Part shown: positions 1 through 64,000 of the stretch, piece by piece
Layout of the letters: every line of letters begins with the position of its first letter
Numbering within the stretch: the first letter of the stretch is position 1
Origin: an uncultured Planctomycetia bacterium
Lineage (GTDB): Bacteria > Omnitrophota > Gorgyraeia > 2-02-FULL-51-18
Assembly (NCBI GenBank): GCA_964606485.1
Contig: CAZSGP010000003.1
Location: forward strand, 66,481 to 130,480
Direction of reading: 5' to 3'
Length of the DNA: 64,000 bases
Program-made: the position numbers and the translations under genes
Notes under the pieces: generated by a model
The model's database searches: none
What the model saw: only the letters and a program-made list of their open reading frames with translations
Told to the model about the DNA's origin: nothing

Positions 1-468
1 GCAGCCCTTGTTTTATTTGTAGCCGCTTCGGTTACGGACTATTTGGATGGCTGGGCTGCGCGACGATTTAATCAGGCGAGTGCTTTTGGCGCGCTGATCG
101 ACCCAATTGCCGATAAAGTTTTAACGCTCTCCGCGTTCCTCATTTTTGTTCAAATTGATTTAATTCCGGCATGGATGGCGGTGCTCGTTGCCGCACGTGA
201 TTTTTTAATCACCGGGTTTCGATTTATGATGCCCAAAGAATCGCCTCGCCAAAAAGCCGAACAGGGGGGTAAGAACAAAACCGTTTTGCAATTTGTTGTA
301 ATTATTGGCGTTTTGATTTATTTAATTGCGAGAGAATGTTCTTTTTGGAATTTGTCCTGGGATGAGACCGCTCATACGGTTATTTACTGGACGATGTTCT
401 GTGTGGTTTTTGCGACGCTTTTCACCGGGGTTCGTTATGTGGTCAAAAATAAAGACATTCTCGGTTAA
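1..468 (+). CDS. CDP-alcohol phosphatidyltransferase family protein (PgsA-like), C-terminal part; 5' end lies outside the window
   Basis: Frame 1 is open from nt 1. The translation AALVLFVAASVTDYLDGWAARRFNQASAFGALIDPIADK carries the D-x2-DG-x2-AR...G-x3-D-x3-D signature of CDP-alcohol phosphatidyltransferases. pgpA follows directly, which is a pgsA-pgpA arrangement. Confidence 0.75.
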   Translation, partial: AALVLFVAASVTDYLDGWAARRFNQASAFGALIDPIADKVLTLSAFLIFVQIDLIPAWMAVLVAARDFLITGFRFMMPKESPRQKAEQGGKNKTVLQFVVIIGVLIYLIARECSFWNLSWDETAHTVIYWTMFCVVFATLFTGVRYVVKNKDILG

Positions 469-892
469 GCTGACTGCATCATTTTTCTTTGTTGGTTATT
501 TTCCATTTTGGTCGGGAGCCTTTGGAAGTTTAGCGGGAATTCTCCTTGCCTGGTACTTTCCAGCGGCGCTCATCCCGCAATTTATCGTCTACACCCTTCT
601 TGGATTTCTAGTTTGCGCCCCCTCAGAAAAAGCATTTGGCAAAAAAGACCCCTCTAAATTTGTGATGGATGAGGTGAGCGGTATGATGCTCACGGTTTTA
701 TTTGTGCCGCATGACCCTGTCCTTTACGTGGCGGGGTATGTGTTATTCCGAATTTTTGATGTCTGGAAGCCGTGGTTGATCAGGCGCATTCAAAATAGCG
801 GGACCCCGAGCTCCATTATGTGGGATGATTTAGCGGCTGGCCTCGTGTCCAATCTGCTGCTCCAAGCCTATCTGTTATTGCCTCTGAAATAA
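437..892 (+). CDS. pgpA: phosphatidylglycerophosphatase A
   Basis: KLTASFFFVGYFPFWSGAFGSLAGILLAWYF...MDEVSGMMLTVLFVP...FDVWKPW matches the PgpA family. The track ORF opens at 326, but the first in-frame ATG after the upstream stop context is 437, and it overlaps the previous gene by 32 nt. Confidence 0.75.
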   Translation: MWSKIKTFSVKLTASFFFVGYFPFWSGAFGSLAGILLAWYFPAALIPQFIVYTLLGFLVCAPSEKAFGKKDPSKFVMDEVSGMMLTVLFVPHDPVLYVAGYVLFRIFDVWKPWLIRRIQNSGTPSSIMWDDLAAGLVSNLLLQAYLLLPLK

Positions 893-960
893 TTGGTTAA
901 TTCTGTCAATAGATATTAACTAGCGCTAGGCAATTTTTTTTCATTTCCCCCTAGAATTTT

Positions 961-991
961 TTGGAACTGTCGGGCATACTCTCCCTACAAT
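961..991 (+). promoter_or_regulatory. putative sigma70-type promoter of the giant ORF (TTGGAA -35, TACAAT -10 at 986-991)
   Basis: TTGGAA at 961-966 and TACAAT at 986-991 are separated by a 19-nt spacer, and the start codon follows 17 nt downstream at 1008. A perfect 10-bp palindrome CTAGCGCTAG sits upstream at 920-929. Confidence 0.3.
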
Positions 992-1007
992 AACCAAAGC
1001 CCAAACT

Positions 1008-1115
1008 ATGCCCAATAAGAAAAATGTTTTTAAATTCTGTACAACTAGACTTATTCAAACCATTTCTTACGGACTGGTTTTATGTTTGCTTGTCCAGGAT
1101 TTGGCCTGGGCCGCG
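1008..1115 (+). other. N-terminal Sec-type signal peptide or signal anchor of the giant protein
   Basis: MPNKKNVFKFCTTRLIQTISYGLVLCLLVQDLAWA|AP has a basic n-region, a ~15-aa hydrophobic core and an AxA-like AWA motif. Confidence 0.5.
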
Positions 1116-4100
1116 CCTGATTTAAAGTTAGGAGTTAAAGGTAAAGAGCAAAGTCTTAAGTGGGCTAAGACGCTTCTTCCCGAATTGCCAGAGTCGATTG
1201 TTAAGCTCGACGACGCTTGGAGGGGGACAGGGGGGTCCGGCCCCTCTGGCACCGTCATCTTAATCCAAGACGCCCATGCGAACCCTTCGGGGCAAATGAA
1301 TCTTGCGAAGACGTTGGACCTCATCTTTAGTCATGGTGGGGAGGGTGCTCAGGTTTTTCTTGAAGCCGGTTTCGGAGACGATTCTCTTTCCTTTTTAAGA
1401 AATCATGGCTCATTGTCCGAGCGCAAGCGAATCGCCTATAAATATTTATCTAAAGGTCTTCTAAACGGAGAAGAGTACTTGGATCTTACAAGCTCTCACA
1501 ACTTCGCTTTGTGGGGCGTGGAAGATAAGGGTCTTTATCTCAAGGCCCTTAAAAATTATAAGGTCGTAGCTCAAGACCGGTCTAAGTTCAAAGACTATCT
1601 CTCAAAGATTCAAACGACACTAGACATTCTAAAGCCGAGACTGTTAAATCCCGTTCTCTATAAGCTCGACCAAGATCGACAAAGCTATCTTAAAGATAAT
1701 CTTTCGCTTACGGATTATGCGGATACTTTACTTCGCGGAAATGACAGGAAGCGATACCCTAACCTTCAAAAAATAAGCTCTCTCAAGAGCTTAGAGCAAA
1801 GACTCTCCCAACAAAATATTTCACCCCAACACCAAAAGAGAATTGTCGAGCGACTACTTAAGCGCTCTAAGTCTCTGGATTATAAATCGATCCTTGAAGA
1901 AGTGAGGCGTTTGGAGAGCGATGCGTTTCAAGCGCTCACCCTGAATGCCGACGAACAAGCGCTTCTGGATGGTCAACGCTCGCTTGAATTCCTAAAGAAA
2001 CTTTTAAATCTAACCCTAACCCCGGAAGAATATGAAGAATACAAAAGCATTCGTCATCCTGAGCGCAGCGAAGGATCTTCTCTAAGCGAATCATCTAGAA
2101 AAGATTCTTCGGCCAGCGGGCCTCAGAATGACCCTGTAGCGCGTCTAACCGGTTTTCTCAATCAGAATATTATGATGCTCGGAAGCTACTACGAGCGAGC
2201 GCTTTTCCTGGAACCCGGATTTGACTCTATCGTGGCGAACGCCGAAAGTTTTTATGGCCTCACTCTTCAGAGAGACGAGGCCTTCGTCCAGAATATGTTA
2301 AAGAAATCGCCTCGAGCCCTTAGTATTTTAATAGCGGGTGGCTACCACACTCCTAATCTCAAGCGACTCTTGAGAGAAAAAAATATCGCTTATATCGTGC
2401 TGACTCCGCAAGTGACGCGGGAAACAAGCATCGCTAAGTATGAAAAGATTCTCTTAAATCAAAATCTCTTAACCCTAAACCCCGCGACTCTTAATATCAC
2501 TCAAAGCCACATGAGAATAGCTCCTCAAAGAAATATTGCGGGGAGCCGGCTGGTGGCAGAGGTGAAAGACTTGAACGAAACATTCAAGGAGGTTCTGCGT
2601 GATCGCAAAGAAGAGATTCGGGAAGCTAAAACTAGGATAGACGATAATTTGGCGGCCGAAATGATCGGTCAAATGCGAAGTGTTGTTGAAATTTTAGTGA
2701 AATCTCACCAGCTCGAAGCTGGAGGATTGATTGAAGAGAAGCTTGGCCGATTAAAAGAGTTAAAAAATTTAAACTCGAACGCAAAGGAGCAGATTGCACA
2801 ACTTTATGTTTTTTTGAAACGGCATTTTAGCTTGTCCCGTTTTCAGAGTTTTGTCACCGAACACGCTTTGCTTCCCGAGCAAAAAATTTCACCCTCAGTT
2901 GAACGCTACGGGTTAAATCTTGGCGATTATGCGGCGCGGTATACGAAAGCGATGAAAGTAAGTGGGATAAAAAAATTCAGCGGCGTGTACCGTGGAGAGT
3001 TGGCCGTGGTTTCTGGTTATCATTCGCTGATCAGCATCGAAGATCTGGACCGGCTTTCCGAGACGCTGGCCCGCAAAGGCTATGGTTTTGTTTTTGAGGA
3101 TGGCCTAACCTTTTCCCGGGCGGTGAATCCAAAAACTGAAAGTCCTGTAGAACTGCTTCAAATTCCCGTAACGGACTCCGAAACCGGGAAGACGATTACC
3201 CGGGTCGAGCTTGTTCTTTATGACAAGCCCGACGTTGAAGAGGAGCTTGGAAAGTACACCACGGCGATTCGCCAAAGACTTTATCCCCACCAATACTACA
3301 GAGAGACGATTCATCATCCCGATCTAAAAAGACATCAGGTGGATTTCGAGAAAAGTATTTCTGAAATCGCCAAAAGACACGGAATTAACGGACGGTTGAG
3401 TGACGATAAAATCAAAAAAATGGAGCTTTCCATCGCTCTGTCGCTGGTGGCCGAAACATTGTTTTTGAAATTGCCAAAGTCTCTGCAAAAGGAAGCCGAA
3501 GAGCTGGGTATACGCTCCGGTGGAGCGTATCCGGGCTTAGTCCATTTGCATAGCTCTATGAGAACCGCCGTGGAAACTCTTGCGAATCATGAAAAATCAG
3601 AAAAACTCATGAGCATAGACGTTGATAAGCGGACCGCAGAACAAATTGCTGATCTTAATGCGCTAGAGCAGAAACTGTCGCTCGAGAGCCAGAAAAATTT
3701 AGCGGGAAAAAACGCTTTTGTGGATAATTTCCCGCTTTTTATTTTAGACGACCATCTTTTTAAGGATATGGGGGAGCGACAACAAGAAGAATGGAAAGCC
3801 TTTTTTAGAAAAGTAGCCAAGTATTATGCTCAGATGCAATCGGATTATGAGAACATTTGGTCGGAAGATTCAACCAATCCGGCAGCGGCCATTATTGAGC
3901 CGAATGCAGTGTCGATTAATCTTTTACCTGGAAGAACAGAGGCGCAAATTTTGCGCGCACTCAAACAGAGTCATTCGCAAGAAGTATTTAGCCAAAGCGT
4001 TGATCTGGATGCAGACTGTCAATTATTTTTAAATGACATCCCCAAAATCATCACCCACAAAGGACTAGCGGAGATCAAGTTGCTACTCGTTGGCATGAAG

Positions 4101-7100
4101 CCTATTCTCCTTAGAGCAGAAAAGCGAGAGCTCTTTAAACGACTGGAAAAAGAAGTTGAGGGTGTTGAGGCACGTATACGCGCGATAGAGCGCTCGATTG
4201 GAGCAAGACTTTCAGAAGAACCCAAAGGCGCTTCTGTTGTTTGGACGCATGCCAAAGAGATGATGGACGCTATTCAAAAAAGTCCAATCGCACACAGCGG
4301 AAGAGATCAGATTAAACAATTAGCCAAAGATCTTAAAACGATCCCCAGTAAAGCGGAGGAAATTCGAAGGGAAACTAGAGAGTTGTCCGGAAAAATTCAG
4401 TTTAATAACGGAGCCGCCGAGAGATTTGATGAAATTTTGAATTCATCGCTCAAGAATGGAGAAGAAAGAGAGCAATTGGCGCGGCTTTATTGGTATCTCG
4501 ACCAAATGTTCACCGTTCGGGAAGCGCCAACAGTTCGCGTTCAGATTCAGTCCACTCAAAAGCAGTTTGGAAAGTATGCGCTGGATTATTATTTGGAATA
4601 TTTAAAAGAGGGAAATCCACAGGATGCCGCCGCGCTTAAAAGCAGGATAGCTGGAGCGGGATCTTATGCTCGGGAGGGGGTGGGCGTGACTGGTGACTCC
4701 GAAGATTTGCTTAACGATGATGAAGTTCAAAAAGCATCGCGAGTGCTGGATTTTGGAGGACTTGGATTTTTATTCGAAGACGGTCTGACCTTCGCCCGCA
4801 TTCTACCAACGACAACGAGCGCGACGGTAAAATCCTTGTTCATCTATACAAAGAAAAAGGGCGACGCCGCTATCCAAGTCAGGCCCGAGCTTTGGCTGTA
4901 CGCGATGCCGGCAGATCCAGCAACGAAGCTTTTGTTTTTTCAAGACGTCATGGGTGATTTGTATCCGCAGATCGCGCACAGTCCCTTGGTGAAGCGGGTT
5001 TTAGAACAAAAAGAGGCGCGTATTGATGATTATCCGCATCTACCCGGTTTTCTTCCTTCGAAGCTCATCCGCTCTTATTTTGACCTGACAAAGTCAGAAT
5101 CATCCCCTAAGGATTTATTTAAAAGACTGGAAAAGGCAAAAGCGCTTGAACCTCAAGCGCGACAATTAGCTCTTCATGAATTTTACGCTCACATTGGAAA
5201 GGCGCTTTATTTGACCGCAGGAAGCGAGTTTAAGGCTCGTTTCAAAGCAAAGCTTTTTTCGGGGGTTTTGCCGAATGGAGCGATTTATCTTAAAAACTAC
5301 GGGGCACAGCTTAAGAAGTACTACGCGCTCGTGGAGTCTGGCCGGGCCGATTATTGGTCGGAGCAATTGGCGGAGGATGAGCTTGCGGAGAATTTCTTCG
5401 GGGACGTCTTTGCATTTTATTGTTTAAACCAGCTTTTAAAAATACGCTCAATTTACCAGATGAGTGACGAAGACAGTTCTGTGGAATTGACGGTGTTTGT
5501 TAAAGAGTTTGTGGAAAGTCTTAAAGAAAAACATGCTCGAGGTTTGAATGCTTGGCAAATAGAGGATGAGGATGCCGCTAAGAAGATCGAATCGGTTCAG
5601 GCGATCATTCAAGAGCCCAATTGGGTCGGCAGCCCGAAGCATCTTTCAGACGAAACGACAGAGCCTTCTACGCTGAGAGCAGTTGCCAGTCATTTTATTC
5701 GCGAAACGGTTACAGAAGCTAAGAAGCTCTTTGAGAACCCCAATAGAACGGAAAATCAATTGGCGTGGATGATCGAAGGGTTGAGTATTGCCATAAGGGA
5801 TTTTACCCCCTTACTTGAAGATCGTAAGACGACTCGGCTAGCATCTTTAATTTTGGTCCTACCGGTTTACGCGAGGGCACTTTTTTACAGAGGAGATTAT
5901 TCCCAAATGCTCCGGTTTATACAATTAAACCTGCATTATTTGGCCCATTATCTGGAATCGATTGAAGAGAAAAATCTTGCTCAGGCAAATTTTGCGGTAA
6001 GCGTTCACGGGGATTTGCGTAGAACCGTTACCGACGCTATGGCTTTTTTGATCGTAAACGGAAAATACGAATTTGTAAAACCCCTGCAAGAGGCGCTCGA
6101 TAAACTGCGGTCACTCAAGCTCCCAGAGGGCGCTCGTTTAGCGGATTTAAAAGCCTCTTATATTGAATACATAAAAAGGAACAGCGAAGAAATAGACGCC
6201 GCCGTGCTTTACGTGAAGGATCCTTCAAAAGCGCTCAAAATCCAAGCGGAGTTAAGCTCGGCAATTGGTATCCTGAAAGGCGGATTTAAAGTAAAAGCGG
6301 GGGACTTTGTTGACGAGAAATTCTTAAAACTCGCCGGTCTTAAGGAATTTAACCGCTCTCAAAAGGAGCAGTTGGTCTGCCTCTATCTATTTATCAGGGA
6401 TGAATTCAAATACCCTAATTTAATTTCCTTTATCAGTAAGCCCGTGATTACTCCGGAGTCTAAAATTTCAGAATCCATGGAGCGGTACGGCATTCGAGCA
6501 AAGGATTATTATTTGCGTTATGCCAAAAATAAAATGGATACCGAAAATTTTGCCGATCATGAAGGGTTTCTAGATCAATTCATTGGTGTTTTTCGAGCAG
6601 AAGATGAGCGGGTGAGCGGGTACGAGCCTGTGATTACCAGAGAGGATCTGGATGCTCTTTCCGAGATCCTTGCGAAAAGAGGTTTTGGTTTTGTTTTTGA
6701 GGATGGACTCACCTATTCACGGACCATTAATCCTAATGCGTTGGGGCCTGTTCAAATGGTGAATCTGCCTATCAAAGACACCGTGTCCGGAAAGATCGTG
6801 GTCCGGCCTGAAATTGTTCTTTTTGATCGACCGCTCAGCGGCTCCGAGAAGATCAAGCTGTTTGATCGCCAGATGATAGAGTGGCTTTATCCGGACCTGG
6901 CTTTCTCAAGCGTATTTGGAGATCGTTTTCTTGGGCCGCACCAACAGAGCATTGAAGCGTGTATCGCGGCCATTCGCAAGTCCGGTCGAAACACCACCAT
7001 GGATGACGAGAAAATCAAAGGCGCCGCACAACTTGTGTTGTTGTCGATTATTTTTGACTCCCTGTACGAGCGCTTACCCGAAAATTTTATTGCCCGTATT

Positions 7101-10100
7101 GCCAGGATTGCGGCCACCAACAATGTAACGACTCCCGGACCCGCCTACTTAAGAATAATCGGCCGGCACGGAGTGGATGTTATTAATGATAGAAATGAGC
7201 GTGATTCACTTGGTGCTAAAGCGCCCGATCAAAGAACTCCGGATGAGAATCAGAAGATCGATGATCTGAGTTACAGCATCTCCAAGGAATCTATTAAAAG
7301 ACGGATTGGAAAAGTTTTCTTCTCTACCTTTGGCCCCTTGTATGTTTTGAATAAAAATATTCTTAGTCGTGATGGAGAGAGAGTGCCCGATGAAGTTAAA
7401 AAATTATTCGAAGATGTGTCTAAGTATTTTATTGGATTACACGATGATTACCACAATATCTGGGAAGTTCCGGAGGTGGACGCTAATAAACTTCTGCTAG
7501 AAGAACCAAATCCCATTTCAGCGACTTTGAAGCCGTACGCCTTGGAGATACAAGCGATCCGCGTGAACGAAGCTGTCGTGAATGACCCGAATTTTAAAGC
7601 ATCCAACCCCGAGAGTCATCGCGACACCGCGAATGCGTTTATCATGGACATGAAACACATTCGAACCGAAGAGGGATTGTCCCGGATGAGAAGCGTCCTG
7701 TTTGATTTGGTGGCGGCTCTTAAAACGGACAAGTTGAAAGATTTGGCCGCTCAAGCTGAAAGCGCCTTTGAAGAGGCTAAGAATAGAGTAGGTTTGGTGA
7801 CCGCCGCACGGCTTAGTATAGAAACTGGCAATCGCAATCAGGAGATTATTGATCTGTCCCGACAGGCTCTGAGAGTTTATGGTCTAAAAAATTTTGCAAC
7901 CATAATGATCGCTTCCGTTTCGGAGTCAACCCCAGCTTTAGACGAAAGCGGCGCACATCAATTAGACTTGCGTGATGCAACTGCTTTTGCAGAGCTTAGT
8001 CGATTCATTCACGAGGATTACAAAAAGGATTATTCTTATCAAGCGTTGTTCCAAAATTGGAAAGATCTGGAAAGTGTGCATCGCGGGGACGATTACAATG
8101 GGGTTTTTAAGACCCCCGCCGCCAAACAGGATGTATTTTCTTACTACATTTTTGGACGCGTAATCGCTGATGATAAAGATTTTGAAATCGCTTTGAATAA
8201 ACACGATGATGAGGACAGAATTCAGCATAGCGCTCATCGCGCCGCTAAAATTTTTACTGCCATCGACAAATTAGCCCGAGAGTCCGGAGGAGTATTTACA
8301 CTGGGCGAACTTCGAAAAGCCGTCTTTACCGATGTGGATTCAAAATATTTTGATCTGGATCTGGAGCTCATCGACCGCGCGGTACAAATTGCGACGGGTA
8401 GTTTTGAAGAAGGCGCTCGCCTCTCCTGCGAATACATGGAGATGCAAAGAATGGAATTCCTAGGGCGCATTGAAGAAAATGAGACTCGCCGGAAAAAATT
8501 GGCCGACGAACTGACTAAAAAAGCCAAGGCGTATGCGGATGAAATGGAGCGAATCCTCCAAGAGGCCAATTCGAAATTAAAATCTATTCCCAATTCGGAA
8601 GAAATTGTCCACGAAATCGTGCCAGTTATCAAAAAAACATTGAATGACGTGCTCACAAACCCCGCACTGGCGGACCCGGCCAAGTTTGAGCAGGCACTCG
8701 CAACTAACCTAGTCGACGGCATGAAAAACGGCCATCACGCGGGCATTGCAGGGGCGTTGGGGGCGGATTCTCTCAAAGATATCCAAGAGCTGCTTAGCAC
8801 AACCAAGCTAGCCGATGGGAAAAATTTTGTGCAAGCCGTCATGGACTGGCAGGAACAAAATCAAATCTTAACCAAGCTCAAAAAATACGCTGAATCAACA
8901 CTGGTTGAAGGGGTGAGTGTTCCGGAGCTTAAGAAAAAGCAAGGCTTTAAACCCGGTCAAACGGGGCAAGCGTCTGGCGCGCGATTGGCCGCTAAACAGG
9001 AAGTTGATTTTATTGATACGCTCAAAGAATTAAGTGACGACGAAAAGAAGCTTCTTAAGGAGCACTTTGTGGATATGGCGAGCCAAGAATCCAAGCCTTT
9101 GATTGGCCGGGCCGACGATGTGCGTAAAGTTGTATCCGCGCTCTCAAAGCCGAGCGGTTTTAAAAATAGCGTTCTTTTGGTCGGAAAAAAGGGCGTTGGT
9201 AAGTCGGCGCTGGTGCGCATGATTGCTAGATCCATTAAAGAAAAGAAAATTCCCGGCCCGCTTGAGCAGAGAAGAATTTATACCTTAAAAAAATCACTGG
9301 GGTCGACTCCAAGCGACATGAATGACGCGCTGGCTAAGCTTCTGCCGATTTTAGAAAAAACAAAAAATAAAATTATTATTTTCATCGACGAATTTCATGT
9401 GCTGACGCGCGGGATCAACAACACTACGGATTTTGCGGTGGCGGATACCTTGAAACCGTATCTTGAAGAGGGCCGCGTTACCATGATTGGTGCGACGACG
9501 ATTGCCGAGTGCAAGCGATTTATCGAGTCGGAGCCGGGCGGGGCATTTAAAGACCGTTTTGTCGAAGTGAGGCTGGAGGAAACAGACGCTGAAACCACCA
9601 AGGATATCTTGGACGGTTTAAAAGATTTTTATGAGGAAGAGTTTGGGATTCCCATTTCCGAAGGTGCCATTGAAATTGCCGTTGAGCTTTCGGAGCGCTT
9701 CTTGCCGGAGAAATCATTTCCCCGAAAAGCCGTTGACCTCTTGGAGAACACGCTGTCGCACGCTTCAAGTCTTGTGGCCCAGCGCAATTTGCAGATCGAC
9801 GATCTGACAAAGCAGTTGGAATTAAAAACTAAACGCTACATCGGCAACAAGAAAAAAGGTAAAAACGGAGACGACCGGGCGACGACCCAGCTTCACAATC
9901 AAATCATCACCTTGACTCAAGGCATTCTGAAGCTAAAAGCGGAGAGAGATGCTTTAAAAATCACCGAACTCAGTGATCAGGATGTCCGGCGCTACCTGGC
10001 CGATACCACCGGAATTGATTTGGCGCATTTGTCGCAAGGGGAGGCCCAGCGGATGCTGGTGGCCGAAGATGTAATTGGTCAAAAAATCATCGGCCAAGAG

Positions 10101-13100
10101 GCTGCGGTGGGTGCTATTTCCAAGGCGATTCGCCGCTCCCGCTCCGGTATGCGCGACCCCAAGCGTCCCATCGGCAGTTTTGTGCTAGCGGGTCCCACCG
10201 GCGTCGGAAAAACGGAGCTAGCCAAGGCTTTGGCCTTGTTTATGTTTGGCGATGAGTCCAAGATGAAACGCCTGGACATGAGCGAATACATGGAAAAGCA
10301 CAATGCTTCTCGAATGATTGGTTCGCCGCCGGGTTATATCGGGTTTGAAGCGGGCGGAGAGCTTACCGAATACGTCAAAAAAAATCCGTACGCGGTGATT
10401 TTATTCGACGAAATTGAAAAAGCTCATCCGGATGTATTTAATACTCTTTTGCAAATTTTGTCGGATGGCCGCCTGACGGACGGTAAAGGCGAAACCGTCG
10501 ATTTTAAAAATACAGTGATTATTCTCACATCTAATGTCGGCATGACTTCCATTGCGGATTATTTCAAAGGCTTCGAGGAATCCATTAAGCACGCTGAAAG
10601 CTCTGAGGGAATTGATCTAGCGATAAAAGGGATGAACGAAAGAATTGCCGAAGCAGTAAAGAAAGGAATTAACGGTGACCCCGCGCGTTTTAAACCGGAA
10701 TTTTTAAACCGCTTGGATGCAGTGATTCCGATGAGCATCTTGTCGCCTGAAAACGTAAAAGGTATTGCTCGTATCAAAGTGGATAAGGAAATCAGGGCCC
10801 GGCTCGAGAGCGAAAAATGGAGTGTCACTATTTTGCCGGAAGTTCACGAGCTCGTTGCAAAAGAGGGTTACGACCCCGTTTTCGGTGCCCGTCCGCTTAA
10901 CCGCGCCATTGACCGCATGATTTTAGATCCTTTAAGCACTCAAGTCTTGATGACGAAAGCTAAAGAGGGAGAAGAAGCGTCCGGAAACATCGTGATTTCA
11001 GCGATTGGCAAAGAAATTCATTTTAAAATTGATTTAAAGAAACAAGGTGTGATTCAAACCCTGCCTTATCCTGAGGAGCAAAAAGCCATTTATGAAGCAC
11101 TGTTTCAAGAAATCAATAACACTCTCGACAGTGCTGATAGCGCGCTTACGGAAGAAACGCTTAAAAAAATCCTTAAAGTTGATGATAGGGCCGGTGTTTT
11201 AAGCTCCCAAAGCGCCGACTACGGCGTTTACAAGCATAATCAGCCGCTCGCATTTGAAGCAGAAAAAGATAAATCAAAGCGCTCCAATCACAATGCTCCC
11301 AGTAAGGATTCGGGGGTTTTGAAAGCTCAGGAACTCATTTTAGCCGCACTGCAGAGCGAGCCTAAGGTAAACGCAGTAATGAAATTTATTCAATTATTTT
11401 CAAAATGGGCCAAAGAAAATAATGTCGACGCCGAGTTTATCAATCTGGAATGGACTGTTAAAGATAAGAAGCTCCTGATTCGCATTAAAAAAGCCGATAA
11501 AAATGTGATTAAAGATGACGAAGCGAAGACTCTAGTCGAATTCCTTCAGCATAATCCCAAAACCCAAGAAGAGGCTGACGAGATAGCCCGTAAAATTGCC
11601 GAAGAAAAAGGGATTACGGGCGGACAAGCCCTTTTGCGTCTCAAGGCGGCGTTTATTGCGCTCGGAGGAGAATCGACGTTTGGAACATTTGAAAACACTT
11701 ATTGGGCAAGCATTGTGTTAGATGAAGATCTTCAAAAGATGGCGGACGAGTCAAAGCTTAAAGCCGAGACAGCCTATAAGCTGAAGTTGTTGGAGGCATT
11801 ATTTGATTCTCTCCCTGAGCGGTCTATGAGTGATGATCCCAAAAAAACCAATCTCCCGATGGATCGATTTAAATTTTCTATTACCGATGAATTGTGTGGG
11901 TATAAAGGTTATAAAGCGCGCAAACCGTCCGAATCAGATCAAAATAATAAAACAGTTCTTATTTTAGTGAATCCAAAAACAGCGAACTGGAAAATATTTT
12001 TTCAGGATTTCCGATTATATTTAGATGAGTACTACCCCTATTACATGGCCCGCTATTCGGCTTTGGTCGAAAAACTTCAATTTGGAAAACTTGAAGAGCG
12101 GGAGTCGGTTGTTGTCGCGGCAGGTGCGACGGACCAAACTGTCAAAAATCAAGGGGTAGCACCGAAGTCTATTCCTCAGGAATACACGGACATGCTAAAA
12201 AACATTAATGATTTGTACCAATATTTTCCAACTAACATAGCGATTCGGCTTAAGGACAAGCCTCTAGTTGCGGCCATTGTGCTTTATCACGCCTTATTTA
12301 AAAATGATGAGCTTGAGTCTTTTATGAATCTCTGCGTAAATCAGCAAATCGATGAATTTAAAAGGCAGTTAAATGGTTTGCCGGTTATACTAAGTTTGAT
12401 TAATAGATACGATGCTACCAGTATTGAGAGCGGATCCTTGATAGCCCCTGGAGTTCTCCCGCAAATCTGCTTTGTCTCGGGCCTGGAGGAGGATGAGCGT
12501 GGTTCGTATAGAAGATTTTTCTTAGGAAGAACCGCTACAAAATTCTATTCAGGTGATAGTTCGGATTTGGCAACTCAATCAAAATTAGTTATCAACGTTT
12601 CTGAATTAAATGAGCTTCGCGAGAATCTAAAAAAAGCAAAGATCACCAGCCTCCAACGGTCGGCAGCGAAGAGCTCCTCATCTAAAGAATTAAGTAGTGT
12701 GTCCCCGGAATCTGCGGAATCTACCAAGGCCCAAGGAAAACTTTCAAGAAAAACTGTTGCAGAGCTGTTTAGACAGTTTGCCGATCAGGTTAATATCCGT
12801 GGGCCTATCGACAATGAATGTTTTGTCGAATTTAATAGGTCCAACTCGAATGAATTCGTCTTAGAAAAATATACCCAGCGCCGTCAGCAAAGGGCGCGCA
12901 TAAAAATCCAGTCGGAGAAGGGACGAATCCGGAAATTAGAAATTACGCTGTGGCCCGCAGATAAAGGACCTGTAAGAGCGCTTTATATCAACAGAGCCGT
13001 CAATCTAATCCTAGATGTTGTTTTTTTAGGTAAAACACAAGAAGTAATCGTGGTGGTTGATGATAGGGAGCTTGTTGGATTTTTAAGTGCCTATGAATCC

Positions 13101-16100
13101 AATGCAGATAAATCCGATGAATCCATGGAGACTTTAAACACTCGCGTGATCGCCAAATCCGACGCTTTGAAGCGCGCTCAGGAAGATCCTGATTTCGCTA
13201 AGGCATTGAAGTGGAGGAATAAAAAATCTGCTGCACCATCTAACCCACTCGAAGGAGATGTTAAAGCTATTCTTGAGCAAGCGCGTCAGGCCAATGAAAA
13301 TGAGTCGGGCGATCTTAGTGCTGTGAGGGGCGCCGACAATGAACTTGCCATTCGAGCCGAGGATTTTTCTTTGCTGACGACAAAGGATTTCGAAGAAATT
13401 TTAGATAGAGCTTTTTTAGTAGAAGAATCGACGCTTTCAGCTCGTGCTATCCGTTTGACGATAGGCGATTGGGCTAGAAGAAAAAACCAACTAGTTTATT
13501 TGCGCGAGCAGGAAGAGGGGGATGATTCAGTATCGGTATTCGAGCTAAAAATTGGGCAAGCGATCCAGGCGAGCGAATTGATGAAGTGGCTACTGGAGCA
13601 GGACCTTCCGACGGATAACCCCGAAGTCCAGGCCGCTTGGGGAAAAGCTAAAATTAAAATCCGCCGTTTGGCGATAGAGAAGATTACAGGAAGGCAGTCT
13701 GCCGCTTCGGCTCAAGATGTCAAAAATCAAGGACTGACACCGAATGCACCGAATGAATTTAAAGCGCAAGTCCTTCAAAGAGCGTTGGCGAATGTGCGCA
13801 ATAAAAATATTCGCCGCTTCAAGGGTGGAGCCGTAACCAAGGCGTCGGAATCTGAATCTACATTGGTTCTTTTAGACTTCCCCCAAGACGACGCTGATTA
13901 CGATCCCGATCTATTCAGTCCTAGAGTCGCTTCGAAACTGCACCCGGCGGCCATGGAGCTTGCTCGGGAGATTGTCGAGTATCTGAATGGACAGTCGGGC
14001 AACAAGCGCAAAGCCTATGTGAATCAAGACGTTGAGACCGTTTTTGAAGGGGATGTTGAGATTGAGAATGTCTCTGCCGTGGGCATTTCCTTTGAGCGAA
14101 TGACGCAAACTCTAGAAGAAGCCCAGGCTGGCACTGTCGAGCTTTTGCGCGTTGTCGAAGAGTTCCTATTAAAAAAACAAGCTTCGCTTTCAAGTGTCGG
14201 CGATAAATTAAGTAAGGTGTCCCCGGAATCTGCTACTTCAGGTTGGCAATTATTGAATCGTGAGGGGACTGAATATATCAAAATTTCTGTCCCAAAAAAT
14301 TTGGAAGATAGGTTGCTAGGGAAGCCGCTTTTACAAAAGCTAGTTTATCTTTTAGCAGTTGAAGATCTTGTGCAAGCGAAAGATTTTATAAAATCGAATC
14401 TTTCCAAAATTTTAGCAGAAATAAAGAAATTAAATGTCGGGGAAGGACGACTCTGGGCTACAGCCCCGTCCGGAACTGTATTGATTAACGATGGAGCGCC
14501 TACGGAAGGTGCGCTGATTATTCGATTGGAAGAATTTGAAACTACTTTCACAGAATCGAAACAGGAGAGTGCGCAGGTTATATTTAATTACCCTTTATTT
14601 GAAACTGACGTATATTTTAACGCCGATGAAAAAAACGGAAAAAATCTTCGGGAGGTTGGCGCGATAAAAACTCCTTTTGACCAGAGTCCTGTTTTGTGTT
14701 ATCCCGAAGAAATGATTGAGCTTCGCCGTAATCTGGAAGCGCAGAAAGCGAATTCGGGGGACACGAAACCTAATTCTGCAAAAGGCACGGGCGAATTAAG
14801 TAAGGTGTCCCCGGGTTCTAAAGAAAAAGAAAAAAATGTTTCTCAGTGGCAAAAATTTGTGGAAGAGTTGAAGACTAGCGAATCTGCCGCCCCCATCCCC
14901 CCAGCCTCGGCGGACAAGTCAGCTCAAACTGTCAAAAATCAAGCACTGACACCGAATATAACTAAAATTATCTCCCAGTTAGAATCTAAATTAAGTGATG
15001 ACAATTGGGCTGTCTGTCTAGCCGCCGCCACAGCACTCGGACCTATCTACCAAGCTCTCTTCACTCAAGGTAAGATGTCCTTAGAAACCCTAGAATCTAA
15101 ATTAAGAGATAACAATTGGGCTGTCCGTCAAGCCGCCGCCATAGCACTCGGACCTATCTACCAAACTCTCATCACTCAAGGCAAAAAAGTCTCCTTAGAA
15201 ACCTTAGAATCTAAATTAAGCGATTACGAGCGGGATGCCGCCGCCACAGTACTTGGATTTATCTACCAAACTCTCATCACTCAAGGCAAAAAAGTCTTTT
15301 TAAAAACCCTAGAATCTAAATTAATGGATCGCGATGGGACTGTCCGTCGAGCCTCCGTCACAGCACTCGGATCCATCTACCAAACTCTCTTCACTGAAGG
15401 CAAGATATCCTTAGAAACCCTAGATTCTAAATTAATGGATCGCAATGGGACTGTCCGTCAAGCCGCCGCCACAGCACTCGGACCTATCTACCAAGCTCTC
15501 TTCACTCAAGGTAAGATGTCCTTAGAAACCCTAGAATCTAAATTAAGAGATAACAATTGGGCTGTCCGTCAAGCCGCCGCCATAGCACTCGGACCTATCT
15601 ACCAAACTCTCATCACTCAAGGCAAAAAAGTCTCCCTAAAAACCCTAGAATCTAAATTAAGTGATGGCACTTGGACTGTCCAACAAGCCGCCGTCATAGC
15701 ACTCGGACCTATCTACCAAACTCTCTTCACTCAAGGCAAGATGTCCTTAAAAACCCTAGATTCTAAATTAATGGATCGCAATGGGACTGTCCGTCAAGCC
15801 TCCGTCATAGCACTCGGACCTATCTACCAAACTCTCTTCACTGAAGGCAAGATATCCTTAGAAGCCCTAGAATCTAAATTAAGTGATGACGATGAGGCTG
15901 TCCGCCAAGCCGCCGTCACGGCCTTGGGATCTGTCGCGCTATCAATGATTGTAGCGCAGGAGGCAAAACCCGCCGCGCCCGTCCCCACAGCCTCTGCGGA
16001 CAAGAAGGCTCAAAATATCAAAAGAGAATTAAAAAGCGCGTCCCCGAAATCAAAACTTCAAGAGGAGATGGAAGTGGTTGGCGAATATATTCAAAAGCTA

Positions 16101-18974
16101 CGGACAAATTCAGTAGAAGTGAAACCTGATCGCGCATCACAAGTTTCCATCACCCCAAAAACACAACAAGAGTTTGTGGATCAGCTAAAAGCCAGTGTGA
16201 TGAGCGACCCTAGGCTGGGCGAGGTGGAGGATGAACCCACGATTAGCGTTTCTAATGGGGTTGTGACCGTTCAAAAAGAAGTGGCGGGTAACTTCGATGA
16301 GATTCTCGATAGGCAAATGAAAGTGGCTTATGACGAGGGGGGAATTGTCACAGAAGTTGAGGTTGAGGACGTAAATTTATTTAATCCAAGGGATTGGACT
16401 GAGGGCAATGTTATTGATGTTGGTTTCCTTGCCGAGGGTCAGTGTTTGGTTGTAGTGGTTAAAGATGAGTCGCTCAGGTATTTCATGGATGAATTTCAGG
16501 ACGATATTACAGCGATAGCGAATTTAGGATTCAACTACGAAATAATCTCTCTTTCAGAAGCCATTCGAAGATGCGAAGAGCTTGGCTCAATTTTCAAGTT
16601 TACCGATATTACGAATTCAGACGACACAAAACCTAAGTCTGGGGTCGGCAAAGAATTAAGTAATGTGTCCCTGGAATCTGCAGTAAATTCCGTGCCTACG
16701 GTTTTCCGGCGACCAAATAATGTAGAGCTTGAGAGCGCGCAAGAAGCAGTTAGATTACTCAAAGCGCTAATCCAGTCAGGCACTTTTATTCGCATTGCGT
16801 ATCGATTTATGGATGGAGATGAAGATGTTTCCCGTAGCGTGATCAAGGTGAAAAATGACCAGGACAAATGGCTGCTGGTTCAATACAAGCCGGACCAGGA
16901 TCGCGACGGCTGGCAGCTATTTGATTTGGAAAAAATTTATCAAGACGGCGGATTTATGTACTGGAGCGCAACTTCGCAAGGATTGATCATTTCCAATACA
17001 AGAGACTATTTAGACGACTACCAAAACATAGTCCCTAGAGTATCGTCAGAAATTGCATTGGCTGATTATAAAGGTCTGCGTGCTAACTCAGGGGACACGA
17101 AACCTAATTCTGCAAAAGGCACGGGCGAATTAAGTAAGGTGTTCCCGGGTTCTACTGAGAAGGCGCGGGAATGGCTTGATAAAATTGATACTTGGTTGGT
17201 GCAGACTGAGAACTCAGATCAGATCGATCAATCGATTCGATATGTGGTGGAAGAAGATTCGATTATTAGTATGGGGTTCGGACTGGGTTTTAATGCAGGA
17301 ATGACAATGCCTCGAGTGTTCTCCATAGCCGTCAATTTTGAAAAGGTGAATTGGGAGCAATTATTTAGCGCGATCGAAGACCATGTTTTAGATGAGTATG
17401 GAGACAAAGCAGCTTTTAATTGGCGGAAATTTGTAGAAGAGCTGAAGTCATCCACCGGCGCACGGCTTTCCGAGGAAGAAGAAAAGGTTCGAAAAATTAA
17501 TTTAGCCGGCCAAGCCCCGCGGACAATGGGCCTCAAAAACTTTGCTAGCCTCATGATTTTACCGCTCTATCATGCGGAGCTTGCTCCAGAAGGCGAGATT
17601 ACGGGAGACAAAATTCATAAGGCATATGCGCGGGATTTTGCCTACGAAACTATTTATGACCGGTGGAAGGGCTCGGAGCTGATGCACGGCAATGACGATT
17701 ACAATCGAGCGCTTCCCAGCAAAGAAGAAAAAAGAAAAATGCTGTCTTATTATCTTTTTGGGAAATTTATCATCGGAGAAAAAGGTCTGGAGGCCGCTCT
17801 AAACTACAGAGACCGCGAGAGTGAAATCGAATACAGTGCCATGGTTGCTCCTAAAATTTTCAAGGCGATTGCCGATCTTACGCAGGATCGAGCGGGGAGC
17901 TTTACGATAAATGATGTTCGCAAACGACTTGTCGCTCAAAAAGAAGACGGGGAGCATTTCGAGTTGTACTTAACCCTGATTGACCGGGCAGTGGATATTG
18001 CGGAAAACCGGTTTGAGGAAAACGGTGCGCGGTTGGCTCAGGTCTATGTTCGATTCGCGGCGAGCGTGTATCAAGCACAGAAAAAAGACGGTGAGATCGC
18101 GGTGGGACAACACCGCTTTGAAATTCAGTTTAACGCTAAAAGTGGAGAGCTTCTTCTTATTGATAAGCGTTCCGGAAATTTTGAAAAAATTCCAATGAGA
18201 AATCCGGCGCTGTGGAATCCAAAATCAGGCGAGTTTCAAGTAGAGGCGTCGTTAGCGGATCTTCAGATAGCGCTGCATGCGGCTCAACGCGGAAATCGAT
18301 TTGTGATGGAGAGTTTACCGGCCGAAATATTAAATTCTTCTACAAAGACCTTGATTGAGCTCGGGGTGGATCATTTGCTGGCGGACCCTTCTCAGAGACC
18401 GCTTCTTGCGGCGGCGCTTAAAAGAATTTCCGATTCGCCACTCGCTAAAAATTCTAAAATTGTTTTAAAGTCTATCGGTAATGATATTCGGGTGAGTGAG
18501 CTTCTGGAAAATATCCCCAATAAAGACAAATGGATTGTTGGCTCGTACGAGGAGCTCGATCCGGAATATCGTTTGAACGCGCAGAGAGTCCAGGTGGGAG
18601 AGCTGGGTTGTAACGATGGGTTGCTTATTAAAAACGTCCGCTTTTTGCCGACCCAAAAAGCAACAAGCGGCGATATTTTTAATTACGAAGGTGTCCTTCA
18701 GGCAGCCCTTTTAGAAGGAAAAATTTCATCAGATGTTTTAAAAAATGCGACCCATTCGGAGTCCCAAGCCCTTATTCACGCATTTGAAGAGCTGCTTGGA
18801 CGAACGATTCCTCTCGAGCAATACGGCGCGTTTATCCAGGTGATTACGGGCGTTGAAAAAGTCGATCCCAAAGCGGCACTGGCTTTCACTGTGGCTGCGG
18901 CGTTTCATTTGAAGATCCAACAGAGAGTGGCCGGCGCGCGTCTAGCGCGTTTGATGGCCGAGCGGGCCGCTTAA
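1008..18974 (+). CDS. giant multidomain protein (5,988 aa): signal peptide, three paralogous modules, embedded ClpB/ClpC-like double AAA+ ATPase, HEAT-like repeat array; overall function unknown
   Basis: A single uninterrupted ORF of 17,967 nt. An open frame this long cannot arise by chance, and internal conserved domains confirm the frame throughout. Confidence 0.9.
   Translation: [5988 protein letters not shown]
1240..2400 (+). other. possible TraB/GumN/Tiki-superfamily-like region of the giant protein
   Basis: [13 protein letters not shown] near the start and [26 protein letters not shown] near the end resemble the GTxH...GxxHL...G(Y/F)xV motif pair of the TraB/GumN family, separated by ~360 aa. 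This is a motif-level match only. Confidence 0.25.
2770..8000 (+). repeat. three tandem paralogous protein modules (A1 ~2770-4450, A2 ~4450-6340, A3 ~6340-7870) inside the giant ORF
   Basis: Each module holds ...QLY(V/W/L)(F/Y)L...ERYG(L/I)...DYY(L/A)(R/E)Y...[14 protein letters not shown] at 3079-3110, [13 protein letters not shown] at 4760-4790 and [14 protein letters not shown] at 6681-6712, and further on KYYA...DYxNIWSE...EPN. DNA identity is only local: 20 nt are identical at 3085 and 6687. Confidence 0.6.
7870..8430 (+). repeat. module B, copy 1 (GLKNFA...DDYN...SYYIFG...LIDRAVQIA...FEEGARL)
   Basis: Paralogous to 17525-18040, where the same ordered motif string reads [10 protein letters not shown]...DDYN...SYYLFG...LIDRAVDIA...FEENGARL. 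Confidence 0.55.
9000..10950 (+). other. embedded Hsp100 (ClpB/ClpC-type) tandem AAA+ ATPase unit within the giant protein (aa ~2665-3315)
   Basis: D1 reads [11 protein letters not shown]...[10 protein letters not shown] (Walker A, 9183-9212)...IIFIDEFHV (Walker B)...IGATT...DRF. The short coiled-coil linker is followed by D2, [48 protein letters not shown] (10192-10221)...[17 protein letters not shown]...[46 protein letters not shown]...GARPLNRAI, which is about 70% identical to ClpB D2 by eye. Confidence 0.85.
14979..15935 (+). repeat. 9 tandem HEAT/PBS-lyase-like repeats (37-40 aa each; LESKL-D--W-VRQAAA-ALGPIYQ-L-TQGK-SLET)
   Basis: Tandem 111-120-nt coding repeats. The block 15020-15192 recurs almost exactly at 15461-15633, an offset of 441 nt spanning four units. 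Confidence 0.7.
17525..18040 (+). repeat. module B, copy 2
   Basis: See the first module B copy at 7870-8430. Confidence 0.55.
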
Positions 18975-20287
18975 TTTAGAAGATTTAGTCGTAGGAGATT
19001 CAGCGCTTCCTGTGCGGAGCGGAATTTCACAAGTCCGCGCTCACCCAAGAAACGAAATTCTTTGACGAGAGTTTTCTTTGGAGCGGAAAGCGCTACAAAA
19101 ACAAGACCCACCGGTTTTTTAGCGGTTCCACCGCTAGGTCCAGCCACACCGGTAATGCCAATTCCATAAGTAGAGTTAAATTTTTTACGAACGCCTTCGG
19201 CCATTTGCGCGGCAACGGGTGAGCTCACCGCACCCAATTTTTCTAGCACCTTTGGATCCACATTTAGCTCGCTTGTCTTTACACGGTTGGCGTAGGCAAT
19301 CAAACCGCCTAGAAAATAATCCGAGCTGCCCGACGCTTCAGTGAGGAGATGCCCGAGCAAGCCGCCCGTACATGACTCTGCCACGGCGAGAGTCGATTTA
19401 TTTTTCCGTAGTAAATTTCCAACGGCCTCCGAAAGAGTTTCTTCGTCGGTCCCGTAAATAAAATTTCCTAAGCGCTTACGAATAATTTTTTCTATTTTCC
19501 CGCACTCGGCTTGCGCCTGAGACTTGGAAGGCGACTTAGACATAATCTTGAGCTCTGTTTCGCCGGGCTTTGCATAAATGCCGACCGTCACCGGCGGTTT
19601 TAATTTTAAAAGATCCCCAACTTTTTCAGCAACTTGGTGTTCGAGGAATCCGACGATTTTAATGGAACGAATCATAAAGTGATCGCGTTGGTAGCCGGAT
19701 TTCTTTTGAAGAAGGGATAGCGCTTGCTTTGAAAACATAGGCTTGAGTTCGCGCGGAGGACCGGGGAGCACCATTACCCAGACGTCATTGCGAGCCAGTT
19801 TTTCGGGCGAAGCAATCTCGCTTAAAGAGCTAGATTGCTTCGTCGCTGCAGCTCCTCGCAATGACAGACGAGCCAGATAGCCTGAAGCCGTTCCGAAATC
19901 GTTTATAAAGACCTGCGCGCCTCGCGGAATGTAGCACTGCTTTGCGACAATCGGCGTCATTCGCAATTTTCTTTTCTTCAAGCGCTGAAGAATATATTTA
20001 TAAGTCGGCTTGTGAAGAACGAGCGGCTCGTTTAAAAATTTTGCAACTGCCTCGCTCGTGACATCGTCTTCAGTGGGGCCGAGGCCGCCGGTGGTGATGA
20101 TGAGATCTGAGCGCGTTGCAGCAAGTGTTAAATCTTCGACAATTCGACCGACATTGTCACCCACAGTGGACTGATGGTAGACGTCGATGCCGTTCTGAGC
20201 GAGTTCTTGACAGAGAAATTGGGCGTTGCTGTTTAAAATGGACCCAACCAGCAATTCGGTGCCAATGGAAAGTATTTCAGCCTTCAT
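18971..20287 (-). CDS. cinA: competence/damage-inducible protein CinA (nicotinamide-nucleotide amidohydrolase family)
   Basis: MKAEILSIGTELLVGSILNSNAQFLCQEL...TTGGLGPTEDDVT at the N-terminus, with a CinA C-terminal domain. Its 3' end overlaps the stop region of the giant ORF in convergent orientation. Confidence 0.85.
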   Translation of the reverse strand: MKAEILSIGTELLVGSILNSNAQFLCQELAQNGIDVYHQSTVGDNVGRIVEDLTLAATRSDLIITTGGLGPTEDDVTSEAVAKFLNEPLVLHKPTYKYILQRLKKRKLRMTPIVAKQCYIPRGAQVFINDFGTASGYLARLSLRGAAATKQSSSLSEIASPEKLARNDVWVMVLPGPPRELKPMFSKQALSLLQKKSGYQRDHFMIRSIKIVGFLEHQVAEKVGDLLKLKPPVTVGIYAKPGETELKIMSKSPSKSQAQAECGKIEKIIRKRLGNFIYGTDEETLSEAVGNLLRKNKSTLAVAESCTGGLLGHLLTEASGSSDYFLGGLIAYANRVKTSELNVDPKVLEKLGAVSSPVAAQMAEGVRKKFNSTYGIGITGVAGPSGGTAKKPVGLVFVALSAPKKTLVKEFRFLGERGLVKFRSAQEALNLLRLNLLN

Positions 20288-20361
20288 CTTAAGCCTTTTT
20301 GTTTCAGTGTGTTAGGAAGCAACAAAAAATATATTTGGAAAATTTGAGCCCCTTCGTCGTC

Positions 20362-20390
20362 TTGTGTAGTAGGAGACCAGGTGTTATAAT
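20362..20390 (+). promoter_or_regulatory. putative recA promoter with extended -10 (TTGTGT -35, 17 nt, TGtTATAAT)
   Basis: TTGTGT at 20362-20367, TGT at 20382-20384 and TATAAT at 20385-20390, about 45 nt upstream of the recA ATG. Confidence 0.4.
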
Positions 20391-20434
20391 GCGGGTTCCT
20401 TTAGATAATTTCAACACAAAACCGGGAGAGTCAA

Positions 20435-21514
20435 ATGGCGTTTCAGACCAAACAGCAAAAAGCACAGAATAAACCCGAAGCAAAGAGCACCGAAAAGGCT
20501 CCGCTACCCTCGGGAGATAAGAATAAAGATACCGCCGAAAAAAATAAGGCTATTTCCGCGGCTGTTTCTCAAATTGAGAAACAATTCGGAAAAGGTTCGA
20601 TCATGACGCTCGGACAAAACGTCAAAGTCGACGTGGCTGTGATTCCTACCGGAACCATCGGTTTGGACATGGCGCTCGGAGTTGGCGGCGTTCCCAAAGG
20701 CCGTGTGATTGAAATTTTTGGACCGGAGTCGAGCGGAAAAACGACATTAACCCTAAGCATTATCGCACAGTGCCAAAAACTCAAGGGCACCGCAGCGTTT
20801 ATTGACGCAGAACATGCGTTTGATTCCGCCTACGCCAAGAAATTAGGCGTGAATCTCGATGATCTTCTCATTTCTCAGCCGGACACCGGCGAGCAAGCGT
20901 TGGAGATCGCCGAAATGTTGGTCCGTTCGAATGCCATCGACCTCATCGTCGTTGACTCCGTGGCGGCACTTGTTCCCAAAGCGGAAATCGAAGGGGAGAT
21001 GGGTCAGTCGCATGTCGGATTGCAGGCTCGCTTGATGAGCCAAGCGCTTCGTAAACTAACCGCGGCTATTTCCCGTTCAAGAGCCTGTATGATTTTTATC
21101 AATCAGCTCCGCGAAAAAGTCGGAATCATGTTCGGAAACCCCGAAACGACTCCCGGTGGACGCGCGCTTAAGTTTTATTCGTCAGTTCGCTTAGACATTC
21201 GTCGCATTGCGCAAATCAAGCGCGGTGAAGAAATTGTCGGTGGTCGTGTTCGCGTCAAAGTCGTCAAAAACAAAGTGGCCGCACCGTTTAAACAGGCGGA
21301 ATTTGACTTGATGTATGATGAGGGTGTTTCGGCGATCGGAAGCGTGCTCGATGTGGCTGAGACGCTTGAGATCACGAAACAGAGCGGCTCGTGGATTCTT
21401 TACAACGACGAAAAGCTTGGCCAAGGCCGCGAGAACGCAAAGAACTTTTTGCGTGAGAATCCAAAGATTCTGCACGAACTCGAAAAGCGCATCAAAGAGA
21501 AATCTCTGGTCTAA
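20435..21514 (+). CDS. recA: recombinase RecA
   Basis: [15 protein letters not shown]...[32 protein letters not shown]. It carries a ~30-aa K/E-rich N-terminal extension. Confidence 0.95.
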
Positions 21515-21523
21515 ATTTTAAGA

Positions 21524-22045
21524 GTGTCTTTGATGGAAGATTCTAAAGGGACAGCCCCTGAAAACGAGGCTGTCCCTTTAAAAATTAAAAGTGACGCTCT
21601 AAGGCTCCTAAGTTTCAGAGCCCGGAGCGTTGACGAATTGCGCAAGCGCCTGAGGCTTAAAAAGCATCCGGCGGATTTGATCGAGAAAGAAATCGAGACT
21701 TTAAAAAGCCAAGGTTTTTTAGACGACGAGAAATTCGCTAAGATTTACACCGCTGCCAAAACGTTTACGAATCCGGCGGGGCGGCGACGGCTTGAGATCG
21801 AGCTGAAGGCCAAAGGCGTGGCTGGTTCGACAATTCAAAAGACGCTCAGCGAATTTTCGGACGAAGATGAGCAAAAAATTGCGTTTGATCTTGCGCGCGG
21901 ACGCTTTGACCGCATGAAAGACTTACCGGACCAGAAAAAGAAGGCGCGGATTTACGGGTTTCTCAAGCGCAAGGGGTTTGGGGACGGAATTGTTTATAAA
22001 GTTTTGAGCGATTTGTTAAAAGGAAACGTAGAAATTGACGACTGA
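21524..22045 (+). CDS. recX: RecA regulator RecX
   Basis: A helical-repeat protein, ALRLLSFRARSVDELRKRLRLKKHPADLIEKEIETLKSQGFLDDEKFA, located immediately 3' of recA. Confidence 0.8.
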   Translation: MSLMEDSKGTAPENEAVPLKIKSDALRLLSFRARSVDELRKRLRLKKHPADLIEKEIETLKSQGFLDDEKFAKIYTAAKTFTNPAGRRRLEIELKAKGVAGSTIQKTLSEFSDEDEQKIAFDLARGRFDRMKDLPDQKKKARIYGFLKRKGFGDGIVYKVLSDLLKGNVEIDD

Positions 22046-24596
22046 CGAACTTCGCAAACGGTATCTTGATTATTTTAAGTCGAAACAGCACAAGGCGTTC
22101 TCGAGCGACTCCTTGGTGCCGGCTGACGACCCGTCTCTATTATTTACGGGTGCAGGCATGAATCAGTTTAAACAATATTTTCTAGGCACCAAAAAAGATG
22201 TGAAGCGCGCCACGAGTTGCCAGAAATGTTTGCGCACCGCCGATCTTGACCGTGTCGGGAAAACCGCCTACCACCACAGTTTTTTTGAAATGCTCGGTAA
22301 TTTTTCATTCGGAGATTATTTTAAAGAAGAAGCGATTCAGTACGGCTGGGAATTTGTCACCAAAGAGCTGGGACTTCCGGTCGACAAGCTCTGGGTGTCC
22401 GTGTATGAGGAAGACGATGAAGCGTTTGAACTCTGGAAGAAAAAAATTGGGATCGCCGAATCTCGAATCGTTCGCATGGACGCGGTGGATAATTTCTGGC
22501 CCTCCAACGCCAAAATCGACGGACCCAACGGCCCTTGTGGCCCATGTTCTGAAATTTATGTCGGAGCCGTTCCTGGAAAAGGCGTTGAGATTTGGAATCT
22601 CGTTTTCACGCAATTTAACCGCCAAAGCGACGGAAGTTTAATTCCTCTGCCGCAAAAAAATATTGATACGGGCATGGGCTTGGAGCGCGCGGCATCGGTG
22701 ATTCAGGGTGTCGAAAGCAATTACGATGCGGATAATTTTAAAAGAATTCGTAAAGGCCTGCAGGGCCTAATGAAGTCGGGTACCGACAAGGCGCATGAAA
22801 ATGCGGCGATGGATCACATTCGCGCGGCGGTGTTTTCAATTGCCGATGGCGCGCTTCCGTCCAACGAAGGCCGCGGCTACGTGGTGCGCAAGCTGATTCG
22901 TCTGGGAAGTGACCATTTTGAAAAGGCGGGGACACCGCTTTCACCGAGAACATTTTACAAGTTGGTTCCGTCCATCATGGACGTGTACGGCGCCGTGTAC
23001 CCCGAGCTTGTGGAGCGCCAAAAAACAATTTACTCCATCATTGAAAATGAGGAAAGAGCCTACGACGAATCCTGCCGCCGCGCCGAGAGCACGCGAAAAG
23101 GCTCTATGACCGACGGCGAGTATGCCTTTATGTTGTACGATACGTTTGGACTGCCCGTCGATAAAGTGAAAGAAAAATTTTTGAAGGAAAATTTGGCGTT
23201 TGATGAATCCAAATTTGAACTCATGCTCAACGAACAGCGCGAGCGTTCGAGAAAATCGAGCAAAATTGCCGGTGAGATTTTCGCCAAGAACGACATGCTG
23301 GTTTTAACTGAAGGTCTAGCACCGACCGTCTTTTTGGGTTATGAAAAAACCGCAAGCTCGGCCAAGCTTCTTAAAATTATTAAGGATAAAACAGCGATCA
23401 GCTCTTTAAATGCCGGAGAGGAAGCTGTTTTGATTTTCGACCAGACCCCTTTTTACGCCGAGTCTGGTGGACAAATGGGCGATTCGGGAACCGCCGAGTC
23501 CGGTGGGCTGAAAGTAGAAATTTTGGACACGCAGTGGAGTGAAAAGATCGCGCTTCATAAAGTGAAGCTTGTTTCAGGAAATTTAAAACCGGGCGAGACG
23601 CTGAATTTAAAAGTCGACGAAGTTCGGCGTGCGGATATTATGAAAAATCATACCGCGACGCATTTGCTGCACGCAGCGCTCCGGAAAGTATTGGGAGATC
23701 ACGTAAAGCAGAGCGGGTCTCTCGTTGCGCCGGATCGTTTGCGTTTTGATTTTACGCATTTTAGTGCGCTGACTCCTGAGATTCAGTCTTCGGTGGAAGC
23801 GCTCGTGAATGAGCAGATCGGGAAGAAGACCACGCTCCAAAAGCGGGTGCTTGGAAAAGAACAGGCCTTAAAAGAAGGGGCCATGGCTTTTTTTGGTGAG
23901 AAATACGGCGATGAAGTGCGAGTCGTGTCGATCGGAGATTTTTCAAAAGAGCTCTGCGGCGGAACGCATTTGAATTCCACCGGAGAGATCGAGCGCTTTA
24001 AAATTATTTCGGAAAGTTCGATTCAAGCGGGTGTGCGCCGCATTGAAGCCGTGACAGGACGCTTTGCGCGTGAAGCCGAAGAACAAAGTAAAAATGAATT
24101 AGCGTCCATTGCCAAAGAATTTTCGACGAGCCCCGATCAGTTATCTGGCTCGCTAAAAAACTTGCGCGAGAAAGTCGGTTCGCTTCAAGCGAGTCTTTTG
24201 TCGCGGGCCGTTTCGAATATGAGAACGGCCTATCAACACCGCTTGGACAAGTCGCCCGAAATTGGCGGCGTAAAACTATTTGTTCAGAAAGAGCCGCTCG
24301 CCTCGGCCGATCTTTTTCAAAAAACTTTTGAGGGCTTAAAACAAAACCCCAATAATATTTTTGCGGGAGTCTGGCAGTGTCAGAGCGAAGACAAGGTTAC
24401 GTTTTTTATCGGCGGTAGCTCGCAGGTCGTCGCCAAAGGTTTTAATGCAGGAAAAATCGTCAAGTCCGTTTCTGCCGTGGTCGAGGGAAATGGCGGCGGA
24501 AGACCGGAGTTTGCGGTGGGCGGAGGAAAAAATTTGTCTAAAATAAACGACGCTATGGAGCTTGGGCGCAAAGAGATTGAGAGCGTACTGCGATGA
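22035..24596 (+). CDS. alaS: alanine--tRNA ligase
   Basis: FTGAGMNQFKQYFLG and HTATHLLHAALRKVLGDHV motifs. It has a TTG start that overlaps the recX end. Confidence 0.95.
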   Translation: MTTDELRKRYLDYFKSKQHKAFSSDSLVPADDPSLLFTGAGMNQFKQYFLGTKKDVKRATSCQKCLRTADLDRVGKTAYHHSFFEMLGNFSFGDYFKEEAIQYGWEFVTKELGLPVDKLWVSVYEEDDEAFELWKKKIGIAESRIVRMDAVDNFWPSNAKIDGPNGPCGPCSEIYVGAVPGKGVEIWNLVFTQFNRQSDGSLIPLPQKNIDTGMGLERAASVIQGVESNYDADNFKRIRKGLQGLMKSGTDKAHENAAMDHIRAAVFSIADGALPSNEGRGYVVRKLIRLGSDHFEKAGTPLSPRTFYKLVPSIMDVYGAVYPELVERQKTIYSIIENEERAYDESCRRAESTRKGSMTDGEYAFMLYDTFGLPVDKVKEKFLKENLAFDESKFELMLNEQRERSRKSSKIAGEIFAKNDMLVLTEGLAPTVFLGYEKTASSAKLLKIIKDKTAISSLNAGEEAVLIFDQTPFYAESGGQMGDSGTAESGGLKVEILDTQWSEKIALHKVKLVSGNLKPGETLNLKVDEVRRADIMKNHTATHLLHAALRKVLGDHVKQSGSLVAPDRLRFDFTHFSALTPEIQSSVEALVNEQIGKKTTLQKRVLGKEQALKEGAMAFFGEKYGDEVRVVSIGDFSKELCGGTHLNSTGEIERFKIISESSIQAGVRRIEAVTGRFAREAEEQSKNELASIAKEFSTSPDQLSGSLKNLREKVGSLQASLLSRAVSNMRTAYQHRLDKSPEIGGVKLFVQKEPLASADLFQKTFEGLKQNPNNIFAGVWQCQSEDKVTFFIGGSSQVVAKGFNAGKIVKSVSAVVEGNGGGRPEFAVGGGKNLSKINDAMELGRKEIESVLR

Positions 24597-25822
24597 AAGT
24601 CATTAAGTCCTCCAGCCAGCAGTTCCTCAAACTTTTTAACCGCTTCTCTCGCCGTGACCGTCGTGTAGAAGAAAAAGTTCGGCGTATTTTAGACGATATT
24701 AAAGTGCACGGGGACGACGCGGTGCTTCGTTACACCCGTAAATTTGACCACGTGAAGTTGACGCCGAAGGAGCTACGGGTTTCCGAGGGAGAGATTAGCG
24801 GCGCTTATCAGAACATTGGGCCTGATTTTGTTTCGTCGCTCAAAGTGGCCATTGAAAACGTAAATCATTTTTATAAACGACCGACTAAGAAACCCTGGAA
24901 GACAGTCAAGGAAGACGGCGTGATTCTGGGCGAGAAAATACGTCCGCTCGAATCGGTGGGAATTTATATTCCCGCAGGAACAGCACCGCTCCCATCGACG
25001 GTTTATATGACAGTGCTTCCGGCAAAACTGGCGGGAGTCGAAAAGATTTATCTCATGACGCCGCCAAATAAATATAAGTCGGTCGATCCGCATATTTTGG
25101 TGGTGGCCAATCTTTTGAAAGTGGACGCGGTTTTTAAAGTGGGCGGCGCGCAAGCGATCGGCGCTTTGGCTTTTGGAACCAAAACAATTCCGAAAGTGGA
25201 TAAAATCATCGGCCCCGGCAATGCCTACGTGGCCGAAGCCAAACGTCAGGTATTTGGTTTTTGCGATATTGATATGGTTGCCGGTCCTTCGGAAGTAGTG
25301 GTGGTCGCCAATGATCATTCAGACCCCGATTTTGTAGCTGCCGATTTAATGGCTCAAAGCGAACATCATCAAGGGACGGCCATTCTCGTGACCACGTCGA
25401 AGCGCTTGGCAAAAATTATTAAAAAAGTTCCAGCGCGTGGATACATCATCGTGGTGAAAAATTTAAAGCAGGCAGTCGACGTGGTGAATCAGATCGCTCC
25501 CGAACATTTGCAGATCATGGTCAAAAGCCCCCAGCGTATTATTAAAGACGTGAAGCATGCGGGCGCTATTTTTGTGGGTCAATACACGCCGACCGCGGTG
25601 GGGGATTATATTGCGGGTCCGAGTCACGTGCTTCCGACCAATGGAACGGCGCGCTTTTTTTCGGGGATTGGAACTGGCGATTTCATGAAATCCTCGCATG
25701 TGATTTCTTACACGCGCAAAGCGCTCGAAAAAGTCAGAGCACCGCTGGAACATATTGGAACTTTGGAAGGTTTAACCAAACACGTTGAGTCCGTTAAAAT
25801 AAGGTTTGAGAAAAATAAATGA
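24593..25822 (+). CDS. hisD: histidinol dehydrogenase
   Basis: AQSEHHQGTAILVT and GPSHVLPT motifs. An ATGA stop/start overlap joins it to alaS. Confidence 0.95.
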   Translation: MKVIKSSSQQFLKLFNRFSRRDRRVEEKVRRILDDIKVHGDDAVLRYTRKFDHVKLTPKELRVSEGEISGAYQNIGPDFVSSLKVAIENVNHFYKRPTKKPWKTVKEDGVILGEKIRPLESVGIYIPAGTAPLPSTVYMTVLPAKLAGVEKIYLMTPPNKYKSVDPHILVVANLLKVDAVFKVGGAQAIGALAFGTKTIPKVDKIIGPGNAYVAEAKRQVFGFCDIDMVAGPSEVVVVANDHSDPDFVAADLMAQSEHHQGTAILVTTSKRLAKIIKKVPARGYIIVVKNLKQAVDVVNQIAPEHLQIMVKSPQRIIKDVKHAGAIFVGQYTPTAVGDYIAGPSHVLPTNGTARFFSGIGTGDFMKSSHVISYTRKALEKVRAPLEHIGTLEGLTKHVESVKIRFEKNK

Positions 25823-26448
25823 GCAAACGCATCGGAAAATTTGAAAGAAAGACCAAAGAAACGCAGATTTCAGCCGTTGTGAACATTGACGGCTCAGGCC
25901 GAGCGACGGCTAAAACGGGCATCCCATTTTTAGATCACATGCTTGAAGCGCTGGCCAAGCACGGCTTGTTTGACATTATTTTGAAAGCTAAGGGCGATCT
26001 GCATATCGACAATCACCACACCAATGAAGATGTGGGAATCGTGCTGGGGGAAACTTTTAAAGCGGCACTCGGAGATAAAAAGGGGATTCGTCGGTTTGGG
26101 GATTTTCGTGCGCCTCTCGACGAGGCGCTCTGCGGTGTGCGTGTCAGTCTCGACTTGAGCGGTCGTGGGTCGTGTCATTTTCACACAAACAAAAAAACCC
26201 AGTGGATTGATCATCCCGCTTTGCGCGCCAAAAAAAATGACAAAGGTTACACGCTGGCCGATGCCAAGCATTTTTTCGAATCCTTTTCAGCCAACTTAGG
26301 ATGCACGCTTCACTTGGATTTTATTTCAGGGGAACAGCCCCATCACGTGATTGAGGCGGCGTTTAAGTCTTTTGCAAAAGCGCTCGACGCCGCGACGACA
26401 TTTGACCCTCGCGTGAAAAGCGTCCCCTCCACAAAAGGGAAGCTGTGA
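25819..26448 (+). CDS. hisB: imidazoleglycerol-phosphate dehydratase
   Basis: DLHIDNHHTNEDVGIVLG. A 4-nt overlap joins it to hisD. Confidence 0.9.
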   Translation: MSKRIGKFERKTKETQISAVVNIDGSGRATAKTGIPFLDHMLEALAKHGLFDIILKAKGDLHIDNHHTNEDVGIVLGETFKAALGDKKGIRRFGDFRAPLDEALCGVRVSLDLSGRGSCHFHTNKKTQWIDHPALRAKKNDKGYTLADAKHFFESFSANLGCTLHLDFISGEQPHHVIEAAFKSFAKALDAATTFDPRVKSVPSTKGKL

Positions 26449-27059
26449 AAATAGTCATTGTCGATTACGGCATGGGCAATTTAAGAAGCGTCGAGAAGGC
26501 CTTCGAGAAAAACGGAGCAAAGCCCGTTGTTAGTTCCAAACCCTCCGATATTCTTTCCGCCGATAAAATTGTGCTGCCCGGCGTTGGAGCTTTTACGAGC
26601 GCCGTGCTGGAGCTTAAGAAGCGCAAGCTAATCAACCCCATCTTAAAACAAATAGATCGCGGCACGCCGTATCTCGGTCTTTGCCTCGGGCTCCAACTCT
26701 TATTTGAAACGAGCGAAGAAAATGTCGGCAAAAAAATGGTGAAGGGTTTTGGGGTTCTAAAAGGAACTGTGAAGCGCTTCGGCACTTCTTTAAAAGTTCC
26801 GCAAATGGGTTGGAACCAAATTAAAATTCTTCAAAAAAATTGCCAGCTTCTTAAAGGAATTTCCACAGGGGAATATTTTTATTTTGTGCATTCGTACTAC
26901 GCGGCCCCCAAAGATAAGTCCGTGGTTCTTGCAACCACGCAGTACGGCACCGACTATTGCTCGGCCGTGTGGAAAAATAATATCTACGCGACTCAGTTTC
27001 ATCCTGAAAAAAGTCAGGGCAAGGGACTTCAGGTTATCGGGAATTTCATCAAATTATGA
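26445..27059 (+). CDS. hisH: imidazole glycerol phosphate synthase, glutamine amidotransferase subunit
   Basis: MKIVIVDYGMGNLRSV...GLCLGLQLLF...FHPEKS. Confidence 0.9.
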   Translation: MKIVIVDYGMGNLRSVEKAFEKNGAKPVVSSKPSDILSADKIVLPGVGAFTSAVLELKKRKLINPILKQIDRGTPYLGLCLGLQLLFETSEENVGKKMVKGFGVLKGTVKRFGTSLKVPQMGWNQIKILQKNCQLLKGISTGEYFYFVHSYYAAPKDKSVVLATTQYGTDYCSAVWKNNIYATQFHPEKSQGKGLQVIGNFIKL

Positions 27060-27787
27060 TCCCCATTCCGGCAATTGATTTAAAAGGCGGTAGAGTCGTC
27101 CGACTTTCTCAGGGCGACTTTAATAAAGAAAAAATTTATACCGATAACGCCGGTGCAGTGGCGAAAGCTTTTGAGCAAGACGGAGCCAAGCGCATTCACA
27201 TCGTGGATCTGGATGGGGCGTTAAAAGGCGAGCCGCAGAATCGTGGACCGCTCGAGCAGATTTTGTCTTCGGTGAAGGTGCCGGTCGAACTCGGTGGTGG
27301 CATTCGCAGTTTAAAAATTGCTGAGAGCTACATTTCCATGGGCGTTTCGTGGGTGGTGCTCGGAACCAAGGCGTGTCTGGATCACGGCTTTCTTAAAGAG
27401 GCGATCGCAGAATTTGGTCCCAAGGTAATCGTGGGAATTGATGCGCTAAACGGTCTTGTGGCGACTGATGGATGGACCAAAGTGACCCAGAATAACGCTT
27501 TGGCTCTGGCTAAACTCGCCGAAGATTTTGGCGCAAAAACCATTATCTATACGGACATTTCTAAAGACGGTGTGCTTGGCGGGCCCAATTTAAACGAGAT
27601 TGAAAAAATGGCGGATGGCCTCAAGCTGGATGTCATTGCTTCGGGCGGCGTGTCCGAACTGGGCGACCTTAAACGGATTTCAGGTCTTAAAAGAAAGAAT
27701 ATTATCGGTGCGATCATCGGCAAGGCACTTTATGAAAATAAATTCAATTTAAAACAGGCGGTGGACACGTGCTTGCAAAGCGCATAA
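27056..27787 (+). CDS. hisA: ProFAR isomerase (1-(5-phosphoribosyl)-5-[(5-phosphoribosylamino)methylideneamino]imidazole-4-carboxamide isomerase)
   Basis: [17 protein letters not shown]...IASGGVSEL. Confidence 0.9.
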
Positions 27788-28530
27788 TCCCGTGCCTGGA
27801 CGTGAAAGACGGCCGCGTGGTCAAAGGAACGAAGTTTTTGGAATTACGCGACGCCGGTGACCCAGTCGAATGCGCGGCTCATTACGACAAAGACGGGGCA
27901 GACGAGCTTGTTTTTTTAGACATTACCGCCTCGCATGAAAAACGCGGTACACTTTTAGACGTGGTGCGTCGCACCGCAGAGACGGTTTTTATGCCGCTGA
28001 CCGTGGGCGGCGGGGTGAATTCCATCGAGGATATTCGCACGCTTTTAAATGCCGGAGCGGACAAGGTTTCAATTAATACGGCGGCGGTTCGGAATCCGAA
28101 TTTTATCAAGGAAGCGTCGAAGCGATTTGGATCGCAGTGCATCGTGGTGGCAATTGATGCGAGACGACGGGGAGCCAAAAAAAGTTGGGGAGTTTTTACC
28201 CACGGTGGTCGAACCGATGCAGGCTTAGACGCCGTCGCATGGGCCAAAAAAGTTGAAAAGTTGGGCGCAGGCGAAATTTTACTCACGAGCATGGACTGCG
28301 ACGGCACTAAGGGCGGTTATGACTTGGAGCTTACCCGAAAAATATCGGAGTCCGTGCGGATTCCGGTGATCGCCTCGGGCGGTGTTGGAAATTTAGATCA
28401 TTTGCTTGAAGGATTGACGAAGGGAAAGGCCGATGCGGTGCTTGCCGCTAGTATTTTTCATTTTAAGGAATATAGTATTCAGGAAGCTAAACGGTACCTC
28501 TCTAAAAAAGGAGTAGTAGTCAGAAAATGA
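27769..28530 (+). CDS. hisF: imidazole glycerol phosphate synthase cyclase subunit
   Basis: [15 protein letters not shown]...PVIASGGVG. Confidence 0.95.
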
Positions 28531-28925
28531 ACGAAACTAATTTTAAGGCAATGTTGGCAACGCTCAAATTTGATTCGCAAGGCTTGATCCCGGCGATTAT
28601 TCAGGATCAAAAGTCCGGAAAAGTTTTGACGCTGTGCTACATGAATGAGATTGCGCTTCAAGCGACGCTCGAAAAAGGTTTTATTTATTTATTCCGCAGA
28701 TCTCAAAATAAACTCATGATGAAAGGCGAAACCTCCGGGCACACGCAAGCCGTCAAAGAATTTCGCGTCGACTGCGAAGGAAAGTCGCTTCTTTTTATTA
28801 TTGAGCAGAAGGTGGCCGGATGCCACAAGGGGTACTTGAGCTGTTATTTTGAGCGCATCGCGTCTCAAGACGGCACGCGAAAAATTACGGACGAATTGGT
28901 GTTTGACCCTAAAAAAGTGTATTGA
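28527..28925 (+). CDS. hisI: phosphoribosyl-AMP cyclohydrolase (monofunctional, no HisE domain)
   Basis: [27 protein letters not shown]...GETSGHTQ. At 132 aa it has no PRA-PH domain. Confidence 0.85.
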
Positions 28926-30430
28926 TGGAAAATTACACCCCGAATAAGGCCCAGTTCCTGAAACTGGCCAAAAAAGGCAATCTCATTCCGGTCTACCGCG
29001 AAATTTTAGCGGACCTGGAAACGCCGGTGTCTTGTTTTTTAAAGATCGGCGACAGCCCTTATTCGTATCTTTTGGAATCGGTGGAGCAGGGAAGTGCGAT
29101 TTCGCGGTATTCGTTCATCGCTTCCAACCCTTCACTTGTTTTGAAAAGCCGCGGAAAAACCATTTCGATGGTGCGTCCCGGAAAAAGCGAGGAGTCCTTC
29201 GAAACGAAGTCCGATCCGTTTGCGGAACTCGAAAAAATTCTTAAAAAATACAAATACGTTAACATTGAGGGTCTTCCGCCGTTCTCAGGCGGAGCGGTCG
29301 GCTACATTGGCTACGACATGATCCGGTTTATTGAGAATATCCCCAACAAAAATAAAGATGGTTTGAATATTCCAGATTCTTTTTTTATGTTCACCGATAC
29401 GATTTATATTTTTGATCACTTTAATAAAAAGATCAAAGTGTTGTCCAATGTTTGCTTGGATGATTTCAAATCTCCGGAATTAGCCTACGATCAAGCCATT
29501 CAAAAAATTGAAGCGGGGATTAAAAAATTACGCTCTACCGCCATTCCAGAGCCTCACCGGCCGTCCAAAAATCCAAAGCCCCTTAAAATGGAGTCTAATT
29601 TCACCAAGCCCGCGTTTGAAAAGGCGGTCAAGGTTGCTAAGGAACACATCACGGCAGGCGATATCTTCCAGGTGGTGTTGTCTCAGCGTTTCAAGCTTCC
29701 CATTCGCTGTGGCGCTTTTGATATTTACCGCGCGCTTCGCTCGATCAATCCTTCGCCTTACATGTTTTACTTAAACTGCCATGATTTTGGCGACACCTTT
29801 CAACTCGTGGGCTCGTCACCCGAGGTTCACGTGCGCTGTGAAAGTCGCAAGGCTTCATTAAGACCTATCGCGGGAACGCGGCCGCGGGGTAAAAATTTAG
29901 CCGCAGACAAGCGCTTGGAAAAAGATTTATTGGCCGATCCCAAAGAAAAAGCAGAGCATCTCATGCTCGTGGATCTGGGTCGAAACGATTTGGGCCGCGT
30001 TTGTGATTATTCGACAGTAAAAGTCCCTGAGTTTATGACGATTGAGCGCTATTCTCACGTGATGCACATTGTGAGCCTCGTCGAGGGCGAACTTCAAAAA
30101 GACAAAACCGTTTTTGATTTACTGCGTGCGACGTTTCCGGCGGGAACAATTTCGGGCGCGCCCAAAGTGCGGGCCATGGAAATTATTGATGCGCTTGAAA
30201 GTCAAAAGCGCTCTTTTTACTCGGGTGTCGTAGGGTATTTTAGTTACTCGGGAAATTTGGATTCTTGCATCACCATTCGGACAGCACTCGTCAAAGACGG
30301 CGCAGTTTACGCGCAAGCGGGTGCCGGAATTGTGACAGATTCGAAGCCCGCTAAAGAATACGAAGAAACGTTGAATAAAGCTAAGGGCATTTTTAAGGCT
30401 GTGGAAATGGCCGAAAGCGGGGCGCTCTAA
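28922..30430 (+). CDS. trpE: anthranilate synthase component I
   Basis: A chorismate-binding C-terminal half: [14 protein letters not shown]...[11 protein letters not shown]...FYSGVVGYF. Confidence 0.9.
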
Positions 30431-30999
30431 TGATTTTGATGATCGATAATTATGACTCTTTTACTTACAACCTCGTCCAATACTTGGGCGAGCTTGGCGA
30501 GGAGCTGAAGGTTTATCGCAACGACGCCATCAGCTTAGCGCAAATTCAAAAATTGAAACCGAGTCGAATTGTTATTTCTCCGGGTCCTGGCAGTCCAAAA
30601 GATGCGGGGGTTTCAAAAGACATTATCAAAGAGTTGGGCCCCAAAACTCCGGTGCTGGGCGTTTGCTTGGGACATCAGTGCATTGGAGAGGTGTTCGGGG
30701 GCAAGGTTTCCGGTGCTGGAAGATTAATGCACGGTAAAACCTCTCTGATTTATCACAACGGAAAGGGAATTTTTAAGGGCATTAAAAATCCCTTCACCGC
30801 AACGCGGTATCACTCTCTTTTAGTTCAGCAAACGCATTTTCCCAGAGATCTCGAAATCACTGCCGAAACCAAAGAAAAAGAAATTATGGGACTCCAGCAT
30901 AAGAAATTTCCCATTTACGGAGTCCAGTTTCATCCGGAGTCCATTCTCACCGAGTCGGGCAAAGAAATTCTCAAGAATTTTTTAAATTTAACCCGATGA
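30430..30999 (+). CDS. trpG: anthranilate synthase component II (glutamine amidotransferase)
   Basis: [19 protein letters not shown]...GVCLGHQ...GVQFHPES. A 1-nt overlap (TAATG) joins it to trpE. Confidence 0.9.
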
Positions 31000-31964
31000 G
31001 CGCCTCCGAAGTCACGCGAATGATGCAATCCATCATGGCCGGCCGGCTGGATGATGGGGATATTCGGGATTTTTTAATCGACCTGCACAAAGAGGGCGAA
31101 ACCGTCGAAGAGATTACAGCGGCGGCTCTCGTGATGCGCGAGCACGCTCTCCGATTTCCCGTTGCGTTTGAAGGGATCGTGGACACTTGCGGAACTGGCG
31201 GGGACGCTAAAAACACGCTAAATGTTTCGACGATCAGCGCCATTGTCGCCGCAAGCGCCGGAGCGGTCGTTGCTAAGCACGGCAACCGCTCTATTTCCAG
31301 TAGCTGTGGCAGTGCCGATCTCCTGGAAATGCTGGGAATTAAAATTGATTTGAGCATTGAAGCGTTGGTGAAGCTGATTCGAACAACGGGGTTTGGATTC
31401 TTTTTTGCACCTAATTTTCATCCGGCCACGAGGCACGCCATGGCTGCCCGCAAAAGCATTCAAGGCAAAACTATTTTCAATCTGCTGGGACCGCTCACGA
31501 ATCCGGCCGGGGCTAAATTCCAAGTGATAGGCGTTTATGACGTGGAATGGGTGGAGCCAATGGCTCAGGTCTTGAAAGCGTTAGGTTCTGAGCGGGCTTT
31601 GGTGGTCTGCGGAACGGACGGGATGGATGAGATTAGTATCTGCGCGCCAACCCAAGTTGCCGAACTGCAATACGGACGAATCAAAAAATACGAAGTAAAG
31701 CCCGAGGACTTTGGTATAAAGCCTGCGCCGCTTTCATCTTTGCAAGTCGCCACGAAAGAGCAGGCGAAAGAAGCGGCTCTAAAAATTTTCAACGGAAACT
31801 CCGGACCGATGTCGGACATTGTGCTCTTAAACGCAGGAGCTGCGTTGTATGTCAGCGATTTGGCCCCTACGATCAAAGACGGCTTTTCGTTAGCCAGAAT
31901 GAGTGTCCGGCATGGAGCGGCACTTAAAAAATATGACGATATTAGAAAAAATAGTCATTTATAA
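30996..31964 (+). CDS. trpD: anthranilate phosphoribosyltransferase
   Basis: [17 protein letters not shown]...KHGNRS...NLLGPLTNP. Confidence 0.9.
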
Positions 31965-32718
31965 AAAGCAAGAGATTACGGAAAAAAAACGTCACATTTC
32001 TTTAGCAGCTCTCGAGAAATGTTCCACGGTTACGCAAAAGAAGTCCGCCCGTTTTTTAAAAGCCTTACAGAATAAAAAACCAGTTGCGGTCATAGCGGAG
32101 ATTAAGCGCAAATCTCCCTCTAAGGGAATTTTGCGCAAAAATTTTAACCCTGTTGCCATTGCCAAGGAATACGAGCAGGCGGGGGCTTCGGCGTTATCAG
32201 TTCTCACGGATCAAGAGTTTTTCGGTGGGTCCGACACGATTCTCAAAAATGTACGACGAGTGACAAAGCTCCCGATTCTTCGAAAAGACTTCGTGATTGA
32301 TGAGTATCAAATTTATGAAGCTAAGGCCATTGGCGCTGACGCCATTCTCCTGATCGCCGGAATATTAAGTTTAAAAAAACTAAAAAGTTTCTCAAAGCTC
32401 GCCGAGCGGTTAGGGCTCGATTGCTTGTTTGAAATTCATACGGCGGGGGAGCTTCGAAAGACGCTCAAAGTGGGACCTAAGATGCTCGGGATCAATAATC
32501 GTAATCTCAAAACCTTTGAAACCGACATTCGGACCACGGAAACCCTCGCCAAAATGGCTCCCAAGGGGGTTTTTCTCGTCTCAGAAAGTGGCATTCAAAG
32601 GCCTCAAGATTTGTTATACTTAAGAGCTTGCGGTGCTCGGGCGGTGCTGGTGGGAGAGAGTCTCATGCGCCACAAAAGCCCAGGGGCCGCATTAAAGGCT
32701 CTGCTAAACTCAAAATGA
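31933..32718 (+). CDS. trpC: indole-3-glycerol phosphate synthase
   Basis: [15 protein letters not shown]...PVAVIAEIKRKSPSKG...SVLTDQEFF. The track ORF begins at 31903, and I prefer the internal ATG at 31933. Confidence 0.8.
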   Translation: MTILEKIVIYKKQEITEKKRHISLAALEKCSTVTQKKSARFLKALQNKKPVAVIAEIKRKSPSKGILRKNFNPVAIAKEYEQAGASALSVLTDQEFFGGSDTILKNVRRVTKLPILRKDFVIDEYQIYEAKAIGADAILLIAGILSLKKLKSFSKLAERLGLDCLFEIHTAGELRKTLKVGPKMLGINNRNLKTFETDIRTTETLAKMAPKGVFLVSESGIQRPQDLLYLRACGARAVLVGESLMRHKSPGAALKALLNSK

Positions 32719-33332
32719 CAAAAGTTAAAGTAAAAGTTTGCGGCATTACGAATTTAAAAGACGCTCAAGAAGCGATTGACGCGGGTGCTGACGCGCTCGG
32801 GTTTGTATTTGCTAGAAGCCCTCGGAAAATTTCTCCGGCGGACGCGCGTCTTATCACGCGGTCGATTGGTCCGTGGGTTCCGACGGTGGGTGTTTTTGTA
32901 AATGAAAAGCCGGACCGCATTCTCAAACTTTCTCAAAGCTGCGGCTTAAGTGCCGTTCAGTTGCACGGAGATGAACCGGCGAAGAGCCTGAAGAAGCTGG
33001 GCGGCCTAAGAGTGATTAAGGCGTTCCGCGTGGACGAACACTTCAACCAGGATGAGATTGATGATTTTGATGCCGCTGACGCCTATTTGTTTGACACCAA
33101 AGTTGAGACGGGTTTTGGGGGAACGGGGAAGAGTTTCGATTGGAGAATTCTCGATACCGCCAAAATTAAAAAACCGTTTATTATTTCCGGCGGGCTGAAT
33201 CACTCCAATGTCGCGTGGGCCGCGAAATTTTTCTCTCCCTATGGAGTCGATGTTTCCAGCGGTGTTGAAAAAAAACCAGGTCTGAAGGACTTGGAGCTCG
33301 TCAAAAAATTTATCGAAAATGCCAAGCGCTAA
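32715..33332 (+). CDS. trpF: phosphoribosylanthranilate isomerase
   Basis: [32 protein letters not shown]. An ATGA overlap joins it to the trpC stop at 32718, and the 5' part of the track ORF lies inside trpC. Confidence 0.85.
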
Positions 33333-34527
33333 GAAAAATTACGGATCACAACCCAATGCTAAAGGGCATTTCGGGCCTTACGGAGGCAAATACGTTCCAG
33401 AAACGTTGATGGCAGCCCTCGCCGAGCTCGAAAAAGAGTTCAAAGCGTCCAAAAAAGATCCTAAGTTTAAAAAAGAACTTGAACACTACTCGCATCATTT
33501 TGCTGGGCGGCCAACACCGCTAACTCCCGCCAAGCGGCTCGCCAAATACCTAGGCGTGAAAGAAGTTTATTTAAAACGCGAGGACTTGCTTCACACGGGC
33601 TCTCATAAAATCAACAACACCATCGGCCAGGCCCTTTTGACGCTGCGCATGGGCAAAAAAAGAGTGATTGCTGAAACGGGCGCCGGCCAACACGGAGTGG
33701 CGACCGCTACGGTTTGCGCATTGTTTGGTCTTGAGTGCGACGTGTACATGGGCGAAGAAGATGTTCATCGCCAGTCCTTAAACGTATTTCGTATGAAACT
33801 ATTGGGCGCGCGGGTGATACCCGTGAGCTCTGGCTCCAAAACTTTAAAAGACGCGGTGAATGAGGCGATTCGCGATTGGGTGACGAATGTTCGCGACACG
33901 CATTACATTATTGGTTCAGTAATTGGCCCGCATCCGTACCCTCAGATGGTGAGGGATTTTCAGTCTGTCATTGGCCGCGAAACTATTTCCCAGCTCAAAA
34001 AAGAAGGTATTTCCAAACCTGATTATTTGGTGGCTTGTGTGGGTGGGGGTTCTAATAGCATCGGCCTTTTTTATCCTTTTGTAAATTCGGGCGCACGCAT
34101 GATTGGGGTCGAAGCGGCCGGCCTTGGAATTTCAACCGGAAAACACGCCGCAACCTTGAGCGCTGGAAAAATTGGCATTTTACACGGAACTAAAAGCGAA
34201 ATCTTGCAGGATCCATTTGGCCAAATTCAAATCGCACACTCCATTTCAGCGGGTCTGGATTATCCGGGCGTGGGTCCTGAGCATGCGTATCTTAAGAAAA
34301 TTGGTCGCGCCGAATACGGTTCGGTCACCGACGACGAAGCGCTCGAAGGGCTTAAGCTTTTAAGCCGGCTTGAAGGAATTATCCCAGCGCTTGAGCCGGC
34401 GCATGCGTTTGGATACCTCATGAAGCACAAATCGCGTTTTAAAAAGTCAGATCGCATCGTTGTTTGTCTGTCTGGCCGCGGGGACAAAGACGTTCAGCAG
34501 GTTTCGGAATACCTTAAACTCAAATGA
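33319..34527 (+). CDS. trpB: tryptophan synthase beta chain
   Basis: [16 protein letters not shown]...GGGSNSIG. Confidence 0.95.
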
Positions 34528-35321
34528 ATCGCATTCAGAAAAAATTTAAAACGTTAAAAGAAAAAAAACAAAAAGCGCTGATTGTTTTTATCACGGCCGG
34601 CGACCCCTCGCTTAAAAAAACTGAAGAGTTGGTGTTGGCATTTGAAAAAGATGGCGTAGACTTTGTGGAGCTTGGTGTTCCGTTTTCAGATCCGCTCGCG
34701 GACGGCCCTGTGATTCAGGAGTCCTCGACTCGCTCGCTCGCTAACAAAACGACGCTCTCAAAAATTCTTCACACGGCGGAAGCCATTCGTAAAAAATCCG
34801 ACATTCCACTGCTGCTCATGGGGTATTTGAATCCATTTTTAAGTTTCGGGTATGAGCGCTTTGCTAGGGAAGCCAAAAAAGCGGGGATTGACGGGGTGAT
34901 TGTTCCCGATCTTCCTCCGGATGACGAGCATGATTTCGTAAGAGCGGTGGGTTCGCAGGGCATCGATATCGTTTACCTTTTAGCGCCTACAAGCACACCG
35001 GCGCGCACTCAAAAAATTACGCATTTATCAAAAGGATTTGTTTATTACGTGTCGATGACGGGCGTGACGGGTTCAGGCGCAAAACTTTCAGAGAATGTAT
35101 TTTCAAAAGTAGCGATTGCCCAAAAAACATCCAAGAACCCTATTTGTGTCGGTTTTGGTATATCCACTCCGGAGCAGGCGAAGACCGTTTCCGAGAACTC
35201 TGACGGCGTGATTGTCGGAAGCGCACTTGTAAAAGCCTTATTTCAGAATCAGAAGTTAAGCGCCGAAGCTTTTAGCCGTCAATTTGTGCGGCCCTTTGCG
35301 CGCGCTCTAGGAAAAGCATAA
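34524..35321 (+). CDS. trpA: tryptophan synthase alpha chain
   Basis: [12 protein letters not shown]...[17 protein letters not shown]. Confidence 0.9.
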
Positions 35322-36337
35322 TGCCAAAAGCCGTGATCATGGCGGGCGGGCAGGGCGAACGTTTTTGGCCGCTGACGCGAAAAGAATTTCCCAAGTACCG
35401 CATTAAGCTCGACGGCAAGGCTTCACTGCTCCAGAAGACCTTTAAGAGGCTACTCACCATCTATCAAAAAGAGGATGTGTTTGTAGTTACCACCAAAGAA
35501 CATGAGAAAATCATTCGTAAGGAACTTCCCGGACTTTCAAAAAATAACATTTTGATTGAACCCTTTCGCAAGAACACCGCTCCCGCTATTTTATTTTCTT
35601 GCCTCACCATTCAAAAAAAGTTTGGTTCGGATGAAATCGTAACTTTTTTTCCGGCCGATCACTTAATTCAAAAAGAAGAGCTGTTTCGTCAGACGCTTCG
35701 CACGGCAATTCGCTTGGCAACGGACAAAGACGCGCTTGTGACGATTGGAATTGTGCCCACATTTCCGGCCACGGGTTACGGATACATCGAAGCCTCTAAT
35801 AATGTCCCAGGACACACGGGCGCATACACGGTGAAGCGGTTTAGAGAAAAGCCGGACCGAGTGACGGCAACGCGCTATTTGCGGCAGGAGAATTTTTTCT
35901 GGAATGGCGGAATTTTTACCTGGAAAGCGGGTGTTTTTGTAGAAGCTATTCGACGTTATTCACCAAATCTTCTCCGCACGCTCAACCTGTTAAACCTGAA
36001 ACGTTCTTACGAGAAGCTGGAAGCTATTTCAGTGGATTATGCGGTGCTTGAGAAGGCCCAAAATATTTTGCTCGTGAAAACGGGCATGGATTGGTGCGAC
36101 ATGGGCAGCTGGGATATGTTTTTAGAAAAGGCAAAGAGGGATGCGTCAGGCAACTGGATATTTGGTTCTTGCGCAGCCAAGGAGTGTAGAAACTCTCTCA
36201 TTTTAAATTACACAAGCGAGCCTTTCGCGGCGCTGGGTTTAAGCGAAATGATCGCCGTGAAATCGGATCAGGGTGTTTTAATTTGCCGCCGCACCCGCTC
36301 GGAAGAGGCCGCTCTTCTCTCCAAAAGCCTCAAATGA
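35321..36337 (+). CDS. mannose-1-phosphate guanylyltransferase-like nucleotidyltransferase
   Basis: [25 protein letters not shown], the N-terminus of the GMP/ManC family. Confidence 0.7.
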   Translation: MPKAVIMAGGQGERFWPLTRKEFPKYRIKLDGKASLLQKTFKRLLTIYQKEDVFVVTTKEHEKIIRKELPGLSKNNILIEPFRKNTAPAILFSCLTIQKKFGSDEIVTFFPADHLIQKEELFRQTLRTAIRLATDKDALVTIGIVPTFPATGYGYIEASNNVPGHTGAYTVKRFREKPDRVTATRYLRQENFFWNGGIFTWKAGVFVEAIRRYSPNLLRTLNLLNLKRSYEKLEAISVDYAVLEKAQNILLVKTGMDWCDMGSWDMFLEKAKRDASGNWIFGSCAAKECRNSLILNYTSEPFAALGLSEMIAVKSDQGVLICRRTRSEEAALLSKSLK

Positions 36338-36753
36338 TTAAACCGAGAATCTTAGCTGTTGATTTTGGTGAAAAAAGAATTGGTTTGGCTATTTCGGACC
36401 CTTTATGGTTTTCGGCGCAAGGCCTTGAGACGCTGATGAATCTTGGGCCCAAAAAGGTGCTGGAAGGGCTTCGGAAGGTTTGCGTCGAGTACGACGTCAA
36501 AGAAATTCTAATCGGGCTCCCAATGAATATGAACGGAACGCTCGGCCCCAAAGCGAAAGAAGTACAGGAGCTAATCCCCAAAATCGAAGAAGCGTTAAAA
36601 ATCCCTGTTAAAACTTGGGATGAGCGTTTGACGAGTCGACAGGCCACGCGGACGATGATTGAGGGCGGCTACTCTCGCAAGCGTCAAAAAGAGGAAAGCG
36701 ACCGGCTTGCCGCAACTCTCATTTTACAAAACTATTTGGAGTCTAAACGATAA
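36334..36753 (+). CDS. ruvX: YqgF/RuvX-family putative pre-16S rRNA nuclease / Holliday-junction resolvase-like protein
   Basis: MIKPRILAVDFGEKRIGLAISD. The ATGA overlap with the upstream stop at 36337 sets the start, while the track ORF opens earlier at 36283. Confidence 0.8.
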   Translation: MIKPRILAVDFGEKRIGLAISDPLWFSAQGLETLMNLGPKKVLEGLRKVCVEYDVKEILIGLPMNMNGTLGPKAKEVQELIPKIEEALKIPVKTWDERLTSRQATRTMIEGGYSRKRQKEESDRLAATLILQNYLESKR

Positions 36754-38022
36754 ATGGAACACCATCTCTCAAAATTAAAAAATGGAATACGAGTGGTAAC
36801 AACCCCTATGAAAGAACGCGAATCTGTTTCAATGGGGATCTGGGTGAATGCCGGATCGCGCGATGAAAGCCCGCGCTTAAACGGAATTTCTCATTTTTTG
36901 GAGCATTTAGTTTTCAAGGGAACGGGAAAGCGCACCGCGAACCAAATTAAGGAAGCGGTCGAGGGCGTCGGCGGTAGCCTGAACGCTTTTACGGGAGAAG
37001 AATACACCTGCTTTTTGGCCAAAGTCGCGCGCAAGCACTTTGAAAATGTGTTTGAGGTGTTGGCGGACATGGTCATCAGTGCGAAGCTTGATAAAACGGA
37101 CATCGAAAAAGAGCGCACGGTAATTTTAGAAGAAATCAAAATGACGCAGGATCAACCCTCGCAACTTGTTGAAGAATTTTTGTGTGAAATTTTGTGGCCG
37201 GGACACGCGCTAGGACGCGCCATTGCGGGGACTGCCGAGTCGGTTTCGGGGCTAACGCCGGAGGATATTCGCGAATACCGGGACCGTTTTTATGGAGCCG
37301 CCCACATCACCGTGGCCGCTGCCGGCGCTGTGACACCAAAACTTGTCGAAAAAAAAGCCGCACAATTTTTAACGACAGACCGTTTAAAAAATAATAAAAA
37401 AATAGATCTCTTTCGAGATCCCCGCAAAACAGAGCGCCTCAAACTTCATGTAAAGGCTACCGAGCAAACGCATTTGTCGCTTGCGGTGCATGCGCTTGAG
37501 CGCAATCATCCGAATGAGCGCGCGCTGGATCTTTTGAGTGTGATTTTGGGCGGCAACATGTCGTCCCGTCTCTTTAATGAAGTGCGCGAGGAGCGGGGAC
37601 TTGCTTATGAGATTGGTTCCTCTGAGCGGAAGTTCAAGGAAACAGGAGCGTTCGTGGTCTCAGCGGGGGTTGATCATAAAAAATCCTCTGAAGCGCTGCA
37701 GGTTATTTTGGAAGAGCTTGAGAAAACAACTCAAGCGCTTGTAACCGACGACGAGCTGAAACGCGCAAAAGAGTTTTACTTGGGCCAACTCGGACTTGGA
37801 CTTGAGAATACGATGAATTGTATGATTTGGGCCGGTGAAAGCATCGTCTCGCTCGGAAAGGTCAAAGAGTACACCGACATCGTGAAAGCGGTCCAAAAAA
37901 CGACACGCGAGGACTTGAAAACCGTTGCCAAGAAGTTTCTTCAGCCATCGCGGTTTCATCTTGCCGTGGTGGGCCCGCAGGCCGAAAATCTCAGCAGTTC
38001 GCTGAGGAAAATCTTCTCCTGA
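36754..38022 (+). CDS. M16-family zinc peptidase (insulinase-like)
   Basis: An inverted zinc motif, HFLEHLVFKGT (HxxEH), with an M16 C-terminal domain. Confidence 0.8.
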   Translation: MEHHLSKLKNGIRVVTTPMKERESVSMGIWVNAGSRDESPRLNGISHFLEHLVFKGTGKRTANQIKEAVEGVGGSLNAFTGEEYTCFLAKVARKHFENVFEVLADMVISAKLDKTDIEKERTVILEEIKMTQDQPSQLVEEFLCEILWPGHALGRAIAGTAESVSGLTPEDIREYRDRFYGAAHITVAAAGAVTPKLVEKKAAQFLTTDRLKNNKKIDLFRDPRKTERLKLHVKATEQTHLSLAVHALERNHPNERALDLLSVILGGNMSSRLFNEVREERGLAYEIGSSERKFKETGAFVVSAGVDHKKSSEALQVILEELEKTTQALVTDDELKRAKEFYLGQLGLGLENTMNCMIWAGESIVSLGKVKEYTDIVKAVQKTTREDLKTVAKKFLQPSRFHLAVVGPQAENLSSSLRKIFS

Positions 38023-38058
38023 TTTGATATACTAACAGCTCATTTTTGGGGGCCTTGC

Positions 38059-38703
38059 TTGAATTCGAATCCTATAAAAATAGCACCATCGTTACTGGCG
38101 GCAGACTTTGCTCATTTGGCCACGGAAATTCGTAAAGTGGAGGAGGGCGGTTGCGACCTTCTTCATTTGGACGTGATGGATGGCCACTTTGTGCCCAATA
38201 TTACGATTGGTCCTTTTATTGTCAAAGCGATCCGTAAGATCACAAAACTTCCGCTAGATGCGCATCTTATGATCGAAAATCCCATGAAATACATCGATGC
38301 CTTTGCGGACGCGGGGGCTGATCACATCACGGTTCACGCCGAGGCCTGTGAAAATAATCTGGAAGAAGTTTTAAAAAAAATTAAGTCGCGCAATATCGGC
38401 TGCGGCGTTTCCTTGAGGCCGCCGACACCGATTCATGAAATCGAGTGGCATCTAAAGCAGATTGATATGGTACTTCTTATGACCGTTGAACCGGGGTTTG
38501 GAGGGCAGGCCTTCATGCCGCATGTTCTCGACAAGGTCCGTGATTTGCGCAAGCGTTATTCCAAAGATATTGAAGTGGATGGGGGAATTAACAAAGAAAC
38601 CTCCAAGGAAGTGCTAAAAGCCGGAGCCAATGTGCTTGTGGCGGGTACGGCGATTTTTGGGCAGTCGGATATTCCAAAAGCAATCAGAGAGTTAAGGGGT
38701 TAA
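38059..38703 (+). CDS. rpe: ribulose-phosphate 3-epimerase
   Basis: IAPSLLAADFAHL...LHLDVMDGHFVPNITIGP...GFGGQ. It has a TTG start. Confidence 0.9.
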   Translation: MNSNPIKIAPSLLAADFAHLATEIRKVEEGGCDLLHLDVMDGHFVPNITIGPFIVKAIRKITKLPLDAHLMIENPMKYIDAFADAGADHITVHAEACENNLEEVLKKIKSRNIGCGVSLRPPTPIHEIEWHLKQIDMVLLMTVEPGFGGQAFMPHVLDKVRDLRKRYSKDIEVDGGINKETSKEVLKAGANVLVAGTAIFGQSDIPKAIRELRG

Positions 38704-38705
38704 AA

Positions 38706-40085
38706 ATGTCAGCAATCAAGTTCGGAACCGATGGCTGGAGAGCCATCATGGATCAAGAATTTACATTTGAAAACGTTGAAAAAGTAGCTCAGGCCTTTGC
38801 AGATTTCATGGGAAGCGGAAAGCGCGTAGTCATCGGATACGATTACCGGAAAAACTCCGAAAATTTCGCTAAGGTGTTCGCTGAAATTTTAACCTCCAAC
38901 GGTATTGAGACGGTATTGGCAAGCGAAGCGGGTCCAACGCCTTCGGTAAGTTTTACCATTGTGAAAGAAAAATTCAACGCTGGAATTATTATTACCGCGA
39001 GCCACAATCCCGCGGGCTATAACGGTATTAAAATTAAAAATGATTTTGGTGGATCCGCCGAAAAAACGATCACAGACGCCGTTGAAAAATTAATCGGAAA
39101 AAATCCTGTAAAAAAGGGAAAAACAAATTTTGTCACGCGCAACTTGAATGATAAGTTTTTTGATTTCTTAAAAGCCTATCTTCGGTTGGACGCAATTAAA
39201 AACGCACCGTTTCATATTTTGGTCGACTCAATGCATGGGGTTGGCGCGAAGCGCATTGAGGAGCTTGTGGCCGGCGGAAAAATCAAAGTAACCACGATTC
39301 GCAGTGAGCGCGATTTGACCTTTGGCGGGAATGCTCCTGAGCCGATCGCCAAGAATTTAAGCAAAGCGACAGAGCTCATGAAATCCGGAAAATACGACCT
39401 ATGTGTGGTGACCGACGGCGACGCAGACCGTGTGGGCGCGATTCGTCCGGGTGGTGAGTTTGTTTCCCCGGGCATTATCTTGTCTTTAATTATGAAGCAC
39501 TTTGTTGAAGATCTTGGCCGCAAAGGAAGTGTGGTCACCACCATTTCAAACACAGCGCTTATTTATAAGATTGCTAGAAAATTGGGCTTAACCGTTCACG
39601 AAACGCCGGTCGGGTTTAAATACGTCTGCGAAATCATGCGCCGTGAAAACGTGCTCATTGGCGGCGAAGAATCCGGCGGAATTGGTTTCCAGGATTATCT
39701 CTACGAGCGCGACGGTATTTTATCGGGACTGCTGCTCATGGAGATGATGGCCATGCGCAATCAGAGTTTTGATCAAATCCTGACGGGAGTGGAGAAAGAG
39801 TTTGGGAAGCTTTCTTACGTTCGTCAAGATGTCGATTATCCCAATGAATTAAAGGCAAAGCTGTTTGATCACCTAGCCAAAAACAAGCCGACGGAGTTTC
39901 AGGGGCTTCGCGTCAAAAATATTGGCACTTCCGATGGAACCAAGTTTACACTAGAGGATGATAGCTGGCTCTTGTTTCGCTTGTCGGGAACCGAGCCTAT
40001 TTTAAGAATTTACGCCGAAGCGACCTCCAAAGATCTTGCCGAGAAACTGGTGGCGCAGGGAAAGAGTCTGGCGTTTAGTCTGTGA
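38706..40085 (+). CDS. alpha-D-phosphohexomutase (phosphoglucomutase/phosphomannomutase family)
   Basis: FGTDGWRA...TASHNPAGYNGIK...GGEESGG. Confidence 0.8.
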   Translation: MSAIKFGTDGWRAIMDQEFTFENVEKVAQAFADFMGSGKRVVIGYDYRKNSENFAKVFAEILTSNGIETVLASEAGPTPSVSFTIVKEKFNAGIIITASHNPAGYNGIKIKNDFGGSAEKTITDAVEKLIGKNPVKKGKTNFVTRNLNDKFFDFLKAYLRLDAIKNAPFHILVDSMHGVGAKRIEELVAGGKIKVTTIRSERDLTFGGNAPEPIAKNLSKATELMKSGKYDLCVVTDGDADRVGAIRPGGEFVSPGIILSLIMKHFVEDLGRKGSVVTTISNTALIYKIARKLGLTVHETPVGFKYVCEIMRRENVLIGGEESGGIGFQDYLYERDGILSGLLLMEMMAMRNQSFDQILTGVEKEFGKLSYVRQDVDYPNELKAKLFDHLAKNKPTEFQGLRVKNIGTSDGTKFTLEDDSWLLFRLSGTEPILRIYAEATSKDLAEKLVAQGKSLAFSL

Positions 40086-41878
40086 AGCAAGAGCATCTCC
40101 GAAACTTCTGCATCATCGCCCATATTGATCATGGGAAATCCACGCTCGCGGACCGTATTTTAGAGCACACGGGTGCGATTGATAGTCGCACCTTTCATAA
40201 TCAGATGTTGGATGATATGGAGCTTGAACAGGAGCGCGGCATTACGATCAAAGCGAGCGCTGTTCGCATTACCTACCAACGAAAAGACGGTAAACGGTTT
40301 CTCTTGAATCTTATCGATACACCGGGGCATGTGGATTTTACGTACGAAGTCTCAAAAAGCCTCCGCGCTTGTGAAGGGGCCTTGTTGTTAGTTGATGCCT
40401 CACAGGGCGTTGAAGCACAAACCGTGGCCAATCTGTATTTGGCGGTCGAAAATAGCCTTCAAATTATTCCCGTGATCAATAAAATTGATCTCCCCACCGC
40501 AGACACTGATAAAGTTAAAAAACAAATTCATAAAATTTTAGGGATCGATGAAAATGAAATTGTGCTCGCCAGTGCCAAGATGGGAATCGGGATTGATGAT
40601 ATTTTAGAAAAAGTGGTTGCGACAATTGATGCGCCGGAAGGTGACCCGGAGAAGCCGCTCCGCGCCCTGATTTTTGATTCTAATTTTGATATTTATAAGG
40701 GCGTTATTGTTTATGTGCGTATTTATGACGGGGTGCTAAAAAAGGGGACGAAGGTCCGGATGATGGGCACCGGAAACACCTATGATGTTTTAGAGGTTGG
40801 GTTTTTAGCTCCGAAACCGGTCCAATGCGACGAGCTTGGCGCCGGAGAAGTGGGTTATATCACTTGCAATATTCGCGCAGCCAAAGAAGTGGTTAACGGC
40901 GACACGGTTACCGATCACTTGAACCCGTGCGCCGAAGCGATGCCTGGGTATAAGAAGGTGCAGCCGTTGGTGTTTGCGGGAATTTATCCGGTTAACTCCA
41001 AGGACTTTCAAGATTTAAAAGACGCGATGGAAAAACTACAGCTATCAGACTCTTCCTTTGTTTTTGAAGTTGAAAGCTCCGCCTCTGTCGGATTTGGTTT
41101 TCGTTGCGGGTTTTTAGGTCTGCTTCACATGGAAATTATTCAGGAGCGTCTGGAGCGCGAATACGACATGAATCTCGTCGTGACCACTCCAAGCGTGGTG
41201 TACAAAGTCAAAAAAACAAACGGCGAAATGCTGGAAGTCGAAAATCCATCAAAGATGCCGGACCCCTCTGTGATTGCTGAAATTTTAGAGCCGTTCGTCG
41301 TTTGTGCGCTGATCTCTCCGGTGTCGAGCATTGGCGCCATCATGGAGCTTTGTGAACAAAGACGCGGCATTTACAAATCAACCGAATACATCAGCGAAGA
41401 CCGCGTTAAAATTACTTATGATTTTCCGCTTCTCGAAATCATCGTTGATTTCAACGACCGGGTGAAATCCATCACCAAAGGCTACGGCTCCATGGACTAT
41501 GAGTTTAAAGACCATGAGGCTAGCGACGTGGTGAAGCTTGATATTTTGATCAACAATGAAATTTGTGATTCGTTTAGTTTTATGGCGCACCGGGACAAGG
41601 CTCAGGTTAAGGGTCGCGGTCTCTGCGAGAAGCTAAAGGAGCTGATCCCGCGGCAAATGTTTGAAGTGGTGATTCAGGCTGCCATTGGCAGTAAAGTTAT
41701 TGCGCGTGAAAGTGTGCGGCCTATGGGAAAGAATGTAACTTCGAAATGCTACGGGGGAGACATTACCCGCAAGAGAAAGCTTTGGGAAAAACAGAAAGAA
41801 GGTAAGAAGCGTATGAAGCAATTTGGAAAAGTAGAAATTCCTCAGGAAGCGTTCCTCGCAGCGCTAAAAGTGGAATGA
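40082..41878 (+). CDS. lepA: elongation factor 4 (translational GTPase LepA)
   Basis: NFCIIAHIDHGKSTLADRILE...DTPGHVDF...NKIDLP, with the LepA C-terminal domain. It has a GTG start. Confidence 0.95.
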   Translation: MKQEHLRNFCIIAHIDHGKSTLADRILEHTGAIDSRTFHNQMLDDMELEQERGITIKASAVRITYQRKDGKRFLLNLIDTPGHVDFTYEVSKSLRACEGALLLVDASQGVEAQTVANLYLAVENSLQIIPVINKIDLPTADTDKVKKQIHKILGIDENEIVLASAKMGIGIDDILEKVVATIDAPEGDPEKPLRALIFDSNFDIYKGVIVYVRIYDGVLKKGTKVRMMGTGNTYDVLEVGFLAPKPVQCDELGAGEVGYITCNIRAAKEVVNGDTVTDHLNPCAEAMPGYKKVQPLVFAGIYPVNSKDFQDLKDAMEKLQLSDSSFVFEVESSASVGFGFRCGFLGLLHMEIIQERLEREYDMNLVVTTPSVVYKVKKTNGEMLEVENPSKMPDPSVIAEILEPFVVCALISPVSSIGAIMELCEQRRGIYKSTEYISEDRVKITYDFPLLEIIVDFNDRVKSITKGYGSMDYEFKDHEASDVVKLDILINNEICDSFSFMAHRDKAQVKGRGLCEKLKELIPRQMFEVVIQAAIGSKVIARESVRPMGKNVTSKCYGGDITRKRKLWEKQKEGKKRMKQFGKVEIPQEAFLAALKVE

Positions 41879-42633
41879 AAATGTTTACAGCGCTCGATAA
41901 TCTCATTTACTTAATCTGCAAAGGCATTAATTCGGCACTTCGAATAACCGCAGACGAAGCGATGATTCGCAATGAAATCCGGGAGTGGCGCCAATCCATT
42001 CTCGTGGCTCTTGTGCTCATGATTGTGATCCGCTCTTTTTTTGTTCAAGCCTTTAAAATTCCTTCGGGCTCGATGCGGCCGACACTGATGGAGGGGGATA
42101 AGCTATTTGTTGAGAAGCTTTCGTACCGCTTTTCGGGGCCTAAGCGAGGGGATATCATGGTTTTCAAGTACCCTTACTCGGGCGCGATCTCGTTTATGGA
42201 TCAGAGCATCCTCGTTCGAGATGGCCACATCAATGTTGACGGGGAAGATCTTGAGAGCCCGCCTTTTTACAAAGCGCTTTATTACAAAGTGGTTTACCAC
42301 TATTTAGGAGAGAAAGACTTTATTAAACGGCTCGTGGCTTTTCCGGGTGAAACGGTGGAAATTAAGGACGGAAAAATTTGGGTGAATTCGCAGTGCCTCA
42401 CAGATCCGGAGCTCTTCGGAAAATTTTATTACTATAACCACGATCCGTTTGGCGGGCCCAACGAGAAGATACAAGTTCCCGAAAATTCTTACTACGTCCT
42501 GGGTGACAACAGCGCTAATTCAACCGACAGCCGCTTCTGGGGATTTGTTCCCAAAAAGAACCTTGTAGGTAGGGCGGTATTTCGTTGGTGGGTTTGGCCT
42601 TTTGACGTGAAACGCCTAGGAACACTCCGCTAA
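41875..42633 (+). CDS. lepB: signal peptidase I
   Basis: IPSGSMRPTL...GDNSANSTDSRFWGFVP, the S26 boxes, positioned after lepA. Confidence 0.9.
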   Translation: MKMFTALDNLIYLICKGINSALRITADEAMIRNEIREWRQSILVALVLMIVIRSFFVQAFKIPSGSMRPTLMEGDKLFVEKLSYRFSGPKRGDIMVFKYPYSGAISFMDQSILVRDGHINVDGEDLESPPFYKALYYKVVYHYLGEKDFIKRLVAFPGETVEIKDGKIWVNSQCLTDPELFGKFYYYNHDPFGGPNEKIQVPENSYYVLGDNSANSTDSRFWGFVPKKNLVGRAVFRWWVWPFDVKRLGTLR

Positions 42634-42639
42634 CCAGGA

Positions 42640-43188
42640 ATGAATCTCCCTAGCCAAATTACGCTTTTACGAATTTTGCTTGTTCCGGTGTTTATTGGTC
42701 TTTTAATTTATAGCTCCGGAAACCCTCATTTTTATCATGCGGCGGTCGCCGTTTTTTTGGTGAGTTGTCTGACCGATGCGCTTGATGGATACTTGGCTCG
42801 CCGCCTCGGACAAACTAGCACGTTTGGTCGCATCATAGATCCACTCGCAGATAAAATACTGCTACTGAGTGGCTTTCTCTGTTTGTCTCTTATGGAAAAC
42901 TTGCCGCCGGGCGTTCACATTCCGGGATGGGTGACGATCGCGGTGATTGCTCGTGATGCTGTGATCCTGATCGGTGCCATCGTAATTTATTTGGTTCGCG
43001 GAAAAATAGATCCAGAACCCATGCTGATTGGAAAAATCACTACTTTTGTGCAGATGGCGACTATTGTGCTGGTTCTCTTTAGAGTGCCCGAACCCATTAA
43101 AGTGTTATTATTTTACGGTACTTTTATTTTAACTTTTAGCTCAGGCGTTATTTACATTAATCATGGGAGCAGGGAGTTTCAAGCGTGA
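42640..43188 (+). CDS. pgsA: CDP-diacylglycerol--glycerol-3-phosphate 3-phosphatidyltransferase (second CDP-alcohol phosphatidyltransferase paralogue)
   Basis: ITLLRILLVPVF...CLTDALDGYLARRLGQTSTFGRIIDPLADK. Confidence 0.75.
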   Translation: MNLPSQITLLRILLVPVFIGLLIYSSGNPHFYHAAVAVFLVSCLTDALDGYLARRLGQTSTFGRIIDPLADKILLLSGFLCLSLMENLPPGVHIPGWVTIAVIARDAVILIGAIVIYLVRGKIDPEPMLIGKITTFVQMATIVLVLFRVPEPIKVLLFYGTFILTFSSGVIYINHGSREFQA

Positions 43189-43778
43189 CTCAATTCTTAA
43201 TTTCATTTTTATTGGCATTTTTGTGCGGGTCTCTGCCCACTGCTTATTTAGCGGGGCGCTTCTTTAAAGGCGTGGATATTCGCTCGCTCGGTAGTGGAAA
43301 TGTGGGTGCAACCAATGCCTTTCGCGTGTTTGGAAAAAAAATTGGGTCGCTTGTTTTTTTGATCGATTTTTTAAAAGGGGCGCTACCCACATTCTTTTTC
43401 TTAACATTAATCCGTGGGAGCTCCGCCTTGCCATCCGCTAATCTCTGGATTGGTTTTGGAGCCATTCTGGGGCATGTTTTTACTCCATTTTTAGGATTCA
43501 AAGGAGGAAAGGGAGTGGCAACGGGAGGGGGCGTTCTTTGCGCGGCTTATCCGATATTATTCCTGATTACCGTCGTAGTTTGGACGGTCACTTTTCTACT
43601 GTCTCGAATCGTCTCAGTTAGTTCTATTTTGGCTCTGCTAGCGCTCATCGTTTCAGCGCTGCTATTCGGAGTCGACCAAAAAGCGCTCATTTTCTTTGTT
43701 TTGGTCTCTATTTTCATCATCTGGACCCACCGAACCAATCTTATTCGCCTCGTAAAGGGCAAAGAAAACCGCTTCTAG
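43185..43778 (+). CDS. plsY: glycerol-3-phosphate acyltransferase PlsY
   Basis: GSGNVGATNAFRVFGKK...GGKGVATGGG. Confidence 0.9.
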   Translation: MTQFLISFLLAFLCGSLPTAYLAGRFFKGVDIRSLGSGNVGATNAFRVFGKKIGSLVFLIDFLKGALPTFFFLTLIRGSSALPSANLWIGFGAILGHVFTPFLGFKGGKGVATGGGVLCAAYPILFLITVVVWTVTFLLSRIVSVSSILALLALIVSALLFGVDQKALIFFVLVSIFIIWTHRTNLIRLVKGKENRF

Positions 43779-43802
43779 TTAGTAGTATTAAAACATAGTA
43801 AC

Positions 43803-43831
43803 TTGATTATTTATTAACTCCCATGTATACT
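43803..43831 (+). promoter_or_regulatory. putative sigma70 promoter (TTGATT -35, 17 nt, TATACT -10) in the AT-rich plsY-gpsA gap
   Basis: TTGATT at 43803-43808 and TATACT at 43826-43831, located 70 nt upstream of the small ORF that starts at 43901. Confidence 0.25.
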
Positions 43832-43900
43832 TCTCTTGTTGGGCGATTTTTTTTAGGCTAGATCATTAAAAGCTTAAATAACTTATATTGAAAGAGCGCG

Positions 43901-44293
43901 ATGAGAGATATACAGATTAAGACAACGACTTCCGAGAATCACAAACGCAAAAATCTCCTGATTGTGGAGATGATTGATCAGGATGGTTTTGTAGCGAGAG
44001 CCGAGAAGAAGTACTCCTATTATGTTTCGGAGCAAAAGCCCGATCTTCAGAAGCCGGAGGAGTTGAAGCAGTGGATGGACTCCCAGGCACACTCTTTCCA
44101 AAAAAAGGATAGACACGTTTCAATCACAAAGACCTTGAATCCCAGCACGGGAATTGGCCAAATGATTTACCGGGTTATCGGTAGTTTTTATGTCGTTCAA
44201 AATCTTCATGTGTTCGCTGTTGTGTTTATGCATAGCATCAAATTCGACATGATCTCCGGTAGCATTCCGGGTATCGATCAGCTGCCAGCCTAA
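43901..44293 (+). CDS. hypothetical small protein (130 aa) in AT-rich intergenic island
   Basis: An ORF with a plausible promoter upstream and no recognisable motif. An overlapping antisense ORF at 44120-44374 is equally unconvincing. Confidence 0.25.
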   Translation: MRDIQIKTTTSENHKRKNLLIVEMIDQDGFVARAEKKYSYYVSEQKPDLQKPEELKQWMDSQAHSFQKKDRHVSITKTLNPSTGIGQMIYRVIGSFYVVQNLHVFAVVFMHSIKFDMISGSIPGIDQLPA

Positions 44294-44357
44294 GTTCTTC
44301 AAATTCCTCACAAATAGAATGTAAATCAAGTCTTGTTTTGTTATACTTTTCACCGAA

Positions 44358-45365
44358 ATGACATCTAAAAACATAAAAATTTCAGTATTGGGGGATGGGG
44401 GCTGGGGAACCGCCCTCGCACTTCTTTTAGTTGAAAAGAAATTTTCCGTAACGCTCTGGGGCGCCTTCAGCGGCTATGTCGAGGAAATGCGCAAGAGTCG
44501 TGAAAATTCCAAGTTTCTCCCAGGATTTAAGCTGCCCGCCAATTTAAATTTAACTGCCGATCTAAAAAGCGCTTGTGAAAGTTCCGAGCTCATCGTGCTA
44601 GCGTCCCCGTCACAATACCTGCGGCCGGTGCTCAAGCAAATTAAAAATTTAAAACTTAAAAATAAAATTTTCGTTTCGGTCGCTAAAGGCGTTGAAACCG
44701 AGTCGCTCAAAACAATGTCGCGCGTCATTCGAGAAGAGCTAGGCCCGGTAAAAGTTTGCGTGATTTCGGGCCCGTGCATTGCTAAGGAAGTGGCTCAAAA
44801 ATTGCCAGCCGCCGTGTCATGTGCGTCGACTGATAAAAAAACCGCGCTAATGGTGCGTCAGATTTTTTCGACAGATTATTTTGGAGTGTTTACAAGCGAC
44901 GATGTGCTCGGAGTGGAACTTGGCGGCTCGATTAAAAATGTGATTGCGATTTGCGCGGGGATCTTGGAAGGGCTTGGATTTGGCTCGAATACGCGGGCGC
45001 TTTTGTTTGCGAGAGGTGTTGCAGAAATGGCGCGGCTCGGAGTCAAAATGGGAGCAAAGCGCGAGACATTTATGGGCTTAAGTGGCCTTGGAGATTTGGC
45101 GACAACGTGCCTCAGTCCGATTAGCCGCAATCGCAGCTTGGGCGAAGCCATTGGAAAAGGCGGGAAGCTCAACGATATTTTAAATAAAACCGAGATGGTG
45201 GTGGAGGGAGTGGACACCGCCAAGGGAGCATTTAAACTCGCCAAGAAATACAAAGTCAAAATGCCCATCGTTGAAGCGGTGTATGGAATTTTATTTAAAG
45301 AACACGATCCGCAAAATGCCGTTAAGGCACTGCTAAATCAAGAGTTGCATAGCGAGCTGGATTGA
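44358..45365 (+). CDS. gpsA: glycerol-3-phosphate dehydrogenase [NAD(P)+]
   Basis: KISVLGDGGWGTALALLL, the Rossmann N-terminus and GpsA C-terminus. Confidence 0.9.
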   Translation: MTSKNIKISVLGDGGWGTALALLLVEKKFSVTLWGAFSGYVEEMRKSRENSKFLPGFKLPANLNLTADLKSACESSELIVLASPSQYLRPVLKQIKNLKLKNKIFVSVAKGVETESLKTMSRVIREELGPVKVCVISGPCIAKEVAQKLPAAVSCASTDKKTALMVRQIFSTDYFGVFTSDDVLGVELGGSIKNVIAICAGILEGLGFGSNTRALLFARGVAEMARLGVKMGAKRETFMGLSGLGDLATTCLSPISRNRSLGEAIGKGGKLNDILNKTEMVVEGVDTAKGAFKLAKKYKVKMPIVEAVYGILFKEHDPQNAVKALLNQELHSELD

Positions 45366-45383
45366 AATAAACTAAGAGTTTTT

Positions 45384-45459
45384 CGGGGTGTGGCCCAGCT
45401 TGGTCTAAGGCGCTACCTTGGGGTGGTAGAGATCGGAGGTTCGAATCCTCTCACCCCGA
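45384..45459 (+). tRNA. tRNA-Pro (anticodon GGG)
   Basis: I folded it by hand. The acceptor stem pairs CGGGGTG with CACCCCG, the discriminator is A, and U8 is present. The anticodon stem pairs CTACC with GGTAG around the loop TTGGGGT, giving anticodon GGG with G37. The T-arm is GGAGG-TTCGAAT-CCTCT, the D-loop is long at 11 nt, and no CCA is encoded. Confidence 0.8.
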
Positions 45460-45481
45460 CAAAAATCTTAAAACGAAATCT

Positions 45482-46762
45482 ATGGAAAAAAATAGCAAAA
45501 CGATTCGCATTGGTCTTCTAGGGTTCGGAACTGTCGGTTCCGGAGTCGTCAAAATTCTTTCGTCTCAAAAAAAGAGCATCGAAGAAAAAGCGGGCGTGCG
45601 GATTGAAATTAAAAAAATCGGCGTACGAAATCTTTCAAAAAAGCGCGCTGTTTCTGTAGACAAGAAACTAATCACGACGGATTTGAACTCGGTTGTGAAT
45701 GACGCTTCCGTCGACGTTGTGGTGGAGTTGATGGGCGGGATTCACCCTGCCAAAGAGCTAATTTTGAAGGCGCTTTCCAATGGCAAACAGGTGGTGACCG
45801 CCAACAAGGCGCTCCTTGCCGAAGAATCCAAAGCGATTTTTGGAGCCGCACAAAAAGAAGGTCGCTCGCTCGGAATTGAGGCGAGTGTCTGCGGCGGCAT
45901 ACCCATTCTTAAAGCGCTGCGCGAGGGCCTCGTCTCTAATAATATTTCTCACTTTTTTGGAATTGTGAACGGAACCTGTAATTTCATTCTTTCTGAAATG
46001 TCCAAAGGGGGCCTCGATTTTAATCAGGCGCTAGCGCAGGCTAAAAAATTAGGATACGCAGAAAGCAATCCAAGGCTCGACATCGAAGGAATTGATTCGG
46101 CACACAAGCTTGCGGTGCTTGCACGAATTGCCTTTGGAGCTGAAATTAATTTTAAAACGATTTATGTGGAGGGAATTAATCAAATTTCCCCAGAGGATGT
46201 TGGGTACGCCAAAGAGCTTGGCTATACCATTAAACTATTGGCCATCGGAAAAAAATTAAACGAAGGACTTGAGCTTCGCGTTCACCCAACCATGCTCGCC
46301 GAGGATCACCCGCTATCGAATGTGCGCGGCGTGTACAATGCAGTTTTTGTGCACGGCGATCAAGTAGGCGATCTTTTGTTTTATGGCCGCGGAGCAGGAA
46401 GCCTTCCGACAGCAAGCGCTGTTTTAAGTGACATTGTGGATTTGGCTCAAAATATAAAAGGCGAGGATGCGGCGGTGCGGCAACTCAAAACGCTTCCGAT
46501 TGATAATATCCTTTCAAAATATTATTTACGCTTTCAGGTCAAGGACAGGCCGGGCGTGCTTGGACGCATCGCGCAGGAACTCGGAAAAAATCAGATTTCT
46601 ATTTTAAGCGTGCACCAAAAAGAGTCCGCTCACGGCGGGTCTGTTCCGGTTGTGATTCTGACTTACGAAGCGCGGGAAAAGAATTTAAAAAAAGCATTGC
46701 GTGCCATCGACGCGATGGGGGACATCCGCCAAAAAACCGTGGTGATGCGGGTCGAAAAATAA
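45482..46762 (+). CDS. hom: homoserine dehydrogenase
   Basis: IRIGLLGFGTVGSGVVKIL...VTANKALL..., with a C-terminal ACT domain. Confidence 0.9.
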   Translation: MEKNSKTIRIGLLGFGTVGSGVVKILSSQKKSIEEKAGVRIEIKKIGVRNLSKKRAVSVDKKLITTDLNSVVNDASVDVVVELMGGIHPAKELILKALSNGKQVVTANKALLAEESKAIFGAAQKEGRSLGIEASVCGGIPILKALREGLVSNNISHFFGIVNGTCNFILSEMSKGGLDFNQALAQAKKLGYAESNPRLDIEGIDSAHKLAVLARIAFGAEINFKTIYVEGINQISPEDVGYAKELGYTIKLLAIGKKLNEGLELRVHPTMLAEDHPLSNVRGVYNAVFVHGDQVGDLLFYGRGAGSLPTASAVLSDIVDLAQNIKGEDAAVRQLKTLPIDNILSKYYLRFQVKDRPGVLGRIAQELGKNQISILSVHQKESAHGGSVPVVILTYEAREKNLKKALRAIDAMGDIRQKTVVMRVEK

Positions 46763-47821
46763 ATGCGCTGGCAGGGAATCATTCAACAGTACGCAAAATA
46801 CCTGCCGATCACGGCTAAAACTCCGGTCGTTTCTTTAAGTGAGGGCAATACGCCGCTCATTTTATCGGAATACTTTTCTAAAACGCTGGGCATTCACGTT
46901 TATTTGAAATACGAAGGACTGAATCCTACCGGATCTTTTAAGGACCGCGGAATGACGATGGCGATTTCAAAAGCCAAAGAAGATGGCGCGAAGGCCGTGA
47001 TCTGCGCTTCAACCGGAAATACATCCGCCTCTGCGGCAGCGTATGCAGCGCGCGCGGGACTGAAATGTGTGGTCCTGATTCCTAAGGGCTCAATCGCGCT
47101 CGGAAAATTAAGTCAGGCCCTTTTTCACAACGCGCAGGTTTTAGCGGTGAACGGCAGCTTTGACCAAGCGCTTGAAATGGTTCGCGAAATTGCAAAGACA
47201 ACCCCTATCACACTTGTGAATTCTTTAAATCCCTACCGCATTGAAGGTCAAAAAACCGGAGCGTTTGAAATTTGCGATCAGCTCGGCGTTGCGCCCGATT
47301 TTCACTCCATCCCAGTTGGGAACGCTGGAAACATCACAGCTTACTGGAAAGGCTACAATGAATACTTTGCAGAGCGAAAAATTTCTTCAAAACCCGTGAT
47401 GCTGGGGTTTCAGGCGGAGGGCGCTGCCCCCATTGTGAATAAAAAAATTATAAAAAACCCAAAAACAATCGCAACCGCGATCAAAATTGGAAACCCTGCG
47501 AGCTGGCAATTTGCCGAGAAAGCACGTGACGAGTCGAATGGGCTGATTGATAAAGTTTCCGATAAAGAAATTTTAAAAGCCTATCGACTGCTTGCCGAAA
47601 AAGACGGAGTGTTTGTAGAACCCGCATCGGCGGCCAGTGTGGCCGGCATTTTAAAATTGAGCAAAAAAGGATATTTCCGTAAGTGCAAGCGCACCACAAA
47701 AATGGTTTGCGTGCTCACTGGGCACGGCTTAAAAGATCCGGATCGCGCTATTTCTCTTGTTAAAAGCCCTAAAACCGTTCCCGCCAAACTGCAGGCGATT
47801 CTCTCGGCCATTTTACAATGA
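46763..47821 (+). CDS. thrC: threonine synthase
   Basis: FKDRGMTMAISKAKEDGAKAVICASTGNTSAS, the PLP lysine motif. Confidence 0.9.
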   Translation: MRWQGIIQQYAKYLPITAKTPVVSLSEGNTPLILSEYFSKTLGIHVYLKYEGLNPTGSFKDRGMTMAISKAKEDGAKAVICASTGNTSASAAAYAARAGLKCVVLIPKGSIALGKLSQALFHNAQVLAVNGSFDQALEMVREIAKTTPITLVNSLNPYRIEGQKTGAFEICDQLGVAPDFHSIPVGNAGNITAYWKGYNEYFAERKISSKPVMLGFQAEGAAPIVNKKIIKNPKTIATAIKIGNPASWQFAEKARDESNGLIDKVSDKEILKAYRLLAEKDGVFVEPASAASVAGILKLSKKGYFRKCKRTTKMVCVLTGHGLKDPDRAISLVKSPKTVPAKLQAILSAILQ

Positions 47822-48972
47822 AAACCCTCGTGCTGGTTTGCGAGTCCATGGCCGACGAACCCATGGAGGCGCTTGGGGGCCGCACTTTTTTAGAGACGGC
47901 TAAACTCCCTAATCTTTCGCGGCTATCGCCAAATTCTAAAATGGGTTTGGTGCAGGTGACGCCCAATCAAATCGCCGCGCGGGGCCATGAAGCGCTTTTT
48001 TCTATTTTAGGATACGACCCTCTGCAGTATTTTACGGGACCGGCACCCATTGAGGCCACGGCCTTAAACATTCCGTTTGAAGCAAATGAAGTTGTGTTTT
48101 ACTGTGACTTTGTGACGGCGGAGAACCAGCAGCTTGTGGATTCAAAGGGCGGATTCCCGAAGCGCGAGGAGACCGCCATTTTAATCCGGGCACTCAACCA
48201 GAGTCTTGCCAAAGAAAAAATGCGTTTTGTGCAGGGGGAAGGGCACCGCAATTTTTTTATTTCGAGTGACCCGGTGTGGACTGAAAAGCTAGATGAGTTG
48301 GAAACGCTTTCTCCGGAGTCAGCCATCGGAAAACCGCTGGATAAATTTTTACCCAAAGGCCCGGGCGACAAACACATTTGTTTTCTCATGGAAAAGTCGA
48401 GAGAGGTTTTGGAGAATCATGAAATTAATCGCGTGCGCATTGACCTGGGTGAAAATCCGGCCAATCGTATTTGGCTCTGGGGTCAAGGCAAACGCCCGAA
48501 CTTGCCCTCGTTTTTTGAGCAGACCCATTTGAGCGGCGGGGTCGTAGCCGATCAACGCTTCGTGCTAGGGATTGCTAAGCTGCTTGGCATGAAGCACCAA
48601 GCTTCTATGGAGCAGGCTGTTGAGGAAAATGATTTTACGCTAGCTTACGAGGCTTCACCCATTCCCTCAAAGGACCGCTGGGATTTTCGCCAGCGTTTGC
48701 GCAGTCTCGAGCAATTTGACTCTAAAATTGTTTCGGCGGCCGTTCGCTTAAGGGAAAAGATCCAAGATTTGAAGATTTTGGTGGTTTCGACCGTTGCTTT
48801 ATCCACGCTTAAAAAAGAAGTCACGGGTCAGCCGGTTCCGTTCCTTTCGAGTTCCGGCTTGGCGCCTAGCCCAACACCAAACACTTTCACTGAAAAAGCG
48901 GCGTCTATGAGCCGCCTTAAGATTGACAGAGGGTATAAACTATTAGAATCTTTTTTAAAGGGGAATCTATGA
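47818..48972 (+). CDS. cofactor-independent phosphoglycerate mutase (ApgM)-family protein; candidate non-canonical homoserine kinase
   Basis: MKTLVLVCESMADEPMEALGGRTFLETAKLPNL matches the ApgM N-terminus. The gene sits between thrC and lysC with 4-nt overlaps on both sides. Confidence 0.7.
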   Translation: MKTLVLVCESMADEPMEALGGRTFLETAKLPNLSRLSPNSKMGLVQVTPNQIAARGHEALFSILGYDPLQYFTGPAPIEATALNIPFEANEVVFYCDFVTAENQQLVDSKGGFPKREETAILIRALNQSLAKEKMRFVQGEGHRNFFISSDPVWTEKLDELETLSPESAIGKPLDKFLPKGPGDKHICFLMEKSREVLENHEINRVRIDLGENPANRIWLWGQGKRPNLPSFFEQTHLSGGVVADQRFVLGIAKLLGMKHQASMEQAVEENDFTLAYEASPIPSKDRWDFRQRLRSLEQFDSKIVSAAVRLREKIQDLKILVVSTVALSTLKKEVTGQPVPFLSSSGLAPSPTPNTFTEKAASMSRLKIDRGYKLLESFLKGNL

Positions 48973-50186
48973 GTTTAGTCGTACAAAAATATGGTGGGTC
49001 GAGTGTCGCAAACCCAGATAGAATCAAAAATGTAGCTTCAAGGATTGCTCGGTACAAGAAGCGTAATCATTCCCTGGTCGTCGTGGTCAGTGCGCTGGGC
49101 GACACTACCGATGACTTGCTGGAATTGGCTGATAAAATCACCCAAAACCCATCGCGTCGGGAGCTCGACATGCTCTTGTCGACCGGTGAGCAGATCTCGG
49201 TGTCACTCTTAGCGATGGCGCTGCACGAATTGGATGTTGACGCGATTTCGTTTACCGGCGGCCAAGTCGGAATTATGACGGACTCTGCCTACACGCGGGC
49301 GCGCATTTTAGACATCAGCACCAAAAGAATTCAGGATGAGCTTGCCCACGGCAAAGTCGTAATTGTGGCGGGTTTTCAGGGTATTAACGAAAAACATGAA
49401 ATCACGACACTGGGCCGAGGGGGTAGTGATCTAACGGCTGTCGCACTTGCGAAAGCGCTAAAGGCCGATGCGTGCGAAATTTATACGGACGTGGACGGAA
49501 TTTACACCACCGATCCGAGGCTTGTGAAATCAGCGAAGAAAATTCAAAAAATAAGCTACGAGGAAATGTTAGAGATGGCCTCAAGTGGCGCGCAGGTGAT
49601 GCAATCGCGGTCGATTGAAGTAGCGGGGAAATACGATATTCCCTTGCACGTGCGTTCTAGTTTTGAAGACAAGGAGGGGACCTGGATTGTGAAGGAGGAG
49701 CGTTCGATGGAAGATGTATTGATTCGTGGAGTCTCGCTGAGTAAAGACGAGGCGAAAATCACCTTGAGTGGCGTTCCCAACCGTCCGGGTATCGCGGCTG
49801 AAATTTTTAAAACGTTAGCCAAACAAAATATCAACGTTGACATGATTATTCAGAATATCGGCAAATCGACTGATACAGACATCACCTTCACCGTTCCCAA
49901 AAAAGATGCGGCGAACGCAGCCAAGTGTCTCAAGAAAATTGGCGACAAGGGTGGGTTTAAGTCGATGGTTCAAGACACCGATATGGCCAAAGTGTCTGTC
50001 GTGGGAATCGGCATGAGAAGTCACGCGGGTGTGGCCGCTGAAATGTTTGAAGCGATGGGGAAATCGAAAATTAATATCGAGATGATTTCGACCAGTGAAA
50101 TCAAAATTTCCTGCGTGATCAAACGGCATGACGCTGAAAAAGCGGTTAAAATATTGCACGACCATTTTAAATTAGGAAAAAAGTGA
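48969..50186 (+). CDS. lysC: aspartate kinase
   Basis: LVVQKYGGSSVANPDRIKNVASRI...GRGGSDLTAVALA, with two C-terminal ACT domains. Confidence 0.9.
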   Translation: MSLVVQKYGGSSVANPDRIKNVASRIARYKKRNHSLVVVVSALGDTTDDLLELADKITQNPSRRELDMLLSTGEQISVSLLAMALHELDVDAISFTGGQVGIMTDSAYTRARILDISTKRIQDELAHGKVVIVAGFQGINEKHEITTLGRGGSDLTAVALAKALKADACEIYTDVDGIYTTDPRLVKSAKKIQKISYEEMLEMASSGAQVMQSRSIEVAGKYDIPLHVRSSFEDKEGTWIVKEERSMEDVLIRGVSLSKDEAKITLSGVPNRPGIAAEIFKTLAKQNINVDMIIQNIGKSTDTDITFTVPKKDAANAAKCLKKIGDKGGFKSMVQDTDMAKVSVVGIGMRSHAGVAAEMFEAMGKSKINIEMISTSEIKISCVIKRHDAEKAVKILHDHFKLGKK

Positions 50187-51736
50187 AAATAGAAGTTTAC
50201 GACACAACGTTACGTGACGGTTCTCAGGGCGAAGGACTTTCCTTTTCCGTGCAGGACAAGCTTCTCATTGCTAAGCGCATTGATGACTTGGGATTTCATT
50301 ACATTGAAGGCGGCTGGCCGGGCGCCAATCCTAAGGACGTGGCGTTTTTTGAAGAAGTCCGCAAGCTCAAATTAAAAAATGCGGTGGTGACGGCGTTTGG
50401 ATCCACTCGTAAAGCCCACACCAAAGCACAAGACGACGACAACTTGCGCGGATTGATTGCCGCTGAAACCGCCGCAATCACGATTTTTGGAAAAAGCTGG
50501 GACATGCACGTGCGCGAGGTGTTTAAAATCGAGCTTGATGAAAATTTAAAAATGATCTCAGATTCGGTGAAATATCTGAAATCCAAAAATAAAAAAGTAA
50601 TTTACGATGCCGAGCACTTTTTTGACGGGTACACTTCCAATCCTAAGTACGCCATTCAATCGCTCCTAGCAGCGCTAGAAGCAGGTGTGTCGGTGCTTGT
50701 GTTGTGTGACACGAACGGCGGGACAATGCCGTCCAAACTTTCTAAAATTGTGGCGGAGGTAAAACGCGAAGTGAAGTGCCCGCTTGGAATTCACACGCAT
50801 AACGATGCGGGAATGGGAATTGCCAACGCAGTGGCGGCCATAGAAGCGGGAGCGCTTCATGTTCAGGGGACGATCAATGGCTATGGCGAGCGCTGTGGAA
50901 ACCCGGATCTTTTAGCGATTGTCGCAAACTTGCAGCTCAAACTTGGTTTTGACTGCGTTCCGCCGGCAAAATTAAAAGAGTTTACCGAGGCGGCGCGCTT
51001 TGTCAGTGAAGTCAGCAATATGCTGCTTATGAAAAATCAGCCCTACGTGGGTCAGAGTGCTTTTGCACACAAAGGCGGCGTGCACATTAACGCCGTCATG
51101 AAAAATCCGGATACCTACGAACACATCGACCCAGCACTCGTGGGAAATCACCGCCGCTTTTTGGTTTCAGAAATGGGTGGGCGGACAAATATTACTTTGA
51201 AAGCCAAAGAACTCGACATTGATTTGAAAAAGGATTCGCCTGAGGCCAAAAAAATTCTTCAAGTGGTCCAAGAGCGGGAGAACGAAGGCTATCAATACGA
51301 AGCCGCTGAGGCAAGCTTTGAACTTTTGCTTCGTGAAATCATGGGCACACGCAAAGATTTCTTTAAAGTCAAAAAGGCATGGGTTGAGCACGAATTTGTG
51401 GGTGGAAACAACCCCGAGGCCAAGGCAGAAGTTACGCTGCTTGTCGGCGGAAAAGAAAAAAATGTCAAAGCAAGTGGCGATGGTCCGGTGAATGCGCTCG
51501 ACCAGGCTTTTCGTGAAGCGCTTCTTGATTTTTACCCAGTAATCCAAAATATTCGCTTGGATGATTACAAGGTGCGCATTGTGAATTCCAAAGCCGGCAC
51601 CGCCGCGAAGGTTCGCGTGTTTATCGAATTTCGTGATGATAAAGACATCTGGACCACGGTCGGTGTTTCCACGAATATCATAGAAGCTAGCTGGCAAGCC
51701 TTAAGAGACGCTTACGAATATAAGCTTTCCCGATAA
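50183..51736 (+). CDS. cimA: (R)-citramalate synthase / LeuA-family 2-isopropylmalate synthase homologue
   Basis: MKIEVYDTTLRDGSQGEGLSFSVQDK...IEGGWPGANPKD is typical of the CimA branch, and a LeuA-dimer-like C-terminus is present. Confidence 0.7.
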   Translation: MKIEVYDTTLRDGSQGEGLSFSVQDKLLIAKRIDDLGFHYIEGGWPGANPKDVAFFEEVRKLKLKNAVVTAFGSTRKAHTKAQDDDNLRGLIAAETAAITIFGKSWDMHVREVFKIELDENLKMISDSVKYLKSKNKKVIYDAEHFFDGYTSNPKYAIQSLLAALEAGVSVLVLCDTNGGTMPSKLSKIVAEVKREVKCPLGIHTHNDAGMGIANAVAAIEAGALHVQGTINGYGERCGNPDLLAIVANLQLKLGFDCVPPAKLKEFTEAARFVSEVSNMLLMKNQPYVGQSAFAHKGGVHINAVMKNPDTYEHIDPALVGNHRRFLVSEMGGRTNITLKAKELDIDLKKDSPEAKKILQVVQERENEGYQYEAAEASFELLLREIMGTRKDFFKVKKAWVEHEFVGGNNPEAKAEVTLLVGGKEKNVKASGDGPVNALDQAFREALLDFYPVIQNIRLDDYKVRIVNSKAGTAAKVRVFIEFRDDKDIWTTVGVSTNIIEASWQALRDAYEYKLSR

Positions 51737-54468
51737 TGACTGACACCCCACAGCCGAAACCGGCCGACGCGGACGCGATCGATAAAGTTTACAATCCAAA
51801 ACTTGTTGAAAAAAATTGGTATCAAACTTGGATGAAGAAGGGGTATTTTTCAGCCTCGGCAAAGTCCAAGAAAAAACCTTACACCATTGTGATTCCGCCG
51901 CCGAATGTGACGGGCATTCTCCACATGGGTCACGCGCTCAACAACACCATTCAAGATATTCTCATCCGCTATAAACGCATGAATGGTTTTGAATCGCTCT
52001 GGATGCCGGGAACGGACCACGCAGGTATTGCCACGCAAAATGTAGTGGAGAAATCTCTGCGCGAAGAAGGTTTGAATCGCCACGCGCTCGGACGTGAGAA
52101 ATTTTTAGAGCGGGTATGGAAATGGCGTGAAAAATATGGCAGTACGATTATTCGCCAGCTTCAGCGCTTAGGCTCCTCCTGCGACTGGGACCGGACACGT
52201 TTTACGATGGATGAAGGATTGTCAAAAGCCGTTCGCGAAGTGTTTGTGAGATTGTATGAAAAAGGCCTGGTCTACCGCGGCAATCGCATTATCAATTGGT
52301 GCCCGCGTTGCCAGACGGCGTTGTCGGACGAAGAAGTGCAGCACAAAGAAGTCACGGGTCATCTTTATCATTTAAAATATCAAATCGAAGGTTCTGACCA
52401 ACACATCACGATTGCGACCACGCGCCCTGAAACGCTTTTGGGCGACACCGCAGTGGGTTATAACCCAGACGATGAGCGTTATCGGCACTTGGCTGGAAAA
52501 ACAGCGATTTTGCCGCTTCTCAATCGCCGACTAAAAATTATTAGTGACGCAGAAATTGATCCGAAGTTTGGAACGGGTGCGCTTAAGATTACGCCTGCGC
52601 ACGATCCGGTTGATTTTCAGCTGGCTCAAAAGCATGGACTGGAATTCATTAACATTTTAAATCCCGACGGCAGTCTGAATGATGCGGCGGGTCCCTATAA
52701 AGGACTGGATCGTTTCGAAGCGCGTAAAAAAATTATTGCGGAACTGGAAGACCGGCGCATTCTACTCGAAACCAAAGAACACGTGCATTCGATTGGGCAT
52801 TGTTACCGTTGCCAAACCGTCGTCGAGCCTTATTTTTCACTGCAGTGGTTTGTGCACATGAAGCCGCTGGCCAAGCCCGCGATTGCCGCCATTAAGGAAG
52901 GGCGTACTAAATTTACGCCGAAGCGCTGGACCAAGGTGTATTTGGAATGGATGAACAATATTAAAGATTGGTGCGTGTCGCGTCAGATTTGGTGGGGACA
53001 CCGGATTCCGGTGTGGTATTGCACGGCTTGTACTGCGAATGCTGCAAAGTCAAAGCTTGATAAGTCAGGCGTTGCCTACGAACCGGGTTCTAAAAAATAC
53101 ACCGAGCCCGGAATGATTGTGGCGCGCGAAACGCCGAAAAAATGCCCCACTTGCAACGGAACCGACTTGATTCAAGACCCCGATGTGTTGGACACCTGGT
53201 TCTCGTCGTGGCTGTGGCCGATTTCAACACTCGGCTGGCCTGAAAAAACGCCGGACCTTAAAAAATTCTATCCAACCAGCTGTCTCGTCACCGGCTATGA
53301 AATTATTTTCTTCTGGGTGGCGCGCATGATGATGTCTGGTCTTGAATTTATGGGCAATGAACCCTTTAAGGATATTTATATTCACGGAATTGTGCGTGAT
53401 GAGACGGGCGCCAAAATGTCCAAGTCGCTAGGGAATGCGGTGGATCCAATCGGAATCATCGACCAATACGGCGCTGACGCACTGCGCTACGCGATTATTT
53501 CCATCACAGCTGAAGGTCAGGATGTGTACGCCAACAAAGAAAAATTTGAAGTGGGCCGCAATTTTGCCAATAAGATCTGGAACGCCGCGAGGCTTGTGAT
53601 GCTGAACTTAGATAAAAAAGCACTTAAGCCTGGACTTCGGATCAAGCCGGAGGATTTAAATCCGGTCGACCGCTGGATCTTAAGCCGCTTCCACCAGACG
53701 GCGGGCTATGTCACCGAAAGTTTGGACGAGCTTAAGTTTAATGAAGCCATTTCAATTTTGTACGATTTTTTCTGGCATCAATTCTGCGATTGGTATTTGG
53801 AATTTTCAAAGCCGAATATGAAATCCAAAGAGACGCAATGGACGCTTTACACGGTGCTCGAAGGCACGCTTAAGCTCATGCATCCGTTCATGCCGTTTAT
53901 CACAGAGGAAATTTGGCAGAAGCTTCCGCATGAGGGGGAGTCGATCATGCTCGCCGCGTGGCCTAGACCAGACAAAAAATTCATCGATAAAAAAATTGAT
54001 TCTGATATGGAGCTTGTGATTGGTGAGATTCAAGCGATTCGCAATGTTCGCTCCGCTTGGCAAATTAATCCCAAAGACCAGGTTGTAGTGGCCGTAAAGG
54101 CTTCGCGCGACAAGGAAATGAAAATTTTAAAAAACTACTCGACCCAAATTGCGCAAATGGCCCGCATTTCCTCGCTTCAAATGGGCAAGAATGTCCAGCG
54201 CCCGAAAGAGTCGGCCGTGGCGAATATTGGCCGCGTGGAGACTTATGTGGTGCTGACGGGGCTCATTGATGTCCAGCTTGAGCGCCAACGCATTGAAACT
54301 GCGTTGGTGGATGTAGAAAAGATGCTCAAAGGCTTAGAGGGCCGTCTAGCCAATCAAGATTTTCTCGCGAAAGCTCCCAAAGAAATCGTAGAAAAAGAAA
54401 AACTGAAAGCCGAAGAGCTGGAAAACAGAAGAAAGCGCCTTCAGGAAAATTTAAAGGTTTTACAATAA
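51736..54468 (+). CDS. valS: valine--tRNA ligase
   Basis: PPPNVTGILHMGHALNNTIQD...KMSKSLGN, with a C-terminal coiled coil. A TAATG overlap joins it to cimA. Confidence 0.95.
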   Translation: MTDTPQPKPADADAIDKVYNPKLVEKNWYQTWMKKGYFSASAKSKKKPYTIVIPPPNVTGILHMGHALNNTIQDILIRYKRMNGFESLWMPGTDHAGIATQNVVEKSLREEGLNRHALGREKFLERVWKWREKYGSTIIRQLQRLGSSCDWDRTRFTMDEGLSKAVREVFVRLYEKGLVYRGNRIINWCPRCQTALSDEEVQHKEVTGHLYHLKYQIEGSDQHITIATTRPETLLGDTAVGYNPDDERYRHLAGKTAILPLLNRRLKIISDAEIDPKFGTGALKITPAHDPVDFQLAQKHGLEFINILNPDGSLNDAAGPYKGLDRFEARKKIIAELEDRRILLETKEHVHSIGHCYRCQTVVEPYFSLQWFVHMKPLAKPAIAAIKEGRTKFTPKRWTKVYLEWMNNIKDWCVSRQIWWGHRIPVWYCTACTANAAKSKLDKSGVAYEPGSKKYTEPGMIVARETPKKCPTCNGTDLIQDPDVLDTWFSSWLWPISTLGWPEKTPDLKKFYPTSCLVTGYEIIFFWVARMMMSGLEFMGNEPFKDIYIHGIVRDETGAKMSKSLGNAVDPIGIIDQYGADALRYAIISITAEGQDVYANKEKFEVGRNFANKIWNAARLVMLNLDKKALKPGLRIKPEDLNPVDRWILSRFHQTAGYVTESLDELKFNEAISILYDFFWHQFCDWYLEFSKPNMKSKETQWTLYTVLEGTLKLMHPFMPFITEEIWQKLPHEGESIMLAAWPRPDKKFIDKKIDSDMELVIGEIQAIRNVRSAWQINPKDQVVVAVKASRDKEMKILKNYSTQIAQMARISSLQMGKNVQRPKESAVANIGRVETYVVLTGLIDVQLERQRIETALVDVEKMLKGLEGRLANQDFLAKAPKEIVEKEKLKAEELENRRKRLQENLKVLQ

Positions 54469-54503
54469 ACGTCATCCTGAGCGAAGCGAAGGATCTTTTC
54501 TAA

Positions 54504-55355
54504 ATGCTAAAACCTCAATTCATAGACCCCATCGTTAAAATCGCTCTCCAAGAAGACATTGGTTCGCGAGATCTCACCACGTCTTCGATTATTTCCCCAA
54601 ACACAATGATAAAGGCGGATATTCAGTTTGAGGAGCCGGGCATTCTTTGCGGCATGATCGTGGCGGAGCGCGTGTTTCGGCTTGTCGATGAAGACATTCG
54701 CTTTCTGCCGGTCGCTAAAGACGGGGAGTGGATTGAAAAAAAGCGCGAGATCGCTTACATCGAAGGAAAAGCGGCATCGATATTAACCGCGGAACGCACA
54801 GCGCTTAATTTTTTGGCGCGTCTCTCCGGTATTGCCACACAAACCAGCGGTTACGTTGAAAAAATCAAATCCACCAAGGCGCGGATTTTTGACACCCGTA
54901 AAACGACGCCGGGTTTAAGAATTTTAGAAAAGTACGCCGTTGCGGTGGGCGGGGGAAGCAATCACCGTTTTGGGCTTTATGACCAGGTGCTCATCAAAGA
55001 CAATCATTTGAGAATTTTGAGAAATTATTCGATCGCTCATATCGTAGCGGCCACCCGGAAGAATGTGCTCAAAAAAACGGTGATTGGCATTGAAGTGAAA
55101 AATTTAAAGGAGCTCGCCGAAGCTCTCAAAGAAAGACCCAATTACATCCTGCTCGACAACATGAGCGTGCAAATGGTGAAGGATGCTGTCGCCATGCGCA
55201 ATGACGCGGGCGTGGACGTGGAGCTCGAAGTTTCTGGAGGCATCAATTTCAACACGGTGCTTGAATATGCTCAAACTGGCGTTGAACGCATATCCGTCGG
55301 AGCGCTCACGCACTCGGCGTGGTCAGCCAATATTTCCCTGGATATTATTTCTTGA
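54504..55355 (+). CDS. nadC: nicotinate-nucleotide pyrophosphorylase (quinolinate phosphoribosyltransferase)
   Basis: QEDIGSRDLTT...ERTALNFLARLSGIAT...DNHL. Confidence 0.9.
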   Translation: MLKPQFIDPIVKIALQEDIGSRDLTTSSIISPNTMIKADIQFEEPGILCGMIVAERVFRLVDEDIRFLPVAKDGEWIEKKREIAYIEGKAASILTAERTALNFLARLSGIATQTSGYVEKIKSTKARIFDTRKTTPGLRILEKYAVAVGGGSNHRFGLYDQVLIKDNHLRILRNYSIAHIVAATRKNVLKKTVIGIEVKNLKELAEALKERPNYILLDNMSVQMVKDAVAMRNDAGVDVELEVSGGINFNTVLEYAQTGVERISVGALTHSAWSANISLDIIS

Positions 55356-57376
55356 ATTATAAAATCGTCTCTTCGATGAAGCCGAAGGGCGATCAGCCTC
55401 AAGCCATCGAAAAATTAACCCGTGGGTTTTTGCAAGAAGACTGCCAGTTTCAAACACTGCTAGGCGTAACCGGTAGCGGTAAAACCTTTACCGTGGCAAA
55501 CGTGATTGAAAAACTAAACTGCCCGGTGCTCGTCTTGTCCCACAATAAAACCTTAGCCGCTCAGCTCTATAGTGAGTTTAAAGAAATTTTCCCGGAAAAC
55601 GCCGTTGAGTATTTCGTAAGCTACTACGACTACTACCAGCCGGAAGCGTATATTCCTCAAACGGACACGTTTATCGAAAAAGATTCGTCGATCAATGAAG
55701 ACATTGATCGGCTAAGGCTCCGCGCAACCAGTTCACTTTTGTCGCGCCGTGATTGCATTGTAGTGTCATCAGTGTCGGCGATTTATTCACTGGGGTCACC
55801 GGGTGAATACTCCGAGATGCTCGTTTTTTTAAAATTGGGACAAGAATTGTCGCGCGATGAATTTCTAAAAAAAATTATTGATATTCAATACACGCGAAAT
55901 GACATTGATTTTCATCGCGGAACGTTTCGGGTTCGTGGGGACGTGGTGGAGGTGTTTTTAGCCTACGAGGAGACAGCGATTCGAGTGGAGCTAGAGTACG
56001 ATGCGGTGAAAAAAATATCCCGCGTCGATCCGCTGACCGGAACTACGCTTCATGCGCTGGAGGCCATAGCCATTTACCCAGCCAAGCATTTCGTGACCAC
56101 ACAGGACCGTCTTGACCGATCGTTCGTGGAGATTGAGCGGGAGATGATCGAGCGATTCAAAGAGTTAAACTCCCAGAATAAGCTCATCGAAGCCCAGCGC
56201 ATTGAGCAGAGAACGCGGTACGACATCGAGATGATGAAAAATTTGGGGTTTTGTTCGGGGATTGAAAATTATTCGCGCATTATCGGCAATCGTCCACCCG
56301 GGGCGAGGCCGTTTTGTCTCTTGGATTATTTCCCGGATGATTTTTTAATGGTGATCGACGAATCTCACATCACCGTTCCGCAGGTCCGGGGGATGTATTT
56401 TGGGGACCGAGCGCGCAAAGAGACGCTTGTGGAGTACGGCTTCCGTCTGCCGTCAGCGCTCGACAACCGGCCGCTTCGCTTTGAAGAGTTTGAGTCCATG
56501 ATCAAGCGGACTATTTTTGTGTCGGCGACACCCGCGGAGTATGAAGTGAAGAAAGCGTCTAAAATCGTTGAGCAGATTATTCGTCCGACTGGGCTGCTTG
56601 ACCCGCCGATAGAAGTGAGACCCTCGAAGAATCAGGTCGATGATTTAATACTCGAAATCAAAAAGCGCGCCGAGAAAAAAGAGCGCGTGATTGTGACGAC
56701 GCTGACCAAGCGCATGGCGGAGGAGCTCACTAAATTTTTACAACAGTCCGGAATCAGGGTGCAATACCTGCACTCTGAGATTGACGCGATTCAGCGTGTT
56801 GAAATTCTAAGGGATTTGCGCTTGATGAAATTTGACTGTGTTGTGGGAATCAATCTTTTGAGAGAGGGTATCGATTTGCCGGAAGTGTCGCTGGTCGCGG
56901 TGCTTGACGCAGATAAAGAAGGTTTTTTGAGAAGCCAAACCTCGCTTATTCAGGTGGCGGGTCGCGCGGCGCGTCATGTGAACGGCTACGTCATTATGTA
57001 CGCAGACACGATTACTGAGTCGATGCGCAAGACCATTTCCGAAACAACGCGCCGCCGCAAACTTCAAACCGAATATAATTTAAAGAACGGGATCACGCCG
57101 ACCTCGATCCAAAAGGAAATTAAAGAAGGGATTGAATCAATTCGAAAAGCGCGTGAAATTGTTGCTGAAAGTGCTGGGCTTGAGGCGAGTCTTGAAGACG
57201 CGGCTCAAGTTTTAAGCGATCTTGAGACGGAGATGTTGGATGCTGCTAGAAACATGCAGTTTGAGCGCGCAATTGAATTGAGAGACCAGATTAAAAAAAT
57301 TAAACAAAAAATGGAAAAAGAAAAGCCGGTCAGAGATGCAAAAAAACCAAATCCTCGATCTCTTAAGAGAAAGTAA
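55355..57376 (+). CDS. uvrB: excinuclease ABC subunit B
   Basis: YKIVSSMKPKGDQPQAIEKL...LLGVTGSGKTFT...coiled-coil C-terminus. The track ORF opens at 55319 inside nadC. The likely start is TTG at 55355, just after the nadC stop, or ATG at 55376. Confidence 0.85.
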   Translation, partial: NYKIVSSMKPKGDQPQAIEKLTRGFLQEDCQFQTLLGVTGSGKTFTVANVIEKLNCPVLVLSHNKTLAAQLYSEFKEIFPENAVEYFVSYYDYYQPEAYIPQTDTFIEKDSSINEDIDRLRLRATSSLLSRRDCIVVSSVSAIYSLGSPGEYSEMLVFLKLGQELSRDEFLKKIIDIQYTRNDIDFHRGTFRVRGDVVEVFLAYEETAIRVELEYDAVKKISRVDPLTGTTLHALEAIAIYPAKHFVTTQDRLDRSFVEIEREMIERFKELNSQNKLIEAQRIEQRTRYDIEMMKNLGFCSGIENYSRIIGNRPPGARPFCLLDYFPDDFLMVIDESHITVPQVRGMYFGDRARKETLVEYGFRLPSALDNRPLRFEEFESMIKRTIFVSATPAEYEVKKASKIVEQIIRPTGLLDPPIEVRPSKNQVDDLILEIKKRAEKKERVIVTTLTKRMAEELTKFLQQSGIRVQYLHSEIDAIQRVEILRDLRLMKFDCVVGINLLREGIDLPEVSLVAVLDADKEGFLRSQTSLIQVAGRAARHVNGYVIMYADTITESMRKTISETTRRRKLQTEYNLKNGITPTSIQKEIKEGIESIRKAREIVAESAGLEASLEDAAQVLSDLETEMLDAARNMQFERAIELRDQIKKIKQKMEKEKPVRDAKKPNPRSLKRK

Positions 57377-58298
57377 ATCACGCCCCGTATCGGGCGAGGA
57401 AATTTCGAAACTTTTAAAAGTTTCTCGCACGGCTATTTGGAAAGAAATCCAGATGCTGCGGAAAATCGGTTACGTGATCGAGGCTCAGCCGCATCTCGGT
57501 TACCGACTGCTACAAATCCCCGACAAGATGTTCGCGGACGAAATTCATCATGGGCTCAAAACAGAATTAATCGGAAAAGAAATCATTTCCTATGACGAAA
57601 TTGATTCTACGAACGACGCATCGTGGAAGCTCGGCGAGCAAGGCGTCAAAGAAGGGTTTTGTATTTTTGCTGAGCGGCAGAAAAAAGGACGCGGACGACT
57701 GGGGCGCCAGTGGGAGTCGGCGAAATCCGAAAATATTTTATTGTCTATCCTGCTGAGGCCTAACTTGGCTCCCCAGGAGAGCGCCAAAATCACGTTGATG
57801 GCGGGTGTTTCTGCGGTGCGCGCTTCCAAAGCTTTTACGACGGCCAAAATTGGAATCAAATGGCCCAATGACTTGCTTTGCGAGAATCAAAAGTGTGCCG
57901 GCATCTTAACCGAAATGAGCGCCGAGTCTGACCGGGTGAAGTTTGTGGTGGTGGGGATTGGTATTAATATCAACTCTGATGCGAAGAGTCTGCCGCCGGG
58001 CTCCACGTCTTTAAAAATGCTGAGCGGCTCGCCGGTTTCACGGCAGGATTTTGCACGCAAGTTTTTAGAGTGTTTCGAAGAGGATTATCTCGCCTTAAAA
58101 AGTGGGAAATTTGATAGACTGGCGAAAGATTGGGAAACATTTTCAGCAACAACGGGCAAGCGGGTTTCGGTGTCGTTGTCCGGAAAGCAAATCCAAGGCA
58201 CTGCGCAAGGCATTGATGCTGATGGAGCGCTTTGGGTGCGGACCGACAACGGACTGCAGGAAAAAATTTTAGCCGGGGATGTTCAGCATTTAAGATAG
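57336..58298 (+). CDS. birA: bifunctional biotin operon repressor / biotin--[acetyl-CoA-carboxylase] ligase
   Basis: An N-terminal winged HTH, ISKLLKVSRTAIWKEIQMLRKIGYVIE, plus the ligase core GRGRLGRQWES. It overlaps the uvrB 3' end by 41 nt. Confidence 0.85.
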   Translation: MQKNQILDLLRESKSRPVSGEEISKLLKVSRTAIWKEIQMLRKIGYVIEAQPHLGYRLLQIPDKMFADEIHHGLKTELIGKEIISYDEIDSTNDASWKLGEQGVKEGFCIFAERQKKGRGRLGRQWESAKSENILLSILLRPNLAPQESAKITLMAGVSAVRASKAFTTAKIGIKWPNDLLCENQKCAGILTEMSAESDRVKFVVVGIGININSDAKSLPPGSTSLKMLSGSPVSRQDFARKFLECFEEDYLALKSGKFDRLAKDWETFSATTGKRVSVSLSGKQIQGTAQGIDADGALWVRTDNGLQEKILAGDVQHLR

Positions 58299-58434
58299 CA
58301 ATTTCCCCTCCTAGCCAAGGAGGGGCGGACACGAAGTGCCGGGGAGGTGGTTTGCGCAACTGTCGAGCAAATCACCCCTCCGTCCACTGAGGTGGACACC
58401 TCCCCTTGGTAAGGGGAGGAAAGAGAATGGGGAT
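58299..58434 (+). other. structured birA-coaX intergenic region with three G/C-rich hairpins built from GGAGGGG/CCCCTCC units
   Basis: The first hairpin pairs CCCCTCC (58305-58311) with GGAGGGG (58319-58325) around a TAGCCAA loop. The second pairs GTCCAC with GTGGAC (58382-58397) around TGAG. The third pairs CTCCCCTT with AAGGGGAG (58400-58418) around GGT. GGGGA then precedes the coaX ATG. Confidence 0.3.
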
Positions 58435-59190
58435 ATGAAAAAAAACACGGTACTTTGCATCGATATCGGCAACACCAGTATCACGGTCGGGTGTTTTAAA
58501 AATGGGAAGCTCGAAAAAACATTTCGTATTCCCACCAAAGAATTCAAAAAAACAGCGATTCGTACGATTCAATCCGCTCTGAATCTGAAAAATGTGGAAG
58601 CGGCAGTGATTGCGAGCGTCGTGCCGCTAGCAGGAAAATTTTTAAGAGCGGAGCTTCCTAAAAAATTAAAACTTAAAACTTTTTTGATCGGCCAGGACTT
58701 AACTCCACCCATTCGCAATCGATATAAAAATCCAAAGCAAGTGGGGATGGACCGCTTGATGAGTGCGGTTGCCGTGTACGAAAAATACCGCAAAAATGCC
58801 ATCGTGATTGATTTTGGAACGGCTATCACCTTCGATGCAGTGACCCAAAAAGGCGAATATCTGGGTGGCGTGATTGCGCCGGGGATTGAGATTAGCCTTG
58901 ATGCGCTTTTTGAGCGCACGGCCTTGTTGCCGCGTATTCGCTTGGCACGCCCAAAATCGATCTTGGGACGCGACACGATTGAGAGTATTCAGTCGGGTTG
59001 CTCGTATGGCATTGGCGGTTTGTGTGACCGGATTGTCTTGGAACTACAAAAGAAACTAGGGAAGAACACCCTAGTGATCGCTACCGGAGGCTATGCCCGG
59101 TTTATGTCTCGTTATTGCCGGTCTATTTGGAAGATTGACGATGACCTGGTTCTAAGAGGCATCTTGCTCACCTACAGAGCGTCAGTATAA
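58435..59190 (+). CDS. coaX: type III pantothenate kinase
   Basis: MKKNTVLCIDIGNTSITVG, an ASKHA fold. The track ORF extends upstream to 58336, and the internal ATG at 58435 follows a GGGGA Shine-Dalgarno sequence. Confidence 0.85.
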   Translation: MKKNTVLCIDIGNTSITVGCFKNGKLEKTFRIPTKEFKKTAIRTIQSALNLKNVEAAVIASVVPLAGKFLRAELPKKLKLKTFLIGQDLTPPIRNRYKNPKQVGMDRLMSAVAVYEKYRKNAIVIDFGTAITFDAVTQKGEYLGGVIAPGIEISLDALFERTALLPRIRLARPKSILGRDTIESIQSGCSYGIGGLCDRIVLELQKKLGKNTLVIATGGYARFMSRYCRSIWKIDDDLVLRGILLTYRASV

Positions 59191-59197
59191 AAAATTC

Positions 59198-59225
59198 TTG
59201 ACAAAAAACCGCTAGTCCGTAAAAT
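59198..59225 (+). promoter_or_regulatory. sigma70 consensus promoter of groESL (TTGACA, 16 nt, TAAAAT)
   Basis: TTGACA at 59198-59203 and TAAAAT at 59220-59225, immediately upstream of CIRCE. Confidence 0.6.
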
Positions 59226-59234
59226 CTCACTCTA

Positions 59235-59261
59235 CTAGCACTCGATTGGAATGAGTGCCAA
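59235..59261 (+). promoter_or_regulatory. CIRCE operator (HrcA binding site)
   Basis: CTAGCACTC-N9-GAGTGCCAA compared with the consensus TTAGCACTC-N9-GAGTGCTAA. It lies between the -10 box and the groES RBS AAAGGAGA at 59271-59278. Confidence 0.8.
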
Positions 59262-59284
59262 ACCCATTTAAAAGGAGATGCAAC

Positions 59285-59581
59285 ATGGAAAAATCCAAGA
59301 TTCAACCCTTAGGAGACCGGGTGCTTGTGGAGCCCCTCGAAGCTGAGGAAAAGACTAGCGGTGGAATTATTATTCCAGATACCGCGAAAGAAAAGCAGCA
59401 AAAAGGCAAAGTCATTGCCGCCGGCAAAGGCCGCGTCAATGAAGAGGGAAAACTGACCCCGCTCGAAGTCAAGATTAACGACCAGGTTCTTTTCGGACGC
59501 TACACCGGAACTGAAGTCAAAATCGGCGGAACGGATTATCTCATCATTAAAGAAGACGACATTCTGGCGATCATTAAGTAA
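59285..59581 (+). CDS. groES: co-chaperonin GroES
   Basis: [37 protein letters not shown]. The ATG at 59285 follows the RBS, and the track ORF starts 30 nt further upstream. Confidence 0.95.
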
Positions 59582-59598
59582 AACCAAAAAGGAAATAG

Positions 59599-61248
<1,650 letters not shown>

Positions 61249-61276
61249 ACTGTAATTTGTTTTAAAATTCAAAACG

Positions 61277-61314
61277 CCCCGAGTCTCTTGAAAAGGAGAT
61301 TCGGGGTTTTTTGT
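61277..61314 (+). terminator. rho-independent terminator of groESL
   Basis: CCCCGAGTCTC..GAGATTCGGGG forms the stem, followed by TTTTTTGTT. Confidence 0.7.
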
Positions 61315-61338
61315 TCAATCAAAAAGAGCAGATTTCAT

Positions 61339-61812
61339 ATGAGCAACCCTATAACCTCCCATCTCTATGTGGACGCGGACGCATGTCCGGTGAAACCAGA
61401 AGTTGTGAAAGTGGCTAAGCGTTACGGACTTGCCGTGACTTTTGTGTCCAATATGTGGATGCGCCTGCCCGACGAATGGGGCGCCAAGCTTGTTGTGGTT
61501 GAGGGTGATTTTGACGCGGCGGATAACTGGATTGTGGAATATGTCGCCAAAGATGATATCGTGGTGTCGGGCGACATTCCGCTCGTGCATCGCGTGCTTC
61601 AAAAGGGTGCTCACGCGCTCAGTCACTCCGGCCGCGAGTATACCGTCGAAAATATTGGAGAAATAATTTCAAAGCGCGATCTTCTAGCTGTTTTGCGTGG
61701 CGGCGGAGAAATTACGGGAGGGCCAGCGCCATTTCAAAAAGAAGACCGGTCGCGATTTTTGCAGGCGCTTGACCAAATTATTCAAAATATTAAAAACCGA
61801 TTGGCAAGGTAG
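61339..61812 (+). CDS. UPF0178/YaiI-family (DUF188) protein
   Basis: MSNPITSHLYVDADACPVKPEVV...VVSGDIPLV. The 5' part of the track ORF overlaps the groEL terminator, so I chose the ATG at 61339. Confidence 0.7.
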   Translation: MSNPITSHLYVDADACPVKPEVVKVAKRYGLAVTFVSNMWMRLPDEWGAKLVVVEGDFDAADNWIVEYVAKDDIVVSGDIPLVHRVLQKGAHALSHSGREYTVENIGEIISKRDLLAVLRGGGEITGGPAPFQKEDRSRFLQALDQIIQNIKNRLAR

Positions 61813-61815
61813 AAA

Positions 61816-62298
61816 ATGAATCCAAAACAATCCCTCACCGTGGATGCTAGAAAAGGCATTGTGATCTCTGATCAATGGGTGCCTCAGGATTTGAAGCGTG
61901 TGTTTGATTTTTTCTCCGACGCCACCAATCTTGAGAAGCTAACGCCCGAGTTTCTAAATTTTAAAGTTCTCTCAATGAGCACTCCGCAAATCGGAGAGGG
62001 CACTGAAATTCACTACAAGCTAAAAGTTCATGGATTTCCTGTCCGCTGGACAAGCCGAATAACGGACTGGGAGAAGCCCAACGCTTTTAGCGACATCCAG
62101 ATCTCAGGGCCTTACCGGTACTGGTGTCACCGGCATATTTTTGACGCGGAGAATGGTGGCACCTGGGTGCGGGATCGCGTGCACTACATGCCGCCTTTTG
62201 GATTTTTGGGTCGCGCCATCGCAGGAAAAATGGTGGGCGATGACGTCGAAAAGATTTTCCGTTACCGACAGCAAGTGATTGGTGAGTTGTTTGGGTAA
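61816..62298 (+). CDS. SRPBCC (START/Bet v1-like, polyketide-cyclase-type) family protein
   Basis: Size and motif pattern: FDFFSDATNLEKLTPEF...HYKLKVHGFPVRWTSRITDWEKPNAF...GPYRYWCHRHIF. Confidence 0.45.
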   Translation: MNPKQSLTVDARKGIVISDQWVPQDLKRVFDFFSDATNLEKLTPEFLNFKVLSMSTPQIGEGTEIHYKLKVHGFPVRWTSRITDWEKPNAFSDIQISGPYRYWCHRHIFDAENGGTWVRDRVHYMPPFGFLGRAIAGKMVGDDVEKIFRYRQQVIGELFG

Positions 62299-62320
62299 GG
62301 TCATTCGAGTGAACGACAAA

Positions 62321-62797
62321 ATGCAACGCGGCTACCGCTACGAGCTAGTGGAGCCAGCGGGCAAAAACTTTGACGATCGCTTTAAGCCCGAATTAACCCC
62401 GAGCCAGATGTTGAAGCTTGGCGTTTTTGGCGGCAAATACATGACCGACTGCCAAAAAGAATTTCCGGTGGATTGGTTTAAGGGAGCAAAGCTTTCGCCC
62501 GAAAAATACGACAAACAGCTTAATTATTTTAAAATCAGAGCCAGCCAACCGCTTTCTGTGTGGCGTCGCAAGGGATGGATTACGCCCGAGGACCCGCGGG
62601 GTTGGTTTCAGTGGTACTGCCGCTACTTCATGGGACGGAGAATACCCGAAGTTGACGAGTTGCAGATTCGACGCTGGCTTGCGATACGGCGGCACATTCA
62701 GCAAATCAAAAAAAATTGTGCACCTCGAGACATGAGTTGTCGGCCGAGGCAACGCCAAGCGCTGCTCCACTGGGCTTATGACAGTCGTAAAATATAA
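62321..62797 (+). CDS. conserved hypothetical protein (W/R-rich, WFQWYCRYFMGRR motif)
   Basis: The ORF is 62279-62797, and the probable start is the ATG at 62321 (MQRGYRYELVEP...). I do not recognise the family. Confidence 0.4.
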   Translation: MQRGYRYELVEPAGKNFDDRFKPELTPSQMLKLGVFGGKYMTDCQKEFPVDWFKGAKLSPEKYDKQLNYFKIRASQPLSVWRRKGWITPEDPRGWFQWYCRYFMGRRIPEVDELQIRRWLAIRRHIQQIKKNCAPRDMSCRPRQRQALLHWAYDSRKI

Positions 62798-62817
62798 ATT
62801 TATGGAGAAGATAATTT

Positions 62818-63444
62818 ATGAGAATGAATCAGATCCTAGTCGGAATTTTATTGCTAAGCGCCTTCATAGGGAGCAAGACCGCCATGAGCGAAATTGAAAT
62901 GCCGTCGTACCGAGTCATCCAAAAGGAAAAAGCGATAGAGATTCGCGAATACTCCCCGACGATTTGCGCAGAAGTAACCGTGTCAGGAGAGCGCAGTAAA
63001 GCGATCAATGCCGGATTCCGGCTTTTAGCGGATTATATTTTTGGCAACAACGCTCCCAAAAAGGCCATTGCGATGACTGCGCCGGTTGCTCAGCAAAAAA
63101 GCGAAACGATTTCCATGACGGCTCCGGTGACTCAAACAAAAAATGGGGACGACTGGAAAGTTCAATTTACGATGCCCTCGGCTTATACGCTCGAAACTTT
63201 GCCCAAGCCGAATAACCCTGAGGTTAAAATTATCTCCAAGCCGTCGTACCGCGTGGCGGTGATCCAATTCTCTGGTTTTTGGAGTGAGGGTAGCCTCAAG
63301 AAGCAATCGGCTAAGCTCGAAGACTATGCGAAGACCAATAACCTCAAGCTTACCGGAAATCCCACTTACGCATTTTATAACCCACCCTGGACATTGCCAT
63401 TTTTTCGGCGCAATGAAATATTTTACGAGTTGAAAACTAGCTAA
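62818..63444 (+). CDS. SOUL/HBP-family haem-binding protein with signal peptide
   Basis: The signal peptide is MRMNQILVGILLLSAFIGSKTAMS. MPSYRVIQKEKAIEIREYSP and C-terminal AFYNPPWTLPFFRRNEI match the SOUL family. Confidence 0.65.
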   Translation: MRMNQILVGILLLSAFIGSKTAMSEIEMPSYRVIQKEKAIEIREYSPTICAEVTVSGERSKAINAGFRLLADYIFGNNAPKKAIAMTAPVAQQKSETISMTAPVTQTKNGDDWKVQFTMPSAYTLETLPKPNNPEVKIISKPSYRVAVIQFSGFWSEGSLKKQSAKLEDYAKTNNLKLTGNPTYAFYNPPWTLPFFRRNEIFYELKTS

Positions 63445-63502
63445 AATTTAGCGACACTTTTGGGCCTCATTATGCGTCAAAGGCATAAAGGATGGGGGTG
63501 TT

Positions 63503-64000
63503 ATGAATCAATTCCTAGCGATTTCTTCGATTTTCTTGCTTGTTGGACTCAGTGGTTGCGCAACAACGCATGTGAGCGTGTCGCCGTACCCGGACCGGAA
63601 GCAGTACGAAGCCGTTAAGCCTGAAAAGGTGATGATTTACCGCGATTTTCCAAGACAACGCGCCTTTAAGCGGCTCGGCGAGGTGAGTGTGGAGGCCACA
63701 CAGTACGATCAAAATCAGATTGCCATTTTCGGGAACGAGAACGCTGCGTCGGTCGAAAACAAATTGAGGGAAGCCGGTGCCAAATTGGGGGCGGATGGCG
63801 TGGTGCTCATGAAAGACGGGCCCGCTGTTTCTGGAGAGACCACTAACTACGGCATTAGCTATAATAATTCCAACAACCAGAGTGTAACGCCCAGCATGGT
63901 GACACTCAACGGTAGTCCGGTTCCAGGGTATACCTATACCGGCGCGTCAGGTTCCAGTGCTTTGAGCATTGACTTGCCGCATCATTACGAATCGGGGCGG
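63503..64000 (+). CDS. putative lipoprotein (3' end beyond window)
   Basis: MNQFLAISSIFLLVGLSGC carries the lipobox LSGC. The frame stays open to nt 64000, and the track missed it because there is no stop within the window. Confidence 0.5.
   Translation, partial: MNQFLAISSIFLLVGLSGCATTHVSVSPYPDRKQYEAVKPEKVMIYRDFPRQRAFKRLGEVSVEATQYDQNQIAIFGNENAASVENKLREAGAKLGADGVVLMKDGPAVSGETTNYGISYNNSNNQSVTPSMVTLNGSPVPGYTYTGASGSSALSIDLPHHYESGR

Follow-up and report, generated by a model that had tools for sequence, protein, structure and literature searches.

The window, by which we mean the whole stretch of DNA that was analysed (64,000 nucleotides), carries a single giant gene in a setting of housekeeping genes. 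As a sequence-only reading of this DNA had claimed, the gene is one continuous open reading frame (ORF) at 1008..18974 on the forward strand with a confirmed ATG start, which encodes 5,988 amino acids and contains no internal stop codon over 17,964 nt. Its neighbours are likewise those described before: pgsA and pgpA upstream and a convergent cinA, which shares 4 nt with the giant ORF and is followed by recA, recX, alaS and hisDBHA. Among 20 window ORFs tested only housekeeping genes turned up, and the two flanks have no word of at least 11 nt in common, in line with the reported absence of flanking repeats. The core-gene setting and the lack of mobility genes and flanking repeats support the earlier view of a resident gene, but the codon usage is atypical (RSCU correlation with the neighbours r = 0.66, control 0.96; GC3 0.46 in the giant versus 0.53 in the neighbours). 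The promoter proposed at 961-991 did not hold: TTGGAA and TACAAT can be read there, but with a spacer of 19 nt they fail the consensus scan, which returned no site between 700 and 1200. The features of the gene are the following.

1008..18974, +: giant ORF, 5,988 aa plus stop, single unbroken frame, ATG start
1008..1112, +: signal-like/anchor-like N-terminal segment, aa 1-35, with the only window of KD>1.6 in the protein
1008..2552, +: N-cap, aa 1-515, TIKI/TraB/EreA/ChaN-fold hydrolase-like domain with invariant D88, H90, E119, R422 and H447
2049..2141, +: in-frame insert of ~93 nt with inverted-repeat ends (GTCATCCTGAG...CTCAGAATGAC), aa 348-378, in a low-confidence loop of the N-cap
2541..2552, +: junction 1, GSRL, aa 512-515, end of the N-cap, within a linker of pLDDT<50 (aa 493-520)
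2553..4211, +: module A1, aa 516-1068, defined by paralogy, ending in junction 2
4200-4211, +: junction 2, GARL, end of A1
4212..6140, +: module A2, aa 1069-1711, defined by paralogy, ending in junction 3
6129-6140, +: junction 3, GARL, end of A2
6141..7814, +: module A3, aa 1712-2269, defined by paralogy, ending in junction 4
7803-7814, +: junction 4, AARL, end of A3
7815..8423, +: module B1, aa 2270-2472, paralogous to B2, ending in junction 5
8412-8423, +: junction 5, GARL, end of B1
8424..8987, +: module X, aa 2473-2660, short orphan without significant Pfam match, ending in junction 6
8976-8987, +: junction 6, GARL, end of module X
8988..11087, +: ClpC-like double AAA+ unfoldase unit, aa 2661-3360, opening a 2,827-aa module without internal junction
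11088..14927, +: orphan region, aa 3361-4640, with private linkers LSxVSPES and VKNQ
14928..16007, +: HEAT array of nine ~37-aa units (Pfam HEAT, HEAT_2)
16008..17468, +: orphan region, aa 5001-5487, ending in junction 7
17457-17468, +: junction 7, GARL, end of the orphan region aa 5001-5487
17469..18035, +: module B2, aa 5488-5676, paralogous to B1, ending in junction 8
18024-18035, +: junction 8, GARL, end of B2
18036..18944, +: C-cap, aa 5677-5979, family-conserved C-terminal domain (jackhmmer, C-cap HMM)
18933-18944, +: junction 9, GARL, end of the C-cap
18945..18971, +: nine-residue tail ARLMAERAA, matching the family C-terminal signature ...[RK]-M-A-x-Q-[AS]-A with invariant final Ala

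The nine-fold junction motif, G[AS]RL in the giant, had not been flagged in the sequence-only reading.

The giant gene is real. A chimeric assembly, or a series of pseudogenes fused together, is extremely improbable as an explanation. The atypical codon usage would fit such an origin, and the assembly may have miscounted the copies in the tandem array of HEAT DNA (14980-15919; 8.5 copies with a period of 111 nt, 82% match). Against this, the frame stays open throughout, GC is nearly even from module to module (0.44-0.48), the HEAT repeat period is divisible by 3, and the protein opens with a complete N-cap and closes exactly on a complete C-cap and its tail, as do about 67 other members of its family.

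Domains of the giant and their relatives

The near-complete Hsp100 double AAA+ unit recognised earlier was confirmed at about aa 2690-3325, where the Pfam models AAA, AAA_lid_9, AAA_2 and ClpB_D2-small exceed their cutoffs. By Pfam and alignment, two AAA+ modules with Walker A and B, the AAA_lid_9 and the D2-small domain place the unit among the Hsp100/Clp proteins. It misses the NCBIfam equivalog level (ClpB, ClpA, ClpV, ClpK, ClpG), the best score being 508 bits versus a ClpB cutoff of 1232, and its nearest relatives are ClpC and ClpB with 38-42% identity. The unit is like ClpC in the motifs of the two AAA+ rings, in a short middle region of ClpC length and in an intact NBD2 pore loop. At the ClpP-docking [IVL]-G-[FL] loop, which is missing from ClpB in the alignment, it carries KGF aligned to VGF/LGF of ClpC, the Lys in first position being atypical. 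Besides KGF for VGF, it differs from ClpC-type Hsp100 proteins by the lack of a Clp_N domain (no Pfam match in the giant) and by being embedded, together with the HEAT array, in a 2,827-aa module without internal junction; moreover, the NBD1 pore loop KYRGEFE, and with it the pore-loop tyrosine, is deleted in the alignment. A homologue search with the Clp unit yielded ordinary ClpC/ClpB only and no orthologous giant among the matches listed. The nine HEAT units counted before lie at aa 4658-4990 and score 106 bits with HEAT and 91 bits with HEAT_2, both over the Pfam cutoffs.

The remaining cargo is largely orphan. Modules A1-A3 are paralogous as supposed, A3 showing 31% identity to A1 and 24% to A2, and so are B1 and B2 (43% identity), while A3 has no homologue outside the giant among 5.8 billion proteins. 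Between aa 3700 and 5400 short linkers recur, i.e. LSxVSPES five times, VKNQ three times and a 21-aa near-identical pair, again in agreement with the earlier description. Pfam searches at E<=1 to 10 yielded nothing above noise for the N-cap, A1-A3, B1, X, the post-Clp and pre-B2 regions, B2 and the C-cap; in PDB sequence and profile searches, modules A and B, the middle region and the stretch before B2 were without match. Pfam, NCBIfam and PADLOC match the Clp and HEAT parts only (PADLOC with generic AAA+ matches), and RTX, adhesin or CPD matches, which would have assigned the protein to a characterised giant adhesin or RTX family, are absent; as the sequence-only reading had suspected, the architecture lies outside curated families.

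The leader consists of a basic n-region MPNKKNVFKFCTTR, a hydrophobic core (aa 15-33) and the residues AWA-AP. The core is the one hydrophobic segment of the whole protein, and a similar segment is present in 143 of 163 family members, preceded by residues with a median net charge of +3.

The N-cap had been described as a possible TraB/GumN-like region, and here the two lines of evidence diverge: fold comparison supports the assignment, but Pfam does not, with no match to TraB/GumN, Erythro_esteras or Cofac_haem_bdg at E<=10. [quoted passage not shown] D88, H90, E119, R422 and H447 are 100% invariant in 162-165 family sequences. Judged from the sequence, D88-x-H90, E119 (+29) and H447 would form the catalytic constellation of the superfamily, its first Glu being replaced by Asp. 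Their order and spacing agree with the 2His/2Glu motif of active TIKI enzymes, e.g. the endopeptidase RRSP, where the motif comprises E3900, H3902, E3930 and H4030 (PMC6254334). Apart from the Asp at the first Glu position, the N-cap is set apart from the TIKI/TraB/PrgY/EreA/ChaN superfamily by a helical insertion of ~260 aa between the core halves. Since neither a curated model nor a PDB sequence, the latter searched with the N-cap family profile, gave a match, the N-cap represents a new sequence family inside the fold superfamily. No member of this superfamily is known to lead a modular giant protein. Because the superfamily includes esterases and a haem-binding protein, the fold is no proof of a protease. 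Around the in-frame insert of the N-cap pLDDT falls to 56-62 (aa 341-360), and homologues carry comparable low-complexity inserts.

A capped family and its junction motif

The giant is not the unique mosaic for which it had been taken. It belongs to a family of more than 10,000 cluster representatives which have the N-cap and the C-cap in common, the N-cap profile alone retrieving 10,323 of them at E<=1e-3 and 7,174 at E<=1e-30. Among the best 150 matches the N-cap is nearly always N-terminal and the proteins reach 7,482 aa. In species-representative genomes 153 loci were confirmed; the 80 of them that are listed come almost all from MAGs of Omnitrophota type, each genome having at least 5-6 paralogues. 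Across the species representatives the best N-cap identity to the giant is 41%. The C-terminal domain of ~300 aa noted earlier is the C-cap, a generic Rossmann-like fold (AF2 pLDDT 82), which jackhmmer detects in about 67 proteins of the family; almost always its end is no more than a few residues away from the C-terminus. Membership of the giant is evident from its scores with the N-cap HMM (514 bits) and the C-cap HMM (253 bits), its nine junctions and its tail ARLMAERAA. The cargo between the caps is hypervariable across the family and includes, in paralogues, kinase, radical SAM, PCMT, DnaJ, PfkB, FHA, M23, HEAT, 6PGL, DHODH and LspA. As far as curated libraries and the literature consulted show, these capped modular proteins form a very large, undescribed family of Omnitrophota.

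Within the giant GARL is observed seven times versus 0.18 expected, and all nine junctions fall on the borders of A1/A2/A3, B1/B2, the Clp unit and the C-cap; GARL-2657 is aligned to the linker between the N-domain and NBD1 of ClpC. In 14,090 aa of other window ORFs the motif does not occur. Family-wide the junction reads [AS]GAR[LM][AS]; its flanks are not conserved, and the median distance between sites is 252 aa. No other 4-mers are as enriched in the family cargo (359 kaa) as GARM (35x) and GARL (32x). Motif density is 1.98 per 1000 aa in cargo versus 0.18 in upstream genes of the same genomes, and all 11 upstream matches lie in long same-strand ORFs running off the flank, one of which (L080) can be shown to be the tail of a family member arranged in tandem. 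Homology blocks between proteins stop no more than 15 aa from a motif in 36% of cases (7% for random cuts), and in 14% they extend across one (40% for random cuts). Pfam cargo domains of the paralogues sit between the motif sites, and residues within 5 aa of the motif are enriched in polar ones. The motif thus coincides with module boundaries and exposed segments. In 16 of 158 family proteins the strict motif is missing and only degenerate forms, e.g. xSRM[AS], occur; a test of these 16 for co-evolution of protease and motif found degenerate xSRM/xARM and no alternative motif.

Might the junction act mainly at the level of DNA, as microhomology for in-frame cassette recombination among paralogues, with the peptide motif as a by-product? 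The extreme cargo turnover and the homology blocks stopping at motifs would suit this, as would a codon skew at the sites to GGC GCG CGG NTG GCG, which holds against per-ORF backgrounds. However, every synonymous codon occurs at each motif position, the junctions of the giant vary at up to 5 of 12 nucleotides while the peptide is kept, and 12-15 degenerate nucleotides are a poor recombination substrate. We therefore consider this explanation very unlikely, even though the codon skew hints at an additional nucleotide-level or ancestry component. Internal translation starts at the junctions were considered and, for the giant, rejected, as six of its nine Leu codons are not NTG and no SD-like sequence is present.

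Cleavage and cellular place

We propose, with about even confidence and by analogy to MARTX autoprocessing, that the giant is a polyprotein cut at its junctions by its own N-cap. The chain begins with a Sec-type signal-like segment, followed by the N-cap, by cargo modules with an exposed junction at the end of each, and by the C-cap. The N-cap would serve as a leader endopeptidase recognising [AS]-G-A-R-[L/M]-[A/S], cutting most likely after L/M and before A/S; Tiki reportedly cuts Wnt3a after Leu and before Ala, although this carries no weight as evidence here. Self-release of the N-cap at GSRL-515 would come first and the modules would be freed afterwards, giving as putative products the N-cap, A1, A2, A3, B1, X, a 2,827-aa ClpC-like unfoldase with orphan/HEAT scaffold, B2 and the C-cap. 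Of the roles put forward in the sequence-only reading, that of a polyprotein is hence favoured, but not the recurring linkers as its cut sites: LSxVSPES, VKNQ and GDTKP are private to the giant, with 0-1 occurrences in 164 family proteins, and the family junction [AS]GAR[LM][AS] takes their place. Several observations weigh against the proposal: the 2,827-aa module of the giant has no junction inside it, the 16 family proteins mentioned above are without the strict motif, the codon skew at the sites persists, the C-terminal GARL is modelled (at low confidence) within a helix, and AF2 does not place the first junction in the active site.

Cleavage by a protease encoded elsewhere would leave the N-cap free to be an esterase, to act in lipid or cell-wall chemistry or to bind a cofactor as ChaN does. 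Such an arrangement is suggested by the non-proteases of the superfamily, EreC and ChaN, by the predicted export of the N-cap versus much cytoplasmic-looking cargo and by the AF2 model, which does not place the first junction in the N-cap active site or dock a junction into the N-cap. We nevertheless hold it unlikely: N-cap and motif strictly co-occur, non-family ORFs of the same genomes are practically devoid of the motif, a conserved neighbouring protease was not seen in three contexts, and the invariant catalytic constellation of the N-cap agrees with the protease members of the superfamily.

Giant uncleaved multi-domain proteins are common, and the chain could be an uncut scaffold in which GAR[LM][AS] is a docking or regulatory motif of the linkers, bound e.g. 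by the N-cap, the C-cap or a partner. Boundary and exposure statistics would suit any recognition motif embedded in linkers, and the C-terminal GARL is modelled, at low confidence, within a helix (AF2). This reading is improbable to us, considering that the five-residue grammar of small-small-Arg-Leu/Met-small with unconserved flanks is typical of a protease site, that one site lies 9 residues before the C-terminus after the last domain and another between N-cap and cargo, and that invariant catalytic residues point to chemistry rather than binding.

For the proposed self-cleaving polyprotein the combination of an export-type leader with an ATP-dependent unfoldase as cargo is a real paradox. 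The leader predicts export of the N-cap, whereas the cargo is of cytoplasmic type and ATP- or SAM-dependent (the Clp ATPase; kinase, radical SAM, PCMT, DnaJ and PfkB in paralogues). Hence the topology of enzyme and substrate is ambiguous, and both cleavage and its place in the cell are inferred. Extended to the phylum, the proposal would be that a substantial part of the Omnitrophota proteome, dark-matter modules as well as ordinary enzymes, is made as signal-led polyproteins with a dedicated TIKI-fold leader protease cutting GAR[L/M]|[A/S] and with an N-cap and a C-cap universal to them on either side; this wider claim is a tentative one, which we consider somewhat less probable than its opposite.

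Comparison with known systems

Giant proteins of Omnitrophota have been described as long multi-domain chains, often with a signal peptide, among them a 'multi-enzyme' class with HEAT scaffolding; post-translational cleavage is suspected and the cleavage points are stated as unknown (West-Roberts et al. 2023, 10.1101/2023.11.21.568195; 2026 bioRxiv 10.64898/2026.06.07.730766). These two reports cover proteins of at least 10-30 kaa with dockerin, C39, S8 and SecA-like domains and many TM helices, and neither mentions a TIKI-like N-terminal domain or the GARL motif. Our giant resembles the long proteins in its phylum, its multi-domain chain, its signal-like leader and its HEAT array. It is distinct from the Archaeovorin and Dockerin types (>30 kaa, many TM), having 5,988 aa, one hydrophobic segment and no dockerin, C39, S8 or SecA-like Pfam match. 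Whether Omnitrophota giants act as a single chain or as cut pieces is explicitly an open question of the field, for which the present analysis supplies [AS]GAR[LM][AS] as candidate site, the N-cap with its invariant residues as candidate enzyme, and a family of more than 10,000 sequence clusters unseen by curated libraries. The junctions are the first concrete candidate cutting sites for Omnitrophota giant proteins. If the proposal is true, annotation of Omnitrophota genomes would change, as many products would come from one ORF, and the junction rule would allow any giant of the capped family to be split in silico into its real products. It would further imply a new protease family and specificity within the TIKI superfamily, and a mechanism by which modules are rapidly shuffled while the frame for processing and export stays fixed.

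The MARTX toxins offer a functional parallel, with no membership implied. Their built-in cysteine protease domain, the CPD, frees modules by cutting after a P1 Leu, with Ala/Ser in P1', at disordered interdomain boundaries between conserved terminal regions (PMC3153235). The giant shares with them a very long chain, conserved ends around variable modules and Leu/small sites at exposed linkers (PMC3153235), and the N-cap is the candidate counterpart of the CPD if cleavage indeed takes place. It differs by the lack of glycine-rich RTX-type repeats at the two ends, of a C80 CPD (Pfam and NCBIfam, whole protein) and of a T1SS context, by a candidate protease that is N-terminal and of TIKI/EreA fold, by a longer motif with G-A-R before Leu/Met, and by another phylum and cargo. 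The whole chain might itself be a secreted multi-effector toxin, exported and delivered to the inside of prey or host cells, which would supply ATP, and processed there; this is a variant in location and compatible with the polyprotein reading. The signal-like leader, the conserved ends with a variable centre, the CPD-like Leu/small grammar, effector-like cargo of paralogues (kinase, FHA, DnaJ, M23, HEAT) and the predatory or host-dependent lifestyle proposed for Omnitrophota in the literature all speak for it. We find it doubtful, if still worth some weight, in view of the missing RTX repeats, CPD and T1SS neighbours, the housekeeping-like cargo of some paralogues (6PGL, PfkB, DHODH, LspA, PCMT), the lack of a recognised translocation domain and the generic Rossmann-like C-cap.

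Viral polyproteins hold many functional units in one ORF, with a short conserved cleavage motif at the borders and a protease in the same chain. The giant is like them in its multi-unit ORF, its short conserved border motif and a candidate protease in the same chain. In contrast, the capped family is cellular and chromosomal with many paralogues per genome, and its cargo is hypervariable rather than a fixed replication set. If the wider proposal for the Omnitrophota proteome is true, capped modular proteins would be a cellular counterpart to the viral polyprotein strategy.

The giant ORF and its caps

The giant ORF is uninterrupted, as the sequence-only reading had claimed, and the modules delineated in that reading were recovered: three paralogous units (A3 shares 31% identity with A1 and 24% with A2), the pair B1 and B2 (43% identity), a double AAA+ Hsp100 unit with four Pfam models above cutoffs (AAA, AAA_lid_9, AAA_2 and ClpB_D2-small), nine HEAT-like units of ~37 aa each, short linker motifs repeated in aa 3700-5400 and a ~300-aa C-terminus. 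The hydrophobic leader corresponds to the sole hydrophobic segment of the protein (aa 15-33); leader and positive-inside charge predict export.

Features of the giant ORF
1008..18974, + strand: giant ORF, 5,988 aa, ATG start, uninterrupted
aa 516-1068: module A1, paralogous to A2 and A3
aa 1069-1711: module A2, paralogous to A1 and A3
aa 1712-2269: module A3, paralogous to A1 and A2
aa 2270-2472: module B1, paralogue of B2
aa 5488-5676: module B2, paralogue of B1
14980-15919: HEAT-coding DNA array, 111-nt period

The giant is not a singleton but one member of an N-cap family. A query with aa 1-1070 retrieved 32 proteins, the named ones from Omnitrophota/Omnitrophica MAGs, whose similarity is restricted to giant aa ~12-481, lies nearly always at their own N-terminus and is followed by unrelated sequence. 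An N-cap profile (trimmed 22-sequence alignment), scored against 1.84 billion cluster representatives, matched 10,323 proteins at E<=1e-3, of which 7,174 also passed E<=1e-30; the best 150 matches nearly all begin within the first ~30 residues and reach lengths of up to 7,482 aa. In species-representative genomes 153 family loci were confirmed. Nearly all of the 80 listed belong to MAGs labelled Omnitrophota or "uncultured Planctomycetia", and single MAGs hold at least 5-6 of the loci listed, some in tandem. NCBI names of members are "hypothetical protein" or borrowed from a cargo domain, and no Pfam, NCBIfam or PADLOC model covers the N-cap.

For about half of the family-bearing genomes the deposited name is 'uncultured Planctomycetia' (binchicken/SRP co-assemblies), while a single genome bears the label Auribacterota and another Eisenbacteria; this may reflect labelling issues or a wider PVC distribution. 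In some MAGs family genes lie close together on the same strand, and three pairs of loci (L039/L080, L060/L063, L009/L010) share one contig each.

The AlphaFold2 model of the N-cap (aa 1-515; family alignment; pLDDT 85, pTM 0.79) has an alpha/beta core split by a ~260-aa helical insertion. Active members of the TIKI superfamily have a common 2His/2Glu constellation, which in the endopeptidase RRSP consists of E3900-x-H3902, E3930 and H4030 (PMC6254334). The N-cap counterparts are D88-x-H90, E119 (29 residues on) and H447, plus R422, all of them 100% invariant in 162-165 sequences from clusters <=50% identical to each other. Since both fold and active site match, the earlier call of a possible TraB/GumN-like region was right at that level, and the N-cap is a new sequence family within the TIKI superfamily. 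That it would be a protease we infer from its relatives, because esterases and a haem-binding protein have the same fold.

In a low-confidence N-cap loop, aa 348-378 (window 2049-2141) are encoded by an in-frame insert of ~93 nt with inverted-repeat ends (GTCATCCTGAG...CTCAGAATGAC), translated as ...RHPERSEGSS...SGPQND.... The insert has the look of a small palindromic repeat element whose presence in frame is tolerated, and the window yielded no second copy. Low-complexity inserts of a comparable kind are present in homologues (e.g. ...VIARSEATKQS...SSPSAPRND...) at that loop and others.

By jackhmmer, the giant's last 312 aa (5677-5988) share homology with the C-terminal ends of ~67 family proteins, and nearly all of these matches stop at most a few residues short of the C-terminus; members lacking this C-cap may have been cut short by contig ends. 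The C-cap terminates in ...[RK]-M-A-x-Q-[AS]-A, the last Ala being invariant, and QGAR[LM]A often stands nine residues before the end, in the giant likewise (...AGARLARLMAERAA). Caps aside, the giant has essentially nothing in common with 164 family proteins (BLAST E<=1e-6). Weak partial matches of the cap HMMs inside A1 (N-cap HMM positions 228-300, aa 850-921) and module X (C-cap HMM positions 78-145, aa 2529-2600) may be compositional or low-complexity similarity.

Degrons of the ssrA type are C-terminal recognition tags ending in Ala-Ala. The near-invariant family end ...Q-[AS]-A-COOH (alignment A4; window 18945-18971) resembles them, which is intriguing beside a Clp-type unfoldase.

Junction motif and exchangeable modules

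The motif [GA][AS]RL occurs at nine sites in the giant (aa 512, 1065, 1708, 2266, 2469, 2657, 5484, 5673, 5976), all nine at module borders: six close the N-cap, A1, A2, A3, B1 and X, two bracket B2, and the last closes the C-terminal domain. GARL was counted 7 times against 0.18 expected (maximum 3 in 2,000 shuffles) and is absent from the 14,090 aa of the other window ORFs. An unbiased 4-mer ranking of 359,016 aa of cargo from 158 family proteins placed GARM (35x) and GARL (32x) on top, GARL accounting for 526 sites in 110 proteins. Motif density per 1000 aa is 1.98 in cargo versus 0.18 in upstream ORFs of the same genomes, where 11 of 11 matches lie in long same-strand ORFs running off the flank; by contig coordinates, the one upstream of L080 is the tail of a tandem preceding family gene, full of GARLA sites.

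Across 859 sites the logo reads [AS]-G(81%)-A(92%)-R(100%)-L/M(86/14%)-A/S(73/16%), and the flanks are unconserved; the median position of the first site is 585, and sites are spaced by a median of 252 aa. Within +/-5 residues polar content rises (0.57-0.61 vs 0.49) and hydrophobic content falls (0.22 vs 0.32), and the giant's first junction lies within a linker of pLDDT<50 (AlphaFold2).

Duplicated units of the giant extend from motif to motif, GARL-2657 aligns with the ClpC linker between N-domain and NBD1, and recognisable domains of paralogues fall between sites.

Domains and neighbouring sites in three family proteins
P0004: DnaJ 1131-1193, next site at 1198
P0079: PCMT 3077-3276, sites at 3024 and 3285 on either side
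P0018: methyltransferase 816-948, sites at 558 and 1032 on either side

Among 521 blocks of homology shared by different family proteins (C-cap excluded), 36% of block ends lie <=15 aa from a motif versus 7% for random cuts (maximum 12%, 200 trials), 20% of starts versus 7%, and 14% of blocks cross a motif versus 40% expected (minimum 31%). On these statistics the modules behave as exchangeable evolutionary units.

A DNA-level feature is an unlikely account of the junctions. Every synonymous codon is used at each motif position and the giant's junctions differ among themselves at up to 5/12 nucleotides, so the constraint acts mainly on the peptide. A codon skew nevertheless persists against per-ORF backgrounds: GGC (83 observed vs 49 expected), GCG (77 vs 48), Arg codons ending in G (90 vs 45) and TTG (38 vs 18). 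In L001-L080 the favoured codons for GAR[LM][AS] are GGC GCG CGG (A/T/C)TG GCG, with Leu codons TTG and CTG over-represented and CTT and CTC under-represented. Possible causes are Met/Leu toggling via ATG, TTG and CTG, common ancestry of junctions spread along with modules, or a nucleotide-level role.

Modules A, B and X and regions aa 3361-4640 and 5001-5487 gave no Pfam or PDB sequence match, and no homologue of A3 was detectable outside the giant. The closest relatives of the Clp unit are free-standing ClpC/ClpB proteins (38-42% identity), with no giants among the listed matches. Aligned with ClpC and ClpB, the unit lacks Clp_N, has a middle region of ClpC length, retains Walker A and B in both NBDs and the NBD2 pore loop GYIGF, has the NBD1 pore-loop motif KYRGEFE deleted, and reads KGF where ClpC has the ClpP-docking VGF loop, which ClpB is without. 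The following ~2,100 aa, including the HEAT array, continue it with no intervening junction; the largest predicted product is thus a 2,827-aa unfoldase carrying its own scaffold.

A 21-aa segment (…ANSGDTKPNSAKGTGELSKV…) of the giant's private linker set (LSxVSPES x5, VKNQ x3) occurs twice, at aa 4580-4600 and 5358-5378 (nt ~14745-14807 and ~17079-17141), ~780 aa apart with 95% identity. The pair suggests that linker segments were recently duplicated within the 2,827-aa module, which has no junction of its own.

Genomic setting

The neighbours are as first described, with pgsA and pgpA upstream and a convergent cinA overlapping by 4 nt, followed by recA, recX, alaS and hisDBHA; all further window genes tested (trpE, M16 peptidase, PGM, lepA, lepB, plsY, gpsA, valS, uvrB) are housekeeping. 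No words >=11 nt are common to both flanks. The view of a resident chromosomal gene agrees with this setting and is qualified by codon usage (window 1008-18971 vs 20435-61248), which clearly departs from the neighbours (RSCU r 0.66, against 0.96 between the neighbour set's two halves; GC3 0.46 vs 0.53). An assembly chimera is nonetheless unlikely for an ORF that runs uninterrupted from N-cap to C-cap. The promoter proposed at 961-991 (TTGGAA and TACAAT with a 19-nt spacer) was not picked up by a consensus scan.

Another family gene, L082, is likewise codon-atypical (RSCU r = 0.58 vs 0.85), and GC3 was below the neighbours' in 3/3 family genes examined. The window carries two CDP-alcohol phosphatidyltransferase genes, one cut by the window start and adjoining pgpA (43-468), the other (42640-43188) within a lepA-lepB-(pgsA-like)-plsY-gpsA cluster.

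Candidate processing and known systems

The most economical reading, to which we give about an even chance, is that the giant would be a polyprotein cut at its junctions by its own N-cap. It draws on a short motif of small-small-Arg-Leu/Met-small type whose flanks are free, situated in exposed linkers exactly at module borders and confined to proteins that start with a hydrolase domain of invariant residues, among whose relatives are site-specific endopeptidases; one site stands directly after the N-cap and another near the C-terminus. The sequence-only reading had likewise offered a polyprotein, which is favoured, cut at recurring linkers; these (LSxVSPES, VKNQ, GDTKP) are private to the giant among family proteins, and the family junction is [AS]GAR[LM][AS].

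Cleavage by another enzyme would explain the same sites and is rather improbable; in the window and two other family loci the neighbours are unrelated housekeeping genes, among which no secretion system, protease or chaperone partner recurs. We regard as similarly improbable a chain that is never cleaved, in which the junction, at module borders and with polar flanks, would serve as a docking motif. The main difficulty for self-cleavage by the N-cap is topology, as export is predicted whereas the cargo in giant and paralogues is ATP- or SAM-dependent. MARTX-like delivery into prey would be a location variant compatible with the polyprotein reading. More radically, and only tentatively, Omnitrophota might encode a substantial part of their proteome as signal-led polyproteins cut by a TIKI-fold leader protease.

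For Omnitrophota giant proteins, West-Roberts et al. suspected cleavage by C39 or S8 domains, with cleavage points unknown, and a 2026 preprint (10.64898/2026.06.07.730766) describes a "multi-enzyme" class of long proteins. The terms "GARL", "TraB" and "polyprotein" are absent from both, and no paper in the literature covered links Omnitrophota to TIKI/TraB. As far as the searched libraries reach, there is no description of the N-cap family, the C-cap or the junction rule. None of the MARTX membership features tested is present in the giant. The kind of system, autoprocessing modular polyproteins, is already known, and the closest analogue of the proposed mechanism is MARTX autoprocessing, in which conserved ends surround variable effectors and the CPD cuts in disordered interdomain linkers after a P1 Leu, with Ala/Ser at P1' (PMC3153235).

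Follow-up and report, generated by a model that had tools for sequence, protein, structure and literature searches.

This locus raises the question of where a protein would obtain its ATP when an export signal and an ATP-driven motor reside on the same chain. In the window, namely, the whole stretch of 64,000 nucleotides from an Omnitrophota bacterium analyzed in the present study, positions 1008 to 18974 (+ strand) form one uninterrupted reading frame of 5,988 amino acids. An earlier note on this DNA described the paradox for positions 1008 to 10950, a stretch that covers the first 3,314 residues only; the gene extends 8 kb beyond, and position 10950 is merely the end of an AAA+ module. Neither the full length of the frame nor its membership of a very large family was recognized at that time. 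The paradox itself was found to be real, based on a conserved signal peptide and intact catalytic residues, and since this signal and an intact unfoldase share one protein, the source of ATP for exported modules is a real question.

The reading frame and its N-terminus

Residues 1-35 (positions 1008 to 1112, + strand), which read MPNKKNVFKFCTTRLIQTISYGLVLCLLVQDLAWA and are followed by APDLK, were assigned as a signal peptide from the sequence, its hydropathy, and its conservation in homologues. The n-region carries four basic residues (K4, K5, K9, and R14; +4), the h-region extends over 15 residues from L15 to V29, the strictly apolar part of which is T18-V29 (12 residues), and the c-region is QDLAWA; in the site A33-W34-A35-A36-P37, A33 is at -3, A35 at -1, and a residue other than Pro at +1. 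Cleavage by signal peptidase I is predicted between A35 and A36, and the gene for this enzyme (lepB) is located at positions 41875 to 42633 of the same window. No segment of the protein other than the N-terminal core exceeds a 19-residue Kyte-Doolittle mean of 1.6; charged residues occur in the remaining peaks. Among family members with complete N-termini, 141 out of 159 passed a three-part signal-peptide test; across the family, the apolar core has a median of 12 residues (5-95% range, 11-18) and the small-x-small site is conserved. Five of the 41 other ORFs in the window passed the same test, including two membrane proteins and one clear secreted protein, and the family result thus exceeds chance. 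Stand-alone head homologues of approximately 500 aa (e.g., P0035, P0036, and P0038) also bear textbook signal peptides. Judging from this conserved n/h/c anatomy, the N-terminus is a Sec/SPase I-type signal peptide of the cleavable type, which confirms the basic n-region, 15-residue core, and AWA-AP site described previously.

The earlier note proposed a type II anchor with a cytoplasmic bulk as one solution; however, this topology was misstated because a type II anchor is N-in/C-out and places the bulk outside. To keep the bulk cytoplasmic, an uncleaved anchor needs to be N-out/C-in. Such an anchor would resolve the ATP problem, and residues 5-35 form one helix in the AF2 model; however, the +4 charge N-terminal to the core conflicts with the positive-inside rule, and the 12-residue apolar core, typical of the family, is too short to span the bilayer. 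The conserved small-x-small site, the classical secretory signals on the stand-alone head homologues, and the cysteine-depleted cargo described below also disfavor an anchor, and we consider it very unlikely.

We give hardly any credence to an artefact, in which either the start codon was miscalled or a chimeric assembly fused the gene for a secreted protein with a clp gene. The most upstream start of the ORF, ATG 1008, is not preceded by a clear Shine-Dalgarno sequence, assemblers could be misled by repeats within the gene, and the 5,988-aa protein itself was not found in the databases searched. However, weak Shine-Dalgarno use is a trait of genes throughout the window, an 18-kb open frame at 45% GC is not a chance product, thousands of independent proteins of up to 7,482 aa share the head-first architecture, and the GARLA motif and family C-terminal domain (see below) link both ends of the ORF to one family. 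The possibility that the true start lies downstream of the hydrophobic segment was not borne out: the next ATG, M97, is inside the conserved head, after the invariant residues D88, H90, N92, and Q96, and later starts are disfavored because these conserved residues would be deleted.

Head, junction motif, and cassettes

The signal peptide is followed by a conserved head of approximately 480 aa (aa ~36-490, positions 1113 to 2477, + strand), which was delimited by alignment, relatives, and an AF2 model (pLDDT 83) and combines a large helical insert with an alpha/beta core. Besides the four residues named above, E119, R139, and a GGYHT motif are invariant. Members of the Tiki/TraB/ChaN/erythromycin-esterase superfamily, many of which are extracytoplasmic hydrolases or binders, share with the head an N-terminal His motif (QDAHxN), conserved Glu and Arg residues, and a C-terminal GGxH. 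Matches to PF04187 were weak (5 out of 26 members, 21 bits at most vs the Pfam threshold of 27.7, below which every match fell) and collinear, on the GGxH region, and ChaN first appeared at rank 26 (E = 1.1) in a fold search. In contrast to this superfamily, the head has a helical insert of approximately 260 aa. It is possibly a divergent Tiki/ChaN-superfamily hydrolase; a literature search on ChaN/Tiki in Omnitrophica found nothing relevant.

Relatives of the head number at least 10,016 cluster representatives, almost all of which bear an Omnitrophota label. The members of this family consist of a signal peptide, the head, variable cargo cassettes with [AS]-G-A-R-L-A junctions at their borders, and often a conserved C-terminal domain. 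In the giant, the first G[AS]RL motif (GSRL, aa 512-515, positions 2541 to 2552, + strand) is part of the disordered linker behind the head (residues 491-520, AF2 pLDDT ~34), and all of the long-form homologues examined also have the motif after the head; further copies begin at positions 4200, 6129, 7803, 8412, 8976, 17457, 18024, and 18933 (+ strand). The boundaries of internal repeats coincide exactly with these motifs, and the codons of the copies vary, which indicates that selection acts on the peptide. GARL is also the most enriched 4-mer in the family cargo (442 observed vs 14.2 expected, 31-fold), with a median spacing of 263 aa and flanks that are not conserved, and it flanks Pfam domains in relatives.

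Between these motifs, internal repeats delineated the paralogous cassettes B1 (aa 513-1065), B2 (1066-1708), and B3 (1709-2266), which occupy positions 2544 to 7805 (+ strand) and each contain GFGFVFEDGLT; they had no match in Pfam or NCBIfam and no homologue in a search of 5.8 billion proteins. Cassettes C1 (aa 2267-2469) and D (aa 2470-2657) follow (positions 7806 to 8978, + strand) and had no match in domain searches; C1 is 39% identical to its paralogue C2 (aa 5485-5673, positions 17460 to 18026, + strand), which was also delineated by internal repeats. A HEAT-repeat array (aa ~4651-4968, positions 14958 to 15911, + strand) was detected by Pfam HEAT/HEAT_2 and internal repeats, and comprises near-identical units of approximately 48 aa (59-81% identity among repeats). 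Most of the chain showed no detectable homology in profile and sequence searches. The C-terminal family domain (aa 5674-5988, positions 18027 to 18974 including the stop codon, + strand), assigned by alignment and AF2, ends in GARLARLMAERAA-COOH. This alpha/beta domain of approximately 285 aa (AF2 pLDDT 79) stands at the extreme C-terminus of at least 47 out of 113 long members, and a PDB fold search yielded no match to it.

This family of exported, cassette-built giant proteins has apparently not been described so far. For long Omnitrophota proteins, a signal peptide or TM helices have been reported in 94% and a signal peptide alone in 8.6%; Pfam domains of the cytoplasmic type occur on signal-bearing chains, and cleavage into products has been suggested (10.1101/2023.11.21.568195; 10.64898/2026.06.07.730766). 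These papers focus on giants of >10,000-30,000 aa that have SecA-like domains and many TM helices, unlike the 5,988-aa, signal-peptide-only protein described here, and term searches of their text found no description of the head, GARLA junction, or C-terminal domain, nor of a ClpC-like cassette or the depletion of cysteine. A literature search on Omnitrophota polyproteins found nothing relevant.

The cargo is almost free of cysteine, which accounts for 0.084% of 310,861 cargo residues in the family and is absent from 53 of the 113 long members, one of which has 7,482 aa; in the giant, it accounts for 0.28% vs 1.03% in 41 neighboring housekeeping ORFs. The ATP paradox recurs within the family, with a Ser/Thr kinase (P0003) and PEPCK_ATP plus phosphoglucomutase (PGM; P0203) behind the same head, and the PGM and PEPCK modules contain no cysteine. 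This family-wide scarcity of cysteine argues for an exit of the cargo, too, from the cytoplasm.

This bears on the earlier suggestion that only the N-terminal part is exported. The chain would be cut on the cytoplasmic side at the first G[AS]RL (aa 512) and the cassettes would work in the producer cytoplasm, which would make the gene a bacterial polyprotein for the co-expression of many proteins. The position of the motif, in a disordered linker straight after the head and after the head in all long-form homologues examined, supports this reading, as do the ordinary cytoplasmic enzyme types in the cargo (PGM, PEPCK_ATP, and kinase) and the fact that the ATP problem disappears with no need for a target cell. 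Published lists of domains in long Omnitrophota proteins also include radical SAM and histidine-kinase ATPase domains (bioRxiv 10.64898/2026.06.07.730766). However, cargo that is almost cysteine-free is unexpected for cytoplasmic residents, the cytoplasmic proteins of the same genome containing approximately 1%, and the tie of the cargo to an exported head and conserved C-terminal domain is left unexplained. A cytoplasmic protease would, moreover, need to cut a chain already engaged in SecYEG, and we know of no such mechanism. We regard export of the head alone as unlikely, albeit as a candidate to be taken seriously.

The ClpC-like module

The AAA+ module (aa ~2697-3323, positions 9096 to 10976, + strand) was assigned as a ClpC/ClpB-type double AAA+ unfoldase by Pfam (AAA, AAA_lid_9, AAA_2 [E 2.8e-61], and ClpB_D2-small at aa ~2722-3323) and alignment to ClpC. 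The ATPase recognized previously is real; ClpC/ClpB-like describes it more exactly than ClpB-like, its best solved relative being S. aureus ClpC (E 2.5e-129, one collinear stretch). The nearest database relatives are free-standing ClpC/ClpB proteins (36-42% identity). In the alignment to ClpC 6em8, NBD1 retains Walker A (GKKGVGKS) and Walker B (IIFIDEFH) and has lost the pore-loop Tyr, while NBD2 is fully intact, with both Walker motifs, the Arg finger, the GYIG pore loop, and sensors 1 and 2; the middle domain is short, of ClpC length, and the Clp_N domain is absent. The retention of every catalytic residue of NBD2 and of both NBD1 Walker motifs at an overall identity of only approximately 40% to canonical ClpC/ClpB indicates selection for nucleotide hydrolysis. 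By its motifs, the module is catalytically competent and would need to act where ATP is present, which disfavors the non-hydrolyzing scaffold of the earlier note.

Two further readings place the module in the producer cell or on its exterior. In the first, the whole chain is exported and remains periplasmic or surface-bound, with the module functioning as an ATP-independent holdase or scaffold or using extracellular ATP. The signal-peptide-only topology with no further hydrophobic segment, the cysteine depletion, the scaffold-type HEAT repeats in the same chain, and the fn3 domains in one relative are consistent with this location; however, the selection for hydrolysis argues against it and, to our knowledge, the bacterial periplasm has no ATP source, which renders it improbable. 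Slightly less probable still, the module may act in cis while still cytoplasmic, either prior to export or as it proceeds, keeping the chain unfolded or helping to feed the translocon. Export runs from N to C, and the mid-chain module would still be cytoplasmic while the N-terminal 2,700 residues translocate; the degenerate NBD1 pore loop and absent Clp_N suggest a non-standard substrate relationship. A comparable self-export role has been proposed for SecA-like domains in other Omnitrophota giants by West-Roberts et al. (10.1101/2023.11.21.568195). However, BLAST detected a related AAA+ module in none of 139 other family representatives; hence, it does not serve the family at large as an export device. 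Moreover, the hexameric state in which Hsp100 proteins function is difficult to reconcile with nascent chains.

Possible destination of the cargo

Among the four resolutions offered previously, delivery and N-terminal-only export remain candidates, and delivery to an ATP-containing target appears to be the best fit. We tentatively favor, at somewhat less than even probability, the export of the whole chain according to the logic of MARTX- or CdiA-type giant toxins, the cassettes requiring ATP working inside a target. The cleavable signal peptide would direct the pre-protein to the Sec translocon, probably co-translationally, and the entire chain would then leave the producer, the ClpC-like unfoldase being one interchangeable cassette among the cargo. 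The cassettes may be freed by cuts at the junction motifs, with the Tiki-like head as a possible protease, and those requiring ATP may then act inside prey or host cells as targets, or in some other compartment that contains ATP.

Several observations count against this reading. The giant is adjoined by pgpA, cinA, recA, and the his/trp operons, with no secretion-system, outer-membrane transporter, or immunity-like gene next to it, and a comparison of 63 paralogous loci revealed no upstream partner that is conserved. The organism encodes the His, Trp, and Thr pathways in full; therefore, the window gives no evident sign of dependence on a host. Domains for translocation or receptor binding were not recognized in the giant. 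Regarding cleavage, the GARLA copy in the C-terminal domain is in a predicted helix rather than a linker, which counts against it. PGM and PEPCK are also an odd payload for a toxin.

Known systems combine several of these properties. The MARTX toxins of Vibrio and relatives carry ATP-using effector domains that are freed inside the host at short inter-domain sites by a built-in protease. They resemble the giant in chain size, conserved ends, swappable central cassettes, some of which need ATP, and low cysteine content, with delivery and cleavage being putative here. However, they lack a Sec signal peptide and use a C-terminal type I secretion signal, the enzyme that processes them is a cysteine protease activated by InsP6 that cuts after Leu, and no sequence relationship was found between MARTX and the giant. 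The gingipain/HagA polyproteins of Porphyromonas gingivalis, which are processed outside the cytoplasm, share an N-terminal Sec signal, a hydrolase near the N-terminus (a possible one here), a conserved C-terminal domain, and modules separated by Arg-containing sites, which are cleaved in gingipains and may be cleaved here. Their cargo consists of adhesin domains, not ATPases, their C-terminal domain is a type IX secretion signal of approximately 80 aa in contrast to the larger domain without a fold match in the giant, and homology was not detected between the two. A ClpB-like ATPase with a signal peptide that acts outside the cytoplasm of its producer is represented by Plasmodium HSP101 of the PTEX translocon. 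HSP101 is eukaryotic, free-standing (approximately 900 aa), equipped with an N-domain, and located in the parasitophorous vacuole, whereas the present module forms part of a bacterial chain of 5,988 aa. Both are double-ring ClpB/ClpC-type AAA+ unfoldases bearing a secretory signal, and HSP101 was among the structural relatives of the module (6e10/6e11, E ~1e-95).

Export signal of the giant protein

The giant protein of 5,988 residues is encoded by one uninterrupted open reading frame (1008-18974, + strand); the end proposed in the earlier note, 10950, marks only the end of an ATPase module and the gene runs on. Its N-terminus, MPNKKNVFKFCTTRLIQTISYGLVLCLLVQDLAWA|APDLK, has a basic n-region (K4, K5, K9, and R14, with no acidic residues ahead of the core), a core of 15 residues from L15 to V29, 12 of which are strictly apolar, and a c-region ending in A33-W34-A35 before A36-P37, so that the residues at -3 and -1 are small and uncharged and the one at +1 is not proline. 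This segment is the only one in the protein with a 19-residue hydropathy above 1.6; the next peaks hold charged residues and resemble buried strands or helices. Regarding other export signals, a Tat signal was rejected because the N-terminus has no twin arginine (RR), and a lipoprotein signal because there is no lipobox ([LVI][ASTVI][GAS]C), C26 being preceded by L-V-L with leucine at -1; the C26 position is not conserved in homologues.

The ATG at 1008 is the most upstream start and, like those of many genes in the window, lacks a clear Shine-Dalgarno sequence. Initiation beyond the hydrophobic segment, which would have removed the signal, was rejected because conserved residues would be lost: the next ATG, at M97, deletes the invariant D88, H90, N92, and Q96 of the conserved N-terminal domain, hereafter the head. 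A wrong start or a chimera is also at odds with the family features present at either end of the reading frame.

Comparisons with relatives were decisive. The approximately 40 homologues recovered in a first search all start with the same type of segment, and stand-alone homologues of the head, of approximately 500 residues, have textbook secretory signals, such as MRKTVRSILTLLLLLSGSFAAYA|VADE. A crude rule-based test with three parts (an n-region of net positive charge, a hydropathy over 11 residues that reaches at least 1.8, and a small-x-small site downstream of the core) was applied to the 159 family members with complete N-termini, and 141 passed on all three counts; a net n-region charge of at least +1 was present in 149 and a small-x-small site after the core in 152. 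The same test was passed by five of the 41 other open reading frames in the window (two membrane proteins, one evident secreted protein, and two cytoplasmic proteins). By these rule-based criteria, the prediction of a Sec/SPase I-type signal peptide is confirmed, and the basic n-region, 15-residue core, and AWA-AP motif to which the earlier note drew attention are borne out by this anatomy and by the 141 relatives.

An uncleaved signal anchor was also considered. The apolar core across the 159 N-termini has a median of 12 residues (5-95% range, 11-18), a length typical of signal peptides, the cores of which have about 7-15 residues, and insufficient for a membrane anchor. The type II anchor with a cytoplasmic bulk that had been proposed was mis-stated, since a type II topology places the bulk outside, and the N-out/C-in anchor that would be needed is at odds with an n-region charge of +4, a core of 12 residues, and the conservation of the cleavage site.

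ClpC-like ATPase module

The ATPase is not a free-standing protein of approximately 750-900 aa, but is embedded at residues ~2697-3323 of 5,988, where Pfam assigned AAA, AAA_lid_9, AAA_2 (E 2.8e-61), and ClpB_D2-small (residues ~2722-3323). The best match among solved structures was ClpC from S. aureus (E 2.5e-129), the alignment of which ran unbroken through a short middle region of approximately 70 aa, whereas those of ClpB and Hsp104 were split in two, and the module is therefore ClpC-like in layout. The long coiled-coil middle domain of ClpB (approximately 120 aa) was absent from the structure-sequence alignment, and no Pfam match to Clp_N (PF02861) was found in the giant protein. "ClpC/ClpB-like" is therefore a more precise label than the previous "ClpB-like".

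The first AAA+ ring retains Walker A (GKKGVGKS) and Walker B (IIFIDEFH), and its pore loop KYRGEFE has been lost, with STPSDMND in its place. The second ring retains Walker A (GPTGVGKT), Walker B (ILFDEIEKAH), the pore loop GYIG, sensor 1, the arginine finger FLNRLD, and sensor 2 (GARPLNR), and has a loop of ClpC-like length at the ClpP-docking site that reads K-G-F (the pattern of ClpP-docking loops being [LIV]-G-[FL]). The nearest database relatives are free-standing ClpC and ClpB proteins, mostly of 800-890 aa (range, 629-892), with 36-42% identity; a large protein database yielded only such ordinary proteins and no giant-protein relatives of the module. The conservation of all catalytic residues at 36-42% identity argues for selection on ATP hydrolysis and disfavors the idea of a non-hydrolyzing scaffold. 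Two of the four resolutions offered in the earlier note, the signal anchor and the dead ATPase, are consequently disfavored, while the paradox that they addressed, an export signal and an ATP-driven motor on one chain, is reinforced by the intact ATPase motifs, the conserved signal, and its recurrence in the family.

Head, cassettes, and C-terminal domain of the family

A search of 1.84 billion cluster representatives with a profile built from residues 1-520 retrieved at least 10,016 relatives at E <= 1e-3 and 6,870 at E <= 1e-30. The best 150 of the 10,016 are mostly 1,000-7,482 aa in length and always carry the head at the N-terminus. In contigs representing one genome per species, 554 loci encode the head; the best-scoring 80 of these belong nearly exclusively to metagenome-assembled genomes (MAGs) labelled Omnitrophota or to "uncultured Planctomycetia" bins, with four to six paralogues per MAG, and all named relatives of the domain are annotated as Candidatus Omnitrophota/Omnitrophica. 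The AF2 model of the head (pLDDT 83) shows an alpha/beta core with a helical insert of approximately 260 residues, and QDAHxN, E119, R139, and GG[YF]H are invariant. No Pfam model scored above the threshold for the head; five members gave weak, collinear, sub-threshold matches to PF04187 (ChaN, Tiki superfamily), which suggest, but do not establish, that the head may be a divergent Tiki/ChaN-type hydrolase. Foldseek returned nothing at E <= 0.001 for the head in the PDB, with ChaN only at rank 26, and the head profile matched no PDB sequence.

The cargo behind the head differs among relatives. One member (P0003) carries a Ser/Thr kinase and another (P0203) an ATP-dependent PEP carboxykinase together with a phosphoglucomutase (PGM); PGM occurs in three further members and fn3 domains in one, and most cargo has no annotation. 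The ATP paradox is therefore not confined to the giant protein, because ATP-dependent or cytoplasm-type cargo recurs behind the head in other members. When the cassettes of the giant protein, the P0003 kinase, and housekeeping enzymes of the window were compared by BLAST with 139 family representatives, matches were obtained only for PGM (four proteins) and a C-terminal domain; no relatives of the giant protein's own cassettes, including the ClpC-like one, were detected among these representatives. The gene after that for P0003 (ENA ERZ1426835) encodes another giant protein of 6,417 aa with Laminin_G_3, PGM_PMM, FHA, Glyco_transf_5, and ROK domains, again a chain made up of enzymes of cytoplasmic type. 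At the locus of a further relative, P0001, only the head matched in a comparison with the giant protein. The reading frames around it (positions 1-21917 of the locus) resemble frameshift-broken pieces of two giant genes, are poor in cysteine, and contain GARLA/GSRLA motifs; the frameshifts are probably long-read errors, and such fragmentation means that public gene calls may under-count the lengths of family members.

The cargo of the giant protein is divided by a short peptide, G[AS]RL (once AARL), which occurs nine times (seven GARL, one GSRL, and one AARL), at aa 512, 1065, 1708, 2266, 2469, 2657, 5484, 5673, and 5976 (12 nt each at window positions 2541, 4200, 6129, 7803, 8412, 8976, 17457, 18024, and 18933), while GARL is absent from the 14,493 residues of the other reading frames in the window. 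A DNA-level signal was rejected: the individual copies use different codons (AGA or CGN for arginine; TTA, TTG, or CTN for leucine), and it is thus the peptide that is conserved. Internal repeats begin and end exactly at the motifs; cassette B1 (513-1065) matches B3 (1709-2266) and, more weakly, B2 (1066-1708), and C1 (2267-2469) matches C2 (5485-5673). In the cargo of 113 long family members (310,861 residues), GARL is the most over-represented 4-mer, with 442 copies observed against 14.2 expected (31-fold), and the junctions conform to [AS]-G-A-R-L-A with unconserved flanks. Long members have a median of five copies (maximum, 31) at a median spacing of 263 residues, and the motifs flank Pfam domains in relatives, as in P0260, in which motifs at 783 and 1339 enclose PGM (802-1327). 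The preference for the GA, AA, or GS variant is protein-specific beyond chance (chi-square, approximate p ~1e-26), and the first copy, after the head, lies in a region lacking order in the AF2 model. Judged from these sequence patterns, [AS]GARLA would look like a processing site or docking motif at cassette boundaries.

Cassettes B1-B3 had no match among 5.8 billion proteins, and when every cassette other than the AAA and HEAT ones was scanned against NCBIfam and, permissively, against Pfam, nothing but noise emerged. Two further kinds of linker peptide recur within the long GARL-free stretch (window 12140-17150; aa ~3712-5380): [QD][TD]VKNQ[GA][VL][AT]P at aa 3712, 4238, and 4642, and [KE]LS[KSN]V[SF][PL][EG]S approximately five times, two of them inside the identical 15-residue string TKPNSAKGTGELSKV at aa 4586 and 5364, the 30-aa blocks around which share 83% identity.

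The chain of the giant protein closes (~315 residues, 5674-5988; window 18027-18971) with a conserved family domain of approximately 285 aa, which forms the very end of at least 47 of the 113 long members, typically finishing in ...MAEQAA-COOH. Its AF2 model has a pLDDT of 79, and Foldseek found nothing in the PDB at E <= 0.001. The Ala-Ala terminus is reminiscent of tails recognized in the manner of ssrA or Tsp.

Site of action of the cargo

Cysteine content bears on whether the cargo leaves the cell. In the long members, cysteine accounts for 0.084% of cargo residues overall, and 53 of the 113 proteins, including those of 7,482 and 7,416 aa, have none; the embedded PGM and PEPCK_ATP modules also lack cysteine. 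The giant protein has 0.28% (17 cysteines, two of which are in the signal peptide) versus 1.03% in the 41 other reading frames of the window. Proteins that cross an oxidizing periplasm in a secretion-competent form, such as RTX toxins and autotransporter passengers, typically avoid cysteine to an extreme degree, which is not expected in proteins that remain cytoplasmic. This composition is indirect evidence that the cargo, and not the head alone, may be adapted to leaving the cytoplasm.

The whole chain may be exported, by analogy with known systems, with its ATP-requiring cassettes acting in a target cell, a reading that we prefer and to which we assign a little less than an even chance. It follows the pattern of MARTX toxins, the central cassettes of which include ATP-using enzymes and are released at inter-domain sites; short conserved inter-domain sites at cassette boundaries, a MARTX-like or gingipain-like feature, are present in the family described here. 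It also recalls HSP101 of Plasmodium, a ClpB-like motor with a signal peptide that works outside the parasite cytoplasm. The signal peptide, the division into cassettes, and the scarcity of cysteine are all in keeping with it, as are the predatory or epibiotic habits reported for Omnitrophota (10.1101/2023.11.21.568195). On the other hand, the analysis detected no element for transport, receptor binding, or translocation, the neighbouring genes are housekeeping genes, the 63 paralogous loci have no conserved upstream partner gene, and a toxin would be an unusual carrier of metabolic cargo. Such cargo would be better suited to the export of the head alone after cytoplasmic cleavage at the first junction, by which the ATP problem disappears; however, this would leave the cysteine-free cargo unexplained and require a mechanism with no known precedent, and we regard it as distinctly improbable. 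It is also possible that the ATPase works transiently in cis in the cytoplasm during export, as similarly proposed for the SecA-like domains of other Omnitrophota giants (10.1101/2023.11.21.568195), but the BLAST comparison with 139 representatives indicates that the ClpC-like module is not a family feature.

A broader proposal, which we consider rather doubtful, is that the head, GARLA cassettes, and C-terminal domain constitute an undescribed Omnitrophota-wide export system, in which dozens of paralogous, cysteine-free polyproteins per genome would pass through Sec, be cut at GARLA, perhaps by their own Tiki-like head, and deliver ATP-driven machines (a ClpC-type unfoldase, kinases, and PEP carboxykinase) into another cell or an ATP-containing extracytoplasmic compartment. 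If the proposed system exists, proteins would be delivered between cells in a new way, and the unfoldase would be the first Hsp100 of a bacterium to act outside the producer's cytoplasm. The export of active cargo would extend bacterial Hsp100 biology beyond the cytoplasm and show by what means very small bacteria with a predatory or epibiotic habit deliver large payloads, and retention of the cargo would imply a rare bacterial polyprotein strategy.

In a survey of 916 Omnitrophota long proteins, 94% had a signal peptide or transmembrane helices, 8.6% had a signal peptide only, and metabolic Pfam content on signal-bearing chains was noted (10.64898/2026.06.07.730766); cleavage into products has been suggested, with cleavage points stated to be unknown (10.1101/2023.11.21.568195). 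That export signals sit uneasily with domains of cytoplasmic type can therefore already be seen, in general terms, in the literature, and GARLA provides candidates for the cleavage points described as unknown by West-Roberts et al. The "Archaeovorin" and "Dockerin-type" giants (West-Roberts et al.) exceed 30,000 aa and have numerous transmembrane helices and a SecA_DEAD domain, whereas the present protein, of 5,988 aa, has a single hydrophobic segment, at its N-terminus, and matches neither SecA nor dockerin models in Pfam. Term searches of these two preprints (10.64898/2026.06.07.730766; 10.1101/2023.11.21.568195) revealed no description of the head, GARLA junction, C-terminal domain, cysteine depletion, or embedded ClpC-like unfoldase, and a literature search of incomplete coverage yielded nothing relevant on Omnitrophota polyproteins or Omnitrophica ChaN/Tiki proteins. 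The locus offers a tractable, medium-sized case of the Omnitrophota giant-protein puzzle, with several handles: the signal peptide, the candidate cleavage site [AS]GARLA, a head that may be a protease, the C-terminal domain, and an easily assayed ATPase cassette.

The gene lies in ordinary chromosomal surroundings, with pgpA on the upstream side and, on the downstream side, a convergent cinA and then recA, recX, alaS, the his and trp operons, lepA, lepB, pgsA, plsY, gpsA, hom, and thrC; lepB, encoding signal peptidase I (41875-42633), adjoins lepA. The product of the reading frame at 62818-63444 likewise bears a clear signal peptide (MRMNQILVGILLLSAFIGSKTAMS...). A Logan metagenome contig also carries the RecA of the window and ends within the giant gene. 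A HEAT-repeat array within this gene (14958-15911) consists of near-identical units of approximately 48 aa, with up to 81% identity over 146 aa, which is a recent tandem amplification and a probable cause of assembly breaks. The G+C content of the giant gene (0.445-0.469 in window 1-18000) is slightly below that of the rest (mostly 0.46-0.50 in 18000-64000), and GC skew turns negative only at 14-16 kb, across the HEAT repeats.

Follow-up and report, generated by a model that had tools for sequence, protein, structure and literature searches.

Introduction

ClpC, a class I Hsp100 protein (Staphylococcus aureus, PDB 6em8; Bacillus subtilis, 3j3s), is a free protein of ~820 aa with an N-domain, two AAA+ rings, a lid, a D2-small domain and a short middle domain. 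Plasmodium HSP101, a signal-peptide-bearing ClpB-like component of the PTEX translocon which acts outside the producer's cytosol, is also free-standing (~900 aa) and has an intact N-domain and two intact pore loops. MARTX toxins are giant bacterial proteins with a variable string of effectors and enzymes, released by an in-chain protease that cuts the linkers after Leu; one effector, RRSP, has a TIKI-type fold. Viral polyproteins combine unrelated proteins in one ORF, with a short, sharp motif outside the folded domains and a protease-like domain in the chain.

Giant proteins of Omnitrophota have been described as 'Archaeovorins' (West-Roberts et al. 2023, 10.1101/2023.11.21.568195), with the statement that whether and where they are cleaved is unknown, and as a 'Multi-enzyme metabolic cluster' class (Nielsen & Lui 2026 preprint, 10.64898/2026.06.07.730766). 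The term 'Clp' occurs in the text of neither paper. For 'AAA', text searches yielded only an AAA_5 entry in one figure legend of the 2023 paper, and the preprint text contains neither 'AAA' nor 'polyprotein' nor 'cleavage'.

In the 64,000-nucleotide stretch of DNA analysed here (the window), a 5,988-aa giant protein carries a ClpC-type module. The module resembles ClpC in its two rings, lid, D2-small and short middle domain, and in the Walker A/B, GY(V/I)G pore loop, Arg finger and sensor 2 of D2; it differs by its embedding in a long chain and by altered or lost D1 KYR loop, GAGxxEG, ERRF and LGF elements, all kept in ClpC. With HSP101 it shares a ClpB/ClpC-like double ring and an N-terminal secretion-type signal, and no PTEX-like partners were seen here. 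The giants of both papers share with it the phylum (where named), tiled unrelated cytosolic-type enzymes, HEAT scaffolding and usually a signal peptide or TM segment, but were catalogued at ≥10,000 aa (or >30,000 aa). Like RRSP, the N-domain is TIKI-type; in contrast to MARTX, Pfam found no C80 cysteine protease domain or RTX repeats, the putative protease is N-terminal and of another fold, and the cargo consists of housekeeping-type metabolic enzymes, not toxins. Viral polyproteins differ in that the giant gene is cellular and chromosomal, with thousands of paralogous versions and shuffled cargo. In both of these comparisons, processing of the giant is inferred only.

Organization of the giant gene

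The gene is a single uninterrupted ORF flanked by pgpA, cinA and recA, and genes for his, trp and leu biosynthesis also lie in the window. The features are as follows.

1008-18974, + strand: giant ORF, 5,988 aa, member of the Omnitrophota family with N-terminal TIKI-like domain, variable cargo and conserved C-domain
1050-1112, + strand: N-terminal hydrophobic segment, aa ~15-35 (...LVLCLLVQDLAWA|AP), signal peptide or signal anchor (Kyte-Doolittle)
1116-2540, + strand: conserved N-domain, aa 37-511, with invariant D88, H90, E119 and H447
2541-2555, + strand: separator 1, GSRLV, aa 512-516, directly 3' of the N-domain (model pLDDT <50)
2553-7814, + strand: module 'A' in three copies of ~550-640 aa (aa 516-1068, 1069-1711, 1712-2269; self-BLAST)
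4200-4214, 6129-6143 and 7803-7817, + strand: separators GARLS, GARLA and AARLS closing the module 'A' copies
7815-8423, + strand: module 'B' copy 1, aa 2270-2472 (self-BLAST), closed by GARLS at 8412-8426
8424-8987, + strand: 188-aa segment upstream of the Clp unit, closed by GARLA (aa 2657-2661, nt 8976-8990)
8988-10976, + strand: ClpC-type Hsp100 module, aa 2661-3323 (Pfam, NCBIfam, PDB alignment, conservation audit)
~9090-9857, + strand: D1 (AAA and AAA_lid_9)
~9858-10127, + strand: ClpC-length middle region
~10128-10976, + strand: D2 (AAA_2 and ClpB_D2-small)
10977-14942, + strand: orphan region, aa 3324-4645, joined to the Clp unit without a separator
14943-16052, + strand: HEAT-repeat array, about nine repeats (Pfam HEAT E 1.5e-35, HEAT_2 E 1.2e-27)
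16053-17471, + strand: region between HEAT array and module 'B' copy 2, closed by GARLS (aa 5484-5488, nt 17457-17471)
17469-18035, + strand: module 'B' copy 2, aa 5488-5676, closed by GARLA at 18024-18038
18036-18971, + strand: conserved C-terminal domain, aa 5677-5988, terminal helix ...VAGARLARLMAERAA

In self-BLAST, the module 'A' copies were 27-39% identical to one another, and module 'B' copy 1 was 39% identical to aa 5483-5681. Neither the module 'A' copies nor the 188-aa segment matched Pfam, and the latter had no counterpart in the sampled family members. The orphan region had no Pfam match and no homologue among 5.8 billion proteins; its linkers (VKNQ three times, SKVSPES-like five times) are private to this protein. 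The HEAT array appears in the DNA as a 111-nt tandem repeat (14980-15919, 8.5 copies, 82% matches; TRF). The only Kyte-Doolittle peak fitting a membrane or signal segment lies at aa ~15-33 and ends AWA|AP, so that the signal peptide of the initial annotation holds as a single N-terminal hydrophobic segment, which may be a signal peptide or a signal anchor.

Host protein family

The N-terminal 2,657 aa of the giant returned 141 protein matches. Most of the 120 listed were 1,500-4,500 aa long, and all 120 share the N-domain (local phmmer), with cargo Pfam domains differing per protein. The N-domain profile returned 9,254 cluster representatives, with the domain N-terminal in all 150 listed; judged from these matches, the host family comprises at least 9,254 sequence clusters, assigned to Omnitrophota wherever the source gives a name. 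Several paralogues occur per MAG. Members have in common an N-terminal hydrophobic segment, the ~480-aa N-domain, variable enzyme cargo and a ~300-aa C-terminal domain, which formed the very end of the chain in 36 of the 120 relatives sampled. The h-region followed by Q-D/E-x-x-x-A-x-P-D/E was also present in relatives P0121, P0122 and P0126. The N-domain core is a TIKI/TraB/ChaN/erythromycin-esterase-like fold with a large helical insert, and its invariant D-H-E-H tetrad parallels the 2His/2Glu active site of RRSP (PMC6254334). Internal slots of relatives held PEPCK, aldolase, PFK, PGK, PGM, kinases, Lon-type AAA+ and others, and none of about 300 sampled relatives had a Clp module.

The G-A-R-[LM]-[AS] separator

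Nine separator copies were identified in the giant, all at module boundaries and coinciding with every self-repeat boundary; one immediately precedes D1, where the ClpC N-domain would otherwise attach. In the family, GAR[LM] occurred 366 times versus 18 in shuffles (about 20-fold enrichment). The separator density was 1.4 per 1,000 aa across the family's ORFs, and the other genes of the window (14.8 kaa) had none. Every synonymous codon is in use, which indicates that selection acts on the peptide. In most members the cargo slots are bracketed by the separator and the bracketed enzymes of the relatives are complete, as in P0159, where separators enclose PEPCK (976|1025-1595|1625), aldolase (1625|1633-1984|1983) and PFK. 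On this sequence evidence the separators may mark protease cutting sites. Our favoured reading, which we consider about as probable as its negation, is that the ClpC-derived two-ring AAA+ module would be one 'cargo' unit of the modular Omnitrophota giants, with the separators as putative processing sites.

The chain could instead stay intact as a 660-kDa membrane-tethered scaffold, its Clp rings acting as a six-chain hexamerisation hub or cis-acting remodeller and GARLA as a structural or recognition linker, e.g. for docking or modification. HEAT arrays typically serve as scaffolds, and the Clp unit is joined to the orphan and HEAT regions without the separators that neatly bracket the relatives' enzymes: none occurs in the next 2,160 aa, and aa 2661-5487 is the longest (2,827 aa) of 402 inter-motif segments measured in the family. 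The C-terminal GARLA is predicted within a helix, so cleavage need not occur at each copy. The motif is missing entirely from many relatives: 46 long members with the D-H-E-H tetrad had neither GAR[LM] nor any other enriched k-mer, and therefore the N-domain cannot exist solely to cut GAR[LM]. The separator may be clade-specific, or another enzyme may act on it. These motif-less tetrad members and the missing separator 3' of the Clp unit count against the favoured reading. The motif itself is nevertheless a sharp 5-mer without flank conservation which brackets full-length enzymes and was found inside a Pfam envelope in 0 of 50 cases versus 9.2 expected, as is typical of processing sites rather than of a structural element. 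It allows only A, S, T, V or G at the following residue (P1'), and its first copy lies in a low-confidence model linker directly after the N-domain. Packing six 6,000-aa chains around a single ring would probably also be sterically demanding, and we regard the intact scaffold as rather unlikely.

Identity and extent of the Clp module

The initial annotation was supported in that a tandem AAA+ Hsp100 unit lies ~2,660 aa inside a giant chain with a signal-peptide-like start, which is unusual, and both rings scored far over the Pfam cut-offs in the profile search it had named beforehand (AAA 71 bits, AAA_lid_9 59, AAA_2 210 with E 2.6e-62, ClpB_D2-small 64.5). Its location at 9000-10950 was nearly right, the exact limits being 8988-10976. 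Of the proposed ClpB/ClpC type, the ClpC part stands: the module is colinear in one stretch with residues 180-791 of S. aureus ClpC (6em8, E 6.9e-129). ClpB was rejected, as its best stretch covers D2 only. No NCBIfam equivalog cut-off was reached (ClpB 533 bits versus 1232). As had been noted, no Clp_N domain appears among the listed Pfam matches of the segments that span aa 1401-3400, and the Walker A spacing is 336 aa, which agrees with a ClpC-length middle domain. By these alignments, aa 2661-3323 is a real two-ring Hsp100 module of ClpC type, without the N-domain.

That a housekeeping clpC was joined to neighbouring sequence by misassembly or frameshift, or that a captured gene is decaying without function, is very improbable. 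Two findings speak for it: in codon usage the module is more like the housekeeping genes of the window (GC3 0.53, r 0.93) than like the giant's remaining parts (GC3 0.43-0.46, r 0.80-0.84), and D1 is missing 77 of its 133 invariant residues together with both pore loops. However, the reading frame runs through both junctions of the module within an 18-kb ORF, the family separator coincides exactly with the D1 boundary, and the N-domain is cleanly removed; identity to any free-standing Clp is only 39-42%, which does not fit a contaminating clpC, and a housekeeping clpC brought in by misassembly would not have so degenerate a D1.

Conservation of D1 and D2

In a conservation audit the module was aligned with 120 ClpC-like proteins and the ClpC-invariant columns were counted. 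D2 (55% identity to ClpC) is near-canonical, as previously claimed, with 121 of 143 invariant positions (85%) and every catalytic motif kept, which indicates ongoing purifying selection on the motor and argues against a relic. All motifs quoted in the initial annotation were found: in D2, Walker A GPTGVGKTE (aa 3062), GYIGFEAGG (3109), Walker B ILFDEIEKAHPDVFN (3131) and GARPLNRAI (3293); in D1, Walker A GKKGVGKS (2726), Walker B IIFIDEFH (2790), GATT (2828) and KDRF (2848). The Arg finger PEFLNR and sensor 2 GARP of D2 are also present. A replacement of the D2 pore-loop Tyr by Phe was misread: GYIG (GYVG in ClpC) keeps the Tyr, and the Phe that follows is normal in many ClpCs (GYVGF).

D1 (33% identity) is degenerate. 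It retains the listed motifs, but its integrity had been overstated, as only 56 of the 133 invariant positions are kept. The reported lack of the KYRGEFE pore loop was borne out as a deletion ('AGSKYRGEFE' to 'GSTPS----DMND'), the GAGxxEG region is lost, and the Arg finger retains one of its two residues (ERRF to KDRF). The ClpP-docking LGF loop reads KGF, and about 12 inserted residues follow it. Degeneration of D1 and the missing N-domain could also reflect decay instead of specialisation, a point against the favoured reading.

Proposed processing and function

Under the favoured reading, the separators would be endoproteolytic sites, most simply cut after Leu/Met to leave Ala/Ser N-termini, and the precursor would be cut into about ten pieces, possibly by the N-terminal TIKI-like hydrolase in cis or in trans. 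Cutting would release a 2,827-aa fragment (aa 2661-5487) with the Clp unit first, and with the orphan region and HEAT repeats as a C-terminal platform for binding clients or partners. This fragment would hexamerise via its AAA+ rings and thread polypeptides mainly by means of D2, whose motor elements (GYIG, Walker A/B, Arg finger, sensor 2) are intact; having kept its nucleotide-binding motifs and lost both pore loops, D1 would serve assembly or regulation. Since the N-domain is missing and KGF replaces the L/I/V-G-F ClpP loop, the module is probably a stand-alone unfoldase or remodeller, and a ClpP-coupled protease role seems unlikely. Sister fragments or target-cell proteins would be likely substrates.

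By analogy with HSP101 in Plasmodium PTEX, a Sec-exported Clp fragment might in or at a host or prey cell unfold co-released cargo and push it across a membrane. HSP101 structures 6e10 and 6e11 are among the PDB homologues of the module, family members conserve the signal-peptide-like N-terminus, and Omnitrophota are proposed to include episymbionts or predators, with TM helices or a signal peptide reported in 94% of their very long proteins (PMC10066038; 10.64898/2026.06.07.730766). Yet no pore-forming or membrane-insertion module was recognised in the giant by Pfam or hydropathy, the his, trp and leu genes do not suggest strong host dependence, the lack of a Clp unit in all of the about 300 sampled relatives means that such a motor is not a general family requirement, and the extracellular energy supply is unexplained, which makes such a motor improbable. 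A Sec signal would count against the favoured reading as well, by placing an ATPase where ATP is normally absent.

The fusion itself is explained by the family context, which the initial annotation had missed. The embedding that it described stands, and the Clp unit, which it called 'domesticated' as an internal module, makes more sense as cargo than as an engine domesticated in this one protein: judged from the sequences of the relatives, almost any cytosolic enzyme can fill an internal slot of these giant proteins.

Identity and class of the Clp module

The giant protein of 5,988 aa (hereafter the giant) is encoded by a single, uninterrupted ORF at 1008-18974 (+), and carries the Clp module at aa 2661-3323 (window 8988-10976). 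Hsp100 unfoldases are typically free-standing hexamers. The following Pfam domains, all above the gathering cut-off, were identified in the two AAA+ rings of the module (D1 and D2):

aa ~2722-2832, AAA (D1)
aa ~2861-2950, AAA_lid_9 (D1)
aa ~3053-3238, AAA_2 (D2), E 2.6e-62
aa ~3245-3323, ClpB_D2-small (D2)

The succession of AAA plus AAA_lid_9 and AAA_2 plus ClpB_D2-small is the tandem arrangement of Hsp100/Clp class I (two-ring) ATPases, and judged from sequence a chance origin of the matches is excluded. The initial annotation had described a tandem unfoldase of ClpB/ClpC type here; the motifs it quoted were all recovered (aa 2726-3301), and both rings with their accessory domains scored far above threshold in the Pfam search. 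The NCBIfam models of ClpB, ClpA, ClpV, ClpG and ClpK all returned large scores that stayed below cut-off, including the equivalog cut-offs of ClpB (533 vs 1232), ClpA (462 vs 993) and ClpV (418 vs 885), and the module is thus a divergent class I Hsp100 that is the equivalog of no named one.

The closest solved structure was Staphylococcus aureus ClpC (6em8, E 6.9e-129), aligned in a single colinear stretch over ClpC residues 180-791 with few indels across the D1-D2 junction, whereas the best single stretch with ClpB structures covered D2 only. Of the proposed ClpB/ClpC type, the ClpC half was accordingly retained and ClpB was set aside. From the same alignments the middle domain is of ClpC length and the ClpC N-terminal domain is cleanly missing, as the annotation had also proposed: D1 and D2 are separated by the short (half-length) middle domain of the ClpC subfamily, the Pfam matches listed for aa 1401-3400 included no Clp_N, and the ClpC alignment begins at ClpC residue ~163-180. 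In a collection of 5.8 billion proteins, each of the best 120 matches to the module was a free-standing ClpC-like protein, with a length of 707-874 aa and only 39-42% identity.

Conservation of the two rings

Conservation was audited with the 120 best ClpC-like matches as reference, in which 288 columns were at least 97% invariant. The giant kept 121 of 143 such columns in D2 and 56 of 133 in D1, and identity to the representative match P0004 was 55% in D2 and 33% in D1. The Walker A Lys and the Walker B Asp-Glu are present in both rings (GKKGVGKS and IIFIDEFH in D1, GPTGVGKT and ILFDEIEKAH in D2), and D2 also retains sensor 1, the Arg finger (PEFLNR) and sensor 2 (GARPLNR).

The aromatic KYR pore loop is absent from D1 through a 4-residue deletion (GSTPS----DMND vs AGSKYRGEFE), so that the loss of the KYRGEFE pore-1 loop noticed earlier is borne out by the alignment with ClpC-like proteins. 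In addition, the GAGxxEG region after the D1 Walker B is lost, and so is one of the two arginines of the D1 Arg finger (ERRF to KDRF). The aromatic-hydrophobic-Gly pore loop of D2 is kept as GYIG (aa 3109-3112, aligned to GYVG); the Tyr to Phe replacement suggested for this loop was a misreading, since the Tyr is intact and the Phe is the next residue, which is Phe in many ClpCs too. The position of the ClpP-docking (L/I/V/A)-G-F loop reads K-G-F (FKGFE) as compared with LGF or AGF, for which reason coupling to ClpP is doubtful, and an insertion of about 12 aa follows directly after K-G-F. Together, the profile matches and alignments establish a ClpC-derived module whose D2 motor is intact in sequence and whose D1 is degenerate.

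The degenerate D1 bears on the reading of the Clp unit as an artefact or a decaying relic, which is considered highly improbable. The module is in frame at both ends within the ORF, its upstream edge bears the separator motif of the host family, and by its divergence and the state of D1 it is too remote for a housekeeping clpC; as far as sequence tells, it is not an assembly artefact. The module has a GC3 of 0.53 and codon frequencies correlated at r 0.93 with the housekeeping genes of the window, the corresponding values for the flanking parts of the giant (rest of 1008-18971) being 0.43-0.46 and 0.80-0.84. This housekeeping-like codon usage fits capture of a resident-type gene, not foreign contamination, and it is evident that the conserved module differs from the orphan regions in its history or in the constraints on it.

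Host protein family and its cargo

Queries with the N-terminal 2,657 aa of the giant produced 141 protein matches, and most of the 120 listed were 1,500-4,500 aa long; among those listed, nearly every match with a named source bore the label Candidatus Omnitrophota or Omnitrophica. All listed relatives have in common only the first ~510 aa. A C-terminal domain of ~300 aa (C-domain) was shared by at least 36 of the 120 sampled relatives, always at the exact C-terminus, and the sequence between the two domains was different in every relative. The giant has this layout: a hydrophobic segment at the N-terminus, the only one in the protein, is followed by the ~480-aa putative TIKI-like domain (N-domain, aa 37-511) with its invariant D-H-E-H tetrad, and the C-domain at the exact C-terminus ends ...AR(L/M)A...(Q/R/G)(A/S)A.

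Variable modules (cargo) in relatives, among them recognisable enzymes of cytosolic type, included PEPCK, class I aldolase, PFK, PGK, PGM, PPDK, GAPDH, malate synthase and AceK, as well as adenylate kinase, Ser/Thr kinases, methyltransferases, HAD and NUDIX hydrolases, and HEAT arrays. Clp cargo was found in none of the 120 word-index matches, the 79 loci with 10-kb flanks, or the 99 further profile matches. The only other AAA+ cargo of proteostasis type among sampled relatives was of Lon type (PF05362 and PF00004), in the distant JGI protein P0239 (3,718 aa). A free-standing gene of the phosphoglucomutase family is located at window 38706-40085; PGM is among the commonest cargo in relatives, so that this genome, at least, encodes enzymes of the kind as separate genes too.

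A profile search with the N-domain matched 9,254 cluster representatives (clustering at 50% identity), and for 5,983 of them E was no greater than 1e-30. The domain was N-terminal in all 150 representatives listed, proteins reached ~7,000 aa, and single MAGs held five or more paralogues. Many contigs with the N-domain (loci L001, L006-L008, L017, L040 and others) bear the label 'uncultured Planctomycetia', and isolated contigs are assigned to 'Auribacterota' or 'Eisenbacteria'; either these are mislabelled MAGs, or the family reaches beyond Omnitrophota.

The genes next to the giant are ordinary chromosomal ones (pgpA, cinA, recA, recX, alaS, his operon), with trpE, leuA, valS, uvrB, lepA and groEL further downstream. 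Synteny of pgpA, cinA and recA was met in none of the related loci, and the Rfam scan returned one tRNA only, far from the giant gene.

Separator motif between modules

Nine sites of the separator motif, read as G-[AS]-R-L or A-A-R-L, were identified in the giant, all at boundaries of self-repeats or modules:

aa 512, 1065, 1708, 2266, 2469, 2657, 5484, 5673 and 5976, separator

Sites coincide exactly with the edges of the three A modules and two B modules that form the internal repeats, and others lie before the Clp unit, before the C-domain and at the C-domain end. With the separator precisely at its N-terminal edge, the Clp module is established, at the level of sequence comparison, as cargo inserted in a modular family.

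GAR[LM] occurred 366 times in 121 family proteins as against 18 times in shuffles, and the separator proved to be a sharply delimited 5-mer, G-A-R-[L>M]-[A>S>T,V,G], whose flanks are free of conservation on both sides. Its density was 1.3-1.4 per 1,000 aa in family ORFs of independent genome loci and in further representatives; the other genes of the window had none in 14.8 kaa. In six relatives, 0 of 50 separators fell inside Pfam envelopes (9.2 expected), typical positions being 4-35 residues outside domain ends, and enzymes were bracketed by the motif.

Enzymes bracketed by separators in relatives (aa positions)
P0159, a family protein: GARLA976, PEPCK 1025-1595, GARLA1625, aldolase 1633-1984, GARLA1983
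Adenylate kinase of a relative: GARLA2372, adenylate kinase 2405-2596, GARLS2636
HAD domain of a relative: GARLA2089, HAD 2121-2254, GARLA2278

Across the family the first separator has its median position at aa 586, and the median inter-motif segment is 274 aa. A motif that is excluded from domains and brackets enzymes carries the signature of a putative polyprotein processing or junction site. Selection on it acts at the peptide level, because all synonymous codons are used. For the same reason internal translation starts (SD plus ATG/TTG/CTG) were rejected as the reason for the motif; further evidence against them is that the codon needed for GGAG, GGA, is under-represented (12% vs 24%), that GARV is rare (2/281), and that NTG makes only 3 of the 9 Leu codons in the motifs of the giant. 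Over loci L001-L079, which carry the N-domain, and the window, separator codons favour G-ending GC-rich forms (GGC 63%, GCG 54%, CGG 49%, NTG 75%; consensus GGCGCGCGGNTGGCG), with all synonymous codons still present. RNA structure, gene conversion, or microhomology for cargo shuffling are possible sources of this bias.

About 46 long members (P0199-P0238, P0279, P0330) keep the D-H-E-H tetrad yet have no GAR[LM]. No 4- or 5-mer was enriched in these 46 as an alternative separator, and P0279, with five copies of the variant GTRL[AS], was the only one to show a variant. Separator usage seems to be clade-specific.

Chain downstream of the Clp module

For the 1,320 aa downstream of the Clp unit, no homologue at all was found in the collection of 5.8 billion proteins. 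A HEAT array follows this orphan region at 14980-15919 (aa ~4646-5015), with a 111-nt period, 8.5 copies and 82% matches; its expansion is recent, since the tandem repeat persists at the DNA level. Of all bins in the window, 14001-16000 alone has a negative GC skew (-0.065).

Two linker types recur in the post-Clp region:

aa 3712, 4238 and 4642, VKNQ[GA]xxP linker
aa 3896, 4402, 4598, 5218 and 5376, SKVSPES-like linker (two copies 83% identical over 30 aa)

These were rejected as a second separator class and are private duplications of the giant, because each had at most one match in 120 relatives. As the stretch from the Clp unit to aa 5484 is free of separators, the Clp-containing fragment is predicted to be 2,827 aa long, which exceeds every other inter-motif segment observed in the family. 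A giant that stays uncleaved as a scaffold, its AAA+ ring serving as an oligomerisation hub, would accommodate so long a segment and the members devoid of GAR[LM]; set beside the bracketing of enzymes by the motif, this explanation is unlikely.

The model of the C-domain (pLDDT 82) had no convincing structural neighbour. The C-terminal end of the giant (window 18933-18971) reads GARLARLMAERAA before the stop, and family proteins share an amphipathic helix as their C-terminal end, ...(G/A)AR(L/M)Ax(K/R)Mx(E)(Q/R/G)(A/S)A-COOH. The Ala-Ala and Ser-Ala ends may resemble the ssrA-type C-terminal degrons recognised by Clp proteases.

N-domain as candidate protease

D88, H90, E119 and H447 were invariant in 205 of 205 relatives with these positions present, and in the model of the N-domain the tetrad is placed at the ends of core strands. 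The TIKI/TraB/ChaN/erythromycin-esterase superfamily has a catalytic set of two His and two acidic residues (GxxH motifs plus Glu), to which the tetrad may correspond. The first separator comes directly after the domain, in a low-confidence linker of the model. Foldseek with this model gave no significant PDB match, and no family of the Pfam clan (TIKI/TraB/ChaN/erythromycin-esterase) matched at gathering score; below threshold, 21 members yielded three matches to PF04187 (best E 0.017) and four to DUF5694. The N-domain is a plausible protease for the separator motif, and the link between the two is unproven because of the weak fold matches, the 46 tetrad-bearing members without the motif and the one with GTRL[AS].

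MARTX toxins differ in having an inositol-hexakisphosphate-activated cysteine protease domain (Peptidase C80) and RTX repeats, neither of which had a Pfam match anywhere in the giant; the C-terminal T1SS signal is likewise a MARTX feature. A free-standing gene for an M16 peptidase (insulinase / mitochondrial-processing-peptidase-like) is located at window 36754-38022. M16 enzymes often cut two residues after an Arg, a pattern that would match R-L|A and gives a possible lead for an alternative processing protease.

Proposed mechanism

In the most likely mechanism, separators are the places at which the precursor would be cleaved, the simplest site being behind Leu/Met, so as to leave A/S N-termini; the Clp fragment would then hexamerise and thread substrates through D2, with D1 acting in assembly or regulation, and the HEAT and orphan tail may replace the missing Clp N-terminal domain as a client- or partner-binding platform. 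A more far-reaching polyprotein reading, at somewhat less than even probability, is that G-A-R-[LM]|[AS] is a polyprotein processing site in thousands of Omnitrophota genes, whose products would be 'bags' of complete enzymes cut after translation or export by the N-terminal TIKI-like protease or a partner, with the specialised ClpC-derived unfoldase of the giant remodelling or translocating other pieces.

The N-terminus of the giant looks like a Sec signal, in tension with cargo enzymes and an ATPase that need cytosolic cofactors, and the site of action may be the cytoplasm of the producer, the envelope or a partner cell. The Sec-like N-terminus would suit an exported translocation motor like PTEX HSP101, the cofactor need would not, and this reading of the Clp unit is improbable.

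Prior work and significance

A June 2026 preprint (10.64898/2026.06.07.730766) catalogues giant proteins of Omnitrophota of at least 10 kAA as 'multi-enzyme metabolic cluster' proteins, and the words 'Clp', 'AAA', 'cleavage', 'polyprotein' and 'fusion' were not met in a search of its text. Whether and where Omnitrophota giant proteins are cleaved was stated as unknown in 10.1101/2023.11.21.568195. Clp cargo in these giants was found neither in the literature surveyed nor in about 300 sampled relatives, and neither the separator motif nor the N-terminal TIKI-like domain was met in that literature.

The Clp unit places an Hsp100 motor in a new architectural context, lacking the Clp N-terminal domain and the D1 pore loops, with a separator upstream, and fused downstream to orphan and HEAT sequence exceeding 2,000 aa. 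If the polyprotein reading is true, no Hsp100 before it would have been delivered within a polyprotein. For thousands of proteins the separator supplies concrete, testable coordinates of putative cleavage, with the N-domain as candidate protease, and in that case the cleavage sites of Omnitrophota giant proteins would be mapped for the first time; these proteins, if this is confirmed, would become open to piecewise computational and biochemical dissection. Confirmation of the polyprotein reading would be of much wider interest than the Clp unit itself, as it would mean that a virus-like polyprotein strategy is used on a large scale by cellular bacteria.

Follow-up and report, generated by a model that had tools for sequence, protein, structure and literature searches.

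A short peptide of the type ELSKVSPES recurs with little change along a giant protein, and the question raised by this locus is whether a peptide signal or something else has been conserved. The window, i.e. the whole 64-kb stretch of DNA analysed here, comes from an Omnitrophota bacterium. A sequence-only reading had offered flexible linkers, sites for proteolytic processing of a polyprotein, or recombination scars of module shuffling as explanations. We found that the motif belongs to a DNA repeat family, and we consider it very probable that the copies are in-frame relics of REP/REPIN-type elements, a footprint of mobile DNA rather than a peptide signal.

The host gene

The open reading frame in question is:

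1008 to 18974, forward strand: giant ORF of 5,988 codons, encoding 5,988 aa and carrying all copies of the ELS motif

In the encoded protein, aa ~2700-3330 form a ClpB-like double AAA+ region, aa ~4650-4990 consist of HEAT repeats, and the N-terminus, by inspection of the sequence, appears to hold a hydrophobic, signal-peptide-like segment. No family was detectable outside the ClpB-like and HEAT parts, a PDB sequence search gave no match beyond the HEAT repeats, and a Pfam scan of the whole protein revealed no peptidase families. Homologue searches were likewise without a match for modules A3-B1, for aa 3700-4640 (word-based search) and for aa 3450-4645 (phmmer, 0 matches in 1.84 billion representatives). 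No orthologue was found in the collections searched, and in the relatives examined the gene was missing from the syntenic pgpA-cinA slot; synteny around it is conserved, and the gene amounts to a lineage-specific insertion there. Pfam scans of ten neighbouring genes (up to 28.5 kb) identified them as housekeeping genes (pgpA, cinA, recA, recX, alaS, his operon). GC3 of the giant gene is 0.457, compared with 0.48-0.58 in its neighbours.

Copies of the motif

All five ELS peptides reported by the sequence-only reading are present, in the frame of the giant ORF and at positions wrong by a few bases at most. The copies are given below with E-values from a profile of foreign copies, described later:

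12686 to 12713, forward strand: REP singlet 1, KELSSVSPES, codons from 12687 (E 1.3e-8)
14204 to 14231, forward strand: REP singlet 2, DKLSKVSPES, codons from 14205 (E 2.2e-9)
14751 to 14817, forward strand: REPIN-like inverted pair 1 (left arm, spacer, right arm), with spacer TGCAAAAGGCACGGGC
14751 to 14776, forward strand: left (inverted) arm of pair 1, reading NSGDTKPNS
14792 to 14817, forward strand: right arm of pair 1, GELSKVSPGS, codons from 14793 (E 3.4e-8)
16023 to 16054, forward strand: possible decayed REP copy, RELKSASPKS, repeat family D3, 72% identity to the reference copy
16617 to 16679, forward strand: REPIN-like inverted pair 3, more decayed, left arm reading NSDDTKPKS
16652 to 16679, forward strand: right arm of pair 3, KELSNVSLES, codons from 16653 (E 7.5e-8)
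17085 to 17151, forward strand: REPIN-like inverted pair 2, repeat family D4, spacer identical to that of pair 1
17126 to 17151, forward strand: right arm of pair 2, GELSKVFPGS, codons from 17127 (E 8.1e-7)

Four of the five copies were found with a 25-nt DNA consensus at up to 3 mismatches, where 0 were expected from 100 shuffles, and the fifth (17130) is a member of repeat family D3. The near-identity noted earlier for two long copies was borne out, with 69/73 nt identical between 14748-14820 and 17082-17154 and 1 mismatch in the central 64 nt; the long-copy peptide is ANSGDTKPNSAKGTGELSKVSPGS. Overlooked at that time were the structure of the long copies, which are imperfect inverted repeats (GGGGACAC...GTGTCCCC), and a third long copy at 16617-16679. 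In the three short copies, similarity of the flanks ends beyond about 32 nt. A sixth, decayed copy may be present at 16023-16054; this stretch was not significant with the REP profile and is fused to a paralogue of the ..ASADK.AQ.. linker.

Codon conservation and reading frame

At L, S, V, S and P the codons are the same in all five copies (P about 1e-12 given the gene's own codon usage), and the residues that vary (S/K/N, S/F, P/L, E/G) correspond to one-base differences between repeat copies. What has been conserved is the DNA of the motif, not the peptide. Only one frame of the forward REP is free of stops, GAA TTA AGT AAG GTG TCC CCG GAA (ELSKVSPE), which is why every copy yields the same peptide, while the reverse REP has two stop-free frames, NSGDTLLN and IPGTPYLI. 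The long copies read NSGDT..NS - spacer - ELSKVSPGS because they are decayed inverted pairs under this frame constraint.

Conservation of this kind bears directly on the proposal that a dedicated protease recognises ELSKVSPES and cuts the giant protein into modules, which we regard as extremely improbable. The copies do lie at apparent module boundaries, are hydrophilic and are probably disordered according to very low-confidence models; furthermore, it has been proposed in general terms that giant proteins of Omnitrophota are cleaved, at points not known (bioRxiv 10.1101/2023.11.21.568195). However, it is the nucleotides that are conserved, with codons frozen, and in other genomes this DNA mostly lies outside coding sequence. 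Neither the Pfam scan nor the PDB sequence search gave a peptidase domain, the ten neighbours scanned, up to 28.5 kb, are all housekeeping genes, and no orthologue that could show conservation turned up in the collections searched, a lack of conservation in orthologues being one of the outcomes that the sequence-only reading had itself counted against processing.

The flexible-linker proposal survives in part, as a plausible consequence of the copies and not as the cause of their invariance. The copies are predicted to form coil in Ser/Lys/Gly-rich stretches resembling inter-module linkers, based on structure predictions of very low confidence (mean pLDDT 37 for two motif-bearing segments modelled without alignment).

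The element in other genomes

The family to which the copies belong is defined by the following sequences:

REP core (19 nt): AATTAAGTAAGGTGTCCCCGGAAT
REP unit (about 25 nt): (A)ATTAAGTAAGGTGTCCCCGGAAT
REP hairpins as single strands: GGGGACACCTTACTTAATTC / GAATTAAGTAAGGTGTCCCC

Matches to the 19-nt core pattern occur at 119 or more loci; the GTDB species genomes concerned span at least 15 phyla, Omnitrophota among them. Despite an expectation of about 69 random matches in 596 Gb, the core matches elsewhere are not due to chance, since among the 151 matches listed AA stands on both flanks in 113, one variant of the 16 allowed accounts for 99, and an inverted partner arm lies within 110 nt in 52. 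Among these same listed matches the core carries GTAA in 135/151 and, as a minor variant that includes the window copy at 12690, GTAG in 13/151; this position is located inside the doublet stem, not at the foot of a self-folding unit.

The REP profile produced 198 matches (E <= 1e-3) in the 119 loci listed. The element is multicopy within genomes, with up to 9 separate loci listed for single assemblies (e.g. DAOVTG01), and foreign copies are mostly intergenic (median stop-free stretch across the copy of 71 codons), with a few genuine in-gene cases. Folding energies of canonical foreign pairs range from -28 to -38 kcal/mol (z -14 to -15). Searches of viral contigs gave 0 matches, Rfam yielded no family for the element (the sole match was a sub-threshold miRNA hairpin, E 0.065), and the REP nucleotide sequence was not found in the literature searched.

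One of the in-gene cases is a DnaE-like gene of Desulfobacterales (locus L106) with a perfect in-frame REPIN, reading ...REIK-NSGDTLLNSNELSKVSPEF-LAIAQ..., and the ELS peptide arises in this unrelated protein too. Another apparent case, an Omnitrophota locus (L087) with an open frame of >2,666 codons across the REP, was discarded; its translation looks like the antisense of an opposite-strand gene, and the REP there adjoins a probable start codon.

A RAYT-like gene is present in 20 of the 119 loci listed, and among 15 such genes examined, 11 have inverted REP copies on either side, no more than 400 nt away. The best and only NCBIfam match of the RAYT-like proteins was NF047646, REP-associated tyrosine transposase, with E-values of 2e-22, 1e-18 and 2e-15 for three proteins and scores of 79.5, 67.7 and 56.7 bits, just under the curated cut-off of 80. 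RAYT-like HUH/Y1 tyrosine transposases are the class thought to mobilise REPs via single-stranded DNA. No RAYT-like gene was found in the 64-kb window, and a remnant of one between the TVKNQ and ELS motifs was considered and dropped, as tblastn of RAYT proteins gave chance matches only.

Linking the window copies to the element

An nhmmer profile was built from foreign REP copies only, without window sequence. Applied to both strands of the 64-kb window, it recovered exactly five sites (E 2e-9 to 8e-7), with no further significant match. That all five fall within a single gene, leaving 0 for the remaining 59 kb, is not what one would usually expect of a dispersed element. REP singlet 2 has 0 mismatches to the cross-phylum consensus TTAAGTAAGGTGTCCCCGGAATCTG. 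All three long copies can be aligned with REPINs from foreign genomes over arm, spacer and arm, and the left arm of pair 1 matches the arm of a REP subfamily at a metagenome locus (L171) at 26/26 nt.

The arms of the long copies come from two different REP subfamilies and their hairpins are weak, at -12.3 kcal/mol for pair 1 (z -2.7), -8.8 for pair 2 (z -1.5) and -6.5 for pair 3 (z -1.2); the window pairs are therefore not intact REPINs. The change from LL to KP in the left arm had been entertained as an adaptation to the protein context. This idea was abandoned, as the 'GAAAC' arm is that of a natural REP subfamily in metagenomes, where it has its own compensating partner.

We give almost no credence to the view that the motif is an ordinary linker spread by intragenic duplication only, its outside resemblance being coincidental. 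The two near-identical long copies, with the WxKFVEELK block that follows them, are clearly paralogous within the gene, and an adjacent repeat (D5, see below) is private to it. Nonetheless, the foreign-only profile recovers the five sites with E down to 2e-9, the arm-spacer-arm layout is common to other genomes, and the flanks of the short copies are unlike each other beyond about 32 nt; alignment with foreign genomes, the subfamily arm match and the profile already contradict this view.

A function at the level of nucleic acid, in which the copies pause transcription or translation, shield mRNA from exonucleases or bind protein, is in our estimation very unlikely. REPs elsewhere have been reported as RNA or DNA elements (PMC3733652), and the inverted-pair topology is still recognisable in three long copies. 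Against this, the hairpins in the window (z -1.2 to -2.7) are barely beyond shuffled sequence, compared with -14 to -15 for canonical pairs, two copies are singlets without a partner arm, and no Rfam family matches.

Origin of the copies within the gene

In the preferred reading, that of REP relics, two singlets and three inverted pairs would have accumulated within 4.5 kb of a lineage-specific giant gene, REP copies having presumably entered an existing ORF by transposition or copying. A copy inside an ORF would survive only in a stop-free frame. At least two of the long copies probably derive from one master, because their chimeric arms and spacer are the same. Each copy would add 9-23 hydrophilic residues, tolerated in linker-like stretches; the hairpins of inserted pairs would have decayed afterwards, and the copies may now be neutral or serve as linker material. 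This kind of REP event is already known, and the window would be a further case.

The surroundings of the copies bear on whether they were inserted or mark seams, and include the following blocks:

14840 to 14873, forward strand: WQKFVEELK block, paralogue of 17414-17447, outside the REP family
17155 to 17413, forward strand: segment from REPIN 2 (pair 2) to the WRKFVEELK block; the counterpart after REPIN 1 (pair 1) is 19 nt
17414 to 17447, forward strand: WRKFVEELK block, with a GARLS motif (17457) immediately after

As the sequence-only reading had noted, a W(Q/R)KFVEELK block follows both of the near-identical long copies; 27/34 nt are identical between 14840-14873 and 17414-17447. The insertion of ~80 aa described by that reading in the second copy is a surplus of 240 nt (80 codons), lying between REPIN 2 and its block. 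Within this duplicated unit the REPIN part (69/73) is far less diverged than the adjoining block. The segments between ELS copies are mostly unrelated to one another. Those after REP singlet 1 and after the 16023 copy share a small domain, about equally far along in each (31% over 59 aa, E 1e-5).

An alternative that accepts the same sequence identity and differs only in origin is that the REPs mark seams in the DNA and were not inserted into a pre-existing ORF, either through REP-REP recombination or through fusion of separate genes in which intergenic REPs acted as in-frame connectors. We consider this unlikely, although several observations are in line with it. The copies sit between mostly unrelated segments, in low-complexity stretches, and five to six of them are concentrated in 4.5 kb of a lineage-specific insertion gene, whose REP-bearing part has the gene's lowest GC3 (0.41-0.44, versus 0.535 in the ClpB-like part). 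The segments after singlet 1 and after 16023 are related, as though the module had been copied along with its repeat, and the unit of REPIN and WxKFVEELK is duplicated. On the other hand, free-standing homologues of the segments numbered 0 in 1.84 billion representatives, so that no donor gene can be named. The uneven divergence of REPIN and block is a better fit to later copying or homogenisation than to joint duplication. Module shuffling through REP repeats is possible.

Of the sequence-only reading, the identity at the DNA level stands, as does the option of scars in the sense of a DNA-element footprint; the protease site is not supported, in the face of conservation at the codon level.

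By extension, Omnitrophota may enlarge their giant genes by gaining DNA at REP copies, with ELSKVSPES and NSGDT..NS as the seams. REPs would then act as ready-made in-frame connectors, because their single stop-free forward frame encodes a hydrophilic, Ser/Pro-rich peptide, and adjacent DNA would be absorbed or shuffled into a huge ORF. We view growth of this kind as decidedly doubtful.

Comparison with known systems

REP elements with RAYT (TnpA-REP) transposases were reportedly described by Nunvar in 2010. The foreign copies resemble such REP/REPIN-RAYT systems in their unit of about 25 nt, their multicopy and mostly extragenic distribution, their inverted doublets with short spacer and hairpins, and their inverted placement around a gene for a RAYT-like Y1/HUH transposase. 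The REPIN concept is that of Bertels & Rainey 2011 (PMC3116915). Most intragenic REPs are dimers that contribute 20-30 residues, frequently to proteins of replication or repair (Di Nocera 2013, PMC3733652), and the occasional intragenic dimers of the present family agree with this, the DnaE-like case fitting replication/repair genes.

Differences are also apparent. Classical REPIN-RAYT systems are each restricted to a lineage and passed on mainly by vertical descent (PMC5581495), whereas the unit described here is nearly invariant across at least 15 phyla; a REP unit and RAYT-like partner common to many phyla are awkward for the lineage-specific, vertical picture. Unlike GTAG/CGTC-tagged REPs (Di Nocera 2013), the single unit does not appear to be self-palindromic with such a tag at the foot. 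Scores of the associated proteins fall slightly short of the NCBIfam RAYT cut-off, and the window copies are all intragenic, with decayed hairpins and arms of two subfamilies.

Rickettsia palindromic elements (RPEs) are in-frame inserts in protein-coding genes (Ogata et al. 2000, as summarised in PMC3733652). As with RPEs, palindromic repeats persist in a stop-free frame of an ORF and add a short peptide to functional proteins, the repeated peptide being a by-product of DNA mobility. The sequences are unrelated, however, and RPEs are longer (about 100-150 nt), their host is an obligate intracellular alphaproteobacterium and not a free-living or episymbiotic Omnitrophota bacterium, and an association with RAYT-like genes, as at foreign loci of the REP family, sets the present elements apart.

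Cleavage sites of polyproteins, such as the MARTX inter-effector linkers cut by a cysteine protease domain or viral junctions, are conserved as peptide with synonymous variation and have a cognate protease. The ELS motif resembles them as a short recurring peptide at boundaries of unrelated modules in a very large protein, but its codons are frozen, its DNA is a repeat of known type and searches for a protease domain gave none.

An attractive misreading is thereby removed, as an invariant peptide in an orphan protein proves to be very probably translated mobile DNA and not a signal for processing or a dedicated linker. Several REPs can evidently build up in frame within one giant Omnitrophota gene. 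For similar cases, we recommend that codon identity be compared between copies and that the motif be looked for outside genes in other genomes.

Other repeats in the gene

A further repeat lies close to the copies:

12129 to 12167, forward strand: D5 repeat, reading TVKNQGVAPK, with more copies at 13707-13745 and 14919-14957

D5 is private to the giant gene. The repeat (TVKNQGLTPN) gave 0 matches in metagenome contigs, its full 29-nt pattern had no match in the REP-bearing loci, and its 24-nt core had one match with 4 mismatches there, at chance level. Similarity to REP by eye (about 67% over 21 nt) is not significant, and the REP profile does not recognise D5; its interpretation as a widespread element or a wrong-frame REP was found to be unsupported.

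The GARL motif of the giant protein behaves differently from ELSKVSPES, in that its synonymous sites vary freely. As a candidate junction or cleavage signal, GARL(S/A), which is found where paralogous modules meet, is preferable, and it also fits the description of a polyprotein site better. Anyone asking whether and where Omnitrophota giant proteins are cleaved would be misled by the ELS motif and better served by the codon-variable GARL(S/A).

Motif copies within the giant gene

All copies of the peptide motif ELSKVSPES lie within one very long reading frame, in which few domains were recognised:

Window 1008–18974, + strand: giant ORF of 5,988 codons, with all five motif copies inside
Giant protein, about aa 2700–3330: ClpB-like double AAA+ region
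Giant protein, about aa 4650–4990: HEAT repeat block

The five sites proposed in the sequence-only reading were all recovered in the frame of this ORF, where they read KELSSVSPES, DKLSKVSPES, GELSKVSPGS, KELSNVSLES and GELSKVFPGS. A 25-nt consensus with up to 3 mismatches gave 4 matches in the window versus 0 in 100 shuffles, and the fifth copy falls in the same repeat family (D3). The claimed near-identity of two long copies also held (69 of 73 nt between 14748–14820 and 17082–17154), as did the W(Q/R)KFVEELK block after both (27/34 identical, the second with 240 extra nt). That reading had missed a third long copy at 16617–16679, as well as the organisation of the long copy as an imperfect inverted repeat (GGGGACACGAAACCTAATTC, a 16-nt spacer, GAATTAAGTAAGGTGTCCCC). 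The same codons are used in all five copies (Leu TTA, Ser AGT, Val GTG, Ser TCC, Pro CCG), for which the chance is about 1e-12 given the giant gene's own codon usage, and where the copies differ in residues, they are one-base variants of a shared nucleotide sequence. What is conserved is the DNA of the motif and not its peptide.

The repeat unit in other genomes

The 19-nt core of the repeat, TTAAGTARKGTGTYCCYGG, was found at no fewer than 119 loci in GTDB contigs (one genome per species) from Desulfobacterota, Omnitrophota, Planctomycetota, Nitrospirota, Elusimicrobiota, CPR groups, Acidobacteriota, Bacteroidota, several proteobacterial classes, Chloroflexota, Actinomycetota, Armatimonadota, Spirochaetota and Zixibacteria. 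Random expectation for the core pattern is about 69 matches in 596 Gb, and the flanks were therefore inspected. Among the matches listed, AA was present on both flanks in 113 of 151, a single variant of the 16 allowed accounted for 99 of 151, and an inverted partner arm lay within 110 nt in 52 of 151; one or two (e.g. locus L053) look like chance matches. The unit has the consensus (A)ATTAAGTAAGGTGTCCCCGGAAT(T). Stop-free stretches across the foreign copies listed had a median length of 71 codons, indicating that they are mostly intergenic, and foreign inverted pairs form perfect hairpins (−28 to −38 kcal/mol, z about −14 to −15). No matching family was found in Rfam, no paper containing the nucleotide sequence was found in a literature search, and 2.9 million viral contigs yielded 0 matches. 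Partial tandem re-duplications of the unit often come after its 3′ end, e.g. GTGTCCCCGGAATT-GTGTCCCCGGAATT and CCGGAATCCCCCCGGAATCCCCCGGAATCC (L012, L018, L034, L041, L051, L054, L075 and other loci).

A profile built from the 151 foreign copies only recovered exactly the five sites (E 2.2e-9, 1.3e-8, 3.4e-8, 7.5e-8 and 8.1e-7), with no other significant match on either strand of the whole 64 kb. The three long copies align arm-spacer-arm with REPINs (two inverted REP units forming a hairpin) of Tharpella, other Desulfobacterota, Thermoleophilia, Cytophagales and Aminicenantes. Judged by profile and alignment, the window copies belong to a REP/REPIN-type family.

The left arm of the long copies, GGGGACACGAAACCTAATTC, was also considered as a mutated arm; this was ruled out when a metagenome scan found it as a natural subfamily arm, whose own partner carries a compensating change, GAATTAAGTTTCGTGTCCCC (metagenome loci L170 and L175), with a 26-nt exact match in a third locus (L171). 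The window pairs are thus chimeric, combining arms of two subfamilies, which explains why they fold weakly (−6.5 to −12.3 kcal/mol, z −1.2 to −2.7).

Transposase association and class of element

Among the loci listed, 20 of 119 contain a gene of about 220 codons (MARIARAVAPGIPHH...NHIHLIVVP...) resembling REP-associated tyrosine transposases (RAYTs); its sole NCBIfam match was NF047646 (REP-associated tyrosine transposase; E 2e-22 to 2e-15, slightly below the curated cut-off). This association was seen in other genomes only. Inverted REP copies lie within 400 nt on both sides of the gene in 11 of the 15 loci examined, the same layout as the "REPtron", in which a RAYT gene is flanked by inverted REP copies. 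The RAYT-proximal copies adjoin a TTGACA box about 40 nt upstream of the RAYT-like ATG (e.g. L077:1174–1940 and L102:5181–5976).

REP/REPIN elements are defined as short multicopy units that form hairpins as inverted doublets, are mostly extragenic and flank a RAYT-like gene (PMC3116915; PMC3733652). Published REPIN-RAYT systems are described as specific to their lineages and passed on mainly by vertical inheritance (PMC5581495), whereas the 25-nt unit here is near-invariant over at least 15 phyla and has a RAYT-like partner that is 49–90% identical between phyla; this combination is unusual. In identity and behaviour, the element in the window is a REP/REPIN-type repeat caught in coding sequence, a known kind of event. 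It is also unusual that the long copies have chimeric arms, and that 4.5 kb of a single orphan giant gene contains five to six copies, against none in the remaining 59 kb. We infer that the source genome carries a REP population and a RAYT outside the window.

Why the peptide is invariant

Read forward, the REP unit has stops in two frames (AAT TAA; ATT AAG TAA) and a sole open frame, ELSKVSPE; in reverse, two frames are open (NSGDTLLN and IPGTPYLI). An intragenic copy can persist solely in a stop-free frame, and consequently yields the same peptide each time. Among the matches listed, foreign copies in long open frames show exactly these three peptides. Under the same constraint, the long peptide ANSGDTKPNSAKGTGELSKVSPGS is a reverse arm, spacer and forward arm read through. 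An independent example that confirms the frame explanation is a DnaE-like protein of Desulfobacterales (L106:3–2252, − strand; Pfam PHP, DNA_pol3_alpha and finger domains), which carries a perfect in-frame REPIN within its NTPase domain, read ...REIK-NSGDTLLNSNELSKVSPEF-LAIAQ.... Catalogued intragenic REPs are mostly dimers that encode 20–30 residues, often in replication or repair genes (PMC3733652). The classic parallel to REPs inside coding sequence is the Rickettsia RPEs. Unusually, both window singlets (12686–12713 and 14204–14231) are in the orientation with a single open frame.

The giant gene and the history of its copies

The giant protein begins with a hydrophobic, signal-peptide-like segment (by inspection), and searches of Pfam and PDB sequences recognised no domain beyond the ClpB-like AAA+ and HEAT regions. 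Its gene has pgpA on one side and a convergent cinA on the other, beyond which come recA, recX, alaS and a histidine operon. The named relatives of the encoded RecA all belong to Candidatus Omnitrophota, which places the host in this phylum. Three sets of relatives (RecA 87–88% identical, about 70% nucleotide identity) were compared for synteny; their order is miaB-pgsA(-pgpA)-cinA-recA-recX-alaS-hisD, with 0–3 small genes in the slot of the 18-kb gene. A tblastn search with the giant protein found no match in these sets, the gene being missing from all relatives fetched (L176–L182). On this comparison it is lineage-specific, filling the variable pgpA/cinA slot of an otherwise conserved Omnitrophota synteny block. 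GC3 is 0.457, versus 0.48–0.58 in neighbouring genes, and uneven, with a minimum of 0.41–0.44 in the REP-bearing part (11.5–16 kb) and a host-like 0.535 in the ClpB-like part. Nine tandem HEAT-like repeats of 105–114 nt each occupy 14967–15983, the only stretch of the window with negative GC skew; some pairs are 100% identical over 46 nt and 89% over 300 nt, a sign of recent duplication within the gene or of gene conversion.

The three short forward arms have about 32 nt in common, including a local ..GGAATCTGC tail, and no similarity beyond; each is a copy of the element in its own right and not a piece of some larger duplication. The same chimeric arms and identical spacer in two long copies point to one master. 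The WxKFVEELK block is more diverged than the adjoining long copies (79% versus 95%), which suggests that the repeat was copied or homogenised later, or that there were two events. The REP copies were probably inserted into the ORF, a reading based on family membership and not on an empty site. Alternatively, they could be seams of module accretion, which we consider unlikely. The lineage-specific gene, the low GC3 of its REP-bearing part and the mostly unrelated segments between copies (except a small domain shared by the segment after singlet 1 and the one after a possible decayed copy at 16023) leave room for seams, but do not demonstrate them.

Proteolytic processing and the GARL motif

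It had also been proposed that ELSKVSPES is a site for proteolytic processing. This is highly improbable, as conservation is at the codon level and the sequence is non-coding in most genomes; furthermore, Pfam and PDB sequence searches found no peptidase domain in the giant protein, and the neighbouring genes scanned (up to 28.5 kb) are housekeeping genes. The refutation proposed with it included the motif being private to this gene and lacking conservation in orthologues. Homologue searches found no orthologues of the motif-bearing region; the motif itself, unexpectedly, is widespread among genomes, as DNA. Single-sequence AlphaFold models of the motif-bearing segments were too poor for use (pLDDT 37). 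In them, the copies lie in predicted coil that separates blocks of secondary structure, as would fit linker positions where they are tolerated.

A second peptide behaves differently from ELSKVSPES at the codon level and serves as an internal control for peptide-level selection:

Window 4200, 6129, 7803, 8412, 8976, 17457, 18024 and 18933: GARL(S/A), eight copies (once AARLS)
Giant protein, aa 517–1071, 1709–2272 and 1113–1325: paralogous modules
Giant protein, aa 2265–2477 and 5483–5681: paralogous modules

GARL is the commonest 4-mer of the giant protein, and GARL[SA] occurs 7 times versus 0.03 expected (maximum 1 in 2000 shuffles). Copies sit precisely at the two ends of the internal paralogous modules, and one lies 9 residues short of the C-terminus. 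Codon choice varies freely across the motif (five Arg and five Leu codons over eight copies); GARL(S/A) is a peptide-level signal, and as a junction or cleavage motif would be a better candidate than ELSKVSPES. A related GSRLV occurs at about 2541.

Other repeats in the window

A 39-nt repeat, D5, alternates with the REP copies:

Window 12129–12167, 13707–13745 and 14919–14957: D5, read (T/D)VKNQ(G/A)(V/L)(A/T)P(K/N)

Its copies are 74–90% identical. D5 had 0 matches in metagenome contigs and one chance-level match in REP-bearing loci, the REP profile does not recognise it, and it appears to be private to the giant gene. A second widespread palindromic element, GTCATCCTGAGCG(A/C)AGCGAAGGATC, is present at 2052–2136 and 54470–54503, as an in-frame inverted pair in the giant gene, read RHPERSEGSSLSESSRKDSSASGPQNDP, and as a half copy occupying a 35-nt gap between two genes. 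The element matches exactly in 50 IMG/VR contigs, in several of them as +/− pairs, and copies with one mismatch lie in the hisD-hisB gap of Omnitrophota relatives.
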